Below the pieces are notes generated by a model, which was given only the letters and a program-made list of their open reading frames with translations, was not told where the DNA came from and ran no database searches. From positions 20,668-84,667 of IMG/VR virus record IMGVR_UViG_3300031963_000066: DNA of 64,000 bases; one strand, written 5' to 3'. Origin of the DNA: a virus. Below, one piece after another: positions 1 to 64,000 of this stretch; the stretch's first letter is position 1, and every line of letters starts with the position of its first letter. The translations under genes and the position numbers were made by a program.

Positions 1-98
1 GCTGTAACAGCTTTCTTGTATGGGTCTTTGATGGACTCTAGGCCTTCGTGCTCAAGCACTGGTGCCCATTTTTTTTGTAGTTCTTCTGTTAGATACAT
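1..98 (-). CDS. gp23: Major capsid protein, 5' fragment (runs off the window)
   Basis: Not in the ORF track. Manual translation from ATG at 98 gives MYLTEELQKKWAPVLEHEGLESIKDPYKKAVT, a typical gp23 N-terminus (KWAPVL). GGAG RBS at about 105-110; directly downstream of gp22. Confidence 0.9.
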   Translation of the reverse strand, partial: MYLTEELQKKWAPVLEHEGLESIKDPYKKAVT

Positions 99-140
99 TT
101 AGTATTCTCCTTGTAAGTATCTTTTAATGGTAAAGTTTAT

Positions 141-1400
141 TTATTTTACCAACGATTTTGAGATTGTTTGTGCGTACTGTGCAATAGCAGGATCAACAGA
201 TGCTGTTGGCTTCTTGTCTTCCTCGATTTCTACTGCTTCGTGTAATGCAGAACTTTCAATCGCTTTTACTGGAGTTTGGAAGTATGAATCTACCAATGTT
301 TCCAATTTACGACCAAATTCTTCTTCTGTGGTAAAGTCAACACTCTCTGCGAGTGATTTCAATTTTTCCACTTGGGTCTGCGTTAGGCCTTCACATACTG
401 CATGTATAGCCTCTGTTTTTTTGTATTCGTTAATTTGTTTCTTCATTTCAACGGCAGTTCTAATTTGCTCGTTTAGTGAGTCTTCCAATTCTTCAACTTT
501 GTCGGTCAATTCTTCGACAACATTTACTTTTTCTTCTGGAATATCAATGTAGTGATCTTCGAACAAGGTCTTCATACCACGGATGAAATCTTCAACGATT
601 TCTGCACGAAGGCCTTTTTCGATTGCCAATTGATTTTCTTTGAACCATTCTTCAGCCATGTAGTTGATGTAGTCATCTAATTTCTTAGACAAATCTTCTT
701 TGATTTCTTCAACTGAAGCTTCGAATTCTTCGTACATTGCTTCTTCAACATCTTCCATAATGGCTTGTGAACGAGCAATAACGGCTGCTTCGAAAATTGT
801 GGTTGCTTTTGTTTTGAATTCTTCGGTCAATTCTTCACCTGAAAGCAATGCACCAACATCTTGGTCCATTTGTTCTTTCATTTTTTGTTTCTTCATCATA
901 GACTTAATCATTGCTTTGTCTTCGGCTGCATCTTCATGGCCTTCTTTTTCTTCAGCAACTACTTCTTCTTCTGTTTCCACTTCTTCTGGAACATAAGGTG
1001 CGGTTGCGCCAGGATTGGAATGCATTGTTTGTGTTGCCAACTTAGCCTTGATTCTGTCACGAATGGCAGAATAGTCTGTTGCAGCTGCTTGAACAGCTTT
1101 GTGTTCAGAACCTTGTGAGTCAGCTGGACCTGTCAACTTGCCGCCTGGTTGTGAACCAATTGGTGGTGTTGCGCCAGGAGGTGTTGCTGTTGGAACACCT
1201 TTGGTGTAATCACCAGTTTCGTCATCTTGTTTCTTGATTTCACCAGCAACTTCACCAGCATCTTTCATGCCATAGGCAACAGATGTAGGTAGTTTAGATG
1301 GACCGTCTTTGTGACCACTACGCACAGAGGCTTCAAGATTTTCTTTTGCACCTTCTGTTAGAATAGCTTTAGCGGCGTCTGTCAGATTAAATTTTCCCAT
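141..1400 (-). CDS. gp22: Prohead core scaffold protein
   Basis: Acidic coiled-coil protein with ELTEEFKTKATTIFEAAV and LDDYINYMAEEW motifs; lies between gp21 and gp23. Confidence 0.92.
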   Translation of the reverse strand: MGKFNLTDAAKAILTEGAKENLEASVRSGHKDGPSKLPTSVAYGMKDAGEVAGEIKKQDDETGDYTKGVPTATPPGATPPIGSQPGGKLTGPADSQGSEHKAVQAAATDYSAIRDRIKAKLATQTMHSNPGATAPYVPEEVETEEEVVAEEKEGHEDAAEDKAMIKSMMKKQKMKEQMDQDVGALLSGEELTEEFKTKATTIFEAAVIARSQAIMEDVEEAMYEEFEASVEEIKEDLSKKLDDYINYMAEEWFKENQLAIEKGLRAEIVEDFIRGMKTLFEDHYIDIPEEKVNVVEELTDKVEELEDSLNEQIRTAVEMKKQINEYKKTEAIHAVCEGLTQTQVEKLKSLAESVDFTTEEEFGRKLETLVDSYFQTPVKAIESSALHEAVEIEEDKKPTASVDPAIAQYAQTISKSLVK

Positions 1401-1429
1401 TTTGAGAATCTCCTTGATTTTATATTGGA

Positions 1430-1437
1430 TATTTATA
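1430..1437 (-). promoter_or_regulatory. T4-type late promoter TATAAATA upstream of gp22
   Basis: Exact TATAAATA on the minus strand, 30 nt before the gp22 ATG, with an AAGGAG RBS between them. Confidence 0.8.
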
Positions 1438-1438
1438 A

Positions 1439-2083
1439 TTAAAGTTTTTTGATGAAGTTTTCGAATATTTTTAAACTTACTTGTTCAATTTCTTTACGAG
1501 AAGCTTGTTTGATTTCTCTCTTAGCTTGTTCGTATTGAACTTCAGTCCATATTCCACCCACCATCATCCACTCTTTACCTTCCATAATACCTTGCACAAA
1601 AGCACCAGGCGCAGAAGGGTCTGCTACAATATCTGCCGCTGTGGCCAGATGAAAGTCATCTTGAACTATGTTAACACCATTGACAGCTTTAAGAGAACCC
1701 ATACCACGGGAAGAAACACCTAGTTGTCCTCCACCCTCGATAAGATTTCTCGCAATGTTGCCCATTGGCGTTTCAAGAATTTTAGCTTTGCCTATCCAAT
1801 CAGTTCCTTCTTGGCGCAGACCCACAATAATGTGAGACACACGGTCAAGATTGATAGATGGGGTGTCTGGATGACCCAGTTCACCAAAGGCACGATTTTT
1901 TTCTACAGATTCGGTCACATAACGGCCAACTTCTTTACGCATGGTTTCTTCTTTATACATGCGACCGTTTTTGTTAACTCTTTCAGAAACTAGAAATGGA
2001 CCTTCAATGAAAAGAGTTCTCTTTCCATCTTTTTCTTCCACCAAATAGTTTACTGATTCGGTAATTTCTTTAATAAGTTTCAT
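1439..2083 (-). CDS. gp21: Prohead maturation protease
   Basis: GELGHP, VSSRGMGS and ADIVADPSAPGAFV motifs of T4 gp21. Confidence 0.96.
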   Translation of the reverse strand: MKLIKEITESVNYLVEEKDGKRTLFIEGPFLVSERVNKNGRMYKEETMRKEVGRYVTESVEKNRAFGELGHPDTPSINLDRVSHIIVGLRQEGTDWIGKAKILETPMGNIARNLIEGGGQLGVSSRGMGSLKAVNGVNIVQDDFHLATAADIVADPSAPGAFVQGIMEGKEWMMVGGIWTEVQYEQAKREIKQASRKEIEQVSLKIFENFIKKL

Positions 2084-2091
2084 TTTGGTCC

Positions 2092-2643
2092 TTATGGTTT
2101 CATGCCGTAACTACCATAATTAAAGGCAGCAGGATCGGTAAACTGTCCACGCTCATAGTGTGCGTTGTCTTTACGCAATTCCATAATGATTGTATAACCT
2201 GAGTTTGCTACTTGACCTCTTGTGCAAATTGCAATATCTCCGTTGTTCCATGTTGTGGCTGTATTAGATACAGTTGGATTTTTAATAGTAATCCAGTTAC
2301 CGGCACCATCATATTCACCACTACCTTGCATGAATATAATTGGTACACCAGAATTAGCTAAATCACTTCTACTGTTTGCCCAATATAATTGTACATCACT
2401 GCTGCCACTATCTGAATCATACCATATACGGTGTATTGTCAAACCATAATAGTACAATGGTCCTGTGTTTGCAGTTGATGACAATAGATTTGCTCTTGAG
2501 TAATCTAAAGCACCATATAAAGTGTTTGCTTGGATTCTGGCCACATTGTTTTCTTGACCTGTACCATCAAATTCACCAGTAAGTTTGATGACTGCATGTT
2601 GCGTATCATCTTTTAATACTTGATATGAAAATTTGTTTGCCAT
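2092..2643 (-). CDS. Hypothetical head-module protein (183 aa)
   Basis: Clean ORF with its own late promoter, inside the head cluster; no recognisable motif. Confidence 0.7.
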   Translation of the reverse strand: MANKFSYQVLKDDTQHAVIKLTGEFDGTGQENNVARIQANTLYGALDYSRANLLSSTANTGPLYYYGLTIHRIWYDSDSGSSDVQLYWANSRSDLANSGVPIIFMQGSGEYDGAGNWITIKNPTVSNTATTWNNGDIAICTRGQVANSGYTIIMELRKDNAHYERGQFTDPAAFNYGSYGMKP

Positions 2644-2670
2644 TTGTAATCCCTGTTATTGTTTGAATAA

Positions 2671-2678
2671 TATTTATA
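2671..2678 (-). promoter_or_regulatory. Late promoter TATAAATA
   Basis: Exact consensus 28 nt upstream of the ATG at 2643. Confidence 0.8.
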
Positions 2679-2692
2679 CCAATATGACAAAA

Positions 2693-2884
2693 TTAAGCTG
2701 ATGCTTGAATCGCTTCATCTTCAACAGCTGCTTCTGGTGGATTCATTATGTTTTGTGCAACCACTTGTTTGTGTGCTTCGATATGTGCCATCACTCTGTC
2801 TTGTAATGCAGAATACAAAGCATCACGCATTTCTTTTGCGCTGTCGTTTTCTGCATAGTCTAATATTTCTCTTGCTGTTGCCAT
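2693..2884 (-). CDS. Small prohead core protein (gp67-like)
   Basis: 63-aa acidic helical protein immediately after the portal gene, in the gp67 position; GGAG RBS. Confidence 0.6.
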   Translation of the reverse strand: MATAREILDYAENDSAKEMRDALYSALQDRVMAHIEAHKQVVAQNIMNPPEAAVEDEAIQASA

Positions 2885-2897
2885 GTTTATCTCCTAA

Positions 2898-4628
2898 TTA
2901 TAATATACGCTTTAATCTAGTGAAGGTGGTATCTTCTAAACTCAAATCACCTTTAACTGGCTTTGAACCACTAGAACTCTTTGCTTTTGAATCTCCTGAT
3001 GATGAACCACCAGAACTTCCACCAGCTTGACCTTGGTCAGGCATTAATTGTGCCTGTTGTACCATCTGGTCAGTTTGAACTTGGCCAAGCATTTGTTGTT
3101 GTGCAACATCATTAGTTACTGCAACAGGTAAACCAAGACCCATATCTTTTTCTTTGTCAATTTGTTTTTGCATTCCATCAATCTCATCATCTGTTAGGCG
3201 CAATACATTTTGTTGAATCCACTTCTGAGAGAAATAACGGCCTGTGTATGGATCAACCGCAGCCAACAAAGACAATCTTTGATTAATTAATTCTGCTTCT
3301 TTTAATTCGGCAAAATTATTATCTCTAATAAAATTATAGTGAATGTTTTCTTTGAACAAGTTCCATTCTTCATTGGTACAAATACCTTTTAGTACACACT
3401 GTACACGAAGAGCTTGGTCAAAAACATCCGAAAATTTGTTGCGTAGCCTATCAACAAACTTAGAAAACTTTAATTCATCTCTGGTAATCTCTGATGTACG
3501 ACCAAGAGAGAAACTTTGATTCGGTTCCAATCTAGAAACTGGCACACACAATGCACCATACAATTTCTTTTGGAAGTACTTAACATCTTCCAACTCACCT
3601 AGGTTTTGACCACCAGGTAATGTGGTGATCTCTGTACCTTTACCACCTTCACGGCGAGGTAACCAGAAATCTTCCATCATTGACATAAACTTACGGTCAT
3701 CACGGACTTCACCTGTGTTTGCATCATAGACAAGTTTGTTTTTATACTTGACCATAATGTCACGGAGGTATTGTTCTGCCTTTAACTTAGGAAGATTGCC
3801 AACGTCAATATAAAAGATACGGCGCTCAGGAGCCCGTGAAATACGATAGATAACAGTTGCATCTTCAATCATCCTTAGTTGATTCAAAGGTTTAATTGCC
3901 TTGTGTAGGTAGGACAATACAACTGCTCTGCGTGAATCCATAAGGCCAGAAACCACCGAGATGATTGAATCTGTTGTGATGCGTGTACCGACTGGTCCAA
4001 AGTTTGAGGCTGATCCTGAGACTACCTTGTCGTTGTAGATGTAGTACTCATTCACAGGTTTCATAATCTCCACACCTGTGCGTTCATCCTTTTGTTTCTT
4101 GATCTCACGGACTTTACGCAATCTACGTGGATCAATATATCTTAACTCTTTGATACCTTCTTGTGGATTCTCACGGTCAATAATTACGTGATAATACATT
4201 CTACCGTCAACATAGTAACGGCGGAAAATATCTTGAGCCATGTTTTGGTAATTGAACAAACGAAGAATGGTATTGAATTCTTCTCTGATGGCTTTTTTGA
4301 TTTTATCTGGTTGTTTTAAATCGTCCAGAATAATTTCAGTAATTTTACCATCATCATCTTGTACAATAGCTTCATTAACTATATCATCTATCGCAGATTC
4401 AATTTCTGGTTGCATTGCCATTTCACGGTAACGAGAAATAAGTTCTACCTCATTCTTTGCAGTACCGTCTAGGTCAACATATGTGCCGTAATAAGCGGCA
4501 GATGTAATAGTTAATGCGCCATCATCCGTAGCCGGAGGCGCAAAAGATTGTTGAACGACTTTTTCTTCCTCATCTTGTTGACGAGAAATTGTAAAACCGA
4601 ACAGTGAAAATTTATTTGTATTTGCCAT
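2898..4628 (-). CDS. gp20: Portal protein
   Basis: YRISRAPERRIFYIDVGNLPK and EDFWLPRREGGKGTEITTLPGGQNLGE motifs. Confidence 0.97.
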   Translation of the reverse strand: MANTNKFSLFGFTISRQQDEEEKVVQQSFAPPATDDGALTITSAAYYGTYVDLDGTAKNEVELISRYREMAMQPEIESAIDDIVNEAIVQDDDGKITEIILDDLKQPDKIKKAIREEFNTILRLFNYQNMAQDIFRRYYVDGRMYYHVIIDRENPQEGIKELRYIDPRRLRKVREIKKQKDERTGVEIMKPVNEYYIYNDKVVSGSASNFGPVGTRITTDSIISVVSGLMDSRRAVVLSYLHKAIKPLNQLRMIEDATVIYRISRAPERRIFYIDVGNLPKLKAEQYLRDIMVKYKNKLVYDANTGEVRDDRKFMSMMEDFWLPRREGGKGTEITTLPGGQNLGELEDVKYFQKKLYGALCVPVSRLEPNQSFSLGRTSEITRDELKFSKFVDRLRNKFSDVFDQALRVQCVLKGICTNEEWNLFKENIHYNFIRDNNFAELKEAELINQRLSLLAAVDPYTGRYFSQKWIQQNVLRLTDDEIDGMQKQIDKEKDMGLGLPVAVTNDVAQQQMLGQVQTDQMVQQAQLMPDQGQAGGSSGGSSSGDSKAKSSSGSKPVKGDLSLEDTTFTRLKRIL

Positions 4629-4651
4629 ATTTTGTGTGTAATTATAAAATC

Positions 4652-4680
4652 AAAAAAACATGGAGGGCACAAGGCCCTCC
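4652..4680 (-). terminator. Rho-independent terminator after gp19
   Basis: Minus strand GGAGGGC-cttgt-GCCCTCC (7-bp stem) followed by ATG and T7, just after the gp19 stop. Confidence 0.8.
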
Positions 4681-4687
4681 TCATATA

Positions 4688-5230
4688 TCAAGATGTTGTA
4701 TTTGTTTCCCAGAATTGGTAAGCAAATGTACAAGTATATTCCTCAATTGCATCATTTGAACCCCAATCTAAATCAATTGGTGCCAAGTCGAGTGGGAACA
4801 TACCAACAAAGTTGTATTTCTTTAGTTCGTTTCCAGTTTTGCCGTATTGTGTAACACTTGCATCTACAGAGTAACCTGTAGAAGATGCTGCAGCACCAGA
4901 ACGAACATTGGTTGCGTGGCTGTTTATTGCGTTCATCCATGATTCTAAAGAATTTCGTATTGCGAAATCTTCATCGTTGATGATTGTCAATGTCCAGTCG
5001 GCGAAAGTTCTGTTTCCAGGAAACTTCATTTCACGACCAAAGTAATAAACAGGTACTGTACCAATTGTTGAACCTGGTAACTGTGCAGCTTTGGCCATGA
5101 AATTAACTTTCTGACCTGCTAATGCACCGTTTTCGGCTAGTGTTGGAAAAACTAAAGAGACTGAGAACAGATTAGGACGGGCACCGTCACCAATCATGTT
5201 CGCTCTAAATTCTGCTACGTTGAATGCCAT
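4688..5230 (-). CDS. gp19: Tail tube protein
   Basis: GARPNLF, GNRTFADWTLTIINDEDF and IEEYTCTFAYQFW motifs. Confidence 0.96.
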   Translation of the reverse strand: MAFNVAEFRANMIGDGARPNLFSVSLVFPTLAENGALAGQKVNFMAKAAQLPGSTIGTVPVYYFGREMKFPGNRTFADWTLTIINDEDFAIRNSLESWMNAINSHATNVRSGAAASSTGYSVDASVTQYGKTGNELKKYNFVGMFPLDLAPIDLDWGSNDAIEEYTCTFAYQFWETNTTS

Positions 5231-5251
5231 TGTATTCTCCTATTGTCGTTT

Positions 5252-5259
5252 TATTTATT
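5252..5259 (-). promoter_or_regulatory. Late promoter (AATAAATA) for gp19
   Basis: 7/8 match to consensus upstream of an AGGAG RBS; overlaps the gp18 stop. Confidence 0.6.
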
Positions 5260-6943
5260 AGGCTGCGCCAACAACTGTAGTGAAGTCAACACCAGTTCCA
5301 ACAGCAACAAAATTCAACTGAATGTAGTTAATTGAACGAGCAGGTTTGATGTAGATATCACCAACAAATTGGTTGCTGTCAATTATTTGTGCTGTGTTGT
5401 TTGTTGAATCACAAACAACTTTGAAATCTGTGATACCACGGCGACCTTGAATGTCACGCAAGAATGGAACTACTAAAGCAGTAAACTGAGCACGGGTGAA
5501 TTCATCGTTCAATTCAAACAATGAATATTTTGCTGCTTGTGCAATTGCTTTTTCCAGAACAATGAACAGTCTACGAACATTGATTCTATCAAATGCAGAT
5601 GGTCTTGACAACAATGTTTTGTCACCAAACAACAATGTACCTTGGCCAGGTAAAGACACAACAGGGTTTACACCTTGTTTGTACAATGCATCACGGAATG
5701 TTTTAGTTGGGTTCCATGCCAATTTAACGCAGTTCTTAATAGCACCACGGTTTAGACCAGCAGGTGAGAACCATGGATCTCTTACTGTATCGGTATTAAC
5801 ACACAAACCAGCAATGTCAGCATTCAATGGCATCCAACGATATGTATTGTTGTATTTGTCTAGTTGATATTTCCAACCAGAATCTGCAACAACATATGAA
5901 GATGATCTTGACAATGCAGATAACCAGTTTGTAATATTTGTGGATTCACTTCCACCTTGGTTAACAACATCAACATATCTTGGAGAAACAAATGCAACAC
6001 AATCTGCTCTAGAGATTGCAACATTGTCAATTACATATTGTTGAACTGTAACGCTATGGTCACCAGTCAATACTAATGAAATGTCAACAGCTTCTTTGTT
6101 AACAAATAAGTCATATGCGGTTTGTAAATTTCCATCTGTTGGTGGAGTAGTAACGCCATTTGATAGTGTTACTACTGCTATTGCTGCAGGATCAGCAAAA
6201 GTTTTACCAAGCGCTGTTGTGCCCCATGTTGCACTTGTTGTTGAATAATCAACTGGATCCATTACATAAACATATTTTGAGTTATTGAAAATAACTTGTT
6301 TATAGTAATTAGATGTACCATTTATTACGGCATCTGATGCAGCAGAAACAAAACCATATGTTTCTAAAACCGTTCCTGCAACACCAGTAATATTACCTAA
6401 TTTGTCAATAACAACAATGTGCATTTCATCTGCCACGCCATTCACAGATGTTGCATATTCTGATGTGCCTGGTGCAGAAGTAAAATATGAATTATATGCC
6501 CAAGATGAAAACAGACCACTAGTAGCACAAACTTGAACTTCTAATGAATTTCCTAGTGTGCCTGGATATCTTGCAACAAAAGAACCATATGTGTTTGAAT
6601 TGCCTGCCAACAAATATGTAGCTTCATATACATCTTCATTTTTAATTTGTACAGCCTGACCGGCTCCAGCATTTCTTGCTGCAGTACCAACAGCTCTGAC
6701 AACACTTAAACTGTTACCGTAAGCCAAGAAATTGGAACAAGTAAAAAAAGATGTTGCTGTAGATGTGTCTGGTTTACCGAATGTGCTCGCAAGTGTTATT
6801 TCATCACCAATCAATTTTATTTTATCTGCTGGACCCCATTGAAATGTTCCAGCAAATGCACCGGCCGTAGTTTGTACTGATGGAACGACTGTAGTTAGGT
6901 CGATCTCCGATACATTTACGCCTGGAGAGATTTGAAATGCCAT
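5258..6943 (-). CDS. gp18: Tail sheath protein
   Basis: SPGVNVSEIDLT N-terminus; PWFSPAG, FDRINVRRLF and YIKPARSINYIQLNFVA motifs. Confidence 0.97.
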   Translation of the reverse strand: MAFQISPGVNVSEIDLTTVVPSVQTTAGAFAGTFQWGPADKIKLIGDEITLASTFGKPDTSTATSFFTCSNFLAYGNSLSVVRAVGTAARNAGAGQAVQIKNEDVYEATYLLAGNSNTYGSFVARYPGTLGNSLEVQVCATSGLFSSWAYNSYFTSAPGTSEYATSVNGVADEMHIVVIDKLGNITGVAGTVLETYGFVSAASDAVINGTSNYYKQVIFNNSKYVYVMDPVDYSTTSATWGTTALGKTFADPAAIAVVTLSNGVTTPPTDGNLQTAYDLFVNKEAVDISLVLTGDHSVTVQQYVIDNVAISRADCVAFVSPRYVDVVNQGGSESTNITNWLSALSRSSSYVVADSGWKYQLDKYNNTYRWMPLNADIAGLCVNTDTVRDPWFSPAGLNRGAIKNCVKLAWNPTKTFRDALYKQGVNPVVSLPGQGTLLFGDKTLLSRPSAFDRINVRRLFIVLEKAIAQAAKYSLFELNDEFTRAQFTALVVPFLRDIQGRRGITDFKVVCDSTNNTAQIIDSNQFVGDIYIKPARSINYIQLNFVAVGTGVDFTTVVGAA

Positions 6944-6991
6944 TTTATTCTCCTTGAATTATTATGTTCTTTTGGCAAAATACCATAAGTA

Positions 6992-6999
6992 TATTTATG
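6992..6999 (-). promoter_or_regulatory. Late promoter (CATAAATA) for gp18
   Basis: 7/8 match to consensus in the gp17-gp18 intergenic region. Confidence 0.65.
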
Positions 7000-7010
7000 A
7001 AAGGCTGGAT

Positions 7011-8702
7011 TTACAACCTCTCCATCATCTTTCTTGTGAAACTTGCATAGACTTCTCCACCATCTGCAACTTCCCATACATCACCACCCATAATCTCAAA
7101 ATCATGTTCTAGGCCATCCTCAATGATCGGTGCAGGTAGAACATCATCGTCCATCTGGTTCATACTTTCCAGTTGGATTTGTTTACGGATATCGTGGTTT
7201 ACAATTTCTTTAAAATATTGTTGAGTTGTTACCCATGAGAAAATGACCAGTGACATTACCATGTCATCATTTGCACCTTCTTCCGCAGAGAAAGAATTCT
7301 TTTGTTGAACAAAAGTTGTTAGTTCGGAATAGGTATCAAAGTCATTTATCAATAGTTTGTCACCCTCAATCAAAGTTTTTAGGTTGGAACACCCAATTGC
7401 CTTGACTTGTGGTGACATTTTCAGACCCATTTGAATACCACGGGCAAATCCGGCAGACAATTGTTGAGGCTTTTTGTTGCCTGTAAATATTTTCCATAGG
7501 TTCTCATACTCAAAGTCTGAGTGTAGTGAGTCTGCAACCTGTGGATTATTGTTAATCTCTACCAGAATATATGCGTCATTGTAATATCTGGCTGTATTGT
7601 ATATGACTGTAGGAAATAATATTGGTGTAATTGACGAACTCTTATATGTGGCCACCTGTTTATACGGTGTCTGTGAGATATCAATGACAGAAAATGCCGA
7701 ACTGTCTAGGTTTTTACCTTCAGATACATCGACCGTTATACAATATAGGTGGTCAGATTTAGATTCGTTGACACCTTCTTTGACTGGATGTTCATAGATT
7801 TTCAACAAATCGTGGTTCGCAACAGGGTCCACATAGACCAGTTGTTGTAATTTGTATCCGGAAACCAAAGTATTTGAAGAACCCAAGAACTCTGTTTCAA
7901 ACTCCTGTTTGAATTGTCTTTCGGAGGTGTTTCGGATTGTTTCTTCTTTCCATTTTTCATCACGACCTGGTACCATAGACCAGTGAATTTCAAATGGCTT
8001 GTAGTCATTCTTCTTGTTGATTGAGTCCATCCATAGTTTGTAGAATAGATTCATACCATTAGGTGTAGACACAATAATAATCTTTGTCTTTTTACCTGAT
8101 GAAATTACAGGGTAAACGGAGTTGAAGAATTCTTCCGCAATATTGGTTGGAACGAAAGCAAATTCGTCCAAGAATACGATGTTAAATGCACCACCACGAA
8201 TGGCGGAACTTGATGTGGACGCAGCGATAATCTTAGAACCATTCTCTAGTTCTACATTACCTTTGTTCCAGGTAACAACACCTTGTTGCAACCACATAGG
8301 TAAGTTTTCGTATGCCAGTTGGTACTTGGCTAAAATATCTCTTGCCAAAGAACCTTTGTTGGCCAAGACTGCACAGTTTTGTGTGTCTTTGAAGATTGTT
8401 TCCCATAACATATATGCAACTGTTGTGGTAGTCTTACCAACCTGACGGGGACACTTGGTGATAACGAAACGATTGTTTGCAAAAAGTGTAATCATTTCCT
8501 CTTGGAAAGGCCACATCTTAAAGTTAATCAAACCCTCATCAACGTTAACAATCTTTACATAATTTTTTGCAAAATAGATAGGGTCTTTTGAACACTTAAT
8601 GTATTCATCAACCTGCTCTTGGGTATATTCTACCTTAACACCAGCTTTTTTAAGTAAAGGGTTATCCCGATATGCTTCACCAAATCTTAAATCACCACTC
8701 AT
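7011..8702 (-). CDS. gp17: Terminase large subunit
   Basis: Walker A (PRQVGKTT), Walker B (IVFLDEFAF), STPNG coupling motif, and nuclease motifs DVSEG and NDDMVMSL. Confidence 0.97.
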   Translation of the reverse strand: MSGDLRFGEAYRDNPLLKKAGVKVEYTQEQVDEYIKCSKDPIYFAKNYVKIVNVDEGLINFKMWPFQEEMITLFANNRFVITKCPRQVGKTTTTVAYMLWETIFKDTQNCAVLANKGSLARDILAKYQLAYENLPMWLQQGVVTWNKGNVELENGSKIIAASTSSSAIRGGAFNIVFLDEFAFVPTNIAEEFFNSVYPVISSGKKTKIIIVSTPNGMNLFYKLWMDSINKKNDYKPFEIHWSMVPGRDEKWKEETIRNTSERQFKQEFETEFLGSSNTLVSGYKLQQLVYVDPVANHDLLKIYEHPVKEGVNESKSDHLYCITVDVSEGKNLDSSAFSVIDISQTPYKQVATYKSSSITPILFPTVIYNTARYYNDAYILVEINNNPQVADSLHSDFEYENLWKIFTGNKKPQQLSAGFARGIQMGLKMSPQVKAIGCSNLKTLIEGDKLLINDFDTYSELTTFVQQKNSFSAEEGANDDMVMSLVIFSWVTTQQYFKEIVNHDIRKQIQLESMNQMDDDVLPAPIIEDGLEHDFEIMGGDVWEVADGGEVYASFTRKMMERL

Positions 8703-9112
8703 TCTTTACCTTTAAGTAACTTATTCAGTTCTGCGGTTGAACCAACAAAGATAGCTTTATCAATCTTAGTGTCACCTTCTTTTGGTTTGCCATCCATTGT
8801 ACGCATTTGTTTTTGTACCGCAAGTAGTTCTTTATTTGCATCCACCACATTCTTCAACAGTGTACCATACACCTCAAAGGCTCTAGGATGTTGGCCTGCT
8901 TTTGCAATGTTGAGTATTTCTTCCATGGCTTCTTTGCCCTGGTCGATAAGGTCTTGTAGATTATCTTTTGTTTGTTGATATGCATCTTCCAAATCATTCT
9001 TTAAATCTGGACCATCCTGAGATTTTGTAACCACCGGCAACAAAGGTTTTTCTTTTTGTTCTACCGGTGTTACATCAAATAATTTTTCCATGTTCTTGTC
9101 AAATGTATTCAT
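8699..9112 (-). CDS. gp16: Terminase small subunit
   Basis: HPRAFEV and IFVGSTAEL motifs; overlaps the gp17 start. Confidence 0.93.
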   Translation of the reverse strand: MNTFDKNMEKLFDVTPVEQKEKPLLPVVTKSQDGPDLKNDLEDAYQQTKDNLQDLIDQGKEAMEEILNIAKAGQHPRAFEVYGTLLKNVVDANKELLAVQKQMRTMDGKPKEGDTKIDKAIFVGSTAELNKLLKGKE

Positions 9113-9126
9113 AGTTTTTATATTAA

Positions 9127-10854
9127 TTATAACGCTGCAATTCTACTCTGAAAATCGGCAAAACTGGATGATGCAGCAACAATTACTTTCAAGTTTGCAA
9201 GAGGCAGTGCTGCAGCTCTTTGTGTTGTACCATTATTAAATATGACATTTCCAGTATTCACAATGTTTTTGCCACTCAAATCCAATGCTGTTGGGTCACC
9301 AGAAGATGGTACTATGATTTTACCATTAGAATCGAATTGCCATTTTTGTTTAAATGGTGTTACAGATTTCTCATACAAACCACCAGGAGTTGAATAAACA
9401 ATTACATTTGTTGTATATGTGTAATCTGTATTCTCAGCAATCGTTACAGTTGTATTGCCGGTACCAACGGTTGTACTTGTTGCAGTGTTTGCTTCTGGTA
9501 TACCAACATAAGTGAAATCACCCCAAGAACTACCATTTGCACCAAGATATGTTCCAGATAGAGAACCATCTACAGGCAATTGATAAACTGTTGCAAATGT
9601 GTTTGATTTACCTGATGGCTTAGAATAACCAATACCAACAAGATAGTCACCTGAAACATCTAGTTGTCTATGGCCAAGTCTGATTGTTTGGTTTGCACTT
9701 GCAATTTCTAAAGACCTTGCCCAAACTAATTCACCATTTGCATCAATTTTATATGTGATAAATGCTGTCTGGTTGTTTGCATCTGTTGTTGCACCATTTA
9801 CATACAAATAATCATTCTTGTGTTTAATCCAATTGATTTTTGGTGTTGTAATACCAGTTATTGTTTTTTCCCAAATCAATTGATTATTGGATCTAAATTT
9901 ATAAATGTTAGTATTTGATGCTGCATACCAATTATTTGATGTATCAGAAGTCAAACTTATAATTGTGTTTCCGTTTGTATCAACATTGTTTGTCCAAAGA
10001 TAAACACCCTCTGTATCAAACTTGTGAACTTTTCCGTTTGCAGAACCAACTAAAACACCATACTCATTTGGTAACGCTAAACAGCAAAATGCATTTGTGG
10101 ATTCTGTTTGTGAAGTGAAATATGTGAAGTACAATTCACCTGTGTTGTCAAGACCTGTTAGTAGGTTGTGTTCACCAACAAAGTATGGGAATCCTTGGTC
10201 ATCAACAGTAATGTCTACAGAACCTACTGCATCTTCTACCATCGAACTCCAAACATTTTGGCCAACAGAATTAAATTTGGTAACTAGAGTTGAAAAAGTA
10301 TTTGGAAGATTTGTCAACAAATACACATTGTTGTTTGCATCAATATCTAAAGATTCAGAATAACTACCATATGAGGTGTTTGCTGGCACAGAACGAGTCC
10401 AGAATATTTCACCTGTTGTATCAAATTTTACAATTGTAGATTGTGGATAACCTGTGGTTTCATTTTGTGTTGTCAGTGCAACATAAATGTTATTGGCAGA
10501 ATCGTATGCAACACTGTGACCATATGTATTGGCTAACTGAGTTGTTAGTTGACCATATAATAGACCCCAAACTTTTTTGTTGTGATGGTCATTACCAAGT
10601 TCCACTCTTGTATTACTATACATTATGGTATCGGTAAAACTGATATCACCCAAGAAAACAGAATTTGCTTTATTGAAAGCACCTTGTGCTAGTGCAGCAT
10701 TGTTTGCTGATTGTGAATTTGCAGTATTAGAATTATTGGAAACATTGGTATACAGCTCGGTAAAGTTGTCATTTGATTTGACAAATGCGGCTCTTAGTGT
10801 ATCACCTTTACCATCATTTGCTCTAATACCAATATTGATTGTTTGTTTAGCCAT
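9127..10854 (-). CDS. Fibre/spike-like structural protein: gp9/gp10-like N-terminus plus beta-propeller-like repeats
   Basis: N-terminus MAKQTINIG..NDGKGDTLRAAFVKSNDNFTELY; repeated DxxNNxY and KFDxxGxxxW blades; C-terminus FADFQSRIAAL. Confidence 0.65.
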   Translation of the reverse strand: MAKQTINIGIRANDGKGDTLRAAFVKSNDNFTELYTNVSNNSNTANSQSANNAALAQGAFNKANSVFLGDISFTDTIMYSNTRVELGNDHHNKKVWGLLYGQLTTQLANTYGHSVAYDSANNIYVALTTQNETTGYPQSTIVKFDTTGEIFWTRSVPANTSYGSYSESLDIDANNNVYLLTNLPNTFSTLVTKFNSVGQNVWSSMVEDAVGSVDITVDDQGFPYFVGEHNLLTGLDNTGELYFTYFTSQTESTNAFCCLALPNEYGVLVGSANGKVHKFDTEGVYLWTNNVDTNGNTIISLTSDTSNNWYAASNTNIYKFRSNNQLIWEKTITGITTPKINWIKHKNDYLYVNGATTDANNQTAFITYKIDANGELVWARSLEIASANQTIRLGHRQLDVSGDYLVGIGYSKPSGKSNTFATVYQLPVDGSLSGTYLGANGSSWGDFTYVGIPEANTATSTTVGTGNTTVTIAENTDYTYTTNVIVYSTPGGLYEKSVTPFKQKWQFDSNGKIIVPSSGDPTALDLSGKNIVNTGNVIFNNGTTQRAAALPLANLKVIVAASSSFADFQSRIAAL

Positions 10855-10874
10855 TTGTTTCTCTCATTTGATGT

Positions 10875-11894
10875 TTATTGGTTTGCGGCCTTGTTAATTG
10901 TCAAGACTTCATTTAGTGTGTTATCGGTCTTAGCGTCAACTTTATCAACAGTCATAAAGTCGATATCTGTAGAAACTCTACCAACAGCATCAACTTCAAC
11001 AAATTTCAATGGGTTCAAATTATATGTGGTGAAGTTATAGTTTGCCAAAGTATTAACTCCATATATAGGTTTATCGGACACAAAGTTTCCTGTTAGTGAT
11101 TTTAATCTAAGTAGGTTGTCTGTAAATTGAACAACAATTCCTGTTGCTGTTGTATCATCTGATGTATATCCTTGATATACTTTTTCACCAACTTTATATG
11201 TACCAAAACCAGAATTTAAATTCAATGTAAATTCAACAACATCTTCTTCGGTAATTAAGTTGAACACTGAAACAAATGCACGATTGATGACACCAGTTTC
11301 TGTGGTTTTACCAAATACAAATCCTTTGACAGTGAAGTTTAATGTCCAGACTATCATTCTGGTTTCGTTCTCTCTACCACCTTCGTAAATAATTTCATGT
11401 GATGTTGAGTTTAAAATCACAGGTACTTCTTTAATAATCCCCATTTCAGGAATCAAATTCAATTTGATGGTGTAATCTGGTGTAAAGAATGGTAGTATGT
11501 GTTCAATGATTTGTGTACCATCTTCAATGTTTCGAACATATATGTACAGATTAAAATCAAAATTGTATGGTACTGGATTGTATTGTGCAATAACACCGGT
11601 CGCTGTATTTGTGCCTGCAAAATTTTTAATGTTGGTATTTTGTTTTCTACTTGAATCATAACTAAGACCGGCCATCTCAAACGACATTTTAGGTAAAGTT
11701 ACTTGAACTTTTTTATCTAATTGAGGATCACTCTCAAGGCGCATAACATATCGTTCTTTTGATGCATAAACAATAGGCACAATAAATCTCTCAGATTCGG
11801 TTTCGTCTGATTTGAATCTGTATAGTGTTATGTTGTCAAAAAGATTACCAAATCCAACAACTAATTTTCTGATGACACGGTTGTATGTTGACAT
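10875..11894 (-). CDS. gp15: Tail sheath stabiliser / tail terminator with C-terminal extension
   Basis: RKLVVGFGNLF, LPKMSFEM, PVPYN and QIIEHILPFFTP motifs. Confidence 0.93.
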   Translation of the reverse strand: MSTYNRVIRKLVVGFGNLFDNITLYRFKSDETESERFIVPIVYASKERYVMRLESDPQLDKKVQVTLPKMSFEMAGLSYDSSRKQNTNIKNFAGTNTATGVIAQYNPVPYNFDFNLYIYVRNIEDGTQIIEHILPFFTPDYTIKLNLIPEMGIIKEVPVILNSTSHEIIYEGGRENETRMIVWTLNFTVKGFVFGKTTETGVINRAFVSVFNLITEEDVVEFTLNLNSGFGTYKVGEKVYQGYTSDDTTATGIVVQFTDNLLRLKSLTGNFVSDKPIYGVNTLANYNFTTYNLNPLKFVEVDAVGRVSTDIDFMTVDKVDAKTDNTLNEVLTINKAANQ

Positions 11895-12775
11895 TATATT
11901 TTTCCAAACGGATTAGTTTCGGTGAAATCTATAATGTTATCGGCTTCATTGTCCAAATAATCATTGTCATAGGCTTCATTTCTTGTACTGTCTTTTAATG
12001 GATTATATGATGACAAATAGTATTGTGCATTGCTTGTTGCACCAATGATTGCAACATTGTTTGCAAACTCACCGGCAACATTTGTTACTTTTAATATATC
12101 ATTGACAGTGTTCCATTCTTGTACCATTGCAACCACTGATGCGTTTGCTTGTGTACCATCCCTAGATTGAAATACAATTTCTCTAGGTTCATATGTTCCA
12201 GTTCCAACACCAGTGTTCAAATCTATTGTATAACTTGATTGAATCATTATATCATCAATATCTTCCACACCAGTGTCGATAACTTCTTGTGAGTACTTGA
12301 ATTTCTCTAGTTCTAATTCGTAGAAATAAGGAATCTTGCGGCCTAACATGAAGAAGTCTTTGGTTTGATTGGTGAATTTAATTTCAAACAATTCACCGGT
12401 ACCATTTAAGAAAGGCACATAAATCAAATCACCTTCACGGGGTCTGGTGAATAGGTCTTGTGGTACTCTTTGAGAGAAAGAACGCTTTGATAGTATGATA
12501 TTGATATTGTTTTTAATCTCAAGACCAAATTTAGAAAAGAATTCTTTCTCGCCACCGTACTCCATTGAACTAGATAGATAGAACTCAATTGGAAAGGCCG
12601 AACCAAATCTTTTAATTGGATCTTCACCATATAGAATGTCTCTATCTTCTTCATTCTCAATAGGCAGGTAGTAGGCGTCATAACCTTGAATTTTAATACT
12701 TTCTACAATCAAATCTTCTATTACTCTCTGTTCAGCAAGAGAGTTGTAGTTGTTGAAATACACCGAGGTCGCCAT
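11894..12775 (-). CDS. gp14: Neck protein
   Basis: DLIVESIKIQG, FFSKFGLEI, RPREGDLIY and DFTETNPFG motifs. Confidence 0.93.
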   Translation of the reverse strand: MATSVYFNNYNSLAEQRVIEDLIVESIKIQGYDAYYLPIENEEDRDILYGEDPIKRFGSAFPIEFYLSSSMEYGGEKEFFSKFGLEIKNNINIILSKRSFSQRVPQDLFTRPREGDLIYVPFLNGTGELFEIKFTNQTKDFFMLGRKIPYFYELELEKFKYSQEVIDTGVEDIDDIMIQSSYTIDLNTGVGTGTYEPREIVFQSRDGTQANASVVAMVQEWNTVNDILKVTNVAGEFANNVAIIGATSNAQYYLSSYNPLKDSTRNEAYDNDYLDNEADNIIDFTETNPFGKI

Positions 12776-12779
12776 GATA

Positions 12780-13283
12780 TTATCCTAACTTTTCACAAAA
12801 ATAATTTTTGTGGTGTTTTCTTAAACCACTAGCCACAATTGACATTTTTGAACTATCCAAGTTATTTTCCTTACAATATTGTTGTAAATTTTTTATTTTT
12901 ATTTTTGTTCCGTCTGGTTTGGTTATTAACCAATTTCTACTATTACTCTCGGATATTTTATTTTTCCATTCACAAGGACGGCCTTTTAATGTCTCACTCA
13001 TTTTTAATTTATATTCATCAGACCATTTACGACCTAAATTTGCTTTGTGACCTACTGGTGGTCTAGATTTTTTACCAGACATTACAAATAGTTCGTGTAA
13101 CAATTCTTCTTTACCAATAATGCCAGCTAAACCTTTCCAAGCTAATTCATCTTGTTTATGTCCATATTTTTCCCACAAAACACGATGAGCTTCCGCATGT
13201 TCTTCTACGGTAAGTTCAATTAAATTGGACGGATCATTTGTTCCACCCATATGTTTTGGAATAATATGGTGTTGGTGTTTCAT
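12780..13283 (-). mobile_element. Free-standing HNH homing endonuclease with NUMOD3-like DNA-binding motif
   Basis: HHIIPKHMGGTNDPSNLIELTVEEHAEAH (HNH) and GRKWSDEYKLKMSETLKG (NUMOD3-like). Lys-rich, and wedged between gp13 and gp14 with 1-4 nt gaps. Confidence 0.88.
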
Positions 13284-13284
13284 A

Positions 13285-14061
13285 TTAGTTCATAAACATT
13301 TCTAGTGGTGCACCGTACTTGTCACCAATTTCTGCATGAAGGGCATCAATTTCTGTTTTTGCTTCCTCATAAATCTTATCACCATTCAACATGACACCAC
13401 CTGGTAATTGTATACCACTAAACTTTTTAAGGTTGTTGCCCCATGAACGCTTGATAAGTGCTGTTGCATACTCTTTTAACCAACGGTCGTTCCAGACATA
13501 ATTGTAATATTCTGGATTGATTGTTGCATAAGATTCCATGACAACAACAGTACCGACTGGTGCTTGTGAAGAACCCCAAGCCCAATCAATGAAAAGTTTT
13601 TTCATGTGTCTTTGATAACGGATTGGTATTTCACCAGTAAACATTAACTCCAATGAACGCAAATGTTGTTGTGTTAATGTATAGTTGATGTAAGATGCGG
13701 AAGTGAAATCGTACAATTCATTCAAACGCAATTGATATCTCAAGTCAAACATGTTGATTGATGCTGACGAATCTTGAATAGGGAAAATTCTAGTTATACC
13801 AACTATGTCAACAGAATTATTTGAATCGTCTGTAACATTAGTTAGATTTATATATTTGTTTTGAATGTCTGTCGCATCAAGTTTTTTGATGTAATATATT
13901 TTTTGTAGGCCATCAAAGTGGTAGTCTTGCCAATATTGAAGTGCATCATCAATACGGTCTTCTACCTGATCGTCATCAACGTTGATTTCGATTACTGGAA
14001 ACCCTAGTCTACGCAGGCAATAATCTTTGAATGCCGTTCTTGTTGTTATTGGTTGTGCCAT
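13285..14061 (-). CDS. gp13: Neck protein
   Basis: YCLRRLGFPVIEINVDDDQ, WLKEYATALIK and LPGGVMLNG motifs. Confidence 0.95.
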   Translation of the reverse strand: MAQPITTRTAFKDYCLRRLGFPVIEINVDDDQVEDRIDDALQYWQDYHFDGLQKIYYIKKLDATDIQNKYINLTNVTDDSNNSVDIVGITRIFPIQDSSASINMFDLRYQLRLNELYDFTSASYINYTLTQQHLRSLELMFTGEIPIRYQRHMKKLFIDWAWGSSQAPVGTVVVMESYATINPEYYNYVWNDRWLKEYATALIKRSWGNNLKKFSGIQLPGGVMLNGDKIYEEAKTEIDALHAEIGDKYGAPLEMFMN

Positions 14062-14080
14062 TATATCCCCCTATAAGGGG

Positions 14081-14088
14081 TATTTATG
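14081..14088 (-). promoter_or_regulatory. Late promoter (CATAAATA) for gp13, followed by an RBS-overlapping hairpin
   Basis: Minus strand reads CATAAATA CCCCT TAT AGGGG G ATATA ATG. Confidence 0.65.
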
Positions 14089-14117
14089 CATCATTGGTTG
14101 TTTCGTCAACTGATACA

Positions 14118-15047
14118 TTAATTGAATTTGATAGATCCTGAACCCGTAAATTTATATATTCTATACCCGGATAATATTGTATATGTAACTGTGCCTGTAG
14201 TTGTAGCTGCTGCGTAACCGGTTGGGTACTTGATAACTGCAATACCTGAACCACCGTTACCTGCATTAGTGCCGGCGCCGTTTTTCATACCACCACCGCC
14301 GCCGCCGGAATTTGTTCCGCCATTCCCACCAACAGTATTTGTTCCATTCTGGCCGCCGTTTGCACCTCCTGTGCCTCCAGCTGTTGAACTTCCTCCACCA
14401 CCACCACCTGCACCACCGTTGCCCGCTGTGCCGGTATTGACGCTGCCGCCACCGCCACCGCCGCAATAATATGTTGCAGTGCCTGTTATGGAATTTTGTA
14501 ATCCAATACCACCTGAACCTGCCACTGTGCCGCTTACACTATTTCCACCAACAGCACCTGCGCCGCCACCGCCGGCACCTGCCAAAGCAGTGCCTGATAC
14601 AAATGCATCACCTCCAGCATTTCCTTGACCTGTGATTGGTTCTCCACCCAAGTGGTCTGTTACGGAGCTACTAACTCCACCGCCACCTGAGGCGCCACTT
14701 CCTGGCCTTCTTGGATCCGTGTAGCCTCCAATGCCCCATCCACCGCCGTATGCATACAAAGAAAAACCAGTTGATGTGATTGAAGTGTCACCGCCTCGTT
14801 CTCCATTTGAAGAACTCGCACTGAAGACTCCTACCGCACCGGCGCCGCCGCCAGCAACGGTTACTGTATAGGTTACATTTTTTTTAAAAGTAAATTCACT
14901 CTGATAATTATAACCACCAGCACCAGCTCCTGCTGATCCACCTCCTCCACCTCCTCCAACCAGTAACATCTCAACTGTTATCAAATCACTACTTAAAGTA
15001 GTGTTTTTAGTGGATATTTTACTCTTAGATAAAGTTTTGATTGCCAT
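14118..15047 (-). CDS. Glycine-rich putative receptor-binding / fibre tip protein
   Basis: LLVGGGGGG, YCGGGGGG, GGSGIAVIKY and YKFTGSG motifs typical of polyglycine-rich phage adhesins. Confidence 0.7.
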   Translation of the reverse strand: MAIKTLSKSKISTKNTTLSSDLITVEMLLVGGGGGGGSAGAGAGGYNYQSEFTFKKNVTYTVTVAGGGAGAVGVFSASSSNGERGGDTSITSTGFSLYAYGGGWGIGGYTDPRRPGSGASGGGGVSSSVTDHLGGEPITGQGNAGGDAFVSGTALAGAGGGGAGAVGGNSVSGTVAGSGGIGLQNSITGTATYYCGGGGGGSVNTGTAGNGGAGGGGGGSSTAGGTGGANGGQNGTNTVGGNGGTNSGGGGGGMKNGAGTNAGNGGSGIAVIKYPTGYAAATTTGTVTYTILSGYRIYKFTGSGSIKFN

Positions 15048-15048
15048 G

Positions 15049-15378
15049 TTAGGTTATCTCACTACCGTAAGCGTGGAAACTTATTAATGCACTACTTGCA
15101 TTTACTGTGACAACATCAGTTGTTGCTAAAGTTAAACCAAGTGTTAATGATAACATATCATTTGCTGGTACAGGTGTGTCAAATGCCAAATAGTGTTGTG
15201 TAGCCAATGTTGCTCCTGCTGGACGAACAGCTACTTTAACTGTGCCGCCAGTGGCAGCCTGGTTACAAATAGAAAGTGTGGAAACAATTGTACTTGTTGC
15301 CGCAGGAACAGTGTAAAGAGTTGTTGCTGTGTTTGCTGCTGGATTTGATTGACCTAAAACTTTGTATGTTATTGCCAT
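15049..15378 (-). CDS. Small beta-rich virion adaptor protein (paralogue of 24882 and 27787)
   Basis: 109 aa; TTLYTVPA..STIVS..ICN; ends SEIT like its two paralogues. Confidence 0.65.
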   Translation of the reverse strand: MAITYKVLGQSNPAANTATTLYTVPAATSTIVSTLSICNQAATGGTVKVAVRPAGATLATQHYLAFDTPVPANDMLSLTLGLTLATTDVVTVNASSALISFHAYGSEIT

Positions 15379-15387
15379 GATTTTTCC

Positions 15388-15819
15388 TTATGCTCCCATT
15401 AACAAGAATGGATTGATTGTGTTTGTAGATCCACCACTACTTGCTGTGTTAGCAGCTGCAAAGGCCGCATTGGCCTGGTTAAATGCAAACGTGGCACTTG
15501 AACCAGAATTTGCTGCAGCGAAAGCCGCATTAGCTTGTAAGAACCCAGAATTGGCATATAAACTGGCTGAATTGGCTGCACCAAAAGCTGAATTGGATGT
15601 TAAAAATGCTCCATTGGCATATAAACTGGCTGAATTGGCTGCACCAAAAGCTGAATTGGATGTTAAAAATGCTCCATTGGCATATAAACCTGCACTAGTT
15701 GCACCACCGGCCGCATTGGCTGCTTCAAAAGCTCCATTGGCTTGAGCATATGCCGAACCAACCAACGATGAATAATCATACGATGTGTCTATATTCGGTA
15801 ATTTTATTTTTGTTGTCAT
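15388..15819 (-). CDS. Short ANxAF-repeat stalk protein
   Basis: MTTKIK N-terminus, ANSASLYANGAF repeats, and hydrophobic C-terminus NPFLLMGA. Confidence 0.7.
   Translation of the reverse strand: MTTKIKLPNIDTSYDYSSLVGSAYAQANGAFEAANAAGGATSAGLYANGAFLTSNSAFGAANSASLYANGAFLTSNSAFGAANSASLYANSGFLQANAAFAAANSGSSATFAFNQANAAFAAANTASSGGSTNTINPFLLMGA
15550..15689. repeat. Perfect 63-bp tandem repeat (about 2.2 copies) inside the 143-aa gene
   Basis: Unit attggcatataaactggctgaattggctgcaccaaaagctgaattggatgttaaaaatgctcc at 15550 and 15613, with a partial copy at 15676. Confidence 0.9.
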
Positions 15820-15825
15820 TTTTTA

Positions 15826-16179
15826 TTAAGGTGTATATTCAACCCAAGCCAAGGTTGCTTCATCCCATCCATATGATTTTTCATCTTCGGGCCTCGCAAC
15901 AGGTGCATCCCAATGGCAAGATGTTTCATTTAATATCCAACTTGGAAATGGTTTAGGTGGTATGAAAGCGTCACGTTCTTTATCGTAGGTGTATCCAATA
16001 CCCGCATAATTTTTACGCAAAGGTGTACCACCCAATCTATGCTCACCCATAATGGTGTTATAACTTGTTTGTATCCAAGATTCTTTTGGACCAAACATAC
16101 CAGAATCAATTACATCCTGTTCAATAACAAGAACTCTTGTTACAATATTGTTTTCATCTATCTGTGCAAAGTGTGCCAT
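15826..16179 (-). CDS. Small fibre-associated protein (possible assembly chaperone)
   Basis: MAHFAQID..., WIQTSYN, RKNYAGIGYTYD..RDAFIPPKPFPSW; follows a Gly-rich gene; AATAAATA at 16209-16216. Confidence 0.65.
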   Translation of the reverse strand: MAHFAQIDENNIVTRVLVIEQDVIDSGMFGPKESWIQTSYNTIMGEHRLGGTPLRKNYAGIGYTYDKERDAFIPPKPFPSWILNETSCHWDAPVARPEDEKSYGWDEATLAWVEYTP

Positions 16180-16214
16180 TTTTATCCCATTAAAAATTAT
16201 TCATGCTCTATTTA

Positions 16215-17291
16215 TTATAAATCTGCTGTATATGTGGCTGGATAAGCTCTGGTCACATCACCTGGTCTAGTGCCTGACCATATAATTCTAACACCACCTG
16301 TATTTCCTGATCCACTATAAACCACACCACCACCAATTATACCCGTTCCTTTTTTAACTGCACCACCGCCGCCACCATAAGTACCACCAAAATTTCTATC
16401 GGATGTTGTAACGCTACCAAGGCCTGCTGTTCCATCTTTTGAATCTGTTGCCGACGAACCAGCACGGATGCCGCCGCCGGCATCTGTTGTACCTGAAGAT
16501 TGGAATACGCCAAGTCCACCGCCGCCAGAACCCACTTTGTTAGTTGCGGAATGCGGTGGTTTAAGTGAATTTCCTCCTCCACCACCAGAACGATAAGATG
16601 GACCATTGGTTGTGTATGCACAACCTCCACCGCCAGGTGCACCGCCACCATATGTGTCACCAGAAATAGACATATCTCCTGATCCATCGGAACCACCGTA
16701 TCCACCTTGGCCAGCTACTGTTAATGTTCCGTTTCCAATAACTAAACCAAATCTACCTCCAGCACCGCCATTACCATAGTAACCACCTGCGCCACATCCA
16801 CCCCATGCACCCGCTTGTGTTCCGTTTGCGCTGCCACCTCGGCCACCACCATCACCAACAAAATTTCCACCAACCACGTTTGCGGATGCACCTGATGAAC
16901 CACTTGGTCCAGTACCACCAAATCCTGCTACCGTTGATGTGTTAATAAAATAACTATTGCCTGTTGTGTGTACTCCTGGATATGCATCAGGTGCAACGTT
17001 TGCTGTTACTCTTGATTGTCCAGCACCAACAACTACTGTATATGATGCACCTGGTGTAACAGAAATATTATTTTTCCATCCTAATCCACCACCACTACCA
17101 CCAGCCATTCTTGTTGCTGCACCACTTTGACCCATAGCACCACCTGCGCCACCGCCACCAATGCAAACAACACAAACACTTGTTACACCATCAGGTGCAA
17201 CCCAAGTGTAAGTTCCTGCCGCAGTGTATTCTGCTTGTCCTGGAGCAATACCGGTTGGTCCAACAATATAAGAATTTACAAGGAAACTCAT
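16215..17291 (-). CDS. Glycine-rich putative receptor-binding protein
   Basis: GTYTWVAPDGVTSVCVVCIGGGG, WKNNISVTPG and GGVRIIW motifs. Confidence 0.7.
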   Translation of the reverse strand: MSFLVNSYIVGPTGIAPGQAEYTAAGTYTWVAPDGVTSVCVVCIGGGGAGGAMGQSGAATRMAGGSGGGLGWKNNISVTPGASYTVVVGAGQSRVTANVAPDAYPGVHTTGNSYFINTSTVAGFGGTGPSGSSGASANVVGGNFVGDGGGRGGSANGTQAGAWGGCGAGGYYGNGGAGGRFGLVIGNGTLTVAGQGGYGGSDGSGDMSISGDTYGGGAPGGGGCAYTTNGPSYRSGGGGGNSLKPPHSATNKVGSGGGGLGVFQSSGTTDAGGGIRAGSSATDSKDGTAGLGSVTTSDRNFGGTYGGGGGAVKKGTGIIGGGVVYSGSGNTGGVRIIWSGTRPGDVTRAYPATYTADL

Positions 17292-18010
17292 GTTCGTCTA
17301 TAATATAATGTTACTTTTAATCCTTTTGCACCAGTACCAGCAACATCAATATCCATAGTTATTTCATCATCATCTGAAAAAGTAGTTGTAGATAACACCG
17401 CCGGTGTAGCGGCAGTAACACTTGTTTTTTCATTTGCATCTATTGTTAATCTTGTGCCAAAAATAGTAGTACCGTTTTTATTAATATCAATTTCAGGAAT
17501 TCCAGATGTACTTGCAGTGGCCAATGATGCTCTAGGTATCTGATACAGTGTCATTGCATGTGGTGCTCTAAATGTTACTTTAGCTGTACCTGTAGTTATT
17601 GATGTTGTTTCATCACTAAGAGCCACAGTCAAGTAAACGTTTGCAGAAGTATTGGCTGCAGCAAAAGCACCATTGGCATACAAACTCGCAGAGTTTGCAG
17701 TATCATAAGCATTGTTTGCTTTTGTTCTTACCCACGCATCTGATGCATTGTTGGCTGCATTATATGCTGCATTGGCTTGAATGAATGATCCATTTGCAAA
17801 TATTGATGCCGAGTTTGCAGTAATAAATCCTGCATTGGCCGTACCTCTAGCCCACGAATCTGCACCCGAACCACCGTCATTAGTATTTGCTTGTGCAAAA
17901 GCAGCATTAGCCTGTGCAAACGCAAGATTTGCTCGGTCAAATGCAGAGGGCACCAAAGAAGAAAAATCTTTAGTTGAATCTAATCTTGATGGAGGTACTT
18001 GTGTTGACAT
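17288..18010 (-). CDS. ANxAF-repeat stalk protein with C-terminal beta-sandwich domain
   Basis: ANxAF repeats followed by a VALSDETT...GAKGLKVTL domain; AATAAATA at 18031-18038. Confidence 0.65.
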   Translation of the reverse strand: MSTQVPPSRLDSTKDFSSLVPSAFDRANLAFAQANAAFAQANTNDGGSGADSWARGTANAGFITANSASIFANGSFIQANAAYNAANNASDAWVRTKANNAYDTANSASLYANGAFAAANTSANVYLTVALSDETTSITTGTAKVTFRAPHAMTLYQIPRASLATASTSGIPEIDINKNGTTIFGTRLTIDANEKTSVTAATPAVLSTTTFSDDDEITMDIDVAGTGAKGLKVTLYYRRT

Positions 18011-18033
18011 TAATTATAACCTTTTTACATTAT

Positions 18034-21000
18034 TTATTTAATATCATATGGAGCTGTTGGTACTGTTATAGTTCTTGCATAACCGTTTGTAATTCTCAAA
18101 TCTGCAATGTAGCCAAGGGTACCGTAACCTGACAAGCTACCGTCTTTTGAACCAATGTATATTGGAGCAGTTGTTGCAGTGCCAGTTTGTGTTCCGGAAA
18201 TTGTTGCTGTTCCACCTGCAACACCATTTACATAGAAGGTCATTGTTGTGCCACTACGAACATATGCTAAATGTGTCCATTGATTGGTGTAAACTGTTAT
18301 TGTTCCAAAATAAGCTGTTGCATTATAATATTCCATTCTATAAGAACCAGATACTGCTGATGCCAATGGAGACAAACCAAGGTTCATTGCTGCACCTGTT
18401 GCACCAGCTTGTCTTGAATCCCAAAATCTCCATCTTGTTATTGTGGCATCCGTTGGATATACCCAGCATTCAAATGTAAAGTCACCTGGGAATACTATAA
18501 GACTTGGTTGCGGTCTTACAGCAAGATAATCTGTTTTGGTTGCAAAGTACACAGATGAGAATCTTGAGTTATTGCTGCCTACAAAAGGTTCTAATGTGGT
18601 TATTTTTGCATCACCAGCTTTAGTAATAGTAAATGCATTGGTTGAGTTGTCAATGAATCTATTGGATTGGCAGGTTAACAAGCTGGTGTTTGCTATTGCT
18701 GTTAATGGTGCAGTGGGTGGAGTAAATGCAGAGGTGTAGAGTCCAGTGCCTTTTACTATTCTAAAATTACTACAATGGCCAAAAGCATTGTTTGTACCAC
18801 TAGCATTTTGTGTACCAAAATACAAGAATGTTAATGTAAATGTGTAATTCCCCGAATCAGAATAATTTGTATTTACCTGCACTCCATTTGAAAATATTCT
18901 AGTTATTCCCGAATTTCTACAAATTGCTATATGGTTCCAAGTATCTTTAATTAACGCATTTGCTGTTGAAACTGTTCTTGTTGCAGCGGAAGCGCCATAA
19001 AATCCAATACTCATATTAGTGTTTTGCTGTACTAAAAATCTCCCCGAACTATTATTGTCATATATGTCAAGAAGGTATCGGGTAGTTCCTGAATCTAGTG
19101 GATAATACCACCATTCAACAGTAAAATCTCCTGTACCTAGTGCAAGATTTGAGTTTGGAGGGATAGTTAGGTAATCCCCAGTACCATCAAAGTATGCACT
19201 GTATGTATCATAGTATGGCGAATTGTTGGCCACATATCTTGAGGTACCAAAAGTTTCTATATTACTAATTCTCAATGCATCTGTTACTGATGGACCCACT
19301 GTACTTGCTAACAATAATGTAGTGTTTGATGTTACTGGTGCTGGCCGGTTAGAAGGTACAAATGGTCCGGTGTATAGTGCTTGACCATTAGTCATTCTGA
19401 GGTTTGAAATATACCCTTGGAATGGACCGCTTATAGCACCGGGCAAAGCGGCAGTTCCAATTCCGTGAATGGTTGATGTGTTGTATAACGTTCCCGTCTG
19501 TGTTGCGGTACCGATCACCACACCATTCACAAAAAATCTAACTAAATTTGAACTATCACGGGTAACAGCTACATGGTTCCAAACACCCTTTACATAAGCA
19601 TTATTCACTCCTATGTTTGTGTTCCATGCAGAACCGGTCGTACTTAAAACAGCTTGCATTTGATTTGAAGCGTTACCTCCATCACAGTCAACTCTAACTG
19701 ATGCATATGCACCAGAAGTAGAATTAAATGCAAAAAGTGTTTGCTGTACGCCGGAAGTACTTGTATTGTAGAACCAACACTCCGCAGTAAATGTACCTGC
19801 AATTAATAATGATGCGGTGTAACTTGCATAATCTCCAGTGCCATCAAAATAAACACTGTTACCAAAAGTGTTTGCAGAATAATTTGTTGCATCACTAACA
19901 GTATCAGTAAATGGATTTTGTATGACAGGCTTTGCATTACCGTTGACTGTGATTGCAAATGCATTATTACTGTTGTCAATGAATGTGGTAGACTGACAGG
20001 TCAACAAACTAGTATTGGCAATTGCGGTTAGTGGTGTGGTAGATGGAGTAAAGTTTGAGGTGTAGACTGCGGTGCCGTTAACTACCCTAAAATTACTTAA
20101 ATATCCGGTGAGTCCAAATGTTGATTGTCCGCCTATTTCTAAAGATTTATTTTCACTGACAATAGCAGAACTTGTTCCTGTACCAACAGAAGTTCCATTT
20201 ACATAAAGTGTAAAGTTGGTTGAAGATTTTACTACTGCAATATGATACCATATGTTTAAACCAAAGTTATGAGTTACGCTAACCACAGTTCCACTAGTTT
20301 GTGCAGTTCTCAAAGTTATGGTACCGTCACCCCATAGATACAAATAGGGATTATAAGTAGTAACTCCACTAAACGTCCACAAATTATCGTTAGTTCCTGC
20401 ACCAGGAAAAGCAGTAAAATAATACCATCCTTCTACGGTGAAGTTACCAGAAATATTAAAAGCCGACGATGATGCAACAGTCAAATAATCTCCAGTGCCA
20501 TCAAAGTAACCACTATAACTTGCAGGTGTTACTGTTACTGAACTGAATGGGCTGAATTTTGAAACTGTTGATGCGCCATCACCGCCTTTTGTAATCACAT
20601 TGTTGGCCGCAGAATAATCAACAAATCTATTTGAGTTACAAGTTAATAATATGGTGTTTGCGACTGGTAACAATGGATTAGTACTTGGTGTAAATGCTGC
20701 GGTGTATAGTGCGGTACCTTTTAGAATACGGACATTTGAAATGTAACCGTTAACTGGCCATAATGTATTGCTTAGTTGGCCAATATATAAAGTACTGCTA
20801 GTGTCTTGGTTTCCAGAATAAGTAGTACTTGCTGATTGAGTACCATTTATAAAGATTCGTAGAGTTGTTCCTGATCTACAAACAGCATAATGGTACCATG
20901 TTCCAGCAATAGGTGTGTGACTAGCAATTAAGATTGATGTGTCACCGTTAATCCAATTTAATGTTGGACCGCTAGTGTTATCATACCTTAAAGCCCAACC

Positions 21001-24000
21001 ACTCGATGCGCCAGCATATCGACTAATTATTCCTCTATCGGTCGTAGTAGAGGACCAATTTACCCAACATTCGACAGTAAAATCTCCGGTACCAAAATTA
21101 AATGAAGAACTGGTTGGTATACTCAAAAAATCATTTGCACCATCAAAGTATGCACTCCATGAACTACCAAATGGGCTGAATGAACCTAAATTTGTATTTC
21201 CAAATCCTGTAACCACACTATTAATATTACTTTCATCAACTATTACTTTTGTATTTGAAGATAGGTTTGTCTGAGCTGTTAGTAACACTGTGTTGGCCAC
21301 AGGTGTCAATGGTGCCCAAGAAGGAACAAATGCGCTGGTGTATAATCCAGTACCATTAACAACTCTTACATTGGACAAATATCCAGTCATAGATGAATCT
21401 CGAGCCGCCGATGCACCTACACTAATTCTAGTACCATTACCTCTAGAACCAGATAGTGTTCTTACTGCGCCTGCTGAAGCACCATTTATAAATGCATACA
21501 TGTTGGTGCCAGTTCTCGAAAAGGCCACATGTGTCCAAGTATTGAGTACCATGGCAATTGTTGTATATATATATTCTGTTGCATCTCCGAAAATACCATA
21601 TTTTAACTGCCCTGATGCATTTGTCAATAAAGCAAATCTACCGGACACTTCAGTACCAAACGCAACAAGTGGTTGATTTGCTATAGATGATGTTAAGTAC
21701 ACCCACATTTCTACAGTAAAATCCGCAGGCAAAATACCATTTGATGATTCCGCTCCCAAACAATCCCCAGTGCCATCAAAGTATACTGAACCTTCATTGC
21801 CAACTAAAGTAACTGTTGTTGTGTTTGCAAAAGGTCCGTTTCTTGCTGGACCTGCATTACCATTTGTAGTTATTGTAAGTGCATTACTAGAATTGTCAAT
21901 TACTGTGTTTGCTTGAGCTGTTAAAAATGAAGCTGTAGTTCCAAATGGACTAAATGTGTTGGCAACTGCTGCATCACCAACTTTTGTAATTGTAAATGCA
22001 TTGGTAGAATTATCAATTACTGTACTTGTTTTTGATTGACAGGTCAATAGACTGGTATTGGTAACTGCTGTTAGTGGTGTTGTGGATGGTGTGAATGTTG
22101 TGGTGTATACCGCAGTACCCCTTATCACTCTAAGATTGGAAATGTATCCCTGAACATAGTCGGCTGAACCGCCATTGCCTATCCAGACTGCGTCAGTTAC
22201 TGTTCCTATATTGCCAGACAACGTTGATGTGCCAACACTTGTTCCGTTAAACCACAAAGTGATACCTGTTCCAGATCTAGTCAATGCCACATGGTACCAT
22301 TGGTTTGCTGCTAGTGTAGCTGATGCAGAAATTGCTCCTGTTGATACGCTATTATTGAATATGGCCCTCATTGTTGAACCATTGTTCATTTGAAGCATCC
22401 AGCCCCACACATTGAAGCCCGGATATTGTCCTACTATTACCTGATATCCTGTTACCTTTTCTAGATATACCCAACATTCTACAGTAAAATCAGCTGTGAA
22501 TTGGAATGCCGCATTTCCCGGAACACTCAAATAATCTCCAGTACCATCAAAGTACATGCTGGACCCATTTGTCGGCACCGCTATTAATGCTGCTGTATTT
22601 GCAGATGATGATTGTGTGATTGCTAACGGACTGGTAGGAACAGTAAAGTTGCCGGTGTATACTGCGGTGCCTTTAACTATTCTATAATTTGAAATGTATC
22701 CTATCCATAGATATGAAGTACTATAATAGCCACCCAACACAACATGTGTGCCAGTATAATTAGTTGTATCTGTAATTGATCCACTAGAGCCAATGCTAGT
22801 CTCTAACACGCCATTGATATAAAGTTTAGTAACTCCGGACGCACGAACTAAAGCAAGATGCGTCCAAGTGTTAAATATCAGTTTGTTTGTGCTTGTTGTG
22901 TGTGTAGTATTTACTGCGTACACAGTTATTGCGTTACTGGTAAAAATATTTAAAGCTAAACTATTTGCGGCACTTGCTTTAAATCCACCAGCAGTATCTG
23001 ACTGTTGAAAAATGCCTTGGTTTGCACCAGAGTTAGGATAAACCCAAAACTCAATAGTGAAATCACCTGTACCAAATGCAAATGCAGAATTCGATGGTAT
23101 TGTTAAATAATCCCCAGTGCCATCAAAATACATACTGTAATTATTTGCAGCAGGCACAGTGACTGTTGTTGGTGTACCATTGAATGGGCTAAATGGATTA
23201 ACTTTTGTGTCACCACCCTTTAAGATTGTAAAGTTATTATTTGAATTGTCAATTAGTTTGTTGGATTGGCAAGTTAATAAACTGGTGTTGGCCACATATG
23301 TTAGTGGTGAAGTTGATAGAGTTGTATTTGCGGTATATAATGCGGTGCCATTTATAAATCTAAGATTAGAAATATAACCGTTAAATCCAAATGCTGTGCC
23401 GCTATTATAACCTATGTATGTTGTGCCGCCTGTTGTTAAAGAAGTTGCATAAGTTTGTGTTGTACCTACTTGTAATCCGTTGATAAAGAAATAAACAGAC
23501 GAACCGTTTCGAGTAATAGCAATATGATTCCATGTTCCTAAAGTAATTGATCCTGCGGTTACTGCCACACCCCAAGAACCACCCGGACCCATCAACCATT
23601 GTACAGTTTGATCGGATAACACTTGTACACGAACTGCTCCATATCCCGAACTAGCCGTGTCAGAAATATTAAAAATTGATTGTTGTGTTGCTGAACTGGT
23701 ATTGATCCATGCTTCTACTGTAAAACTATTGGTACCAATATTAAAAGCGGCATTGGTCAATATGGCTAAATAATCACCAGTACCATCAAAGTAGTTACTG
23801 TAATAACCTTCTTTAAAAGGATGAAATTCATTTGGCTTTGTGTCTGCAACAACCACAACTTCATTATTAAATGTACTTAAATCTGTATTGAATGTGTTTC
23901 CATTTGGTACCGGATTTGCACTCATTAACAATGATGCATATTTCCAAAACAAGTCACCAGGAAGATTGATTGTCCAGTTCAAATATCTTGTTGCAGTTCT

Positions 24001-24885
24001 ACTTGTTGTATTTGCTGTTGCAGTTATGATTGATGTATTACTTGCAACAACTGTTGGTGTACCAGAAATTATACCAGTAGAGGTATTCATTGACAATCCA
24101 GTTGGCAATCCACTGGAAGTATACAGTACACCATATCCGGCCGCAGAAGTTGCAACTACTGTCACATTTGATATTGGTAAATTTTGTGTTGCACTAGTTG
24201 TTGTGTTGTTTGCTGGTGATGAGAATGAAACAACATCAGTATTAATCGTCAAACTAAAAGAACGAACAGAATCTTGATTTTGTGCATCAGTTGCTTGTAC
24301 AGTAAACGAATATGTTGTACTTGAACCATCCACAGGTGCAGTACCAGAAATTGTGCCACCAGAACTTAGTGTCGAACCTGAAGGTAAAGAACCAGAAGAT
24401 AATGCATATGTAATTGGTGCATCACCTGTTGCAACAACTGTTGTGCTGATTGCGGTTGTTTCGTATACAGTACCTAATGAACCAGCTGCTGTGGTAAATG
24501 TTGGTACACCAGAATATACCAAACCTGGTACAAGGATACCAGTACCACCATTTGCATTGGTAACAAAAACGGTATAACTACCAGAACCTAATGCGGGAGA
24601 ACTAAATGTAAGGCGTCCAGAATCCAGGAATGTTACTGCACCTATCGTAGTAGACCCAACCAAAACGGTTGCACCTGGTGCGAAACCTGACCCATACAAA
24701 ACGATAACTTGATTGCCTGCTGGGTCTGCTGCGGTATCATTTGTGTCAACATAAGATCCATCAGTTACCGCAAAACGGGTAACAGTAGGTACCAGGAAAG
24801 TTTGTTGGTTAAAATGTTCACCAACTGTAATAAATCCTGTTGAATCTTTTGCTCTCTTGCCTCTGACACCGGCATTAAACATCAA
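18034..24885 (-). CDS. Giant adhesin: N-terminal Ig-like (IPT/He_PIG-type) domains plus nine LamG/concanavalin-A-like domains
   Basis: Nine units start with YFDGTGDYL-type motifs and contain FTVExW, WxHxA and GYISNLR; GSLPSGSTLSSGGTISGT and GLPTGLSM..TGIISGTP Ig motifs. Confidence 0.85.
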   Translation of the reverse strand: MMFNAGVRGKRAKDSTGFITVGEHFNQQTFLVPTVTRFAVTDGSYVDTNDTAADPAGNQVIVLYGSGFAPGATVLVGSTTIGAVTFLDSGRLTFSSPALGSGSYTVFVTNANGGTGILVPGLVYSGVPTFTTAAGSLGTVYETTAISTTVVATGDAPITYALSSGSLPSGSTLSSGGTISGTAPVDGSSTTYSFTVQATDAQNQDSVRSFSLTINTDVVSFSSPANNTTTSATQNLPISNVTVVATSAAGYGVLYTSSGLPTGLSMNTSTGIISGTPTVVASNTSIITATANTTSRTATRYLNWTINLPGDLFWKYASLLMSANPVPNGNTFNTDLSTFNNEVVVVADTKPNEFHPFKEGYYSNYFDGTGDYLAILTNAAFNIGTNSFTVEAWINTSSATQQSIFNISDTASSGYGAVRVQVLSDQTVQWLMGPGGSWGVAVTAGSITLGTWNHIAITRNGSSVYFFINGLQVGTTQTYATSLTTGGTTYIGYNSGTAFGFNGYISNLRFINGTALYTANTTLSTSPLTYVANTSLLTCQSNKLIDNSNNNFTILKGGDTKVNPFSPFNGTPTTVTVPAANNYSMYFDGTGDYLTIPSNSAFAFGTGDFTIEFWVYPNSGANQGIFQQSDTAGGFKASAANSLALNIFTSNAITVYAVNTTHTTSTNKLIFNTWTHLALVRASGVTKLYINGVLETSIGSSGSITDTTNYTGTHVVLGGYYSTSYLWIGYISNYRIVKGTAVYTGNFTVPTSPLAITQSSSANTAALIAVPTNGSSMYFDGTGDYLSVPGNAAFQFTADFTVECWVYLEKVTGYQVIVGQYPGFNVWGWMLQMNNGSTMRAIFNNSVSTGAISASATLAANQWYHVALTRSGTGITLWFNGTSVGTSTLSGNIGTVTDAVWIGNGGSADYVQGYISNLRVIRGTAVYTTTFTPSTTPLTAVTNTSLLTCQSKTSTVIDNSTNAFTITKVGDAAVANTFSPFGTTASFLTAQANTVIDNSSNALTITTNGNAGPARNGPFANTTTVTLVGNEGSVYFDGTGDCLGAESSNGILPADFTVEMWVYLTSSIANQPLVAFGTEVSGRFALLTNASGQLKYGIFGDATEYIYTTIAMVLNTWTHVAFSRTGTNMYAFINGASAGAVRTLSGSRGNGTRISVGASAARDSSMTGYLSNVRVVNGTGLYTSAFVPSWAPLTPVANTVLLTAQTNLSSNTKVIVDESNINSVVTGFGNTNLGSFSPFGSSWSAYFDGANDFLSIPTSSSFNFGTGDFTVECWVNWSSTTTDRGIISRYAGASSGWALRYDNTSGPTLNWINGDTSILIASHTPIAGTWYHYAVCRSGTTLRIFINGTQSASTTYSGNQDTSSTLYIGQLSNTLWPVNGYISNVRILKGTALYTAAFTPSTNPLLPVANTILLTCNSNRFVDYSAANNVITKGGDGASTVSKFSPFSSVTVTPASYSGYFDGTGDYLTVASSSAFNISGNFTVEGWYYFTAFPGAGTNDNLWTFSGVTTYNPYLYLWGDGTITLRTAQTSGTVVSVTHNFGLNIWYHIAVVKSSTNFTLYVNGTSVGTGTSSAIVSENKSLEIGGQSTFGLTGYLSNFRVVNGTAVYTSNFTPSTTPLTAIANTSLLTCQSTTFIDNSNNAFAITVNGNAKPVIQNPFTDTVSDATNYSANTFGNSVYFDGTGDYASYTASLLIAGTFTAECWFYNTSTSGVQQTLFAFNSTSGAYASVRVDCDGGNASNQMQAVLSTTGSAWNTNIGVNNAYVKGVWNHVAVTRDSSNLVRFFVNGVVIGTATQTGTLYNTSTIHGIGTAALPGAISGPFQGYISNLRMTNGQALYTGPFVPSNRPAPVTSNTTLLLASTVGPSVTDALRISNIETFGTSRYVANNSPYYDTYSAYFDGTGDYLTIPPNSNLALGTGDFTVEWWYYPLDSGTTRYLLDIYDNNSSGRFLVQQNTNMSIGFYGASAATRTVSTANALIKDTWNHIAICRNSGITRIFSNGVQVNTNYSDSGNYTFTLTFLYFGTQNASGTNNAFGHCSNFRIVKGTGLYTSAFTPPTAPLTAIANTSLLTCQSNRFIDNSTNAFTITKAGDAKITTLEPFVGSNNSRFSSVYFATKTDYLAVRPQPSLIVFPGDFTFECWVYPTDATITRWRFWDSRQAGATGAAMNLGLSPLASAVSGSYRMEYYNATAYFGTITVYTNQWTHLAYVRSGTTMTFYVNGVAGGTATISGTQTGTATTAPIYIGSKDGSLSGYGTLGYIADLRITNGYARTITVPTAPYDIK

Positions 24886-25241
24886 CTGATCTCCTCAAAC
24901 GAACACACTGCTTGTAATATACTATTGGTACTGGCCGTTAATCTCAATTCATCACCTTCTAACAGATAAATGGAAAGTGTTTTGTCAATGGCTGTGAAAG
25001 ATGTATCTGCTGCAACCGAAATGGTACTGACCAATTTATATGCAGTCGCACTTCTATACAAATCAACTGTTATGTCCGCTGCACTGGTTCCATGAATATT
25101 GGAAATAATCAAAGAATTAATTTTTAATATTTTACCACTGGATGAAGGATTGTTTGCAATAGAAGTCGCCGATGTTGTCACCGATTGTACTTGTGTGTTT
25201 CCATTAATTGTTGTTAGTGCTGCTATGTTTGGGTTTGCCAT
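24882..25241 (-). CDS. Small beta-rich virion adaptor protein
   Basis: 119 aa; MANPNIA..., YLLEGDELR, ends SFEEIS. Confidence 0.65.
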   Translation of the reverse strand: MANPNIAALTTINGNTQVQSVTTSATSIANNPSSSGKILKINSLIISNIHGTSAADITVDLYRSATAYKLVSTISVAADTSFTAIDKTLSIYLLEGDELRLTASTNSILQAVCSFEEIS

Positions 25242-25250
25242 TTTAAATCC

Positions 25251-27785
25251 TTAGAATCCGAAAACAATCGACATTGCAATTGCCTTTGATAATGATGTGC
25301 CACCTGTATTTGCTTGTGAGAATGCTGCATTGGCTTGAATGAATGCAGCATTTGCGGTGCTTCTAGCATATGTATCCGCACCGCCACCAGTATTTGCTTG
25401 TGCAAAGGCCGCATTAGCTTGTGAGTATGCTGCATTCGCCTGGTTAAATGCAGAACTGGAACTAGAACCAGAATTTGCAGTAGCGAATGCAGCATTAGCT
25501 TGTGCGTATGCTAAGTTTGCAGTATTTGCTGCATAAGGGTCTAGAGCACCACCGCCTGTTATCGTGGTCACTTCTACATTTGCACCATTTTCAAATGTAC
25601 TATCGAATGTTACTACATTACCAGAAACAGTATATGTGTCTCTAAGCTGTGTGATACCATCTACAACAGCAATTATATAATTTTCACTTGTTGGTGATGT
25701 ACTTAAAGTGAATGTTGTTGTTCCACCATTTGCAGTAAATCTATCAGAATAAATTGATACTGGTGTTCCTGATCCGCCACCAGTATTAGCTGCCGCAAAA
25801 GCTGCATTTGCCTGAGCAAAGGCTGCATTAGCATAAAGACTTACGGAGTTAGCAGTACCAAATGCTCCGTTAGCATATGTTCCTGCACTGGTTGCCTTAG
25901 CATCAACTGTATTAGCATATCCTATTGCATCGTTGGCATAACCAGATGCAGAATTAGCCGCACCAAATGCTCCGTTTGCATATAAACTTGCCGAGTTTGC
26001 GGCATCAAAGGCCGAGTTTGCCTGATTAAATGCAAAGCTGGCACTAGAACCAGAATTCGCAGCAGCAAAGGCCGCATTGGCATATAGGCTGGCTGAATTG
26101 GCTGCACCAAAAGCAGAATTTGACTGCAAGAAGGCACTGTTAGCATAATTAGATGCCGAGTTAGAAGAACCGAATGCACCGTTAGCAAATGTTCCAGCAG
26201 AGTTGGCCGAATCAAATACACTATTCACATAAGGCAATACATCAATGCCTTTGATTGTAATCGTTGTTGATTTTAGGTTTGCTTTTAATGTTGCAATCTT
26301 AAATGATGCATCATTAATATTGATGTTGTTATCACCACCAATTTCTGGTGTATATTCTTCAAAGAGCTGCCATTCTTTTGTGCCAGAATCTCTTATTAGT
26401 CCGGTGTGTGCATTGACACCATTGTTATAGTGGGATGCAAAACCAATATCTAAAATATCACCGGTGTAATTTCCGGTACCCATGATAAACAAAGTATCGT
26501 TTGCAACAATCTGTGTTGAACTGGTACTAAATGTATTGCCTAATATACTCAAGTTACCAGTAATAGAAACATCACCAGAAATGGTACCACCAGATGTATT
26601 AAATTTTAGGTTGGCTGTTGTAAAAGCACCATTGGCATAATTAGAAGCAGAGTTGGCTGCCGCAAAAGCACTATTGGCATAATTAGATGCTGAATTAGAA
26701 GCATCAAATGCTGCGTTTGCCTGGTTAAATGCAAAACCAGAACTTGAACCGGAGTTGGCTGCAGCAAATGCTGCATTAGCATATAGACCTGCACTTGTGG
26801 CTTTTCCATCTGCTGTATTAGCTGTTGTGAAGGCACCGTTGGCGTATAAACTGGCTGAATTGGATGAACCAAAAGATGCATTGGCCTGTGCAAAGGCACC
26901 ATTTGCATACAAACTTGCTGAGTTGGCCACCGCATATGCAGATATAGCAACATTACTTCCAACATTTGCGGTGTATTGAACAGTTCCGTCAGCAAATGTG
27001 ATGCCGTTTGCACTTGTTCCATTTATAGTTAATGCACCACCTATGGTTACATTTCCACCTATACCCGCACTACCAGTAACAACTATTGCACCACTGGTTG
27101 TCGTTGAAGAATTTGTTGTGTTTGTAAAGTAGGTTGTTTCTGTGAATGTTACAACACCAGTTACATTACCTCCAGTTTTAGGTAATGCATTATTGGCTGT
27201 TATGAAAGCACTATTAGCATACGATGAAGCCGAATTGGCTGCATCAAATGCGGCATTGGCTTGATTAAAAGCAAAGCTGGCACTAGAACCAGAATTCGCT
27301 GCAGCGAATGCCGCATTGGCTCTATCGAATGCTGAGTTTGAATTATCTGTAACTACTGGTACATTACTTAACAATTCACGAACTTGTATCACCGATCCGG
27401 TACTTGGTGCAGTTGTGAAAGTTAATGTTGTACCACTTACACTATAATCAACTATTGGATTTTGTGTAATACCATTATCAAAAACAAGAATACTATTTGA
27501 TGTAGTATTAGCTGTTACTGTAAATGCGGTTGTACTACCATCACCAGTAAATGTTCTTGTCAAATAATACAATGAAGCAGTATTACTACTTGTGATAATT
27601 GCATCATAAGCCAAGTTGGCTTGACTGAAAGCACCATTGGCATATATACTTGCTGAGTTTGCTGCACCAAAAGCCCCATTGGCAAATGAAGATGCTGAGT
27701 TAGCAGTTACAAATGCACCATTGGCAATTGAACTGGCTACCCTTACATCCTTCTTACTTTGGCTGCCAATGTAGGTGAATTGCAT
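25251..27785 (-). CDS. Multi-domain fibre/branch protein with ANxAF stalks and two F-T-G/A-D/N-G-x-T-T-x-F domains
   Basis: YIG motif near the N-terminus; FTGDGSTTAFT and FTANGGTTTFT domains; DIGF..HY domain; C-terminus KAIAMSIVFGF. Confidence 0.7.
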   Translation of the reverse strand: MQFTYIGSQSKKDVRVASSIANGAFVTANSASSFANGAFGAANSASIYANGAFSQANLAYDAIITSSNTASLYYLTRTFTGDGSTTAFTVTANTTSNSILVFDNGITQNPIVDYSVSGTTLTFTTAPSTGSVIQVRELLSNVPVVTDNSNSAFDRANAAFAAANSGSSASFAFNQANAAFDAANSASSYANSAFITANNALPKTGGNVTGVVTFTETTYFTNTTNSSTTTSGAIVVTGSAGIGGNVTIGGALTINGTSANGITFADGTVQYTANVGSNVAISAYAVANSASLYANGAFAQANASFGSSNSASLYANGAFTTANTADGKATSAGLYANAAFAAANSGSSSGFAFNQANAAFDASNSASNYANSAFAAANSASNYANGAFTTANLKFNTSGGTISGDVSITGNLSILGNTFSTSSTQIVANDTLFIMGTGNYTGDILDIGFASHYNNGVNAHTGLIRDSGTKEWQLFEEYTPEIGGDNNININDASFKIATLKANLKSTTITIKGIDVLPYVNSVFDSANSAGTFANGAFGSSNSASNYANSAFLQSNSAFGAANSASLYANAAFAAANSGSSASFAFNQANSAFDAANSASLYANGAFGAANSASGYANDAIGYANTVDAKATSAGTYANGAFGTANSVSLYANAAFAQANAAFAAANTGGGSGTPVSIYSDRFTANGGTTTFTLSTSPTSENYIIAVVDGITQLRDTYTVSGNVVTFDSTFENGANVEVTTITGGGALDPYAANTANLAYAQANAAFATANSGSSSSSAFNQANAAYSQANAAFAQANTGGGADTYARSTANAAFIQANAAFSQANTGGTSLSKAIAMSIVFGF

Positions 27786-27786
27786 G

Positions 27787-28113
27787 TTATGTTATTTCCA
27801 ATAAACTTACAATAACATCGGCTGCCGAAGCATTACTTGTCGAAACTTTAAGTACATCTGCGGCTTCCATAACCAATTTTTGTTCACCACCAATTGTAAT
27901 CAGTGAATTGCCTGGTTCAATCTCAGCCATCTTAACCATATAGTAATCTGATCCACCAGAAGTCAATATCACATTGGCTGTTATGGTTGTGTTTAGTATG
28001 TTTGCGATTGTCATACCAATAACTGTAGTAGATACACCAGAATTAGCAGTATAGATGGTTTCTGCCGATGTTCCGACTGCTGCTCGTAGTTGATTTTTAA
28101 AAGTATTTGCCAT
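27787..28113 (-). CDS. Small beta-rich virion adaptor protein
   Basis: 108 aa; MANTFKN..., KLVMEAADVLKV, ends SLLEIT; AATAAATA at 28132-28139. Confidence 0.65.
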   Translation of the reverse strand: MANTFKNQLRAAVGTSAETIYTANSGVSTTVIGMTIANILNTTITANVILTSGGSDYYMVKMAEIEPGNSLITIGGEQKLVMEAADVLKVSTSNASAADVIVSLLEIT

Positions 28114-28142
28114 TTAAATTTCCTTATCCTTTATTTATTTCA

Positions 28143-28763
28143 TCAACTAAAGGCGATTGTAAATGCAACAATGTCGGCGTTTACATCTAGTGCGGTCGTT
28201 CCTGTATTTGCCTTGGCATAGGCAGCATTCGCATGAGCAAAGGCCGCATTAGCAGATGCAGATGTAATGTTTTGTGATGCATATGCCGAATTGGCCGTTA
28301 GGAAAGCACTATTAGCAAAAGAACCGGAAGAATTGGCTGCATCATATGCGTTGTTGGCCTGTGTTCTGACCCAAGCATCACCACCAGTATTTGCTGTATT
28401 ATATGCCGCATTGGCATGACTAAATGCCGCATTGGCTCTATCAAACGCAGGACCAGGATCACTTCCACCAGACACTGATGCATTAATTGTGATTGTTTTT
28501 GTGGTTGTATTGGTACCGATGGTGATATTATCACCAGCAACAAAAGAGAGTGTGTCGGAACCACTAGTGGCCAATATTAAAGAACTATTGGCATTAATTG
28601 TGTCGAAAGAGAATTGGTTGGTGATATAGGATGTACCACCAAGACTGTTTTTGTAATACAGTTTACCATCGGCATAGTTAAGCGCCAACTCACCATTAGC
28701 TAGGCCTGTTGGTGTGTTTCCTGTGACGCCTGATTTTTTTAACCGTATTGCTGTATTTGACAT
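28143..28763 (-). CDS. Fibre segment: GELA-type N-terminal domain plus ANxAF stalk
   Basis: IRLKKS...LANGELALNYADGKLYYK; C-terminus IVAFTIAFS. Confidence 0.65.
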   Translation of the reverse strand: MSNTAIRLKKSGVTGNTPTGLANGELALNYADGKLYYKNSLGGTSYITNQFSFDTINANSSLILATSGSDTLSFVAGDNITIGTNTTTKTITINASVSGGSDPGPAFDRANAAFSHANAAYNTANTGGDAWVRTQANNAYDAANSSGSFANSAFLTANSAYASQNITSASANAAFAHANAAYAKANTGTTALDVNADIVAFTIAFS

Positions 28764-28767
28764 TTAC

Positions 28768-29457
28768 TTAGAACGTTCCGCCATCCTTGATTGGGCCATC
28801 AGTACCAATTAAACCTGTTAGGGTTGTTGGTACCACTTCTTTATTTAGCTCATCAATTTTTTTTCTTTTGGAAGGAGGTAGTTGTAAGTAATCAATTTTA
28901 GCAAGTAATTCGTCTATCTTGTTGTTGTATTCACTTTTTTCAGTTTCATGTTTCTGAATCAAACTATTAACATTATTTTCATATTGTACATTTAAAGCAT
29001 TCATTTTAACTTCAAATTCTGAACGAACCTGATTAGTTTCTTCTCTTGCTCTAACTAATTCACCTTTAAATGTTTCCACATGAGTGGCTTGATTCTTAAC
29101 ACTATCATAGTCACGAAATTTAGTAATCAATTCATCAATTTCGGTTCGATGTTTACTGTTTAAGTTGTTAACATCTGCACTTAATTTTGTTACAAGTTTT
29201 TCACTTTCAGATAATTTATTTTCCAATTCTTGAACAGCCTTACTTTGATTTGATTCACTGTTTTCTTTCAAATCTTGAATTGTTTTTTGCAACTCAAGAT
29301 TTGATTTTACTAACGCATCAATCTTTTCAGACTGTTCTTTCACAACTTCATCAGTTATTTTCGCATTCGCTTGCATTGAGATATTTCGAATAACACAATC
29401 TGTCATTGTGCTTGTCAAAGTCTCAACATAATAATTTAAATACTTCTCATTTGCCAT
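28768..29457 (-). CDS. Coiled-coil protein ending in DGGTF
   Basis: Long K/E/L heptad pattern; AGGAG RBS. Confidence 0.7.
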   Translation of the reverse strand: MANEKYLNYYVETLTSTMTDCVIRNISMQANAKITDEVVKEQSEKIDALVKSNLELQKTIQDLKENSESNQSKAVQELENKLSESEKLVTKLSADVNNLNSKHRTEIDELITKFRDYDSVKNQATHVETFKGELVRAREETNQVRSEFEVKMNALNVQYENNVNSLIQKHETEKSEYNNKIDELLAKIDYLQLPPSKRKKIDELNKEVVPTTLTGLIGTDGPIKDGGTF

Positions 29458-29502
29458 TTCAAACTCCTATCATAAAAAAATCTATTACATTATATAGTCA
29501 GC

Positions 29503-31425
29503 TTAGAATTGTCCTCCGTCTATTGCTGATGACCACACTGGTACACCTGCATCTGTGACTGTAAGAATTTGATTAGACCATGTTTGGTCTGCTGAACCGG
29601 ATGCAGCTGTAACAGCCAACGCATTTGTTCCATCACCGTATACGATACCTTTTGCGGTGAATGTTGCGGCACCTGTACCACCTTGAGCAACAGTCAAACC
29701 AGAAATGTCTGCCGCAGTTGCTGCTGTTACACGACCGTAAGCATCAACAGTCAATGAGGTGATTGTTTTTGCAGCACCCAATGTGCCTGTCAATGAATAA
29801 CCAGCATTAGCGATTGATTGAATTGCACCAGAACCATTACCAATCAACATTAGGCCACTAGTGAATGTTGATACACCAGTACCACCTTGTGTAACTGTTA
29901 GACCAGAAATATCTGCGGCTGTTGCAGCTGATACACGACCATATTCATCTACAGTCAACGATGTGATTGTTTTAGATGCACTTAATGAACCAGTTAATGT
30001 GTAAGTAACATTTGCAAGTTCTGACAAAGCGCCTGTACCATTACCAATAACAACTTTACCTGAAGTAAAAGTAGATTTACCTGTACCACCTTGGTCAACA
30101 TTTAGACCAGCAATTGCTTGGAATGTTGCAGCAGTTGTTCTGCCATATGAGTCAACAGTTACAGAAGTAATGGTGTTATTTTGTGCACCAGCACCTGTTG
30201 CAGTGAATGTACTGTTAGCAAGTACTTTTAGTGAATCGGTACCATCACCAATAACAATACCACCAGCAGTGAATGAACTTGCACCAGTACCACCGTTAGG
30301 TACTGTTAAGTCATCAGTTAGTGTTAATGATTTAAGTGTTGTTGCACCAGCAACATTCAAGGTACCAACTTGTAATACTGCTGCATTTGCCCATTGTGAA
30401 ATCAAATTAGATTTCAAGTTTGCTTGGCGGAAGCTTCCATCTGCAACGTTGATAACGTTACCTGTTGGTTCTATGTTGTAGTTGTCAAACAAATAGAAGA
30501 AACCATCACCTGCGTGGCGGAACAAACCGGCATGTCGGTCTGCACCATCATTGTAATGGCCGTAGAAACCAATATCGACTGCATCTGATGCATTGTTTTT
30601 ACCAAGTGCAATCAAGGAGTCTTCGACAGTAAGTGTTTCAACGTTGTATGTTGTTGATGTACCTAAGATGGACAAGTTACCACTGATGATAATGTTACCA
30701 TCAATTGTTTGTGTTAAACTAGCAGTATTTGCACGAACGACCGTGTTATCAACGTCAATAGTAACTGTATTATCTGTTACAGTTGATGTAAGGCCTGCAC
30801 CGCCAGAAATTGTAAATGTGTCGGTTGCTAGATTAACAACATCAGCTGTACCAGAATCAGCTGCAACAGTCAATGCAGTTGAGATTGTTGACGAATTTGC
30901 AATCGTCATAACACGGCCGTTTGCAGCTACCTGGATGATAGGTATAACTGTTGAACCACCGTAGAAACCAGGAGTAAGACCAGAAATTGAATTTAGTGCA
31001 GCACTTAATGTTGCGTTTGCAGTACCATTAAACAACTGTGCAGATGCGGTAATGTCACCACCAGTAACATCAATATATCTGTCTGTTTGGAATTGAGTTG
31101 CAGAGTTTGCGTTACCTGAGAAAAAGGTAGTACTTAATGTACCGCCATCAGAGAAACTAAGACTTCTAACGTTTGCATGACCAACAGCAATATTACCTGT
31201 TACACTTCGTTGAACAAGTGTGCCTCCAGTATTTGAACTGGTTGCAGCATCAATTGTTGATGTGTAGTATTGTCCACCAATATTAACAACACCTGTACCA
31301 GCAGGTGAGCCAATAAACATGGTATTGGATTGATATGAATAAGCTAATTCACCCGCTTGTAGACTGGCTGGTACGCCTGTGGTAAGGGAACGTCTAATTC
31401 TTAGTGTTGTATTTGCGCCTGCCAT
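29503..31425 (-). CDS. Tail fibre segment (640 aa)
   Basis: GELA N-terminal domain; repeated TITSxTVDxYGRxTAA and VxQGGTG units; ends IDGGQF; AATAAATA at 31469-31476. Confidence 0.75.
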   Translation of the reverse strand: MAGANTTLRIRRSLTTGVPASLQAGELAYSYQSNTMFIGSPAGTGVVNIGGQYYTSTIDAATSSNTGGTLVQRSVTGNIAVGHANVRSLSFSDGGTLSTTFFSGNANSATQFQTDRYIDVTGGDITASAQLFNGTANATLSAALNSISGLTPGFYGGSTVIPIIQVAANGRVMTIANSSTISTALTVAADSGTADVVNLATDTFTISGGAGLTSTVTDNTVTIDVDNTVVRANTASLTQTIDGNIIISGNLSILGTSTTYNVETLTVEDSLIALGKNNASDAVDIGFYGHYNDGADRHAGLFRHAGDGFFYLFDNYNIEPTGNVINVADGSFRQANLKSNLISQWANAAVLQVGTLNVAGATTLKSLTLTDDLTVPNGGTGASSFTAGGIVIGDGTDSLKVLANSTFTATGAGAQNNTITSVTVDSYGRTTAATFQAIAGLNVDQGGTGKSTFTSGKVVIGNGTGALSELANVTYTLTGSLSASKTITSLTVDEYGRVSAATAADISGLTVTQGGTGVSTFTSGLMLIGNGSGAIQSIANAGYSLTGTLGAAKTITSLTVDAYGRVTAATAADISGLTVAQGGTGAATFTAKGIVYGDGTNALAVTAASGSADQTWSNQILTVTDAGVPVWSSAIDGGQF

Positions 31426-31474
31426 GTTGTTATCCTTTTTATGTTAAATGGATTTAAATCCTATGATCTATTTA

Positions 31475-31711
31475 TTAAAATGTGCCACCGTCAAAGTCGC
31501 TAACCGTATTTAAAATAGTATTACTAATATATTCTGATCCACCAATGCTAATGATATTGTTGGTCCACAATTGACTTTCCACATTTAATGTGGAACTACC
31601 AATAAAAAGTGTATTGGAAAGAAAAGAGTAAGCTAATTCTCCGTCTGCTAGATTGCCAGGTGCCGTGTTCGCATATGAACGGAGAATCTGTATTGTTGTA
31701 TTAGATGCCAT
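31475..31711 (-). CDS. Minimal GELA-domain protein ending in DGGTF
   Basis: 78 aa; IQILRS...LADGELAYSF; homologous to the N-terminus of the 640-aa protein. Confidence 0.7.
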   Translation of the reverse strand: MASNTTIQILRSYANTAPGNLADGELAYSFLSNTLFIGSSTLNVESQLWTNNIISIGGSEYISNTILNTVSDFDGGTF

Positions 31712-32245
31712 TTAGAAGAACCCTGAATCAGCACCTTGGAAAGCCAAATAAGTTACTGAATTTGCTACTGCGGCCTGAATTGCTGCATCTGAAATTACAC
31801 CACCAACTGTTTGAACAGGCGCAAAACCACCAACCGGTGATACCACAATCGCAATCGGATTAGGATTAATGTCTGTTGGCGCAGCTGCAAATGAAATTGC
31901 ACCAGTTGTCGATTCAGCTTTGATCTGTGTTCCGTCCAAGTCAATTGTATTACCACTTAGATATAGACTTCGGAATTTATTTGTTCTACTGCCAAGGTCA
32001 AACGCTCTGGAAGATGTTGGTAATAGATTTCCGTGTACAGGAGTGTCGGTACCAAGGCCTCTGGCAGAAAATGTTTTGGTTTGTGAGTTATAGACAATTA
32101 CATCACCAGTGTTTGCGCCTTCCAAAGAAAGGTCAGTCAAACTCCTAAGTGTCTTTGTACCATAGGAAAGTGTTTGTACCTTAGTTTTTTGGCCTTCAAC
32201 TCTAACTTTTACGGTTGCAGGTTGTCTGACGGTTACCGTTGGCAT
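31712..32245 (-). CDS. Fibre-module structural protein
   Basis: LRSLTDL, GDVIVYN and FDLGS..KFRSLYLSGNTI fibre motifs; ends DSGFF; AAGGA RBS. Confidence 0.65.
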   Translation of the reverse strand: MPTVTVRQPATVKVRVEGQKTKVQTLSYGTKTLRSLTDLSLEGANTGDVIVYNSQTKTFSARGLGTDTPVHGNLLPTSSRAFDLGSRTNKFRSLYLSGNTIDLDGTQIKAESTTGAISFAAAPTDINPNPIAIVVSPVGGFAPVQTVGGVISDAAIQAAVANSVTYLAFQGADSGFF

Positions 32246-32254
32246 ATTATTCCT

Positions 32255-32596
32255 TTAAAATACTGTAACTTGGGGTAAGACGTTCACAACTCCCTCTAAA
32301 ACCCGTATGACTGTGTTTGAAGAATCTTTGATAATCACATCATACACATAACGGCCAGCAGAAATATTTGCCGTGTTTGCATAAGGTAAAGACAATATTA
32401 TAATGCCTTCTGTTGGATCATTAACTGTTATTACAAAATTAGCGGTTGTGCTACTAGAATAATATGATTTTTTCATGGCAGCTTTTACTTGGCTACCAGT
32501 TAGAGTAAAAGGTGAACCATCAGCTTGATCCAATGTGATGGATGTACTAAAGTTTGAACCTTGTTCTAGAAATAATTCTTGGTAACCAGCTGGCAT
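32255..32596 (-). CDS. Small Ig-like virion structural protein (BppU-N-like)
   Basis: LEQGSNF, GRYVYDVII and RVLEGVVNVLP motifs; has its own late promoter. Confidence 0.65.
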   Translation of the reverse strand: MPAGYQELFLEQGSNFSTSITLDQADGSPFTLTGSQVKAAMKKSYYSSSTTANFVITVNDPTEGIIILSLPYANTANISAGRYVYDVIIKDSSNTVIRVLEGVVNVLPQVTVF

Positions 32597-32616
32597 TGTT
32601 TAACCCCTTTTGGAGG

Positions 32617-32624
32617 TATTTATA
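32617..32624 (-). promoter_or_regulatory. Late promoter TATAAATA
   Basis: Exact consensus 21 nt upstream of the ATG at 32596. Confidence 0.8.
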
Positions 32625-32640
32625 CTCAAAGGAAATGGTA

Positions 32641-32716
32641 AAAAGTAAATTCGCTTTTTGGACTTTTGAATCTGTCGGAGAAAATTCTCGGGCCGGAACG
32701 CAAAAATTCGAAATTT
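32641..32716. repeat. 76-bp non-coding dispersed element, copy A
   Basis: Ungapped match to 54664-54739, 64/76 identical by manual alignment. Confidence 0.9.
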
Positions 32717-32720
32717 GTTG

Positions 32721-33953
32721 TTAAATATTATTTTTCAATTCTTTTACTTCTGCACGTAGTTCTTTAATACCCTCAATCAATAATGGAATTAACTTTTCAT
32801 AGCGTACTGTTAAGTATTTCTCATCAATAGGTGCGGGTACAACAACTCCGCAATCAGGTAATTGATTTTGAACCTGTTGCGCTGATACACCAATTTGACG
32901 CTGTTTTTTATATCCAAGTGATACTGCTAATTCATTTTCTTCGTAATAGAAACCGCTTAGTTCATCAATCTTGTCTAGTGCATTTTCAATTGCACCAAGT
33001 TTAGTTTTTAATCTGTCATCAGAATAATATGCAGTGATGTTATTGGTTGCACGAATTTCACCGTCAGTACCAGATGCCGGGGTGCCTATACCTAATCGTT
33101 TAAACTGTGGTGTATCACCTGTACCAATACCTTGGGGTGGTGAGTAGATAGCGGGGATGACGGGCCTTCCACTCAAATCTCCGTATGCTCCAGATGTTGC
33201 AACAGTTGCTAAACCAGAAACTGAACCGGCAGCAATTGCAATATTTGTTGCAGTTACAGATGTAACCCTACCTTTTGCATCGACATTGATTCTTGGAACC
33301 ACTGAAGCTGTACCGAATAATCCGGTGTTAGTGCCAGCATTACTTAATCTAGCATCTGGTAATGTGCCTGAATCGATATTACTAGCATTTGTTGTATCTT
33401 TGGTTGCCGAGGCTGCAAATGTTGGATAACCAGTGATTTGAGAAGTTGCAATTTGTATTGCAACATTTGATGCTCCGGTGATTCTTCCTTTTGCATCTAC
33501 TGTAACTTGACTGACGCTTGAAGCCGTACCATATGTTGTTGCGCTTACACCAGAATCGGCCAATCTTGCTGCAGCCAATGTACCAGAACCAATATTACCA
33601 GCATTTGTTGTATCTGTGGTTGCCGATGTGGCTAATCCTGAAACTGCACTAGAAGCAATTGCAATTGTAATGTTGGCCACTCCAGTTGCTCTACCTTTTG
33701 CATCCACTATAATTCTTGGTACAATACTTGCACTTCCATATGAACCTGATGTAGCACCAGTATCAGGCAACCTTGCATCAGCCAGTGTGCCACTAGTAAT
33801 TTGAGATGTAGATATATCAATAGTAGTATTGGTGACACCAGTAATTCTACCTTGTGGATCAACAACTATAACTGGTATTGCGGCACCAGTACCATGTGTA
33901 GCCGCTACAACAGCCGTATTTTCTAGAACTGATGGCGTAATCTTTGTTGTCAT
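32721..33953 (-). CDS. Tail fibre with C-terminal intramolecular chaperone (peptidase S74-like)
   Basis: Four VDxxGRxT repeats; ITAYYSDDRLK autocleavage motif; GVSAQQV and VRYEKLIPLLIEGIKEL. Confidence 0.85.
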   Translation of the reverse strand: MTTKITPSVLENTAVVAATHGTGAAIPVIVVDPQGRITGVTNTTIDISTSQITSGTLADARLPDTGATSGSYGSASIVPRIIVDAKGRATGVANITIAIASSAVSGLATSATTDTTNAGNIGSGTLAAARLADSGVSATTYGTASSVSQVTVDAKGRITGASNVAIQIATSQITGYPTFAASATKDTTNASNIDSGTLPDARLSNAGTNTGLFGTASVVPRINVDAKGRVTSVTATNIAIAAGSVSGLATVATSGAYGDLSGRPVIPAIYSPPQGIGTGDTPQFKRLGIGTPASGTDGEIRATNNITAYYSDDRLKTKLGAIENALDKIDELSGFYYEENELAVSLGYKKQRQIGVSAQQVQNQLPDCGVVVPAPIDEKYLTVRYEKLIPLLIEGIKELRAEVKELKNNI

Positions 33954-33971
33954 TTATTTTGCCTTTTTATT

Positions 33972-34277
33972 TCATGCATTTTTGTTTTCATCCAACACAT
34001 TTTCATAAAAATGTACATTTTCATTGGATTCAAAATTTATTTTTTGAGGATTAAATTTGTCAATTATTTGTTGATATAAAGGATGACTTGGTTCGACATT
34101 AATGATTTGAATAACGTCATTCGGTGTTATATTTTTTCCTTTTTCCAATTCATCCGCAACAATACGATCTTCAGGCAAAGCGTTTGCTTTAACATAGGCT
34201 CGTATAGTGTTATGTGGAAATTTCGAACTATGTTGAATATAATCTACTTGTAAAATTTTATTGATTGAAAGTGTCAT
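33972..34277 (-). CDS. Hypothetical protein (101 aa), possible fibre accessory
   Basis: GGAG RBS; lies between two fibre genes. Confidence 0.55.
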   Translation of the reverse strand: MTLSINKILQVDYIQHSSKFPHNTIRAYVKANALPEDRIVADELEKGKNITPNDVIQIINVEPSHPLYQQIIDKFNPQKINFESNENVHFYENVLDENKNA

Positions 34278-34309
34278 TTATTTTGCTCCATTAAAAATTA
34301 AGTTTCAAC

Positions 34310-37300
34310 TTATGTACCAACTTTATATGCCATAAATCTCACACTACCTCCAGCATACCAATATCCTGCGGGCCCGCCGTTAGCATATGCTCTCCACTCA
34401 TTATTAACGTCAGGTCCTATTTTATAAACATGTTTGTTTGTGGCACTTGGATTAGTTCCATCATTTCTCCAGCCAAGAACACTGTCCATATAATATCCTC
34501 TACCGGAAGCCGCATTGGCCTCCGTCATAAAATGAGTACCTGCCCTAAAATAATCATTAGCAAATTTCATTGTAACTCTGACGTTATTACCTGCAGCTAG
34601 ATAATATGGTGTTTTTTGGCTACCTAACGCCGCCCAAGTGGTGTCCTCGTTAGACCAATGCCAATAACCATAAGGTCCGTATGTTTGAAATGGTCTTGCT
34701 GCATAATAGACACTACCGTCAGCTGGCATATAATTAACTGTATCATAATTTTGTGTTGTTAATTTAATTAATCTCCAAACATTATCAACAAGAACTTCAA
34801 CGACCAACCATAGATAAGTGGTACCGCTTGCCCACATACTGGAATTTAATCTTTGTCCTCGATAGAACATATCTGGTTCGGTTATGTTCCACCAACCTGC
34901 GCTAGGAATATTTAAATATTGAACCGTATTCCAACCACCGCCGCCTGCGCCTGTACTAGTATAAGTAACACCACCAACTGATCCCATTCCAAACGATTCT
35001 GCATAAGTAAAGTATGCTGTGCCTTGAGTAACATTTGATGCTGAACCAGCAGTTGTGGCGTATCCAGCATTTCCAGCACTTGATGCATATCCAGCATTTC
35101 CAGCATATCCAGCACTTCCAGCATAAGTGGCATTTCCAGCACTTCCAGCATAACCAACACTCAACGATCCTGTTTGATATGAACGCAAGTAACTATCACT
35201 ACCGTTTGTACCCCAAACTCTTGGTGGGTTGCTAGCATTATTTTCGTCACCATTACTTGAATTAATGTAACCTGTTTGTAAATAACCGCTTGCATCAGTT
35301 CTTACAATTTTGTTTGCTTCATTGTTTCTATTTGCATGTACATTTAATCCAGCAACAGTTGTTGAATTTCCAGCACTTGTAGCATAACCTGCACTTGTAG
35401 CAGAACCAGCACTTGTAGCATAAGAAACAGACTGTGAACCAATGTTGGTGCTGTTGATATATGTTACCCAGCCACCATAATTACCATTTTGTATATTTCT
35501 GGTTCTAAGTAAATTAGCATTGTCTTCCCAACCCCATGCAACCTGAACACCCCATAAATTAGATGCATTTGTGTGGCGCATGTTCTGTTGGAACCACCAA
35601 CTTCCACCTGGACCACCAGTTGAGCTTCCTGATGAAGTATCACCACGAAGAACTGTACTTCCGGCCGGAGCGTGTGAGAAATCTGTATTCCAATTGGAAT
35701 TGAAACCCATTGTTATGTTATTTGCATAAGTAGAATTCGTAGCAAATGCAGAAGTGATATTCCAATTTCCAGAAGCACCAGTGCCTGTTAATGTTGGTGC
35801 ATACGAATTATAGTTACCAGAATCTAGTATAACATAAGAAGCGCCGCCTCGACTCCATCCGCCAGTTCTTAATTGGTTATCGGTACCAAGTCCAAAATTA
35901 ATTGCATATAATCCAGGTCTGTGAAAAGACATGGCCGCAGCACCAGCGCCTTGTGATTGAACTTGTGGTCCTAAATGGCCAACATAAGAAACATCTTGGC
36001 CAGACACAGTATAACCTAAATCTCCAGCAGTACTAATAAGATTATTAGCACTATCAGCAATTCCGTTAATATTCACACCTGTCAGTCTTTGGAATCCAGT
36101 TGCACGATTCAATGCAATAGAAGTTGTACCAATAAAGTGTGATGAATTGCCTAGTATAGTACTTGAAATTGTACCACCAGATAATTTATCTGCATTTAAT
36201 GATGTTAACCAAGCAGGATTTGCATAACTTCCTGTTGAATACAATCCATTTGTTACTGTACCTGCATTACCGGTTATACTGTGTGAGAATGTCCAATTAG
36301 AGTTTGCTAGATTGTGTACATATGATCCAGTTGCTAGTGAAGTATTTGCAGTAGCTTTGTCTATTGTTTGACCAATAACTTGACCAGTAAATGTGCCGCC
36401 AGTTTTTGGCATCTTACCAGATTCCAAACCATCAATTGCAGACTGAATGGTGCCTGTTGTAAGAGCACCTGTTGCTGGACCATATACAATGTTATTTGCA
36501 AAATATTCATATACTGCATAACCATCTACTTCGATCAATATTTTATCATTATTAACTGGTGCAACAGTCATTGTTACTTTAGAAGTACCGGAATTTAAAG
36601 TGTACTCAGATTCCAATTGGCGAACACCATTAATATATACTCTGACCTGGTTGGCTTGACTGAATGTTGGTGTCGTATATTGTGTTGTTGAACCATCTCC
36701 AGTATATGACAATCTATTTGATGTGATTCTGGTACCAGGCTGTGTACCTGCACCACCTGCACCCGCAGCAGTCCAATAAAAGTTACCTGTACCACCAGTT
36801 GCAAGAACATAACCTGAAGTTCCACTTGCTGTACCGGTAGCAGCTGCAACCAATGTATTGAAGGCTGATGCTGCCGATGTTGAACCAGTACCACCAGATG
36901 ATGTTGACAAAGGAGTTCCTGTTACTGTCAATCCAGTAAATGATGGACTTGCGGTTGTTTGCAAATCTTGTGATGTACTAATTGCCAATGTGTTTGCAGT
37001 AACTGAATGTATTGCAATGCCGTTATTAGATGTTAAGGTTAATGATGCACTTGTTGGTGATATTGAACCTCTTGTTCCTTTAATCTCAGCAGTTGCAGCA
37101 TTAGCTTTACCGAAAGCCGCATTAGCCTGTGCAAACGCAGGCGCAATTTGTGGAGCAACGTTGTTGGCCGAAGCAAAAGCAGAATTGGCATAAGATGATG
37201 CTGAGTTGGCAGCACCAAATGCACCGTTAGCATAGAGACTTGCAGAGTTAGCTGTACGAAATGCACCGTTAGCATACAATGATGCGGAATCTGAACGACT

Positions 37301-39190
37301 TCTTAACCAAGTATTTGCTTGTGTTGTATTGTCATTCAGTGTTTTTGCAGCAGTCAGTGATGCAGCTTTTGTGCCATCAGTAGTTGATATTGAATCACTA
37401 AGTTGTTGTTCGGTAATAATTCTGTAGTATGAAGCCGATTGAAAACTATCCACATCATTAATATCAAAATAATTTCCTGCTTCATTCCAACGAATTGCTG
37501 CATTTGCGGCCGCAGTTCCGGATGTTCCATCGACTGTTCTATAAACATTGAAAGATGATGTTTGATTTCTTGATGCTTGACTTAATGTGAATTCGTTTGA
37601 ATTGAATACTGTTCGTCCATTGATAACAAAATTGCCAGCAACACTGAAATCTTCATTTACCTGTAAGCTCTTAACTGTTGCTTCAGCATTTTCGGCATCA
37701 ATTAAATTCGAAATGCGTACATTTGGTGTCCAAACATCAGTGTTTGCTCTTATTGTGTTTGCTCTTACTGTGTCGGTTGCCCAAACATTTGCTGTATTGA
37801 CACGGGAATTTGCTTGCAACCTATCGGTAAATGTGATACCATACACAGACAATGTGCCAGTATTGGCTGATGTGTTAGCTTCAAGTCTATCTGTAAATGT
37901 GGTATTATAAACCGACAATGTATCGGTGTTTGCCGATGTATTGGCTTGAAGTCTGTTGGTGAAGGTTGTACCAGTAACAGAAGCTGTTGTTGTGTTAGTT
38001 GATACGTTAGCTTGCACAACATTGGCATACATTGTCCAAACTACGGATGCATTAGATGTATTGGATGATGTATTAGCTTGTAACACATTAGTAAAAGAAG
38101 TTCCTGTTACTGATAATGTTGTAGTATTTGCTGATGTATTTGCTTGCAATTCATTCGTGTGTGTGGTGCCAGATACAAAAGCTGTTGCAGTTGTTGTAAA
38201 TGTATTTGCTTGCAATACATCTGTAAATGTAGTACCAGTGACAGAAGCTGTTGTTGTATTGGTTGACACATTAGCTTGCACTACATTAGCATATAGTGTA
38301 TGCATAACCGATGCATTAGATGTATTGGTTGATGAGTTGGCTTGCACTACATTTGCATACAGTGTGTGCATAACCGATGCATTGGAAGTATTAGATGATG
38401 TATTTGCTTGCAATACATCTGTAAATGTGGTACCAGTAACAGAAGCTGTCGTTGTGTTTGTAGATATGTTTGCTTGTACTACATTTGCCCACAAGGTGTG
38501 TATAACGGATGCATTGGCTGTATTGGTAGATGTGTTAGCTTGTAATACATTTACCCAAGCTGTGCCACTTACACCAACAGATGTTGTGGTAACATGTGTA
38601 TTGGCCTGAATAGTTGCAGTAAGAATACTTGTGTTTGCTTGCACATCATTAGTAAACACTTTGTTGTTTGCAGAAAGTGTACCTGTCAATACACTGGTAT
38701 TTGATTGTATTCTGTTTGTATAAAGTGAATTATATATTGAAGCATTAGAAGTGTTAACAGAATTGTTTGATTGCAATGTTTCTGTAAATGTTCCACCTAC
38801 TACAGAAATGCTTCCACCAAACAATGAGTTATTTGCAACTCTTAGTGCTGTGTCTGATCCTAAAACGTTTAATACATTACCAACATTGGCTGTTCCTGTT
38901 GTTGCAAGACTTAGATTTCCATTTGAAAAGTAACCTTGCCCTTCCACATTCAAATTGTTTTGAATGATTGCAGAAGAACCAATACCTTGCACTGAAAATG
39001 TCTTTTGAACAATAACATTTCCGTTTGATTGTAATGCTGTCTGTGAATTTTCTGAAAGGAATAATGTTCCAGAATCTTTGACATAATTTTCTTTGGCAAG
39101 AATGTTGTTTTCGGTAACCAGATTGTTGGTTGCAACCATCCAATCACCAAATGTATTGGCATAACTTAATGAGGATACTGTATTAGCCAT
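34310..39190 (-). CDS. Long tail fibre protein (1626 aa)
   Basis: About 22-aa LQANTS repeats, an ANxAF stalk, a YTGDGSTTQY domain, AGNAGYA repeats and an aromatic-rich C-terminal tip. Confidence 0.8.
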   Translation of the reverse strand: MANTVSSLSYANTFGDWMVATNNLVTENNILAKENYVKDSGTLFLSENSQTALQSNGNVIVQKTFSVQGIGSSAIIQNNLNVEGQGYFSNGNLSLATTGTANVGNVLNVLGSDTALRVANNSLFGGSISVVGGTFTETLQSNNSVNTSNASIYNSLYTNRIQSNTSVLTGTLSANNKVFTNDVQANTSILTATIQANTHVTTTSVGVSGTAWVNVLQANTSTNTANASVIHTLWANVVQANISTNTTTASVTGTTFTDVLQANTSSNTSNASVMHTLYANVVQANSSTNTSNASVMHTLYANVVQANVSTNTTTASVTGTTFTDVLQANTFTTTATAFVSGTTHTNELQANTSANTTTLSVTGTSFTNVLQANTSSNTSNASVVWTMYANVVQANVSTNTTTASVTGTTFTNRLQANTSANTDTLSVYNTTFTDRLEANTSANTGTLSVYGITFTDRLQANSRVNTANVWATDTVRANTIRANTDVWTPNVRISNLIDAENAEATVKSLQVNEDFSVAGNFVINGRTVFNSNEFTLSQASRNQTSSFNVYRTVDGTSGTAAANAAIRWNEAGNYFDINDVDSFQSASYYRIITEQQLSDSISTTDGTKAASLTAAKTLNDNTTQANTWLRSRSDSASLYANGAFRTANSASLYANGAFGAANSASSYANSAFASANNVAPQIAPAFAQANAAFGKANAATAEIKGTRGSISPTSASLTLTSNNGIAIHSVTANTLAISTSQDLQTTASPSFTGLTVTGTPLSTSSGGTGSTSAASAFNTLVAAATGTASGTSGYVLATGGTGNFYWTAAGAGGAGTQPGTRITSNRLSYTGDGSTTQYTTPTFSQANQVRVYINGVRQLESEYTLNSGTSKVTMTVAPVNNDKILIEVDGYAVYEYFANNIVYGPATGALTTGTIQSAIDGLESGKMPKTGGTFTGQVIGQTIDKATANTSLATGSYVHNLANSNWTFSHSITGNAGTVTNGLYSTGSYANPAWLTSLNADKLSGGTISSTILGNSSHFIGTTSIALNRATGFQRLTGVNINGIADSANNLISTAGDLGYTVSGQDVSYVGHLGPQVQSQGAGAAAMSFHRPGLYAINFGLGTDNQLRTGGWSRGGASYVILDSGNYNSYAPTLTGTGASGNWNITSAFATNSTYANNITMGFNSNWNTDFSHAPAGSTVLRGDTSSGSSTGGPGGSWWFQQNMRHTNASNLWGVQVAWGWEDNANLLRTRNIQNGNYGGWVTYINSTNIGSQSVSYATSAGSATSAGYATSAGNSTTVAGLNVHANRNNEANKIVRTDASGYLQTGYINSSNGDENNASNPPRVWGTNGSDSYLRSYQTGSLSVGYAGSAGNATYAGSAGYAGNAGYASSAGNAGYATTAGSASNVTQGTAYFTYAESFGMGSVGGVTYTSTGAGGGGWNTVQYLNIPSAGWWNITEPDMFYRGQRLNSSMWASGTTYLWLVVEVLVDNVWRLIKLTTQNYDTVNYMPADGSVYYAARPFQTYGPYGYWHWSNEDTTWAALGSQKTPYYLAAGNNVRVTMKFANDYFRAGTHFMTEANAASGRGYYMDSVLGWRNDGTNPSATNKHVYKIGPDVNNEWRAYANGGPAGYWYAGGSVRFMAYKVGT

Positions 39191-39191
39191 T

Positions 39192-39416
39192 TTAACCTTT
39201 TTCTAATAGTTTTAATAACAAACTTTTTATTTCCGTTATATCTTCCCTGAGCACTTTGACCTCAGACTTAACATTATTTATTTCTTCTTTTTGAGACTCC
39301 AGGGCCCGGCGTTTATTCAAATATTCATCTAAACCATTTTTATCTTGGTTTATAATTGCACCGGTTCTGGTGTCCCTAACAAGTTTTGTACCTTCAACTC
39401 TCAAATACATAATCAA
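39192..39416 (-). CDS. Small conserved-looking coiled-coil protein
   Basis: LVRDTRTGAIIN and EIKSLLLKLLE; translationally coupled to both neighbours. Confidence 0.7.
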   Translation of the reverse strand: MIMYLRVEGTKLVRDTRTGAIINQDKNGLDEYLNKRRALESQKEEINNVKSEVKVLREDITEIKSLLLKLLEKG

Positions 39417-42400
39417 CCAATCGAACTATTGATATTTGAAGGCAGTGCAATACATCTCATGTCTGTCAAATGAGGTACAATAGTTGTATCTGTAGTCAAC
39501 AAAACAATTTTGATTGCAAACTGATTGAATGAGTTATATGTTTGGCCATTTGTTGATGTATAAGAAACATAACCTTGTTCTGTACCTAAACTTCCTGGTG
39601 CAAAAGTATATTCATGCAAATCACCTCTAAATTTAGAATACAATGTGTTAGAATTCTTTGTTTTGGTCATTAGGATCCAAGAACCATCAGCAAAAGATTG
39701 TGTATCATTTCTATTCAAAATCTTGTAGTACACTTGTATATCTGTTTTTGCAGGACGATATGCAGACAAATAGACATTCAAATCTCCAGAATCAAAACCT
39801 GCTTCCAACACAACCTTCTTGGTTACATATCTTGTTGTTGCAGGACCACCATTCTTAGAAGTTTCACCTGTAATGATTGCAGATGCACCTGCCGCAGAAC
39901 CACCAGAAACATCAATCGAAACAGTTGGTGTTTCTATGTATCCAGAACCTGGTGTTGTTAGATAGATTGAAGTAATTTTACCAGCTTCAATCACAGGTGA
40001 TGCATAAGCTTGTACAGCATTTGCACCTGTTGGTGCAGAAATAGAAACTGTTGTATTGCCTGTTGCATAACTATTTCCTTGCGACACAATAGATATCAAA
40101 CTATTTGACAATTCACAATTGTTTATGTTGTATTGAACTGTAAATACAGTAGTACCAGCATCAGAAATGACTGGAGAAACTGCATTATCTTGTGATGATA
40201 ACTGGCCGTACAATGAGAAAGATGTTTCCGAATTGGCAACCAAAACTCTTTGACGTTGATTATCATCCAAATAAATGTGTTCATACATTGTTGTACCAAA
40301 TTTACCTGGATTTATTGCAACTTGGCCAGCAGATGTACCACCTTGCAGTGTTGCATCATAGGTATAGTTGATTGAGGTTGATGATGGAACAAAATCGGTT
40401 GTTGATATATTAAAAGCATCCACTAATATATTAGAATTTGATGTTGTTGATATCAAATCTGTCATTGTGTTTGCATTTTTGTAGAAATCAATTTCAGAAT
40501 CAACCAAAGTTCTTTGTGGCAACTTCTTAGGTACAACCATTCTAATTGATGGTGTGACTGATGTGTTGAACACACAACGATCAATTGTAAACATCACAGA
40601 TTGATTTTGGTCAGCTTCCCATGTTTGTGAATTCTGAGAAAGGAATAAACCACCAACATAGTGTGCAGCTGATATTTTTGTAATTGAACTTGGATATGGA
40701 TCAGTTGATAGATTTTTTACTGTTGATGGTAATGCTTCTTCATTGTTTGATGCGGTCCACAATGTGTACTCATTAGACAAAGATTTAACAATAAATGCAT
40801 ATAATACACCAGATTGAATATACACTGGAGAAGTAAAGGTAAATTCAGTGTATGTAGTTGAATCTAAATGCTGCGGAGTTGAAGAAACTTTAACTTTAGT
40901 TGGATCCAAAGTAACCACTGAATGGTCCAATGTTACTCCATTTGGATAACCATTTAATGTACCAACAATTGATAATGTTATTGGTGAACCATCATTTGTT
41001 GATGTTGGTTTTGAAGCAAAGAACACTCTGATTGAAGAAAGAAAAGCACCATTTGGAAAGTTTGTCGGATCAATCTGGAAAGTTTGAGCAACAGGATCAC
41101 CAGTCCATGGTGGTGGCGGTTGCAAATCTGTAATTATTCTTCTTGTTTGAACTTCTGATGTGTTGGTTGTATAAGAAGAATCTTTATACAATGTTTGTTT
41201 GAAAGTATCTTTTGCCCCAGATGGTGATGCACCAAAATCAATAGTTTGTCTATTGATTTGCAAACCTTCCGCATAGAAAGTACCTTCAGCATATGTTGTT
41301 ACTGTGCCAACATTGTTATTGATACGGTTGTCTAAACGAAAGACTTTTTGGCCGGTGTGAAAAGTATTTGCTGGTACAGTGAACACACCAAAGAAATCAC
41401 CACGTTCATTGGATTCAATCGAACCTGTAGTTGAACCAATAGAATATGTTTCTTTATCTGGTAATCCAACAACTGAAGATACTACTATAGGTGTTGCAAG
41501 TGTTGCAACTTTTGTTGATCCATCATAATCTGAAATCACAGCTGATTGGCCAGGATTTGCACCAGAAGTTATGTAAATCGTTAAACCATTATAGAAATCA
41601 TTTACACTTGATGCTAATGGTGATAATTGTATTGATGTAAGAGATGTTGAATCTTTTAATGTACCACTGTAGTGTTCACTAGAGTTACTAAATTGTGTTG
41701 CAACAACACTACCCGAAGCAGTAGATGACTGATAAACACCTGATGCATTGAAGAATCCGTTTTGTAAAGCTAAACCATTATTGTATGTGGTTGTCTTAAA
41801 GTCATTTGAAACATATAAACGAATCTTGGTTGTATCTGTGTAGTTGTACACACCTTCAACTTTACCTGTAGGTGTGAATGTACCAGCTGAATAGTAACCG
41901 ATAATGTCGCCAGCTTTAAATGTACCAGTCACGGATGCAACTTCAATTGTATTCAATCTGCGAACATAAGAATCAACACTTACATTATCAAAGAAAGCAT
42001 ATAACTTGGTTTTAATTAACAGGTTAGAAGCTTTAATCATAATCTGCTGTGGTTTGATCCACGGCAAAATACTAATATCATTTATGTAACCATTATTCAA
42101 TGAATAGGTGTTATCTATTTTGTTGTATGGTCCAAGTATATTAGTTTGTTGTTCTTTAAACTTTGTCAGGTAAGTTGAAGAAAGTGTGGAATTCTGTATG
42201 GTTGTTTGTTGCAATCCAGTTGATCCACCCGTCCAACCAACACTATTAGATACTGTTGCCCAGGGGCTAGATGTTTGTGACTGTAAACTTGTTGCTGATG
42301 TTCCAGGAACTGTTTGCCAATCACCAAAAGATAATGTGTTGTTTACATTACCTCTTTGGTATATTTGCAAACTAGGATCAACAACCAACAAAGCAGGTGA

Positions 42401-45400
42401 ATATGTTGTATCAACCCAATTGTCCATGTTTGGAGACAACGACAAGCTACCTTTTGAAAAAGGTGTATTGAATGGGTTCACATTGGTTGTTCTGCTTGCC
42501 AATTTTTGTGATACTATAATGCTTGTGGTATATGGCAATGTGAAATAATTCACTGAACCATCTCGACTAACATTAAAATTCAACGCAGAAATTGATGATG
42601 ATGTTGGTGAATTCATGTTATACACCATGGCCAAATTCTTCAATGGGAAATTTTTAACATTTTGGCCAGCCGTTAACTGTCTGGTTCTTCTATTAATGTT
42701 TGCATTGAAATCAGTAACACCAGAGTCTGAAGCAGAAAAACTTGAGAAATCATCTACCATAATACCATTTTTGAATCTATTTAATCCGTATGCATCAGAG
42801 ATTTGCAATGAGTTTGCATTTTGTTCCAATGAATTCAAAGAAGTATAGTATTCAACACGGTTAATTCTTGTGTCAAGACCAGCAATGTCAGCCATTGTGT
42901 AACGGCGGTGTTGCACTTTTTCTATAGACAAATCTGGTAATTTACCAACAGGTGACTCAGTTGTCACATATCCGGTGTATGGATTATGTGTGATGTTGGC
43001 TATTGTTAGAGAAGAATCTGGTTCATTAGGTAGAATAGGGTTGATTGAAGGAGAACCCTCAACTATTTGTAGACTTCTATCTTTGGTTAAAACTAATTTA
43101 TCTTTACGACCAAGATAATGTTCATAGTCACAAATAAAACTTGTTGAATCTACAGGCAATAAAATTCCAACTCTTGTGTCTGATGGATTAGAGTAACGGA
43201 AAACAAAATCTGTTTGAGCATTTTGACGGGATGGTCTAAAATCCAAACAATCTCTCAACGAATATGTTGTTCCATTTTTACTTGTGTAATCTGGAATTTC
43301 TCTATAATTTTCTGGTGAATCTGAATTGGTGTAAGATGTTTGACTGAAATAACCATCACCACCAGAATGCTTGTAGTAATCAAGGTACACAAGTAAATTG
43401 CCTGCTGGCTTAGGTGCACCAGGTTTTAATGTAATTGATGCATGGTCATAATAACCATCTCTTTGGCCATTATCGAAAACATAATTATTTGTAACATCAT
43501 ATGTTGAATTATTATACATTGTTGTTAATGGCAATGTACCTGAAGCTTTTGTATCAATGATTTTTACAATTCGTTTCACATCAGATAGATACAATGATTG
43601 TTTTGTTCCAGGAGCAGCAACACCTGCGGCTTGTATGTAAACTTGGCCACTAGAACTTACACCATCGTCAACAAATGTGTAGGTGTTAACTTGTGTTCCA
43701 TTGGTTACAACTGTTGCATTGGCCGCAGTAACTAAATTTTTAATTTTTAAGACAAAACCAGAATCGGTTGCAACAGGCACATCAACTTTAAATATGATTG
43801 TTGCTGTAAATGCGGTCAAATCTGCTGTTGTGGTTGTCAATGTTGCAACAGATAAATCACCATTCATTGAAATGGCTCTAGGAGATACTGACCAATTAAC
43901 AATATCACCAGCTGCAAACTTTGAATTTGATTGAGCATTCGTCACAATAATTGTGAAGTTTTCTCTGACCAAATCTGCACTCAAAGCCTGGCCTGCTGTA
44001 CCTATATGTGAAATTTTATCATTGTAACTTGAAAGGTCCACAGTTGCAGACAATGTACTACCAGCAACACCAAAAGGTACACCTCTAATTTCAATAAAAG
44101 ATGTGTAGATTGCATCGGTAATATCAGAGACAAATGGTAAACCTATTGGAAACAATAGTTCTGGTTTATTTGGATTTTCAAAAATTGCATCACCAGAAGC
44201 TATACCATTTTGTTTTCCAGTATCATCTATTTTTGCACTACCATATACAGTATAGTTACTGTTGTTAACTTGCAACATAGATTCCGCATCAGCGGTATTA
44301 AAATTCATCACAAAAGTGGATGTATTGTCTGGTGTTACACTCCAAGACCTATTCACAGTTGCAGTTCTTGTTGAACCTACGTATGCTGTGATTGTTCTTG
44401 TTTCACCTGCATTTGTTCCTGATGTAATTGAAATGTCAACACCAACATAAGCATCATTAAATGAAGACGTTTGGCCATTTGTTCCTGGTAGAACTACTGT
44501 GGTTGAACTTGCTGAAACAAGTGTGCCTGTTAAAGCCTGGTTCTGCAAGTCATATACCATTGCCTTGAAGATATGTGTATTTGCATTGGCTGTTGGCGCA
44601 CTCTGATAATCTAAACCACGAATGTATCCTCTTGCCACCAATGTGGAATTGTAAGTTGTTGTATTGGCTGTATGTACACTATCAGTTGAAACACAATGAA
44701 AGTCTATTGTGTTTGCTGTTGTTACTTCAAATGTTTTTGAGTTTGCGCCATGCACATTCGATACAATAAAATAACTACCATAGTTAATAACTGTTGTGTC
44801 ATTATTTTTTAAAGATGTTGCCCTTGCACGGTTGGAAGATATATTAACAGGTGAAGGATTCTCTACACGATAACCATGCACATATGCAAGGCCTTTACCC
44901 ACACCCATTATGTACTTGTCCTCATCATCCGGATCAACTTTTGGTGTTATACTGAAATCGTTTACAATGTAATCACCATTGGTTTCGTAGTCACGCTTTG
45001 CAAAGTAATCATCAATCGCCGCATAAACTGATCCATCAACCATCTTGAAAACATTACCATCTTCAACACGAAGTAACTCAATGAAAAATTGGTCATCACC
45101 AAAGTACAATGGTTTTGATGTTAGTTCAAGGCTAATAACATATCTGTCTGCACCAGGTGCCTGGTAGTTTGATGCACCGACCGCAGGATCCAACAATGAC
45201 GCATCGTTTGCATAGTCATAGATTGTTTCGGTAATTTCCAAACCAACCCGTCTGGATGGTGTACTGTCATACTTACTTAAAACGATTGTTGTTGGTTCAA
45301 TTTGTACAAAGTTACCAAGAACATAGAAAACACCTTTGGCAATCGAAACAACAGAAGACTCACCGGTTGAATTGTTTGTTACTGCTTGGCAAGCTTTATT

Positions 45401-45838
45401 TGAATTCACATCATAGATAATATCGTTGTCAGTGAATCTTGTACCTGATTTGTATACAACAATCAATGTTGGTGGATCACCTTCACCTGCGGTGCCTGTT
45501 GGTTGTGCTACAGCAACAACTTTAGCTCTAATTGTTCCAGTTGCATTAGTTAACAATAAACCACTGAAATCGGAAATATCAATTGTTGCACCATTATATG
45601 TGGTTTGTAATTTGATGTAGTAACAATTGAAATTGGTGGTAATTTGACCACCAGTTACGGGAGAATTTTCTTTGAAAATGTTATTGGCAAACTTAGTAAT
45701 CTGATCCTGTAGGATCGTTTGTGCCTGTGTTAATTCTCTGGCCTGTACTGCCTTACCTGGTTTGAATAAAATTCGATGAAAGTTTTTTGTATCATCGAAA
45801 TCATCATAGTAAGGATCAACGTTAAAATTTAGAGCCAT
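39413..45838 (-). CDS. Very large baseplate-associated structural protein (DUF4815/VrlC-like)
   Basis: NVDPYYDDFD..FHRILFKPG..VQARELTQ, APGADR, RFKNGIMVDDF, DPVAQTF and FAIKIVL motifs; follows gp8 as in marine/freshwater T4-like phages. Confidence 0.8.
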   Translation of the reverse strand: MALNFNVDPYYDDFDDTKNFHRILFKPGKAVQARELTQAQTILQDQITKFANNIFKENSPVTGGQITTNFNCYYIKLQTTYNGATIDISDFSGLLLTNATGTIRAKVVAVAQPTGTAGEGDPPTLIVVYKSGTRFTDNDIIYDVNSNKACQAVTNNSTGESSVVSIAKGVFYVLGNFVQIEPTTIVLSKYDSTPSRRVGLEITETIYDYANDASLLDPAVGASNYQAPGADRYVISLELTSKPLYFGDDQFFIELLRVEDGNVFKMVDGSVYAAIDDYFAKRDYETNGDYIVNDFSITPKVDPDDEDKYIMGVGKGLAYVHGYRVENPSPVNISSNRARATSLKNNDTTVINYGSYFIVSNVHGANSKTFEVTTANTIDFHCVSTDSVHTANTTTYNSTLVARGYIRGLDYQSAPTANANTHIFKAMVYDLQNQALTGTLVSASSTTVVLPGTNGQTSSFNDAYVGVDISITSGTNAGETRTITAYVGSTRTATVNRSWSVTPDNTSTFVMNFNTADAESMLQVNNSNYTVYGSAKIDDTGKQNGIASGDAIFENPNKPELLFPIGLPFVSDITDAIYTSFIEIRGVPFGVAGSTLSATVDLSSYNDKISHIGTAGQALSADLVRENFTIIVTNAQSNSKFAAGDIVNWSVSPRAISMNGDLSVATLTTTTADLTAFTATIIFKVDVPVATDSGFVLKIKNLVTAANATVVTNGTQVNTYTFVDDGVSSSGQVYIQAAGVAAPGTKQSLYLSDVKRIVKIIDTKASGTLPLTTMYNNSTYDVTNNYVFDNGQRDGYYDHASITLKPGAPKPAGNLLVYLDYYKHSGGDGYFSQTSYTNSDSPENYREIPDYTSKNGTTYSLRDCLDFRPSRQNAQTDFVFRYSNPSDTRVGILLPVDSTSFICDYEHYLGRKDKLVLTKDRSLQIVEGSPSINPILPNEPDSSLTIANITHNPYTGYVTTESPVGKLPDLSIEKVQHRRYTMADIAGLDTRINRVEYYTSLNSLEQNANSLQISDAYGLNRFKNGIMVDDFSSFSASDSGVTDFNANINRRTRQLTAGQNVKNFPLKNLAMVYNMNSPTSSSISALNFNVSRDGSVNYFTLPYTTSIIVSQKLASRTTNVNPFNTPFSKGSLSLSPNMDNWVDTTYSPALLVVDPSLQIYQRGNVNNTLSFGDWQTVPGTSATSLQSQTSSPWATVSNSVGWTGGSTGLQQTTIQNSTLSSTYLTKFKEQQTNILGPYNKIDNTYSLNNGYINDISILPWIKPQQIMIKASNLLIKTKLYAFFDNVSVDSYVRRLNTIEVASVTGTFKAGDIIGYYSAGTFTPTGKVEGVYNYTDTTKIRLYVSNDFKTTTYNNGLALQNGFFNASGVYQSSTASGSVVATQFSNSSEHYSGTLKDSTSLTSIQLSPLASSVNDFYNGLTIYITSGANPGQSAVISDYDGSTKVATLATPIVVSSVVGLPDKETYSIGSTTGSIESNERGDFFGVFTVPANTFHTGQKVFRLDNRINNNVGTVTTYAEGTFYAEGLQINRQTIDFGASPSGAKDTFKQTLYKDSSYTTNTSEVQTRRIITDLQPPPPWTGDPVAQTFQIDPTNFPNGAFLSSIRVFFASKPTSTNDGSPITLSIVGTLNGYPNGVTLDHSVVTLDPTKVKVSSTPQHLDSTTYTEFTFTSPVYIQSGVLYAFIVKSLSNEYTLWTASNNEEALPSTVKNLSTDPYPSSITKISAAHYVGGLFLSQNSQTWEADQNQSVMFTIDRCVFNTSVTPSIRMVVPKKLPQRTLVDSEIDFYKNANTMTDLISTTSNSNILVDAFNISTTDFVPSSTSINYTYDATLQGGTSAGQVAINPGKFGTTMYEHIYLDDNQRQRVLVANSETSFSLYGQLSSQDNAVSPVISDAGTTVFTVQYNINNCELSNSLISIVSQGNSYATGNTTVSISAPTGANAVQAYASPVIEAGKITSIYLTTPGSGYIETPTVSIDVSGGSAAGASAIITGETSKNGGPATTRYVTKKVVLEAGFDSGDLNVYLSAYRPAKTDIQVYYKILNRNDTQSFADGSWILMTKTKNSNTLYSKFRGDLHEYTFAPGSLGTEQGYVSYTSTNGQTYNSFNQFAIKIVLLTTDTTIVPHLTDMRCIALPSNINSSIG

Positions 45839-45847
45839 TTTTTTCCC

Positions 45848-47215
45848 TTAGAAACCTAATACAAATTTGAGTTGTTCTATTCCGTCATCACTTCTCTGAA
45901 CACTTGATCTATTTTCAATATATGCCAAATATCCAGAATGTATTGCAAAATTTGGAAGACTATATGACAATACAGTCCTTGTTGATGTGGTTGTTTGACC
46001 GAAAATAGGACTATTAATTACTGGAACACCTTTTGTATTTATTAGCTTTATTAGATTGGTAGAAAGATTAAAGTATAAAACTGTTGCAGTAAATGTTGGA
46101 TTGTTAACTGGACCTTGATAAACAATCTCATCCATTTGGAATCCAATGTCTGAACCTGCCGCCACAACGATATCTGTTGTTGTACTATATGCAACACCAT
46201 TTGCATATACAGGATTATACTGTTTGGTTGTTGGATAAATTATGATACCTAGTTGGTGGAAATCAATGTCTGTTGGTAATAGTCCATTTTCTGTACCTTC
46301 AAACTCACAAGTCAACATCACATGGTCACAACCTAACTCAGAAACCGGATCAAACCCATGCCCACCAACAGGTGAAGTTGATGCACCTAATGCACAACCT
46401 TCACCGATGCCGGATTCCACTACAGCGTTCACATAAGAATAGTTACTACCTGGATTGGTAACAATAACATCATGGATAACTCCGTTCTGTACATTTGCTG
46501 TAGCAGCCGCACCAGTTCCATCACCAGTGATTACTATATTTACAACAGAATTTCCTGGATCATATCCTGAACCACTTTCAACCACATTAATAACATCTAT
46601 GCTACCAACACCGGCAGATGTAATTAGAGGGTTTGGTGTGTTTGTACCTATAGCCACTGGCATCCATTCTCTGTCCATAAACTTGAGTTTTAGACCAGTA
46701 TCAATGGTATACATGAATTTCCATTTGTAACCATCTTGACCCTGGAACATTTTGTTTGCAGTGTATGTGCCCGGTTCAAAATAAGGCTCTTCTGTTGATG
46801 GTTGGTCGTTATTGTTCCATAAACATTTAAAAACTTGGTCGTATTTATTTTTTACATAAAAAACCTGAATGATATAACCATTTGCATCTTTTTCGAGCAT
46901 ATCAACTTCATCTTGGAAATAATTATACATTACTCCTGAAGTCCAATCTACACGTTGTATGACTGGTGATATATCATTAGTCTTTATCTGTTTCACAATA
47001 AACATATTCTTGTACACCTGCTTGATTGATTTCAAGTCGGTTGCAGGAACAGGTGGGTTTACATCATCATTCCAGGGCAGTGGTTTTGCCAGAAAACAAT
47101 AGAACACATTGATTGGCTCTGTCAAATACGGTGGTACCACAGCCACCGGTGCATAATACATCAACCCTATCTGGGAAACTTTTGAACCGTTTGTGAGAAT
47201 ATTTTTATTTGCCAT
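45848..47215 (-). CDS. gp8: Baseplate wedge subunit
   Basis: VFKCLWN, DGYKWKFMYTI, GGHGFDPVSELG and YIENR motifs; AATAAATA at 47223-47230. Confidence 0.88.
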   Translation of the reverse strand: MANKNILTNGSKVSQIGLMYYAPVAVVPPYLTEPINVFYCFLAKPLPWNDDVNPPVPATDLKSIKQVYKNMFIVKQIKTNDISPVIQRVDWTSGVMYNYFQDEVDMLEKDANGYIIQVFYVKNKYDQVFKCLWNNNDQPSTEEPYFEPGTYTANKMFQGQDGYKWKFMYTIDTGLKLKFMDREWMPVAIGTNTPNPLITSAGVGSIDVINVVESGSGYDPGNSVVNIVITGDGTGAAATANVQNGVIHDVIVTNPGSNYSYVNAVVESGIGEGCALGASTSPVGGHGFDPVSELGCDHVMLTCEFEGTENGLLPTDIDFHQLGIIIYPTTKQYNPVYANGVAYSTTTDIVVAAGSDIGFQMDEIVYQGPVNNPTFTATVLYFNLSTNLIKLINTKGVPVINSPIFGQTTTSTRTVLSYSLPNFAIHSGYLAYIENRSSVQRSDDGIEQLKFVLGF

Positions 47216-47228
47216 AGTATTTTATTTA

Positions 47229-49037
47229 TTACTGATATGTGACTGCAACATAAGTATTTGCAAGATCATTATTAAAACTGAAGTATCTTAAATAGGTTGT
47301 TTTTGTTGCACCTAAATTGAAATCAATTGCACCAATTGTAGAATTTATTGCTGTGCATCCATGTGTAATTATTCTTTGTTGTCCTGATGTGTTGGTAATA
47401 ATCAAATCAACAAATTTTCCTGGTACAAAAGAACTTAAAGTCACTGTTAAATCGTCCGCAATATTTGCTTTCACCATACCGGAATTGGAAAAGGTGATTG
47501 TGATTGCTGTTTGTAAACTTGAAAATATATTTGGTGTTCTTATTGTATTGGCTGCATACAGTGGTCCCGTTACTGTTAATGTACCCGGTACTGTTAAATT
47601 TGCATCAACTACAATTGTTGATGTATTTTGTAATGCACTTGCTGCATTTGTGAAGGCTGCTTGTGCAATCGGTTCAATAATATCTAAACGACCTGCTTGT
47701 GTGGCAGCCAAAGATTGTGCAGAATTGGCTTTTGTGAATGCACCGTTGGCATACAACGATGCAGAGTTGGCTGCACCAAACGCACCGTTAGCGTATAGAC
47801 CACCAGAATTGGCTGTTGTGTATGCATTGTTGGAATTTATGAATGCACCGTTTGCAAATACACCAGCAGAATTAGCTGAACCAAACGCACCGTTGGCATA
47901 TAATGCAGCTGAGGTTGCCACATTTGCTGCTGTAAATGCACCATTCGCATACAACGATGCAGAATTTGCGGCACCAAATGCTGCATTAGCATAAACACCT
48001 ACTGTATTGGATGAATTAAATGCAGCATTTGCCTGTGGCCATACTTGGTTATTAGATTGATTAAAGACTGTATTAGCTTGTATGAATGCTGCATTGGCAT
48101 ACAATGAACCAGAATTTGCGGTACCAAACGCAGCATTCGCCTGTGGCCATACTTGGTTATTTGAACGACTGAATACTGCATTTGCTTGTATGAATGCACC
48201 GTTGGCATATAATGATGCAGAATTGGCTGCACCAAATCCACTGTTTGCATAAGAACTGGCTGAATTAGATGCTTCAAAAGCACCGTTAGCATATAGACTT
48301 GCGGAATTAGATGCTTCAAAAGCACCGTTAGCATATAGACTTGCGGAATTAGATGCAGCAAAAGCACCGTTAGCATACAGAGCAGCTGAGTTTGCTACAC
48401 CAAAACTAGAATTTGCTCTCACAAATGCACTGTTTGCAAATGGACCAGTTGATTCTGTGGAAGTATTCTGTGATGAACCATCTGCAAACTTCAATGGTTT
48501 TGCAACCAAGTTCACACCATCTGTTGATATCTTTACTTGAACTTTGTTTGACTCTGGACCACCTGCGATGATATTGACTGTTCTACCTGCGGTTGTTGTA
48601 CCTATGATTAGGTTACCACCAGTGCCTGTAGCAGTGTTACCTTGTACATACAAGTAACCATCTAGTGGCAATACAGAAGTGTATGTTGCATCTGTATCGG
48701 TTGAACCTGCCAAACCCAAATCAATATAGTTTCTTTCATCTGTACCTGTGTCAGCAGTAATAACATAGTCAGCCGAGCCGTCAGATGTTCTATTCTGTAA
48801 GTTTGTTTGTAGATATGATGAACTGTTACCAATAAACTGTGCAATAACATTTGGAAGAATGATTGCGTTGTTACCAACATTCAGTGCTGTATTAGAATAT
48901 AAACTTTCGGCCAAAGTTCTAGCAGTGAATTTACTGGTGACACTGGTTGAATTATCAATACCAACCAAGATTGTATTGGATGTGTTACTATCTAAGTGTG
49001 TTAGATTTGGTAATTGCGAAATTTTTACTGTTGACAT
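47229..49037 (-). CDS. ANxAF-stalk fibre protein between gp7 and gp8
   Basis: VKISQLP N-terminus; about 200 aa of ANSASLYANGAF repeats; beta-rich C-terminal domain. Confidence 0.7.
   Translation of the reverse strand: MSTVKISQLPNLTHLDSNTSNTILVGIDNSTSVTSKFTARTLAESLYSNTALNVGNNAIILPNVIAQFIGNSSSYLQTNLQNRTSDGSADYVITADTGTDERNYIDLGLAGSTDTDATYTSVLPLDGYLYVQGNTATGTGGNLIIGTTTAGRTVNIIAGGPESNKVQVKISTDGVNLVAKPLKFADGSSQNTSTESTGPFANSAFVRANSSFGVANSAALYANGAFAASNSASLYANGAFEASNSASLYANGAFEASNSASSYANSGFGAANSASLYANGAFIQANAVFSRSNNQVWPQANAAFGTANSGSLYANAAFIQANTVFNQSNNQVWPQANAAFNSSNTVGVYANAAFGAANSASLYANGAFTAANVATSAALYANGAFGSANSAGVFANGAFINSNNAYTTANSGGLYANGAFGAANSASLYANGAFTKANSAQSLAATQAGRLDIIEPIAQAAFTNAASALQNTSTIVVDANLTVPGTLTVTGPLYAANTIRTPNIFSSLQTAITITFSNSGMVKANIADDLTVTLSSFVPGKFVDLIITNTSGQQRIITHGCTAINSTIGAIDFNLGATKTTYLRYFSFNNDLANTYVAVTYQ
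48262..48356. repeat. Perfect 42-bp tandem repeat (about 2.3 copies)
   Basis: Unit gaattagatgcttcaaaagcaccgttagcatatagacttgcg at 48262 and 48304, with a partial copy at 48346; encodes ASNSASLYANGAFE. Confidence 0.88.
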
Positions 49038-49040
49038 TGT

Positions 49041-52000
49041 TTACCCCAATAGGATTGTTCTATCATCTTCTGTTGTTAATGTAATACCATCTTCTGTGGC
49101 AATCTCTGGTATATATTGTAACCCAATTGGGCCAAATATCTTAATTTGATTTGATGAAATTGTACTATTTGCAATGAAGTTTCTTTTAACTGAAAGTAAA
49201 GTATTTTCATTAGATGATAAGTTGGTTGTTAAAACAATCTGATCGTCCGAATAGTTTACTGATTTAACCGTGTATATATTGTTGTTTACTTTGATGGAGT
49301 CACCAGTATAAACAATATCTTTTAATGGATAACTTGTGTTACTATAAACACCATTGTTCTCATAATCAAATTGGCCAGTGAGTGATGTAATATTTAGTGT
49401 GTTGGTGCCAGAGGTGCCAGTAACAACTGCCACATTTCCAAATGTTAACCAAACATTACTTGCAATTGTAATTGAATCTTGTGCATCGTTCACATCAACA
49501 ACCAAAGACTTAATGTTGACACCACGATCATTCTTAATTTCAATCGTACTTACATTTGGAAATATAAATTCTTCCAGATTTGAACCAAGTTTATTGTTAA
49601 ATTTAATTACATTGTTACTCTTGTTGGTGAAACTGGTTGTGATACTCAGTGCATCAGAAGTGTGTTCACCCAAATAGTAAGCTAATGGTTCACCACCATA
49701 TAAACCTTGTTGTGAATGGTGAAAAAGGTTGTTGTTCGATTTCAATGCATAACGACCAATTACATTTGTTCCGGTTGGATGTAATAGGTTCAACAATACT
49801 TCTCTGTATTTTGCAATTTCTTTTTCAAGTGTAATCTGATATGTGAAATTGTTGTACTTGGTACTCTGCAACACATCATAAGAACTTGGTTGCCCTTGTG
49901 TTGTTAAATACTGGCCTTCACCAATCACAAGACCATTCAAGAATGTTGCGTTAGCCTTTGCGGATCCATCACCAAATGTTATCACACCAAACTTATCATA
50001 AGTTCTGGTGTACACTGTTTGGTTGCCAACTGCATCAAAATAATTATATGTCTGTACAAATTGTGGAAATGCAGAGTTTGCCATCGGCAGACTGATGTAC
50101 TTACCATCAATCACCAAAGGTAGTTTTGGATTTGGTTTTGAATCGTAATTGTAAACCCTCAAATTGTATAATGACAATTGTGAGTTCGCATCAGCAGACA
50201 ACAATGAAACTGAATTGACTCTTGCTGTGTATGAAGCAAGATTGATTGTTGGACCTTGATAGATTACATCATCTTTTTGTGGCAAGTTTTCAATTGCAAC
50301 ATTAGATACCACAATATCTTGTATTCGTATTGACACATTAGGTTTGAATTCATAATCTTCACCGTAATTTTCAATTGAGATTGTTGTTACTGAACCTGCT
50401 CTGTCTACGACTGGAGAGAAAGTTGCGCCTGTTCCTAGAATACCTGGAATAAACAAACTTGCACCGGTCGCTGATGGGTTTGCAGATGTTACCGACAAAC
50501 TAGGTAAATAATCATTCGTATATCCCATTCCGCCTAATGGCCATTTTGGATATGTACGATACTGTGGATCAATAAAAAAATCTACTGCTGTAATTGCTCC
50601 AGTTCCATTCACACCTGTTACATTTGCATAAGGACCTTGGCCACGACCACCATTAAAAACAATTCTATCGTTCACTTGATAACCAGAACCACCGTTACTG
50701 ATTTGAACTGGACCTAATATACCAAGCGATTCTAGTGAAGAATTAACAGAAAATTCATCAAAGGAATCTTCTGTTCTATATGTAGACAATGCGGTTATTT
50801 CTGGTATCTTAGTTATTCCACCACCACCATTGTCAACAAAAATGGAAGATATAGGAAATGTTGTTAGTGAACCAAAAGTAAATGCATTTGCAAGAGTTGT
50901 ATCTTTAGTAGATGTTCCAACATTAGCAAAGAAGAAATTTGCATTACTTAATCTGATCTCTTTCTTAAAACCAATAACATCCATTGGTATGAAAGCCACA
51001 TTGGCTCTTGCGTTGCCTACTGCCGTGGCAGTTTGTATATTTGCACCAGAGGCTTGTACATTTGAAGAAAATACTTGTGCAGTTATGCCAACAATAGCTT
51101 GTGCATTTACTGTTTGAGTATATCTAATATTTGTTATAGTACCTTGTGCATCAACTTCAGAAACATATGCAAAAGTGGATTCTTCATACACAACTGAATC
51201 GTTAATTCTATAACCTGTACCACCGTTAATTATTTTAAATGATGGAGGTAAATATGGAGATATAGATGCAACGTTTGCTCTTGCACCACTTATAGCCGAA
51301 TCTTCAATTATAATAATAGTGTTTGGTTTTAATGAGTAACCATAACCACCATCAACCACATTGATACGCTGAATAGAACCTTTGGTAATTTCACCAACCT
51401 TTGCTGTTGCACCAACTGGATTTGCAACGTTTGCATTTAGGCCACCATAAACAACAACTGGATCACCAGGTTGATATGTTAAACCACGGCTTGTTGGATT
51501 AACTCTTATCTGGCTAATTTGACCAACAATTTTTGCACGAAGTATATTACCACCAAATAAAACATCCTGGTTGTTTGAATCTACAATCCTAACAGTCTCA
51601 CCAGAGTTAAATAGTCTTTCAATGTTTGATATGAATATTTCGGTTTTGTTTCCAACCAATACAGCAGCTTCAATTGTTGCAATAGATTTTGAAACTTCAC
51701 CAAAAATTCTATAGTTTTTTGTCTGTAAGAAATATGGATTGGCCGATAATAATTTTAAACTCTTTGCGATGTACCATGTGCCACCAGATGCTTTGAACAC
51801 CGAGTCTTTGGTATTGAATATTTCAACATCTGTGTTGTAGAGTACACGGAAAAGAAATTCATACGATGCTGGTGTACCTTTACTTTGGTACAACTGTCTT
51901 GCAACTTTTACAGCTTGTTCTTGACTTACTAAAGATTCTCTTGGAAAGAAGGGTAAGAATTCGTTGTTGAAATAATCTATGAATTCTTCCGTTGTTGCAT

Positions 52001-52178
52001 CAACATCTTTGTAATTCAATAAGTTTTTAGACCTATCCGTTACCTTACCAGTTGTTTCCATCCATTCGTAGTATGCCTTTAAGAATAGATTGAAGTTGGC
52101 ATAATCAGGATTATCCCGAACATACTCAGGTAACTGAGATAAAACCAGATTGGATGTTTTTTGATTATTGTCTATCAT
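49041..52178 (-). CDS. gp7: Baseplate wedge initiator
   Basis: FLKAYYEW, YQSKGTPASYEFLFRVLY and LLHPTG motifs; GGxGY repeats; directly after gp6. Confidence 0.8.
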   Translation of the reverse strand: MIDNNQKTSNLVLSQLPEYVRDNPDYANFNLFLKAYYEWMETTGKVTDRSKNLLNYKDVDATTEEFIDYFNNEFLPFFPRESLVSQEQAVKVARQLYQSKGTPASYEFLFRVLYNTDVEIFNTKDSVFKASGGTWYIAKSLKLLSANPYFLQTKNYRIFGEVSKSIATIEAAVLVGNKTEIFISNIERLFNSGETVRIVDSNNQDVLFGGNILRAKIVGQISQIRVNPTSRGLTYQPGDPVVVYGGLNANVANPVGATAKVGEITKGSIQRINVVDGGYGYSLKPNTIIIIEDSAISGARANVASISPYLPPSFKIINGGTGYRINDSVVYEESTFAYVSEVDAQGTITNIRYTQTVNAQAIVGITAQVFSSNVQASGANIQTATAVGNARANVAFIPMDVIGFKKEIRLSNANFFFANVGTSTKDTTLANAFTFGSLTTFPISSIFVDNGGGGITKIPEITALSTYRTEDSFDEFSVNSSLESLGILGPVQISNGGSGYQVNDRIVFNGGRGQGPYANVTGVNGTGAITAVDFFIDPQYRTYPKWPLGGMGYTNDYLPSLSVTSANPSATGASLFIPGILGTGATFSPVVDRAGSVTTISIENYGEDYEFKPNVSIRIQDIVVSNVAIENLPQKDDVIYQGPTINLASYTARVNSVSLLSADANSQLSLYNLRVYNYDSKPNPKLPLVIDGKYISLPMANSAFPQFVQTYNYFDAVGNQTVYTRTYDKFGVITFGDGSAKANATFLNGLVIGEGQYLTTQGQPSSYDVLQSTKYNNFTYQITLEKEIAKYREVLLNLLHPTGTNVIGRYALKSNNNLFHHSQQGLYGGEPLAYYLGEHTSDALSITTSFTNKSNNVIKFNNKLGSNLEEFIFPNVSTIEIKNDRGVNIKSLVVDVNDAQDSITIASNVWLTFGNVAVVTGTSGTNTLNITSLTGQFDYENNGVYSNTSYPLKDIVYTGDSIKVNNNIYTVKSVNYSDDQIVLTTNLSSNENTLLSVKRNFIANSTISSNQIKIFGPIGLQYIPEIATEDGITLTTEDDRTILLG

Positions 52179-54253
52179 GTTGTTTTAGCGGTAACATTTA
52201 CAATAATAGATTGTGGATCAAATTCATCTACAGTAATAACTCTATTATATGTGGAAGAAATAATTGTTGTTGTTGGATTGGTGGTTACTGTTAATAGGCC
52301 TAAATCATTATTCACATTCAATGGTGAAAATGCATCCAATGTAACAACACCTAAATTGTAGTCTACAGTACCAATATTACCTTTAAATACAGTCTTGACA
52401 TTTGTTGTGTCATTGTAATATAATCTCAACACACCATAACGGCCTTCAAGTGTAATTATACCTGCACCAGATGAACCTGTAGTATCTCCTGCTGCTGGTG
52501 TGATTTTAAGTATTGCTGATGTGTAACCTGTTCCTTTTGTTAGGACATTGATTTGTTTTATGGTACCGTTGTTTGTCATAACAGCTTCTGCTGTTGCACC
52601 TGTACCATCACCTAGTATGGTAACTGTTGGTTGACCTTGATAACCAAAACCCGGATTAGTTATTGTGATAGATTCTGCACCACCTGTTGATGATGGTACT
52701 TCTTCAATGTAAAGGCCATTAATTGTTTGTGCTAAATTTAATGGGTTTCTGTATACAACTGAAGGTGAACTGCCTATACCACTCAAAAACATACCACGCT
52801 TTAACCCTGCACCATAATACAACTTGTATGTGGTTGGTGTAGATAGATTTGGATAAAATTTCTTCTGTAGTTGAATAGATATTTCGTTTGTAATTATAGA
52901 AGAATCAACTGAATTGATTTGATTATTGAATTCAGATGATCTAAATGTAGAGTTAAAACTGTTTAGTGTTGACTTTGCATAGTTATTGATTGCAGTCTTG
53001 ACATTTTCTTTTATCTCACTTGCAGTCAATCTTGTTCTCTTAGGATCATACAATACATTTGCAGTGATTTGAATATAGGTATAATCTGGATCAACAATTG
53101 TTGGTTCTACGGTAAGAACCGATATAGGTCTCAATACATCTTTAATCAGTTTTGATTTCTGATTTTCTGTCAACATATATGCACCAGATGGTTTCATTGC
53201 AATGAATACTTGCCCATAAACTGGTGGATCATTCTCTTGGCCACCCCAAACATTCACTGAATCGAATGAGTAACCAAGATTGTTTTGTTGGATTGCTGTG
53301 ATGTAATCTTCTTTGGTTACTGCACGACCTTGTGCTGAGTATGACTTTGGTGCCTGAAACTTGATTGATTCTATTGTTTCTCTATCACCACCCTGAGTTG
53401 CAGAGGTCAATGGATAAATTCTTGTATTTGAATAACCTGATATTGAATCCATCAACACAAAATTGTTTGCACCAGTTGCAGCGGATCCATTTGTCACCAC
53501 ATAAGAAAGTGTGATAATGTTGCCATTGGTCAATTTTTTACCTAGTACACCATTACCAAAACTAACTTCATAGAAACCTTTGACATTTTCTTGTAAGAAA
53601 TATACCAAAGAAGAACCTGAGAGTGTTAGATAATCTTTTGCGTGGGTGTGAATATTGTAAAAATTGTTTGATGATGATTCACGCACCGAAACTGTTAATG
53701 TGGTTGTGTCCACATTTATTTCAGGTATTTCAAATATTGATTTGATATTTGTGGTACTATCATAAGTGAAAGACAAAGATACTGGTGTACCTTGTTTCAA
53801 TGTGATATTATCAAAATTTGCTGTGTTATTCAATACTGTAACTGTAGAATTTTCAGTTGTCACAAAGCTGTAACTGACACCATCAATAGATTCTGCCAAA
53901 AATGATGTAAATTTAGGTAATGTTAATGATGCATCAGTAACTTGATTGACTTTTAAATTGATTGTGGCTGTCGGTGCAATTGAAGATTTTGGTACATAAT
54001 CCAATGTTTTTGCATGGGAAACTACAGATGCTCTCTGTAATGCTGTGTCCAAGAATGTTTCGTTGGCCACCATGTTCAAGTAATAAGCATTGTATTGTGT
54101 ATTGTACGCTAGAATGTCCAATAGTGTTGAAAGTGCAGAACCATCATAGTTATAATCTTTTAAAGTATCTTGTGACTGAAGAAAGCTCTTCAGGCTAGTT
54201 TTTATTTGATTAAAATCTAGTTCTGTTATATTGAAACCAGTATTTGCAGCCAT
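52175..54253 (-). CDS. gp6: Baseplate wedge subunit
   Basis: ELDFNQIK, LLDILAYNT, RAVTKEDY and VWGGQENDPPVYG motifs. Confidence 0.94.
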   Translation of the reverse strand: MAANTGFNITELDFNQIKTSLKSFLQSQDTLKDYNYDGSALSTLLDILAYNTQYNAYYLNMVANETFLDTALQRASVVSHAKTLDYVPKSSIAPTATINLKVNQVTDASLTLPKFTSFLAESIDGVSYSFVTTENSTVTVLNNTANFDNITLKQGTPVSLSFTYDSTTNIKSIFEIPEINVDTTTLTVSVRESSSNNFYNIHTHAKDYLTLSGSSLVYFLQENVKGFYEVSFGNGVLGKKLTNGNIITLSYVVTNGSAATGANNFVLMDSISGYSNTRIYPLTSATQGGDRETIESIKFQAPKSYSAQGRAVTKEDYITAIQQNNLGYSFDSVNVWGGQENDPPVYGQVFIAMKPSGAYMLTENQKSKLIKDVLRPISVLTVEPTIVDPDYTYIQITANVLYDPKRTRLTASEIKENVKTAINNYAKSTLNSFNSTFRSSEFNNQINSVDSSIITNEISIQLQKKFYPNLSTPTTYKLYYGAGLKRGMFLSGIGSSPSVVYRNPLNLAQTINGLYIEEVPSSTGGAESITITNPGFGYQGQPTVTILGDGTGATAEAVMTNNGTIKQINVLTKGTGYTSAILKITPAAGDTTGSSGAGIITLEGRYGVLRLYYNDTTNVKTVFKGNIGTVDYNLGVVTLDAFSPLNVNNDLGLLTVTTNPTTTIISSTYNRVITVDEFDPQSIIVNVTAKTT

Positions 54254-54254
54254 C

Positions 54255-54647
54255 TTATCTATTTCTCTCTAAAAGAAGTGTTACTGTTGTCGGTAATGTT
54301 GCATTTTCTATGTAAAATGTTATTGTGGCACTATATTGATTTGAATCTGGATCAGCAGAAACCCGGACACTATCTAACAATGCTCTCGGTTCATAGTTGT
54401 TTATGGTATCAGTAACTTCTCTTTCAATTAAACTTGCAACAAGTGGTGAGAAGTTTTCAAATAAAAGTGCATCAATATTAGAACCCAATTCAGGATCAAA
54501 TGGTCTTTCATATTTTCTTGTTGACAACAAATTTCGGATTGATCTTATAACAGCCTTATTATCAAAACTTAAAGCAACATCACCTGTCACCGGTTTTTTG
54601 GTGAAAGTAAAGTCTATGTCTGAGTATATTTTGGTTAAAGTTGTCAT
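54255..54647 (-). CDS. gp25: Baseplate wedge subunit / sheath initiator
   Basis: YSDID, SIRNLLST..ERPFDP.LGS and NYEPR motifs. Confidence 0.93.
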   Translation of the reverse strand: MTTLTKIYSDIDFTFTKKPVTGDVALSFDNKAVIRSIRNLLSTRKYERPFDPELGSNIDALLFENFSPLVASLIEREVTDTINNYEPRALLDSVRVSADPDSNQYSATITFYIENATLPTTVTLLLERNR

Positions 54648-54651
54648 CTTT

Positions 54652-54659
54652 TATTTATG
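54652..54659 (-). promoter_or_regulatory. Late promoter-like CATAAATA before gp25
   Basis: 7/8 match to consensus, only 4 nt before the ATG, so the message would be near-leaderless. Confidence 0.5.
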
Positions 54660-54663
54660 AGCT

Positions 54664-54739
54664 AAAAGTAAATGCGCTTTTTGGAATCTGAGTTCTGTCG
54701 GAGAAAATTCTTGGGCCGGAATGAGAAATTTCGAAATTT
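54664..54739. repeat. 76-bp non-coding dispersed element, copy B
   Basis: Direct repeat of 32641-32716; ends in the perfect 14-bp palindrome aaatttcgaaattt (54726-54739). Confidence 0.9.
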
Positions 54740-55695
54740 TAATCTCCAATGAATACTGTACCTGAACCAGTTTCGATAACATTGGTGCCTGGTGGATTAC
54801 TATCAAAGTGACTGCCAGTACCATCATCACCAGTATCTGCCGTGTCTCCAATTCTTGCAGCACCCATCGTACCATGATTCATATTAATAGTGCTACCATT
54901 CATAACTATATCTCCAGCCACATTTAAGGTATAGTTACCATCAACCTTTTCCTGTACATTTCCCTTGACATATAGGTTTGCATTGCCATCCACCGTAATA
55001 TTACAAACACCTTTGATGTGTACATTATTGTCAGAAAGATAAACTTCATAGTTGTCTCCAACCACTTTGGTAACCTTTGACCCGTCAGGTGCAATCTCAA
55101 AGAATGTGTTGGCCTTATGGTGTAGGTGTATCCTCTCAGCACCAGGTGTGTCATCCAACTCAAATACATGCCCTGCTTCAGTCTGTGTCACTCGGTTGTA
55201 TGGGATTTTTGCATCATATTGTGATTCTGGCTCACTCCAGGTACCACCACTAGCCGTAGGCACACTGGTATCTAGGTTATTATTGTGGTAACCAATTGCA
55301 GTTTCTTCAATTTTTTCATTTCTGTGTAGTCTGCTACTAGTAGGTTCACCTAGTGGATAAAATGAACCTTCTGAGAAACCTTTAGATGTGTTTGGTCCAT
55401 TTTTTGGTATGCCTGGAAATATACCAATAATGACAGGTGCTTGACTAGATTCACCATCAGTGAAGAAACCAAACGCATAGTCACCTTCCAGAGGTGCACC
55501 GTCAGTCATTGACACATTAGGTGGTAGGCACGGTAACGCCCAAGATAGACCATCCGTAGGCAATTCTTCAAGGTTGTCTGTGTGGTGACCGAACATACGG
55601 ACACGCACCCGGCCTAATCCTAATGGGTCGAATCTATCTTCAACGACACCTAACCACCAATGAAAACCATCTTTACCAATAAAATTGTTCATCAT
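54739..55695 (-). CDS. gp5: Baseplate hub / central spike (OB fold plus beta-helix, no lysozyme domain)
   Basis: WWLGVVEDRFDPLGLGRVRVR, PYNRV..TEAGHVFELDDTPGAERI and VxGN repeats; PAAR-like tail AARIGD...GSGTVFIG. Confidence 0.9.
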   Translation of the reverse strand: MMNNFIGKDGFHWWLGVVEDRFDPLGLGRVRVRMFGHHTDNLEELPTDGLSWALPCLPPNVSMTDGAPLEGDYAFGFFTDGESSQAPVIIGIFPGIPKNGPNTSKGFSEGSFYPLGEPTSSRLHRNEKIEETAIGYHNNNLDTSVPTASGGTWSEPESQYDAKIPYNRVTQTEAGHVFELDDTPGAERIHLHHKANTFFEIAPDGSKVTKVVGDNYEVYLSDNNVHIKGVCNITVDGNANLYVKGNVQEKVDGNYTLNVAGDIVMNGSTINMNHGTMGAARIGDTADTGDDGTGSHFDSNPPGTNVIETGSGTVFIGD

Positions 55696-57065
55696 GTTGT
55701 AATCGCCTGTCTAACACTCTTGTCTGAATTATTTGCACCTTCTTGTGCTTTTGGTAAGCTTTCTTTGGCCACTTCCAAAATTGTCTGATATGCAGTTTGC
55801 TTAATAATGTGTCGTACCGCAGTGACAAGGTACTTACCTGAATACGTTTTATCCAGTTCTTTTGTATTGTTTGTTGGTTTTAGTGTGAAAAGGTTGAATT
55901 CAACTACTTTACCTGCTGTCAACCCCGAATCACCGGGTACAACCATCTTTAGTGCCGTGAAGTTTGCAAGTGAAATTGCAGCAGTTCTAAGTGGTAAGAT
56001 TGTTTCAATGAAAATGTCTTTTGCAAAACCACCTTCTTTTTCTTTGATATAAGGTACATTTCCGTGGTTTGCATTACCTGTTGCAACCTTCAGTACACCT
56101 TCTGGTGATTGATTCAAAGCTTTATCAAAACGATTCTTCAATTCATTCAAAATACTACCAGGATTCAATTTTTCCATCGTGTTTTTCATCTTGTTATAAT
56201 CAAAATCGGTCACATTGAAAGACCTTGTTAGTGGGTCGATAGATATCAATCTGTTTGCAAACGAACCGGATGTAATCTCTTGGAGTGCATCATATGTTTT
56301 GGAAAATTCATATTCAATCACATTGAATGCTTTTTCTTGTAAGTCTTGTTTCTTGTTATCCAAATTCATCGGTTCATACTTATATGTCGCATAAACTTCA
56401 TCTTTGTACATGGATTGTAGAGACCTGAAGTTAAAACCTTCTTTTGTTTCAAAAAACAACATATCCGCCGTACTGTTTTGTTTCTTTGGCCTTGCATATG
56501 TTGATACCCAACTAATGGCTTCAAATGGTTTCAACCTTGGAACAACAAAGTCATAAACACCAGTTGTTTCTTCAATTACATTGATGTTTTTTGGTTTGAC
56601 CTTCAGTTTTTCCACCAATACATCCTGCACAATTTCAGAAATTTTTTGGCCAGAATATGATTTACTTATTTTTGTCTGTTCTGAGAGCATCAATTCTTCT
56701 GAACAAAAATATAATTTGTATATTTCGGAGTTGTAATTGCCGCCAGGTTTTCTATCACCAATCTTATACACCCTAAAAATCTGGTCGTTTCCATTGGGAC
56801 CATTTTTTATTTTACTAAAATTTACTTCAAGATATTCATTGCCTGATAACTGTAGAAGTTCAATGAAACCTTGTGCATCAACCAATGTCACATAACCGGA
56901 AGCTGCAAATGTGTAGATATCTTCATAATATGAAAACTCCAACATTATTTTTTTAAGTTCTATTCTGTTACCACTCGATGTTAAAAAATTGAGTGTTTTT
57001 AAAGAATAGTCTTGCGGTGAATATGCACCAGAAGCTTCAACTGGAGTAAAATTATTTGTGTCCAT
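55692..57065 (-). CDS. Putative baseplate hub protein (gp27-like position)
   Basis: 457 aa between gp53 and gp5; FFET..GFNFRSL, VPGDS.L.AG and SGKYLVTAVRH motifs typical of hub proteins. Confidence 0.6.
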   Translation of the reverse strand: MDTNNFTPVEASGAYSPQDYSLKTLNFLTSSGNRIELKKIMLEFSYYEDIYTFAASGYVTLVDAQGFIELLQLSGNEYLEVNFSKIKNGPNGNDQIFRVYKIGDRKPGGNYNSEIYKLYFCSEELMLSEQTKISKSYSGQKISEIVQDVLVEKLKVKPKNINVIEETTGVYDFVVPRLKPFEAISWVSTYARPKKQNSTADMLFFETKEGFNFRSLQSMYKDEVYATYKYEPMNLDNKKQDLQEKAFNVIEYEFSKTYDALQEITSGSFANRLISIDPLTRSFNVTDFDYNKMKNTMEKLNPGSILNELKNRFDKALNQSPEGVLKVATGNANHGNVPYIKEKEGGFAKDIFIETILPLRTAAISLANFTALKMVVPGDSGLTAGKVVEFNLFTLKPTNNTKELDKTYSGKYLVTAVRHIIKQTAYQTILEVAKESLPKAQEGANNSDKSVRQAITT

Positions 57066-57067
57066 AA

Positions 57068-57727
57068 TTAACTCATCAAGTCTTGAAATTCTTTTTCTAA
57101 TTGGTCAACATATTTTGAATTCAATATGTTAATGTTTCTCTTAGATTCATTTAAATCGAGTTCATAATCATAATTAGTCACTGCTGTTGGTTGTATGGTG
57201 ATATCCAGATAACTCATTGAATTGGCTGTTGACGAAGCACCATTTGCATATAAGTCGGAAGGAAGCTTAAATGTTCTAAGTTCGTCAATGCCAAAGGGGT
57301 GTGAGTATAGTAAACTCACATATTCGTCAGGAGAAATGATGAATTTTTCTATTACTGTTTGGTCATCATCTGTACCACGGGTGGTTTTTGTGATAACTTT
57401 TTCGTAATGATGTAAATCAGTCAAAGTATTACCATATTTTTCATTCACATACTCATTGAATTGTAATGAAGAAAGTGGCCAATCCCATTGTGGATCCAAC
57501 ATTTTGTTTGCAAACAATACTATCCAATAACGATATGGATCATCATAGTACTTGTGTGCAACAATTTCTGGTGTATCACCTTCTTGTACATCATATTTGT
57601 AGTATACCATTGGATTCTTCAAAACTTCTGGCATAATACTAACTCTAGCCATAAGATTTGTCATAATGGTAGAAACACCATTATTATTTGTGTGAATTAT
57701 TTTTGGAAGTGTATCAAAATATTGCAT
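57068..57727 (-). CDS. gp53: Baseplate wedge subunit (LysM-like)
   Basis: MQYF start (ATG at 57727, just after the gp48 stop); GDTPEIVAHKYY..YWIVL, DWPL and NESKRNI motifs. Confidence 0.9.
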   Translation of the reverse strand: MQYFDTLPKIIHTNNNGVSTIMTNLMARVSIMPEVLKNPMVYYKYDVQEGDTPEIVAHKYYDDPYRYWIVLFANKMLDPQWDWPLSSLQFNEYVNEKYGNTLTDLHHYEKVITKTTRGTDDDQTVIEKFIISPDEYVSLLYSHPFGIDELRTFKLPSDLYANGASSTANSMSYLDITIQPTAVTNYDYELDLNESKRNINILNSKYVDQLEKEFQDLMS

Positions 57728-57728
57728 T

Positions 57729-58727
57729 TCAATAACCATCCTTTTCTATTTTTTCTCTGTCTATCAATTCTATTTCCTTGAAACTAATCGACATTGTAGT
57801 CTGAACAGGTGAACCATCTGTGTGTGAAGACCATCCGTTTGGTGCATAGTTCACATCAATATTTTCGATGACACATTCGGCAACTTTACCAATGTTTTTA
57901 TTTTCTTCACCATTAAAGAAAAATTCCAAATTAAATGTTGATGGTGGTATAAAAAACATACCAGCAGCACCAGTAACAATCCTTGGTGCAGCATGTGTTT
58001 TAAACATCTTTACAATATTTTTTACTGTAGTTGCCTCATCTTTTGAGAATGGTGTAAAAGTAAAAGACATTTGAAATGTTCTAAAATCTATACCATCAAA
58101 CAATAATTGTTGTTGTGGATTGAGTGCAAGCCCTTGTGTAGCTAAACCTAATTTTGCAGCATTTGTTTGTGCTTTTGCTATAGCGCCTGCAGCCACGCCT
58201 GCGGCAAAATTAATTGGTCTAAAACCTTTTGCTTCTTTACTGTGTAATGATTCCAATACACTTGATGCAACCTCAAGTAAACTTGTTTGGTTGTATGAAG
58301 CGGCATTGGTAAATTCTAATGTATCTGGCATATACAAATTTATTCCGGCTATAAGCCTTGTTTTTCTTTGCGTAAATGCTATTTTTGTTTGTTCTGAAAC
58401 AGCTCCAACGGCACTAATTGATTTTTCGACAAAATCATTACCTTTAAATCCTTCTATTGCTGCATTTCCAATATCTGTTGCGCTATTTGCCACACCCTTA
58501 AAAATTTCAGAAAAACCATATGATTGTCCTTTTTCATATCCAACAGGTTGAACTTCATTGATTCGGAATTGAACCACATGATTTCTTGTTGCAGATTGTA
58601 AATCTCTTGGATAAGATAAAATCTCTACATTGTTTTTATTACCAAACAATTTACCCAAAGGACCTTTAAGTGCAGCTCCAGGAATTGATACGCCACCGAT
58701 TGATGTTGGGATTGAAATTATTGCCAT
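57729..58727 (-). CDS. gp48: Baseplate tail-tube cap
   Basis: LYMP, NP..LLF.GIDFRTF.MSF.FTP, and VNYAPNG...PV...F.EIE motifs. Confidence 0.88.
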   Translation of the reverse strand: MAIISIPTSIGGVSIPGAALKGPLGKLFGNKNNVEILSYPRDLQSATRNHVVQFRINEVQPVGYEKGQSYGFSEIFKGVANSATDIGNAAIEGFKGNDFVEKSISAVGAVSEQTKIAFTQRKTRLIAGINLYMPDTLEFTNAASYNQTSLLEVASSVLESLHSKEAKGFRPINFAAGVAAGAIAKAQTNAAKLGLATQGLALNPQQQLLFDGIDFRTFQMSFTFTPFSKDEATTVKNIVKMFKTHAAPRIVTGAAGMFFIPPSTFNLEFFFNGEENKNIGKVAECVIENIDVNYAPNGWSSHTDGSPVQTTMSISFKEIELIDREKIEKDGY

Positions 58728-58755
58728 GGTCTTTTCTAAAAAGATTGATATATGT

Positions 58756-58763
58756 TATTTATG
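58756..58763 (-). promoter_or_regulatory. Late promoter (CATAAATA) for the leftward operon starting at gp48
   Basis: 7/8 match to consensus in the strand-switch intergenic region. Confidence 0.65.
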
Positions 58764-58812
58764 TTGAATACGGAAACTTAGATGCAATGTTATTCATTAA
58801 ATTTGGTTCCTT

Positions 58813-58820
58813 TATAAATA
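58813..58820 (+). promoter_or_regulatory. Late promoter TATAAATA for the rightward operon
   Basis: Exact consensus, followed by AAGGAG and the ATG at 58843. Confidence 0.8.
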
Positions 58821-58842
58821 AAATATAAAGGAGTATAAATTT

Positions 58843-59484
58843 ATGATTTGTAAAATTTGTCACAAAAAAAACGATAACATTAGAAAATTGTCGAAACATA
58901 TACGAGATTATCATAAAGATATTACTATAAAAGAATATTATGATGTTTATATAAAGACAAAAACTGAAGGACAGTGTGTTATTTGTGCAAATGCAACAAA
59001 ATATTCAAATTTAGGCTCAGGTTACAGTAAAACTTGTTCAACATCTTGTAGTGCTAAATTATTTCGATTCAATTTAAAATCAAATGAAGAAAGGTATGAC
59101 AAATTTAAACAAAAAATAAGTGATAATATGATAAAAGAATGGAAAAAAAGAGAAAAAACCGGTAAAAAAGATGAAATAATAGAAAAGGCCAAAAAAACTA
59201 AAAAAGAAACAATAGAAAATATGTCTTATGAAGAAAAAATACAAAAATTTGGTTGGATTAATAAATTGAGTGAATCCGAAAAACAAAAATTCATTCAAAA
59301 AAATTATTGGGAAACTTTATATAAGTATTGGCAAGAAATTACTGATGAACAATTTATGAAAATAACAAAAAAAAGATTAAATACAATGTCTGAAAGACAA
59401 AAATCTGATTATGTTTATTTGATTACCGAAAAAGATAAAGAAATTATTGACAATAAATTAAAAGAACTACTTAACATAAAATGA
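58843..59484 (+). CDS. Lys-rich zinc-finger protein, homing-endonuclease-like DNA-binding region without an obvious nuclease domain
   Basis: CKIC...HIRDYH (C2H2) and CVIC...CSTSC; very A-rich; ATGA overlap with gp4. Confidence 0.65.
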   Translation: MICKICHKKNDNIRKLSKHIRDYHKDITIKEYYDVYIKTKTEGQCVICANATKYSNLGSGYSKTCSTSCSAKLFRFNLKSNEERYDKFKQKISDNMIKEWKKREKTGKKDEIIEKAKKTKKETIENMSYEEKIQKFGWINKLSESEKQKFIQKNYWETLYKYWQEITDEQFMKITKKRLNTMSERQKSDYVYLITEKDKEIIDNKLKELLNIK

Positions 59485-59918
59485 AATATTTGCAAGGAAA
59501 ATATATAGTTCGTCATCCAGAAAAATATTTAGGTGACCATTCTAATGTAATTTATAGGTCTTCCTGGGAATTAAAATTCTTATCTTGGTGTGATAACAAT
59601 GAAAATGTGGTTGGATTTGCTTCCGAAGAAATAATAATACCCTACAAATCACCAGTTGATGGTAAATATCATAGATATTTTGTAGATTGTCTTGTAAAAG
59701 TCAAAGATAAAAATGGTGTGATAAAGACACACCTAATAGAAATAAAACCCAAGAAACAAACCATGGAACCAGACAAAAAGAAAAGAGTCACAAAACAGTA
59801 CATACAAGAAGTCGTAACATGGGGTGTCAATCAGGCCAAATGGAAGGCTGCAACAGAATATTGCTTGGATCGTGGTTGGGAATTCAAACTTATAACGGAA
59901 GACCATCTCGGACTATAA
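59481..59918 (+). CDS. gp4: Head completion protein (TnsA-like nuclease fold)
   Basis: KYLGD...YRSSWE, SEEIIIPY, HRYFVD, IEIKP and NQAKW.AA motifs. Confidence 0.92.
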   Translation: MKYLQGKYIVRHPEKYLGDHSNVIYRSSWELKFLSWCDNNENVVGFASEEIIIPYKSPVDGKYHRYFVDCLVKVKDKNGVIKTHLIEIKPKKQTMEPDKKKRVTKQYIQEVVTWGVNQAKWKAATEYCLDRGWEFKLITEDHLGL

Positions 59919-59929
59919 CTAAATATCCG

Positions 59930-60544
59930 ATGATAACAAAATCCATACTCACTACACTGACAGAAGAAAAAGTCTCGGCCAACCATCAAACGATGAGCCG
60001 AGAATCTATGACATGGTTATTAAAACGAATTGCAGATTTAAGAAACCCTGGCCGCCTGTCGATTCCTATAACTAAAGAAAAGTCACGATGGACACGTCCA
60101 ACTGATAGACAAAAGTTCTTGATGGGTGGTTTATACTACTTTGTATATGATCCTAAAGGCAAAAATGATTTACCATATTATGATAGGTTTCCACTGGTTT
60201 TGCCTCTAAAACGACAATCCGATGGTTTTATAGGGTTAAACATACACTATTTGCCACTTCGTTATAGATTAGTTTTTATGAAGAAGTTGGAGAATTTTGC
60301 AATTTACAATGATGAGGATGAGATTAAAAGAATTCGTATCACATATCCAATGTTAGATGCATCGTCTAGGTTAAAAGAATTCAAACCATGCATCAAACAT
60401 TATCTGTATAGCCACATTAAATCCAGAATATTGGCTGTTGAACCTAACGAATGGGATGTTGCAATGTACTTGCCTGTACATCAATTCAAGAAGGCACAAC
60501 CAAAAGAAGTCTGGAAAGACTCATTAGAAGAAATAAGGAACTAA
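59930..60544 (+). CDS. gp2: DNA end protector protein
   Basis: YDPK.K..LPYYDRFPL and GLNIHYLP motifs. Probable start is the ATG at 59930, after the gp4 stop and a late-promoter-like ACTAAATA at 59918-59925. Confidence 0.9.
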   Translation: MITKSILTTLTEEKVSANHQTMSRESMTWLLKRIADLRNPGRLSIPITKEKSRWTRPTDRQKFLMGGLYYFVYDPKGKNDLPYYDRFPLVLPLKRQSDGFIGLNIHYLPLRYRLVFMKKLENFAIYNDEDEIKRIRITYPMLDASSRLKEFKPCIKHYLYSHIKSRILAVEPNEWDVAMYLPVHQFKKAQPKEVWKDSLEEIRN

Positions 60545-60545
60545 G

Positions 60546-61247
60546 ATGCCAGTTTCAATTAGCGGTTTTAAATCATCTTTCACCGGCGATTTGGCCAGAC
60601 CGAATCGTTTTGAGGTGGATGTTCCTATTCCTGTTACACTATTGGCTTATGTGAAAACCAATAGAAACCTGAAATATAGATGCGAGAACGCAAATCTACC
60701 AGGTAGAACTCTTGCAACAATCGAACAAAAGACCTATGGTCCTGTTGAAAAGTTTCCATATCAAAACACATACAGTGACATTGATTTGACATTTATTGTT
60801 GATGATGATATGTCACAAAAAGTATTCTTCGATGCATGGTTGAACTTTATCAACCCGTTGTACAACAATAATTTCAGATACAAGAGTGATTATTGTAGTG
60901 ATTTGACAATAACACAATATGATGTGACAAACCAACCATCATATTCTTGCAACTTGTATGAGGCATTTCCAATCGCAATAAACCAAATGGACCTAGATTG
61001 GTCTAATGATGGTTACCACAAACTGTCTGTGACATTTGCATATACTTACTGGAAGAACAATTCTCTCCAAGGCCTTGCCATGGAACTGTTGGACTCTCAG
61101 ATTGGAAATCTTACCGACAAATACGGTGGCCTTGGTGGTACTACCAAAGGTGCTGTCGGTGCAATTACTGATAGTGCCATCGGTGCCATCGGTTCGGGAA
61201 TTGATTCGATTGGAAAGAGTGCTGATAATATTAATGGATTTGTATAA
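60546..61247 (+). CDS. Baseplate tail-tube initiator (gp54 / gp19 paralogue)
   Basis: LARPNRFEV, CENANLPGR, EAFPI..DLDW and VTFAYTYW: tube-protein fold. Confidence 0.8.
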   Translation: MPVSISGFKSSFTGDLARPNRFEVDVPIPVTLLAYVKTNRNLKYRCENANLPGRTLATIEQKTYGPVEKFPYQNTYSDIDLTFIVDDDMSQKVFFDAWLNFINPLYNNNFRYKSDYCSDLTITQYDVTNQPSYSCNLYEAFPIAINQMDLDWSNDGYHKLSVTFAYTYWKNNSLQGLAMELLDSQIGNLTDKYGGLGGTTKGAVGAITDSAIGAIGSGIDSIGKSADNINGFV

Positions 61248-61263
61248 TTAAATTGGAGAAATT

Positions 61264-61989
61264 ATGGCTTTACCTAAACTTGATGTGCCAACATACGAAA
61301 TTGAATTACCAATTTCAAAGAAGAAAATTAAATATAGACCTTTTCTAGTTAAAGAACAAAAGAACTTGTTGATGGCTCTGGAATCAAATGAGTCCTCAAC
61401 GATTCAACAGAATGTCCGTGACATACTAAACAATTGTACCTTGACTGAAGGTATCAATATCGACAAATTGCCGATCATTGATGTTGAATATTACTTCATC
61501 AATCTAAGAAGTAAATCTGTTGGTGAAATTGTGGAGACCAGATACCGTTGTAATAATGAGGTTGAAGAAAAGGTTTGTGGTAACATTATGGAAGCAAGTG
61601 TTAACCTACAGAACATTCAACCATACCGTGAAGAAGAAGTTAGTCCAGAAATTCAATTGACTGACAAGGTTATGATTAAGATGAAGTATCCAGAATTTGG
61701 TATCATCAAAGATTCTATTAACATGGATGATATTACTGAGGTGACTTTCAACTTGATTTCAGAAAGCATTGAACACATTTATGATGGTGACCAATTCTAT
61801 TATGCACATGAGGCCGAACCAGGTGAAATGTTGGAGTTTGTTGAAGGTCTGAATCAGGCCCAATTTGAAAAGGTTGAACACTTCTTTAATAACTTACCAA
61901 AGTTAAAAGAAACTGTTGAGATGACTTGTAGTAAATGTGGTTTTCATCACACGATTGATGTAGAAGGTCTCGAAAATTTTTTCGGTTGA
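61264..61989 (+). CDS. gp26: Baseplate hub assembly protein
   Basis: MALPKL..PTYE, YRPFLVKEQK.LL, LRSKSVGE and CxxC...EGLENFF motifs. Confidence 0.9.
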   Translation: MALPKLDVPTYEIELPISKKKIKYRPFLVKEQKNLLMALESNESSTIQQNVRDILNNCTLTEGINIDKLPIIDVEYYFINLRSKSVGEIVETRYRCNNEVEEKVCGNIMEASVNLQNIQPYREEEVSPEIQLTDKVMIKMKYPEFGIIKDSINMDDITEVTFNLISESIEHIYDGDQFYYAHEAEPGEMLEFVEGLNQAQFEKVEHFFNNLPKLKETVEMTCSKCGFHHTIDVEGLENFFG

Positions 61990-62171
61990 CGCTGCGTCAC
62001 GATAACTTGAGGAATTATTACAAAACTAATTTCTCTTTGATGCAGCATCACAAATACAGTTTGACAGAATTAGAAGCTATGTTGCCATGGGAAAGAGATA
62101 TCTATGTCTCTATGTTGATTCAGTATATTGAGGAAGAAAATCAAAAAATAAGAGAACGACAAAAGAGATAA
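61986..62171 (+). CDS. gp51: Baseplate hub assembly protein, short ORF in the -1 frame (probably expressed as a frameshift extension of gp26)
   Basis: YYKTNFSLMQHHKYSLTELEAMLPWERDIYV; TTG start with no properly spaced RBS; slippery site at 61977-61983. Confidence 0.85.
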   Translation: MTLRHDNLRNYYKTNFSLMQHHKYSLTELEAMLPWERDIYVSMLIQYIEEENQKIRERQKR

Positions 62172-63923
62172 ATGGCAAGAGACAACAGTAAGGATGTTAC
62201 TCATCAACAAACGATGAGTAAATTGTCCGAAAAATCAAAACAAACTTCAGCTTCATTGCTGAATTCCACCAAGGCCACACCTAAGGCTCTTGCGGATAGT
62301 GGCGACATGGATGGTGTTCTCGGTCAAATTTATCAGTTAATGGTTGATAATCGCAAAGATGAATTAGAACAAAGACAAATAGACGAAAAGAATAGTAAAA
62401 CCGATACCAGAAAAGAAGAAAGTCGCCATCAAGAATTGTTGAAGGCGTTAACGGTTCGTAGAAGACCAAAGCCTAAGAGGGTCATTCGCCGTGAGAAAAA
62501 GGCGGAAGAAAAAGAAGCAGCTAAACCAACTACACCGGCCAAAAAGCCAGCAGAAGCGGCCAAAAAGCCAGCTGAAGCGGCTAAGAAACCACCTGAGCCG
62601 GCTAAAAAGCCACCAGAACCAGCTAAGAAACCAGCAGAAGATACTGCTAAAAAGGCTGCCGAAGATAAAGCCAAGAAGGCTGCTGAAGATAAGGCTAAAA
62701 AAGAAGCTGAAGATAGAGCTAAAAAGGCTGCCGAAGATAAAGCCAAGAAGGCTGCTGAGGATAGAGCTAAAAAAGAAGCTGAAGATAAAGCCAAGAAGGC
62801 TGCTGAGGATAAGGCTAAACGAGAAGCTGAGGATAAGGCTAAAAAAGAAGCTGAGGATAGAGCCAAGAAGGCTGCTGAGGATAAGGCTAAAAAGTCTGCT
62901 GAACAGGTTAAACCACCTGAAGTTAAACCGCCACCAAAAGCTGAACAGGTTAAACCACCTGAAGTTAAACCGCCACCAAAAGCAGAAGCTGCACCTGCGG
63001 CACCAAAGCCAGCTCAAGTGAAGCCGCCGCCAAAAGCTGAACAAGTAAAACCTCCACCAAAAGCACCAACTACTAAAATTCCTCCAATTTCAGGTGGAAA
63101 AGGTGTAGTTATTGCTGCATTATTGGCTGCTGGGTTATCAGCAAAAGCTCAAGCAAATGTATTAGCACAAGTCGAAGCAGAATCAAATTTTGTTCCGAAA
63201 AGTGAAGATTTATACTATTCAGCCGATGGCTTGGCGAATACATGGCCAAATAGATTTGGCCAAAAAGGACCTGACGGTAAACTTTTAAAGGATAAAAATA
63301 ACAGAGTTTTACCAAATCAAATAGCGACAGATATAGCAAAAAATCCAGAAAAAATTGCTGAAGCTGTTTATGGAAAAAGAAAAGATTTGGGTAACACTGC
63401 TGACGGCGATGGTTTTAAGTATAGAGGACGAGGTTTTTTACAAATTACAGGAAAAGATGCATACAAATCTTTAGGTGATTATATTGGTGTAGATTTAGTA
63501 GGTGATCCAGATAAATTAAATGAAATTTCTGTTGCCGCAAAATCTATTCCTTGGTTCTTTTTAAAATATAAAGGATATCTGATTAAAAAACCACAAGATT
63601 TGGAAAATATAGGAACAGTTAGTAAAGCGGTTGGATTTCAAGATAAAAAATTAAAATCGGGTGAAATGGAATCAGAACATCGAGCAAAATTAGCTGAGAA
63701 ATATCAAGCTGAAGTTTCATCTACACCCGTGCCAAGTTCTGATACTGGTACCAAAGTTGACCAATCATCTAAAGAAAATGCAGACCTGAAAGAAAAGTTA
63801 AATAAAGATAAGTCGGCTCAAACAACGAACAATACCACTACGACAAACAACCAGACAAACAATGTTAAACCTGAACAAAAGGTTGACGATAGACCACCTT
63901 ATGCAAGAAAGCAACAACAATAA
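62172..63923 (+). CDS. Virion (tape-measure-region) protein with A/K/E- and Pro-rich repeats and a glycoside hydrolase family 19 muramidase domain
   Basis: AQVEAES, LGNTADGDGFKYRGRGFLQITGK and DLVGDPD GH19 motifs; lies directly after gp26/gp51. Confidence 0.8.
   Translation: MARDNSKDVTHQQTMSKLSEKSKQTSASLLNSTKATPKALADSGDMDGVLGQIYQLMVDNRKDELEQRQIDEKNSKTDTRKEESRHQELLKALTVRRRPKPKRVIRREKKAEEKEAAKPTTPAKKPAEAAKKPAEAAKKPPEPAKKPPEPAKKPAEDTAKKAAEDKAKKAAEDKAKKEAEDRAKKAAEDKAKKAAEDRAKKEAEDKAKKAAEDKAKREAEDKAKKEAEDRAKKAAEDKAKKSAEQVKPPEVKPPPKAEQVKPPEVKPPPKAEAAPAAPKPAQVKPPPKAEQVKPPPKAPTTKIPPISGGKGVVIAALLAAGLSAKAQANVLAQVEAESNFVPKSEDLYYSADGLANTWPNRFGQKGPDGKLLKDKNNRVLPNQIATDIAKNPEKIAEAVYGKRKDLGNTADGDGFKYRGRGFLQITGKDAYKSLGDYIGVDLVGDPDKLNEISVAAKSIPWFFLKYKGYLIKKPQDLENIGTVSKAVGFQDKKLKSGEMESEHRAKLAEKYQAEVSSTPVPSSDTGTKVDQSSKENADLKEKLNKDKSAQTTNNTTTTNNQTNNVKPEQKVDDRPPYARKQQQ
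62539..63065 (+). repeat. Coding tandem repeats: 21-bp AKKPxEx, 24-bp AKKAAEDK and Pro-rich VKPPPKAEQ units
   Basis: Ten AKK/R-A/E-AED-K/R octamers follow five AKKP units; then several KPPPKA units. Confidence 0.9.
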
Positions 63924-63924
63924 A

Positions 63925-64000
63925 ATGGCTACAGATAATAAAATGTCATATCAGATGGCTGCGAGGTTGAAAAATCAATCTCTTGGTTCCGTTATTGCTG
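63925..64000 (+). CDS. 5' fragment of the next gene (runs off the window)
   Basis: ATG 1 nt after the previous stop; reads MATDNKMSYQMAARLKNQSLGSVIA, open to the window end. Confidence 0.6.
   Translation, partial: MATDNKMSYQMAARLKNQSLGSVIA

Follow-up and report, generated by a model that had tools for sequence, protein, structure and literature searches.

Fibre genes of the window and their shared ends

The window, meaning the whole 64-kb stretch of DNA that was analysed, contains a block of genes, all on the minus strand, in which a short C-terminal tail and an N-terminal domain recur in neighbouring genes (Table 1). The source phage is marine T4-like. The tail, called the plug here, reads D[GS]G.F at the protein end and is carried by four consecutive genes encoding proteins of 177, 78, 640, and 229 aa, while the domain, called the socket, is a KRS..GELA domain at the start of the 78-, 640-, and 206-aa proteins. 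A six-frame scan of the window for ORFs of at least 40 aa found the plug at the end of only 4 of 355 ORFs and GE[LI][AG] within the first 60 residues of only 3 of 355, confirming the claim of an earlier note on this DNA that four consecutive proteins end in one short motif and three begin with a GELA-type domain. Its further claim, that a plug-ending gene directly precedes each GELA gene, also held, with intergenic gaps of 0 nt (177- to 78-aa gene), 49 nt (78- to 640-aa gene), and 4 nt (229- to 206-aa gene). Neither motif was present in the 113-aa gene, which falls within the span of 28143-32596, and the remaining 20.6 kb of the contig had zero plug or socket ORFs. A blastn search of the entire block against 50,697 phage records returned zero matches.

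Table 1 Genes of the fibre block, in window positions, with their end motifs
Product	Position (strand)	Length (aa)	N-terminus	C-terminus	Remarks
LtfC-like beta-sandwich protein	32255..32596 (-)	113			Probable virion anchor (collar-type) for first chain member
Putative adaptor	31712..32245 (-)	177	No socket	Plug, ..GADSGFF	
Putative minimal connector	31475..31711 (-)	78	Type-1 socket (residues 1-~45), start ..IQILRS..LADGELAY	Plug, ..FDGGTF	
Putative fibre shaft	29503..31425 (-)	640	Type-1 socket, start ..LRIRRS..LQAGELAY	Plug, ..PVWSSAIDGGQF; C-terminus ..IDGGQF	
Coiled-coil protein	28768..29457 (-)	229	No socket	Plug, ..DGPIKDGGTF	
Putative distal piece	28143..28763 (-)	206	Type-2 socket (gp37-like, GELALNYADGKLYYK), start ..IRLKKS..LANGELAL		
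Small protein	27787..28113 (-)	108			After greasy-end gene; phrog_1276, E 3e-9

The 113-aa protein matched phrog_3304 ('L-shaped tail fiber protein assembly', E 5e-19) and phrog_1084 (E 9e-24) and, weakly, the Pfam LtfC family PF23926 (E 0.0036, 18.3 bits, under the cut-off of 27), and homologues of ~112-118 aa stand at the head of the equivalent module in P-HM2, Mosig, DC31, and a Ralstonia phage. The arrangement resembles the LtfC collar/LtfA attachment of the T5-like phage DT57C in that a small beta-sandwich protein is encoded at the head of the row of fibre genes. The collar role of LtfC is known, and in DT57C it binds fibre termini by strand augmentation, with short strands extending the partner sheet (PMC10713586).

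Counterparts of the 177-aa adaptor elsewhere are 73-92 aa long and end in INGGSF, INAGAF, ESGQY, or TDGGNF; across the window clade, the plug variants of the adaptor always precede an 'ILRSYANT' socket. The 78-aa protein, which scored 66 bits with the socket HMM (its sequence belonged to the training set of that HMM), has homologues of 64-78 aa at 13 IMG/VR loci. The earlier note had described it as little more than the two motifs, and it does consist of domain and tag only. In an AF2 monomer model, residues 1-60 had pLDDT values of 75-85 and the tail, residues 73-78, fell below 50, the plug being the sole disordered part; a Foldseek search of this model against the PDB gave nothing at E 0.001 or better. 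The 78-aa gene is missing from L024, one of the sampled loci, and from the P-HM2 clade, both of which retain the adaptor plug and the shaft socket. Judged by this gene content, the connector is optional, and in these phages the adaptor would plug directly into the long fibre.

The 640-aa shaft protein matched phrog_15769 at both ends, and its final 65 aa are 63% identical to PHM2_092 of P-HM2. For the 229-aa protein, Pfam and PHROGs returned only weak, generic coiled-coil matches, and candidate roles are an assembly helper, a second mount, or a branch. A coiled-coil gene between the long fibre gene and the type-2 socket gene is kept in all clade members, the P-HM2 clade version being 68-71 aa long and ending in ..DGPDDF. 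The 206-aa protein (socket HMM, 62 bits) also contains alanine-rich repeats and has a greasy end, ..VAFTIAFS. Genes of the 108-aa type always follow genes with ..AFTIAFS ends (12 loci), and the 108-aa protein may help to form a joint of a second type, to the 844-aa fibre (25251-27785). BLASTP and hhalign established no mutual homology among the 108-, 119-, and 109-aa proteins. The fibre chain probably continues past 28143-32596, with the LtfC-like anchor upstream and what may be a second kind of joint downstream.

The gp36-gp37 joint of T4 and the socket family

The long tail fibre of T4 has been known for decades to be an assembly of separate trimers. Within it, the gp36 trimer binds the N-terminal region of gp37, and the two proteins are reported to join directly (PMC3004832). 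A socket HMM built without T4 matched gp37 residues 6-42 (30 bits, E 1.7e-10), and the single match of the 19-sequence profile A6 in the whole T4 genome was the start of gp37 (38.3 bits, E 1.8e-10). With a looser plug pattern, [DNES]xGx[FY] at the ORF end, which has a stray rate of 2 per about 3,200 ORFs in seven complete phage genomes, the sole T4 ORF of 565 with such an end was gp36 (..VQDFGYY), located 8 nt upstream of gene 37. The same gp36-gp37 pattern was repeated in VR26 and Ac42 (..VLDYGTY).

The T4 distal half-fibre is like the window in that its downstream protein opens with a homologous domain, its upstream protein ends in D-x-G-x-aromatic (DFGYY in gp36; DSGFF, DGGTF, DGGQF, and DGGTF in the window), its plug and socket genes are adjacent and co-directional, and its gene order is the physical order; gp37, like the 206-aa protein, has a type-2 socket and lacks a plug. 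The joint is used once in T4 and three times in series in the window, however, and T4 has no counterpart of the 78-aa socket-plus-plug protein. The window in turn has no gp35-type kneecap (the T4 series being gp34-gp35-gp36-gp37), carries a fourth plug on a coiled-coil protein, and has plug-bearing proteins that are not gp36 homologues; T4 gp36 scored 178 bits against PF03903 (Phage_T4_gp36), whereas the 177-, 78-, 640-, and 229-aa proteins had no match to this family at E 1, so that the tail alone is common with gp36. Neither gp36, nor the gp37 N-terminus, nor the socket profile retrieved a relevant entry in sequence searches of the PDB. For the T4 distal rod, a map at low resolution has been reported (bioRxiv 10.64898/2026.03.06.709160). 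Because the tag and domain of neighbouring genes in the window are the pair found at the gp36-gp37 joint, the window fibre is very probably assembled by clipping separate proteins to one another.

The socket domain, for which Pfam has no dedicated model, forms a family of 18,530 clusters. Two subtypes differ in what they carry at the other end. Type-1 sockets (GELAYS) were found in 43 database representatives, 24 of which are also plug-ended, whereas none of the 106 representatives with type-2, gp37-like sockets (GELA(L/I/V)N) is plug-ended and 7 of these have IAFTIAFS/IVFGF-type ends. Since GELAYS proteins are usually plug-ended, they would be middle links, and the GELA(L/I/V)N proteins, never plug-ended (0/106), would be distal pieces.

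Mtd_N (PF18454), the domain at the N-terminus of the major tropism determinant of Bordetella phage BPP-1 and also at the start of many phage fibres, for example Syn9 gp108, is probably a distant relative of the socket. Like the socket, Mtd_N lies at the extreme N-terminus of trimeric fibre or receptor-binding proteins and has a similar length and strand pattern. With hhalign, profile A6 aligned to the Syn9 gp108 N-terminus with a probability of 93% (E 2.4e-7) and to BPP-1 Mtd with 1.5%, and the Pfam cut-off for Mtd_N was passed by Syn9 gp108 (58.5 bits) and by the type-2 relative P0262 (27.0 bits). None of the three window N-termini matched the Mtd_N Pfam model up to E 10, and the socket HMM did not match BPP-1 Mtd in HMMER. 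When the 78-aa model was compared by VIA-align with 48,161 chains, the best match was Mtd (1yu0_A, residues 5-49; rmsd 2.6 A over 42 aligned residues) at a Z of 2.6, far below significance. BPP-1 Bbp9, which ends in ..ADLGGIA and lies before Mtd, was considered as a plug protein and rejected, as its resemblance to a plug is loose and the socket HMM misses Mtd.

Recurrence, adjacency, and fusions across phages

Pairing of plug and socket was found in at least 12 phage lineages that include myo-, sipho-, and podoviruses, namely the window clade, the P-HM2 clade, Mosig, DC31, three further sampled loci (L050, L059, and L063), the Ralstonia phage, siphovirus S-CBS2, the Zobellviridae Vibrio phage 1.293.O, Motura, S-B43, and the T-even phages. 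A tblastn match in Mycobacterium phage Bongo was spurious. Among 548 adjacent gene pairs from 81 loci, 71 had both plug and socket, 41 a plug only, 7 a socket only, and 429 neither, giving an odds ratio of 106 (p 3e-51) for pairs that are not phylogenetically independent and are largely syntenic relatives. Adjacency of DGGxF-ending and GELA-starting genes beyond chance, proposed in the earlier note as a check, is thus present. All 41 plug-only pairs represent the order of shaft plug, then coiled-coil gene, then socket, and, of the socket-only pairs, six reflect a DMGFF variant outside the pattern and one a gene-calling miss.

The numbers of plugs and sockets, with plugs counted in six-frame ORF scans, match in the complete genomes of T4 (1/1), P-SSM2 (2/2), P-HM2 (2/2), DC31 (2/2), and the Ralstonia phage (2/2, plus one stray plug). 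They are mismatched in the window clade (4:3), the Vibrio phage (3:2), and S-CBS2 (2:3), the contigs of relatives having, like the window, four plugs and three sockets. In P-SSM2, the shaft plug and the sole free socket (PSSM2_293) are separated by 113 kb, and 6 of 16 sampled phages have a type-2 socket gene with no neighbouring plug gene. Covariation of plug and socket is anecdotal, with DAGNFS found with GELG in one clade and DAG with GELA in L024 and L050.

Natural fusions of plug to socket in one ORF, a further check named in the earlier note, do occur. A second, internal socket was present in 6 of the best 150 representatives, and in all five complete fusions (I/L)(D/S)(G/A) is found 7-9 residues ahead of the first strand of the internal socket, as in the junctions TIDGEDN|TILLKRS, YIDGNEPNK|IYLKRS, and SLDGESAK|ITLK... 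The terminal aromatic of the plug is not retained in these fusions. An AF2 monomer model of the double-socket fusion P0002 had a mean pLDDT of 61.5, with junction residues 54-67 below 50, and was uninformative on contact in cis.

A fibre probably built from separate polypeptides

We consider it likely that the genes of the block together specify a single virion fibre made of several proteins, which are linked end to end through three copies of the gp36-gp37 joint. At each joint, the upstream trimer would contribute a tail of ~10 residues (aromatic-x3-hydrophobic-D-(G/A/S)-G-x-F/Y-COOH), and the downstream trimer would present its start, a beta domain of ~45 residues ((I/L)x(I/L)(K/R)(R/K)S ... 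P..L..GELA), on which the tail docks; we infer both this contact and the order of assembly. The predicted chain runs from the LtfC-like 113-aa anchor through the 177-aa adaptor, the 78-aa connector, and the 640-aa shaft to the 206-aa distal piece, which probably bears further parts via a different, greasy-tail joint. The 78-aa protein, called a minimal extender in the earlier note, is supported as a pure connector, and would serve as a 'gender changer' that fits the FF-type tail of the adaptor to the shaft. The joint itself could be a split beta-hairpin, formed by pairing of the last strand of one protein and the first of its successor, or the three terminal aromatics could cap a beta-prism, with contacts between the conserved K/R and the carboxylates. 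Strand augmentation of the T5 type is one possible geometry for the window plug, although the T5 joint differs from that in the window in placing a fibre N-terminus on a 12-mer ring rather than a C-terminal tail on a trimeric N-domain. The proposal of the earlier note, that the fibre is joined from separate polypeptides in gene order, is thus partly supported, for the end-to-end joints, by gp37 homology, the gp36 tag, adjacency, and fusions, whereas gene order is not universal, given the distant pair in P-SSM2 and the 6 of 16 phages in which no plug is adjacent.

It is unlikely, in our view, that the motifs, though real, make no contact with each other, the tail serving as a cap in folding or trimerisation or as a tag for an assembly chaperone, the domain a general attachment to another part of the virion, and the adjacency an inherited gene order. 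Such a reading would fit the debt of the adjacency statistic to syntenic relatives, the several type-2 socket genes with no plug gene nearby, the surplus plugs that have no sockets, and Syn9 gp108, a true Mtd_N protein that, unlike the sockets, follows coiled-coil genes without a plug. It does not sit well with plug proteins of unrelated bodies (fibre, 78-aa stub, coiled coil, and gp36) sharing one tail wherever a socket gene comes next, in myo-, sipho-, and podoviruses alike, with the only plug of T4 being on the protein known to bind gp37, with the one orphan plug and one orphan socket of P-SSM2, with fusions that place the motif immediately ahead of a socket, or with a 78-aa protein made of the two motifs and nothing else.

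Docking of the tail on a third component that holds both partners, such as a small coiled-coil protein, the LtfC-like anchor, or a baseplate protein, appears quite improbable. The coiled-coil gene between the shaft plug and the type-2 socket in marine T4-like phages is consistent with it, as are the reported binding of T4 fibritin near the gp36-gp37 junction (PMC3004832) and the way in which DT57C LtfC holds fibre termini by strand augmentation (PMC10713586), but no gene intervenes between plug and socket in DC31, the Ralstonia phage, S-CBS2, the Vibrio phage, Motura, or T4, joints one and two of the window have no coiled-coil gene, and the joining of gp36 to gp37 in T4 is reported to be direct (PMC3004832). 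We give very little credence to the conserved gene ends being DNA-level recombination linkers for the swapping of fibre cassettes, with no protein contact. The motifs do fall exactly at gene boundaries, and the protein bodies that they flank are mosaic and vary greatly; against this, many synonymous sites differ among the three socket starts of the window, which have no long identical DNA in common, conservation is at the protein level between phages with no DNA similarity detectable by blastn, and the motif is preserved as protein in both T4 and cyanophages.

Sequence features that join gp36 to gp37 are absent from Pfam and the PDB, and no description of them was found in the literature searched; the E217 and RBPseg papers contain nothing about a joint of this type. 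The direct joining of end motifs favoured here links the T4-type joint with a tail that is short and recognisable and with a start domain of ~45 residues, present in about 18,500 clusters and in myo-, sipho-, and podoviruses, and provides a residue-level, testable hypothesis for the gp36-gp37 joint of T4. It also offers an annotation route for many fibre genes now listed as 'hypothetical', with predictions of which piece sits on which, and suggests 78-aa adapter-like proteins as natural connector parts for engineering phage host range in laboratory systems. More tentatively, and with considerable doubt, tail and domain might constitute a portable, typed connector code in thousands of tailed phages, comprising adaptor tails, type-1 'middle' and type-2 'distal' sockets, and orthogonal variants, GFF tails for the LRSY socket being one example. 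If this were true, the wiring of multi-protein fibres would be readable from sequence alone, tiny genes like that of the 78-aa protein would be natural adapters that move a fibre onto a new base, and surplus plugs, that of the 229-aa coiled-coil protein among them, would give the same distal piece a second mounting site on the virion.

The fibre block and its counterpart in T4

The window derives from a T4-like marine myophage, whose incomplete genome is a contig of 84.7 kb; all of the portal, sheath, tube and baseplate genes are on the minus strand. Inspection of the open reading frames (ORFs) showed that the earlier note had correctly described the lengths, motifs and adjacency of the plug proteins (short C-terminal tail of the D(G/S)GxF type) and socket proteins (N-terminal KRS..GELA domain of about 45 residues). 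Among the 355 window ORFs of at least 40 aa, D[GS]G.F ends occur only in the 177-, 78-, 640- and 229-aa proteins and GE[LI][AG] near the start only in the 78-, 640- and 206-aa proteins, and an ORF scan of the remainder of the contig found neither plug ends nor GE[LI][AG] starts.

Coordinates of the fibre block, neighbouring window genes and sites in related phages
Genome	Feature	Position	Strand	Remarks
Window	410-aa fibre	32721-33953	-	Peptidase_S74 intramolecular chaperone domain at the C-terminus (E 1.4e-8); shares a ..(V/T)VD..GR(V/I/A)T.. repeat with the 640-aa shaft, about four copies each
Window	113 aa, LtfC-like beta-sandwich	32255-32596	-	first in transcription order
Window	177-aa adaptor	31712-32245	-	ends ..GADSGFF
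Window	78-aa connector	31475-31711	-	starts ..IQILRS..GELAY..; ends ..FDGGTF
Window	640-aa shaft	29503-31425	-	starts ..LRIRRS..GELAY..; ends ..IDGGQF
Window	229-aa coiled coil	28768-29457	-	ends ..KDGGTF
Window	206-aa distal piece	28143-28763	-	starts ..IRLKKS..GELAL..; greasy tag ..VAFTIAFS
Window	108 aa	27787-28113	-	
Window	844 aa	25251-27785	-	greasy tag ..AMSIVFGF
Window	119 aa	24882-25241	-	
Window	2283 aa	18034-24885	-	TTG start as listed; 4-nt overlap with end of 119-aa gene
Window	143 aa	15388-15819		greasy tag ..NPFLLMGA
Window	109 aa	15049-15378		
Window	167-aa HNH-type endonuclease-like ORF	12780-13283	-	..HHIIPKHMGG..; amid structural genes
ACG-2014f (L089)	endonuclease gene	4395-4769		upstream of type-2 socket gene
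S-CAM7 (L095)	endonuclease gene	2362-2763		upstream of type-2 socket gene
P-SSM2 (L096)	endonuclease gene	2565-2936		upstream of type-2 socket gene
S-CBS2 (L087)	'head decoration protein'	2798-3922		starts with socket; ends ..VEIDGGTF
S-CBS2	third socket	25127-27178		no plug nearby
P-HM2 (L001)	68-aa coiled-coil ORF, conserved	8176-8382		overlaps next gene by 62 nt, other frame
P-HM2 (L001)	2423-aa 'gp7'	8321-15592		annotated giant 'baseplate wedge initiator'; begins with gp37-type socket

A first socket HMM, built from 9 marine and freshwater sequences, matched residues 6-42 of T4 gp37 (30 bits, E 1.7e-10) as well as VR26 gp37, and the 19-sequence socket profile A6 gave a single match in the whole T4 genome, at the start of gp37 (38 bits). 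In a six-frame scan of T4, one of 565 ORFs of at least 50 aa ended in [DNES]xGx[FY], and this was gp36 (..VQDFGYY), the end of its gene lying 8 nt upstream of gene 37. Likewise, the gp36 tail ..VLDYGTY of Acinetobacter phage Ac42 precedes the gp37 socket. The gp37 match and the unique gp36 tail together indicate that the window motif pair is, judged from sequence, the signature of a joint known by experiment in T4. Sequence searches of the PDB turned up no solved gp36, no gp37 N-terminus and no socket of any kind, and a 2026 preprint models the T4 distal rod at low resolution only. Pfam has no family on gp37 residues 1-200, so that the socket is uncovered, as is the gp36 tail, where the PF03903 match stops at residue 195.

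The gene row in other phages

No DNA-level relatives of the block were found in the phage collection (blastn, 50,697 phage records), and protein searches turned up the same gene row in phages that differ widely. The row of Prochlorococcus phage P-HM2 consists of a 112-aa LtfC-like protein, 73 aa (..INGGSF), 561 aa (socket and ..IDGGTF), a 68-aa coil and 2423 aa with a socket; that of Limnohabitans phage DC31 consists of 92 aa (..ESGQY), 589 aa (socket and ..IDGGTY) and 118 aa with a socket, and in Achromobacter phage Motura ..FDRGTF is followed by a socket. The row is also present in Pelagibacter phage Mosig, a 40-kb Ralstonia phage, cyanosiphovirus S-CBS2, S-B43 and Vibrio podovirus 1.293.O (Zobellviridae). 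All 119 socket matches in the related loci lie at the extreme N-terminus with a start codon. The S-CBS2 gene for a 'head decoration protein' is flanked by two further members of the chain and more likely encodes a segment of the fibre.

The adjacency of plug and socket genes proposed in the earlier note was borne out among 548 neighbouring co-directional gene pairs from a crude gene call, with 71 pairs of plug then socket, 41 with plug only, 7 with socket only and 429 with neither (odds ratio 106, p = 3e-51, among loci that are kin). In all 41 plug-only pairs a small coiled-coil gene separates the shaft plug from a socket gene; six socket-only pairs reflect a DMGFF variant outside the search pattern and the seventh a gene-calling miss. 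Since the loci are relatives and were selected via a plug-bearing gene, the p-value overstates independence; the fairer gauge is how many separate lineages show the pairing, which is at least 12. In a second sample, of type-2 socket matches (GELA(L/I/V)N..DGKLY, gp37 included) picked irrespective of plugs, a plug gene lay upstream in 10 phages, directly or beyond one small coil gene; 6 cyanomyoviruses had no such upstream gene, and the socket of Brevundimonas phage Bajun is internal to a giant protein (..HTVDGYVENG..LRFKRS). An HNH/endonuclease gene lies directly upstream of a type-2 socket gene without an adjacent plug gene in 3 cyanomyoviruses, and mobile endonucleases may mark or cause a break in fibre gene order.

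Plug-ended ORFs and sockets were also counted in seven complete phage genomes, giving 1 and 1 in T4, 2 and 2 in P-SSM2, P-HM2 and DC31, 2 (plus 1 stray) and 2 in the Ralstonia phage, 3 (plus 1 stray) and 2 in the Vibrio phage, and 2 and 3 in S-CBS2. The most telling case is P-SSM2, where just two of 769 ORFs carry plugs, those of the 75-aa adaptor and of the 527-aa shaft; next after the shaft plug come a coil gene and, beyond it, the neck genes, without any socket, and the only remaining socket of the 252-kb genome is 113 kb off, on PSSM2_293 ('phage tail fiber-like protein'). This orphan plug and orphan socket are compatible with pairing in trans, and show that plug and socket genes, though usually adjacent, need not be so.

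Fusions, fold and alternative explanations

A search of 1.84 billion representative proteins with A6 matched 18,530 at E <=0.001 and 1,562 at E <=1e-10. The socket is N-terminal in all of the best 150 of the 18,530, and 6 of these 150 carry a second, internal socket. Natural plug-socket fusions, which the earlier note had proposed looking for, are present: all five complete internal sockets are preceded by plug-core-like residues (..YIDGNEPNK/IYLKRS.., ..KTIDGEDN/TILLKRS.., ..HSLDGESAK/ITLK.., ..KTISGNSNT/LVLRNS.. and ..FTIDANTSNK/LLLKRS..; the slash marks the start of the first strand), with a hydrophobic-D-G core 7-9 residues ahead of that strand and the plug's terminal aromatic missing. The Bajun sequence given above is of the same kind. 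This spacing resembles that of a beta-hairpin, and the separate proteins would be the same hairpin cut at its turn.

The AF2 model of the 78-aa protein (29-row alignment) had a mean pLDDT of 74.5, with beta strands at residues 26-55 and values below 50 for the tail (73-78). The AF2 model of the double-socket fusion P0002 was poorer (mean pLDDT 61.5), with junction residues 54-67 below 50. Foldseek found no match to it in the PDB at E <=0.001, and the best VIA-align hit among 48,161 chains was Mtd (1yu0_A residues 5-49) at Z 2.6, far below significance, with HylP1 (2c3f residues 7-64) at Z 2.1. By hhalign, the socket profile aligned at 93% probability with the Syn9 gp108 N-terminus, which clearly belongs to Pfam Mtd_N (58.5 bits), and the type-2 relative P0262 is barely above the Mtd_N cut-off. 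The window socket domains matched nothing in Pfam even at E 10, and BPP-1 Mtd gave no alignment with the socket profile. We read the socket as belonging to an Mtd_N-like superfamily, as a branch that has diverged and has no model of its own.

That the motifs are DNA-level recombination linkers is unlikely, as many synonymous sites differ between the window's three socket starts. Inherited synteny of plugs and sockets that do not touch hardly fits the T4 gp36-gp37 result, the P-SSM2 orphans, the natural fusions and a 78-aa protein composed of the two motifs alone, and a third-party bridge is not needed in the many phages whose plug and socket genes abut. The preferred reading is that separate fibre proteins would be joined end to end by plug-socket joints of the T4 gp36-gp37 kind.

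Probable anchor, coiled coil and proposed order of the chain

For the 113-aa protein there is a match to PHROG 3304 ('L-shaped tail fiber protein assembly', E 5e-19) and a weak one to Pfam LtfC; LtfC in DT57C/T5 is a 12-mer collar that grips the fibre by strand augmentation (PMC10713586). Because its homologue comes first in the module in five lineages, the 113-aa protein is likely the chain anchor. Marine T4-likes keep a coiled-coil gene between those of the shaft and the type-2 socket protein. Its product measures 68-72 aa in P-HM2 and P-SSM2, against 78 aa in S-B43 and 215-254 aa in the window clade, and carries a canonical plug in the last two. Exactly three sockets are present on relatives' contigs of up to 104 kb, so that, within the limits of these incomplete genomes, the imbalance of four plugs to three sockets is genuine, and the Vibrio phage has a comparable plug surplus. 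Candidate roles for the 229-aa coiled coil are an assembly helper collecting three N-termini, an additional mount on which the distal piece would sit, or a branch.

Fibre proteins with greasy C-terminal tags each precede a protein of about 108-119 aa ending ..EI(T/S), and then the next fibre. Mosig has ..AYSIVFGG then 115 aa (..SILEIS), and P-SSM2, S-T4 and S-8S53 have ..LILALGGE then 113-117 aa (..ILET..). Tag and small protein are possibly a second joint type; BLASTP and hhalign established no homology among the small proteins (108, 119 and 109 aa). In the 2283-aa protein a ~200-aa module that contains YFDGTGDYL and has a concanavalin/LamG-like look recurs about ten times.

Among database representatives, 24 of 43 type-1 proteins (GELAYS) are also plug-ended, most others being truncated metagenome fragments, compared with 0 of 106 type-2 proteins, 7 of which have greasy C-terminal tags of the IAFTIAFS/IVFGF type. 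Several short metagenome 'proteins' (P0040, P0050, P0056, P0100, P0137 and P0152-P0154) have C-termini that are translations of sequencing adapters (..GRASCRERV, ..IGRAHV, ..CLLYTSPSPRD), artefacts that lower the apparent plug-ended share of type 1. Within the window clade, FF-type adaptor tails (DSGFF, DAGFF, DMGFF) invariably stand ahead of an IQILRSYANT socket and the DGGxF tails of the 78-aa protein ahead of an I(L/R)IKRS socket, anecdotal hints that tail and socket pairs may be orthogonal. The split in plug ends between the two types points to a chain in which a plug-bearing adaptor would be followed by n type-1 proteins, each ending in a plug, and then by a type-2 protein, with n = 2 in the window. 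In the related locus L024 and the P-HM2 clade n = 1 and the 78-aa gene is missing, which singles this protein out as an optional, inserted connector.

What the first reader, a model, noticed from the sequence alone, without database searches (positions are those of the whole stretch)
61960..62171. Candidate programmed -1 ribosomal frameshift fusing gp26 to gp51 (lambda G/GT-like switch in a T4-like phage)
Seen: gp26 ends GAA AAT TTT TTC GGT TGA. The heptamer T TTT TTC (61977-61983) is a perfect X XXY YYZ slippery site. A -1 slip reads TTT TTT CGG TTG ACG CTG CGT CAC, which is exactly the gp51 frame, and gives a product of about 302 aa beside the 241-aa gp26. gp51 itself has only a TTG start with no well-spaced RBS. 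An SD-like AGAAGGT (61962-61968) ends 8 nt upstream of the heptamer, and a small hairpin TGACG-ctg-CGTCA (61987-61999) lies just downstream. The pair sits immediately before the tape-measure-region gene. Established: lambda G/GT-type tail assembly chaperones are made by a -1 frameshift just upstream of the tape measure gene, and an internal SD stimulates frameshifting in dnaX. Inference: the genes annotated 26 and 51 here are one recoded chaperone locus; I do not know of this being described for T4-like phages.
Basis: partly seen in the sequence, partly recalled or inferred. Interest (0 to 1): 0.85.

Follow-up and report, generated by a model that had tools for sequence, protein, structure and literature searches.

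The report
Frameshift joins gp26 to gp51
In this uncultured T4-like phage, the baseplate-hub chaperone gene very probably makes a 241-residue and a 302-residue protein because some ribosomes slip back one base on a strictly conserved TTTTTTC; phage T4 makes the same pair from two separate genes (26 and 51).

Summary
gp26 (61264-61989, PF12322) ends AAT TTT TTC GGT TGA. T TTT TTC (61977-61983) is in slip register, and the -1 frame is the 61-codon 'gp51' ORF.

Comparative evidence strongly supports a programmed -1 ribosomal frameshift:
- 112 of 113 distinct junctions, from at least five phage families, keep T TTT TT[C/T/G] in register. gp26 identity among them falls to about 25%.
- A second conserved Phe-Phe in the same gene uses all four codon pairs.
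- Third-position variability follows the 0 frame up to the heptamer and the -1 frame immediately after it.
- 43 of 112 junctions have no ATG/GTG/TTG before the conserved peptide. The window's TTG is TTA in its close relatives.
- T4-type gp51 is a full PF12322 domain plus a tail homologous to the 61-aa ORF, which is the predicted 302-aa product. Tevenvirinae gp26 has lost the heptamer (GAA TTC TTT).

The proposed stimulators are weak. The small hairpin and a larger predicted stem are not conserved, and the SD-like pairing is -3.9 kcal/mol. The downstream gene's identity as a tape measure is unverified.

I found no published report or joined annotation. Earlier agents of this scan reached the same reading in other genomes. 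There is no protein-level evidence.

The parts
61264..61989 (+). gp26 ORF (0 frame): the 241-aa short product, a baseplate hub assembly chaperone
   Evidence: PF12322 T4_baseplate, E 1.2e-56. phrog_150 baseplate hub, E 5.9e-62. AF2 model pLDDT 87.3.
61977..61983 (+). Slippery heptamer T TTT TTC, in X XXY YYZ register of gp26
   Evidence: Sequence. Invariant in 112 of 113 distinct junctions (110 TTTTTTC, 1 TTTTTTT, 1 TTTTTTG). Zero entropy at its synonymous positions. U_UU.U_UU.C is an efficient heptamer in E. coli (PMC4066793).
61983..62171 (+). -1 frame extension: 62 codons (CGG ... AGA), then TAA. This is the 'gp51' tail of the 302-aa long product.
   Evidence: phrog_634 baseplate hub assembly catalyst, E 6.2e-29, and the phrog_150 C-terminal columns 236-276. 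Homologous to residues 202-244 of T4-type gp51, E 2e-5. Codon periodicity in this frame starts right after the heptamer.
61987..61989 (+). gp26 stop codon TGA, one codon after the heptamer
   Evidence: The 0-frame stop lies exactly one codon after the heptamer in 109 of 112 junctions.
61962..61968 (+). SD-like AGAAGGT, 8 nt 5' of the heptamer: a possible weak stimulator
   Evidence: Anti-SD duplex -3.9 kcal/mol, 12th percentile in its own gene. Across relatives the mean is -6.2 against -1.3 kcal/mol at control positions, and 75% fall in the top decile of their own gene. The signal is confounded by the conserved Glu-Gly codons.
61987..62050 (+). Predicted long-range stem with an inner hairpin: a possible lineage-specific stimulator
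   Evidence: MFE -21.5 kcal/mol, z -4.25. The pairs are kept only in the 8 or so closest relatives and are broken in 39-45 of 47 clade members. No consensus structure across families.
60546..61247 (+). Upstream neighbour: a tail-tube-family protein (gp19/48/54-like)
   Evidence: PF23849 and PF06841. phrog_45 tail tube, E 4e-46.
62172..63923 (+). Downstream neighbour: 583-aa protein with A/E/K/P repeats, a hydrophobic segment and a GH19-like lysozyme domain. It may be the client or tape measure; its identity is open.
   Evidence: PF00182 below cut-off. phrog_181 endolysin, residues 323-468. Tandem repeats of 21, 24, 72 and 42 nt. No family hit for its N- and C-terminal parts.

Best explanation
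This is a programmed -1 ribosomal frameshift.

How it works:
- Most ribosomes translating gp26 read AAT TTT TTC GGT TGA and release the 241-aa chaperone.
- A fraction slip back one base on U UUU UUC. The P-site and A-site tRNA-Phe re-pair with UUU UUU.
- These ribosomes then read CGG TTG ACG... for 62 more codons and release a 302-aa protein: gp26 residues 1-240 plus the 'gp51' tail.
- The two proteins share the PF12322 body, whose N-terminal part looks like a tail-assembly-chaperone fold. They differ by a helical C-terminal tail.

Function, by analogy: T4 gp26 and gp51 are both hub assembly chaperones, and gp51 is absent from the virion. Lambda G/GT and P2 E/E+E' work the same way. So the pair would act in a fixed ratio during assembly of the baseplate hub and the tail-tube core.

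Shown here: the anatomy, the nucleotide-level conservation of the heptamer, the switch of coding frame at the heptamer, the lack of start codons in many lineages, and the match to the architecture of T4 gp51.

Inferred: that the slip is ribosomal, its efficiency, and the chaperone roles of the two forms.
For: - Anatomy verified.
- 112 of 113 distinct junctions carry T TTT TT[C/T/G] in register. They come from the window's freshwater clade, cyanophages, Pelagibacter phage Mosig, Vibrio ValKK3, Aeromonas P19, Sinorhizobium phiM19, Rhizobium N34 and Stenotrophomonas Ps15. The 0-frame stop lies one codon later in 109 of 112.
- The synonymous positions of the heptamer have zero entropy, while neighbouring third positions have 1.1-1.9 bits. 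The preceding codon always ends in T although its residue varies (AGT, AAT, TCT, GAT, GCT). The other conserved Phe-Phe of gp26 uses TTC-TTT 46, TTT-TTT 34, TTC-TTC 14 and TTT-TTC 11 times; the junction pair is TTT-TTC in 110 of 112.
- Third-position variability switches from the 0 frame to the -1 frame at the heptamer. The conserved peptide is FF|R-[ILV]-x-[LMF]-x-H-x-x-L-x-x-Y-Y.
- 43 of 112 junctions have no ATG/GTG/TTG in the -1 frame before +36. The window's TTG is TTA in most of its own clade.
- The -1 frame is closed 0-57 nt upstream of the heptamer, so the shift must occur there.
- T4-type gp51 (250 aa) is PF12322 over residues 1-201 plus a tail homologous to the window's 61-aa ORF. 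It aligns colinearly through the junction.
- In four Tevenvirinae genera, which carry a separate long gp51 gene, gp26 ends GAA TTC TTT: the heptamer is lost.
- Of 16 TTTTTTC in the window, only this one is in register in a long ORF.
- U_UU.U_UU.C is among the efficient heptamers in E. coli and is used by IS elements (PMC4066793). P2 E/E+E' slips on TTTTTTG without a hairpin (PMC3091744).
- The 150 best of 5034 family representatives are all short forms, so the two-frame layout is maintained rather than fused.
Against: - No protein, ribosome-profiling or reporter data exist; the efficiency is unknown.
- No stimulator is conserved across families.
- The window's predicted stem is not kept beyond its nearest relatives, and its SD-like element is weak.
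- 69 of 112 junctions, including this window (TTG 61986), do have some start codon early in the -1 frame. Independent or coupled initiation of a small gp51 cannot be excluded as an additional route.
- Ackermannviridae-like phages (Dickeya Ds20CZ, Vibrio K483) lack the heptamer and have a TAATG-coupled ATG. The tail may therefore work as a separate small protein in some lineages.
- The same product would arise if RNA polymerase added one U in the T run.
Confidence: 0.85

Rival explanations
1. Transcriptional slippage. RNA polymerase adds one U within the T6 run in a fraction of transcripts. Standard translation of those mRNAs then gives the same 302-aa protein.
For: The product is identical to the -1 frameshift product, so comparative protein-level evidence cannot separate the two. 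T runs are slippage-prone in principle (PMC5009743).
Against: - The run is held at exactly six T followed by C in 110 of 112 junctions. It is always in ribosomal X XXY YYZ register and never the equally long TTT TTT register. Polymerase slippage would favour longer runs and would be indifferent to register.
- From my own knowledge, known bacterial cases use runs of about 9.
- RNA-library contigs from four lake metatranscriptome studies span the junction with no inserted letter. This is weak, because contigs drop rare variants and may include DNA.
Confidence: 0.05
2. No recoding. gp51 is made only as a small separate protein, by initiation or termination-reinitiation at TTG 61986 (overlapping the TGA) or at ATG 62040. 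The TTTTTTC is conserved for another reason.
For: - This window has TTG overlapping the gp26 stop (TTGA).
- 44 of 112 junctions have an ATG soon after the heptamer.
- Ackermannviridae-like phages have a coupled ATG and no heptamer.
- All 20 GenBank or RefSeq records fetched annotate two genes or none, and none has a joined CDS.
Against: - TTG becomes TTA (not a start codon) in most of the window's own clade while the peptide R-L-T-[LF]-R-H-D-N-L is kept through synonymous changes.
- 43 of 112 junctions have no start codon before the conserved peptide.
- The Arg codon directly after the heptamer, upstream of any candidate start, is conserved with a free third position.
- This reading offers no explanation for the invariant synonymous T's, nor for the loss of the heptamer exactly where a long gp51 gene exists.
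- There is no SD before TTG 61986 or ATG 62040.
Confidence: 0.06
3. Both routes operate. The frameshift makes the long form, and some lineages (possibly this one, through TTG 61986) also make a free small gp51.
For: Start codons are present in 69 of 112 junctions alongside the invariant heptamer. The Ackermannviridae-like state shows that a free tail can exist.
Against: The start codons are not conserved in position or kind. In T4-type phages only the long form is encoded.
Confidence: 0.25

Closest known systems
Phage T4 gp26 and gp51, baseplate hub assembly chaperones (Leiman et al. 2010, PMC3004832)
   Same: Homologous. The window's gp26 is PF12322. T4-type gp26 and gp51 are both full-length PF12322. 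The gp51 C-terminal tail matches the window's -1 ORF (E 2e-5). So there is a short form and a long form sharing one body.
   Different: T4-type phages encode the two forms as separate, divergently transcribed paralogous genes, and their gp26 has no slippery heptamer (GAA TTC TTT). Here one gene plus a frameshift would give both. Which state is ancestral was not resolved.
Lambda gpG/gpGT and the conserved -1 frameshift of tail assembly chaperone genes of long-tailed phages (Levin 1993 and Xu 2004, cited via PMC5009743)
   Same: - Two products share an N-terminus.
[quoted passage not shown]
- They have an assembly-chaperone role and are not virion components.
- The gene lies next to tube-family and large downstream tail genes.
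- The N-terminal 95 residues of the gp26 model best match the HK97 tail assembly chaperone 2ob9 (Z 6.5), YqbN 3klu (Z 6.8) and 3fgx (Z 7.9); the next hit scores 4.3.
   Different: - No sequence similarity.
- gp26 is twice as long and has an extra Cys-rich domain.
- The heptamer is U UUU UUC, whereas lambda uses G GGA AAG (from my own knowledge).
- The client is taken to be the baseplate hub. The tape-measure identity of the downstream gene is unverified.
- The review states that G-T frameshifting is conserved 'except T4'.
P2 E / E+E' (Christie 2002, cited via PMC3091744)
   Same: A myovirus tail chaperone pair made by a -1 frameshift on a T6-type heptamer (TTTTTTG), with no downstream hairpin. 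Rhizobium phage N34 uses the same TTTTTTG at its gp26 end.
   Different: A different protein family and size (91 and 142 aa). It lies between the tube and tape measure genes of a P2-type tail module.
E. coli dnaX gamma/tau frameshift, with its internal SD stimulator
   Same: A -1 slip on a homopolymeric heptamer with an SD-like element about 10 nt upstream. Most relatives have GA[AG]GG at -14 to -10.
   Different: Here the SD-like letters also encode a conserved Glu-Gly. The pairing is weak in this window (-3.9 kcal/mol) and absent in some lineages (ACTGGA, TCTGGA). The dnaX details are from my own knowledge.

Membership tests
-1 programmed ribosomal frameshift site | X XXY YYZ heptamer in the 0-frame register | tested here: met
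   T TTT TTC at 61977-61983, with AAT TTT TTC as the gp26 codons.
-1 programmed ribosomal frameshift site | Heptamer conserved at synonymous positions across diverged homologues | tested here: met
   112 of 113 distinct junctions. Zero entropy at positions 0 and 3. The control Phe-Phe uses all four codon pairs.
-1 programmed ribosomal frameshift site | The overlapping -1 ORF is under protein-coding selection from the shift site onward, without needing its own start | tested here: met
   The periodicity switches at the heptamer. 43 of 112 junctions have no ATG/GTG/TTG before +36.
-1 programmed ribosomal frameshift site | A stimulatory element: a 3' structure 5-9 nt downstream, or a 5' SD-like element | tested here: inconclusive
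   - Window stem z -4.25, but not conserved.
- A third of junctions, mostly cyanophage, have strong hairpins 4-6 nt downstream.
- The SD-like element is enriched overall but weak here.
- Such elements are not obligatory: P2 has none.
-1 programmed ribosomal frameshift site | The trans-frame protein is detected | not testable with these tools
Tail assembly chaperone pair of G/GT type | Short and long products share an N-terminus, and the long one arises by a -1 shift near the end of the first ORF | tested here: met
   241 aa and 302 aa, with the shift 2 codons before the stop. This is computational only.
Tail assembly chaperone pair of G/GT type | Tail-assembly-chaperone fold | tested here: inconclusive
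   VIA-align top hits for residues 1-95 are 3fgx (Z 7.9), 3klu (6.8), 2ob9 HK97 chaperone (6.5) and 5ir0 (5.6), with the next at 4.3. All are below the tool's Z 8 caution line. Foldseek found nothing significant: 2ob9 E 2.3, 3klu E 2.5.
Tail assembly chaperone pair of G/GT type | The gene lies between the tail tube gene and the tape measure gene | tested here: inconclusive
   The upstream gene is of the tube family. The downstream 583-aa protein has repeats, a hydrophobic segment and a lysozyme-like domain, but no tape-measure family hit.
Tail assembly chaperone pair of G/GT type | Binds the tape measure and tube proteins; absent from the virion | not testable with these tools
   Only by analogy: T4 gp51 is required for assembly but is not in the particle (PMC3004832).
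T4 gp26/gp51 family (PF12322) | PF12322 T4_baseplate domain above the gathering score | tested here: met
   192.3 bits against a cut-off of 24.5.
T4 gp26/gp51 family (PF12322) | A gp51-type C-terminal tail following the PF12322 body in one polypeptide | tested here: inconclusive
   The tail is homologous and colinear with T4-type gp51. Here it joins the body only if the frameshift occurs.

The most novel reading that the evidence does not exclude
gp26/gp51 of T4-like phages are the long-missing counterpart of the lambda G/GT and P2 E/E+E' tail assembly chaperones. On this reading, a -1 frameshift on U UUU UUC is the general state of T4-like myoviruses (Kyanoviridae, non-Teven Straboviridae, Emdodecavirus, Pootjesviridae, Menderavirus). 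T4 and its close kin are then the exception: they replaced recoding by a gene duplication that hard-wires the short and long forms. This would remove the 'except T4' gap. It would also explain why cyanophage 'gp51' appears to lack its first ~200 residues.
Probability: 0.6. Interest if true: 0.75.

Novelty: new member of a known kind. Interest (0 to 1): 0.65.

Why it matters
[quoted passage not shown] This locus suggests the T4 lineage is not an exception in kind: most T4-like phages would use the frameshift, and T4 itself encodes the two forms as paralogous genes.
- **Explains an old puzzle.** Cyanophage and marine vibriophage gp51 is 'only ~20% of the length' of T4 gp51 (Sullivan 2010, PMC3037559).
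- **Corrects annotation.** In hundreds of genomes gp51 is truncated to an internal ATG, given ad hoc starts, or missed altogether.
[quoted passage not shown] The frameshift offers a route to test it by manipulating the ratio of the two forms.
- **Offers a natural experiment.** One can compare recoding with gene duplication as ways of making the same protein pair.

Tried and rejected
- Megablast of 60500-64000 against phages: no match.
- Consensus RNA structure over 47 diverse junctions: none.
- The window's own MFE stem tested on its clade: pairs mostly broken and little covariation. It is not claimed as a conserved stimulator.
- Foldseek against the PDB: nothing significant.
- Profile of 57 gp26 sequences against PDB sequences: only chance-level hits.
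- Pfam at E up to 10 on gp26 residues 1-100: no tail-chaperone family.
- Scans of viral contigs with ValKK3 gp26 and T4-type gp26 gave only 2 and 3 loci. The Tevenvirinae and Schizotequatrovirus samples are therefore small.
- RNA-library contigs of four lake metatranscriptomes cover the junction without an indel. Contigs cannot show rare U7 transcripts or prove transcription.
- Natural in-frame fusions in the protein database (P0001, P0004, P0010, P0014, 284-299 aa) are single sequences with differing junctions and may be homopolymer errors. They are not used as evidence.
- Long-form model of P0004: the body is confident, but the tail region 221-270 has low confidence (pLDDT 52-63) and ends in a confident helix at 261-293. 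No docking can be claimed.
- Tree of gp26 and gp51 N-domains: Tevenvirinae gp51 sits on a very long branch and the backbone is unresolved. The order of duplication versus frameshift is not settled.
- PHROG search of the N- and C-terminal parts of the 583-aa neighbour: nothing.
- Xu 2004, Christie 2002 and Xu 2013 are not held in the library. They are cited only through papers that are held.
- Six literature searches on this pair found no report of a gp26-gp51 frameshift; a broader tail-chaperone search turned up only the review's 'except T4' statement. Subscription journals are mostly not covered.

Full report
**Observation.** The window carries a T4-like tail and baseplate gene block on the + strand:
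- gp4-like head closure protein, 59481-59918
- gp2-like DNA end protector, 59819-60544
- a tail-tube-family protein, 60546-61247
- gp26, 61264-61989 (241 aa; PF12322 E 1.2e-56)
- a 61-codon ORF, 61986-62171 (phrog_634 'baseplate hub assembly catalyst', E 6e-29)
- a 583-aa protein, 62172-63923

gp26 ends GAA AAT TTT TTC GGT TGA. The run T TTT TTC (61977-61983) is in X XXY YYZ register, and the -1 frame is that of the 61-codon ORF. That frame is closed by TGA at 61956-61958, so entry is possible only between 61959 and the gp26 stop. The computed trans-frame product is 302 aa with junction ...GLENFF|RLTLR. The record is an IMG/VR virus contig of 84,667 nt, about 51% complete, with a single PF12322 gene.

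**Is it more than chance?** The heptamer alone is not. TTTTTTC occurs 16 times in the window, fewer than the 28.8 expected. But the copy at 61977 is the only one in slip register inside a long ORF. The decisive evidence is comparative.

**Sample.** I collected 113 distinct junctions:
- 80 viral-contig loci of the window's own clade, 70-100% gp26 identity
- 80 loci around cyanophage S-PM2, 47-100% identity to S-PM2 and about 35-40% to the window
- cultured phages of several families

**Heptamer conservation.** 112 of the 113 carry T TTT TT[C/T/G] in register: 110 TTTTTTC, one TTTTTTT (phiM19) and one TTTTTTG (Rhizobium N34). The gp26 stop lies exactly one codon later in 109. Column statistics show zero entropy at heptamer positions 0 and 3, which are third codon positions. 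Other third positions nearby carry 1.1-1.9 bits. The codon before the Phe-Phe always ends in T although its residue varies (AGT, AAT, TCT, GAT, GCT). A second conserved Phe-Phe in the same gene uses all four codon pairs (46, 34, 14 and 11), against TTT-TTC in 110 of 112 at the junction. The selection is therefore on nucleotides, not on the protein.

**The -1 frame is read from the heptamer on.** Third-position variability follows the gp26 frame up to the heptamer and the -1 frame from the very next codon. The conserved peptide is FF|R-[ILV]-x-[LMF]-x-H-x-x-L-x-x-Y-Y. In 43 of 112 junctions the -1 frame has no ATG, GTG or TTG from its upstream stop until after this peptide. The window's TTG 61986 is TTA in most of its own clade, while R-L-T-[LF]-R-H-D-N-L is kept through synonymous changes. 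Initiation cannot supply these residues; continuation from gp26 can.

**A natural counterpart.** T4-type gp51 (250 aa; phages of Gaprivervirus, Moonvirus and Gelderlandvirus, plus Klebsiella phage Roth34) is a complete PF12322 domain (residues 1-201, E 4e-58) followed by a tail. That tail aligns with the window's 61-aa ORF (E 2e-5) and is colinear with the predicted fusion through the junction. These phages thus encode the short form (gp26) and the long form (gp51) as two divergent genes. In all four, gp26 ends GAA TTC TTT AAG: Phe-Phe is kept, but the heptamer is gone and the -1 frame is closed. Sullivan et al. 2010 had noted that cyanophage and marine vibriophage gp51 lack the first ~200 residues (PMC3037559). 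The frameshift supplies them.

**Exceptions.** Ackermannviridae-like phages (Dickeya Ds20CZ, Vibrio K483) have no heptamer and a small ORF starting at an ATG that overlaps the stop (TAATG). A free tail is therefore possible in some lineages. In-frame fused proteins in the databases are singletons with irregular junctions. The 150 best of 5034 family representatives are all short forms. The two-frame layout is thus the maintained state.

**Mechanism.** U_UU.U_UU.C is among the efficient -1 heptamers in E. coli and is used by IS elements (PMC4066793). P2 E/E+E' slips on TTTTTTG without a hairpin (PMC3091744).

The stimulators are uncertain:
- The window folds into a larger stem over 61987-62050 (-21.5 kcal/mol, z -4.25), but it is kept only in its nearest relatives. 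No structure is shared across families.
- About a third of junctions, mostly cyanophage, have strong hairpins 4-6 nt after the heptamer.
- An SD-like GA[AG]GG lies about 10 nt upstream in most relatives: -6.2 against -1.3 kcal/mol at control positions. It also encodes a conserved Glu-Gly and pairs weakly here (-3.9 kcal/mol).

Transcriptional slippage would give the same protein. It is disfavoured by the fixed length of six T, the strict ribosomal register, and, weakly, by indel-free RNA-library contigs.

**Comparison with known systems.** Both T4 gp26 and gp51 are listed as hub assembly chaperones, and gp51 is absent from the particle (PMC3004832). The AF2 model of gp26 (pLDDT 87) has an N-terminal domain (residues 1-95) whose four best structural matches are:
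- 3fgx, Z 7.9
- YqbN 3klu, Z 6.8
- HK97 tail assembly chaperone 2ob9, Z 6.5
- 5ir0, Z 5.6

The next hit scores 4.3. This is suggestive but below the tool's caution line. Foldseek and sequence profiles find nothing. The locus therefore works like lambda G/GT and P2 E/E+E'. Homology to them is plausible but not shown. The downstream 583-aa protein has A/E/K/P repeats, a hydrophobic segment and a GH19-like domain, but no tape-measure family hit. A tree could not order the Tevenvirinae duplication relative to the frameshift state.

**Novelty.** The Atkins et al. review states that G-T frameshifting is conserved in long-tailed phages 'except T4'. Six literature searches on this pair found no report of a gp26-gp51 frameshift, and a broader tail-chaperone search added only the review quoted above. 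None of the 20 GenBank or RefSeq records fetched annotates a joined CDS. Earlier agents of this scan reached the same reading on other genomes. I re-derived each point here. I class it as a new member of a known kind: the frameshifted tail-assembly chaperone pair. Confidence that a -1 ribosomal frameshift operates is about 0.85.

Noticed in passing
window 62172-63923: A 583-aa protein. It has long tandem repeats (21-, 24-, 72- and 42-nt units encoding A/E/D/K- and P/K-rich stretches), a hydrophobic segment and a GH19/endolysin-like domain (residues ~323-468). It is similar in length to T4 gp29 (590 aa, from my own knowledge), but no tape-measure family hit was found. Relatives' neighbours at this position range from 529 to 1167 aa.
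   Followed up: partly
L092 (Dickeya phage Ds20CZ) 1990-2160; L183 (Vibrio phage K483) 1650-1800: Ackermannviridae-like phages lack the slippery heptamer (GAA ATT TTC ATT TAA; CTT TTC AAG TAA). Instead they have a gp51-like small ORF starting at an ATG that overlaps the gp26 stop (TAATG). In K483 this ORF is unannotated.
   Followed up: partly
L155, L168, L147, L144 and similar, 4-6 nt after the heptamer: Many cyanophage-clade junctions have a strong 11-12-bp hairpin (for example AAGTATGGCTCA...TGAGTCATACTT, -15 kcal/mol) right after the heptamer. Other clades use a different stem (GCCCTC...GAGGGC). The window's clade mostly has none. The stimulators seem to be lineage-specific.
   Followed up: partly
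L002 (S-WAM1), L005 (S-CAM4), L090 (Aeromonas P19), L001 (Mosig), L184 (Sf-CH8), L186 (S-RIM8): In deposited genomes gp51 is either not annotated at all or is truncated to the internal ATG (43-45 aa). This fits gene callers failing for want of a start codon.
   Followed up: yes
window, whole: TTTTTTC is under-represented (16 found against 28.8 expected from shuffles). Apart from 61977, it never lies in slip register within a long ORF.
   Followed up: yes
proteins P0001-P0031: The protein database's precomputed domains list a Pfam accession, PF28602, on the gp51 tail. It is absent from the local Pfam copy, which found no family for the 61-aa ORF. A few database proteins fuse the tail to the downstream gene instead (P0002, P0015).
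   Followed up: no
window 59819-59918: The longest ORF of the gp2-like DNA end protector overlaps the gp4-like head closure gene by 100 nt. The PHROG match begins at residue 33, so the true start is probably a later ATG.
   Followed up: no
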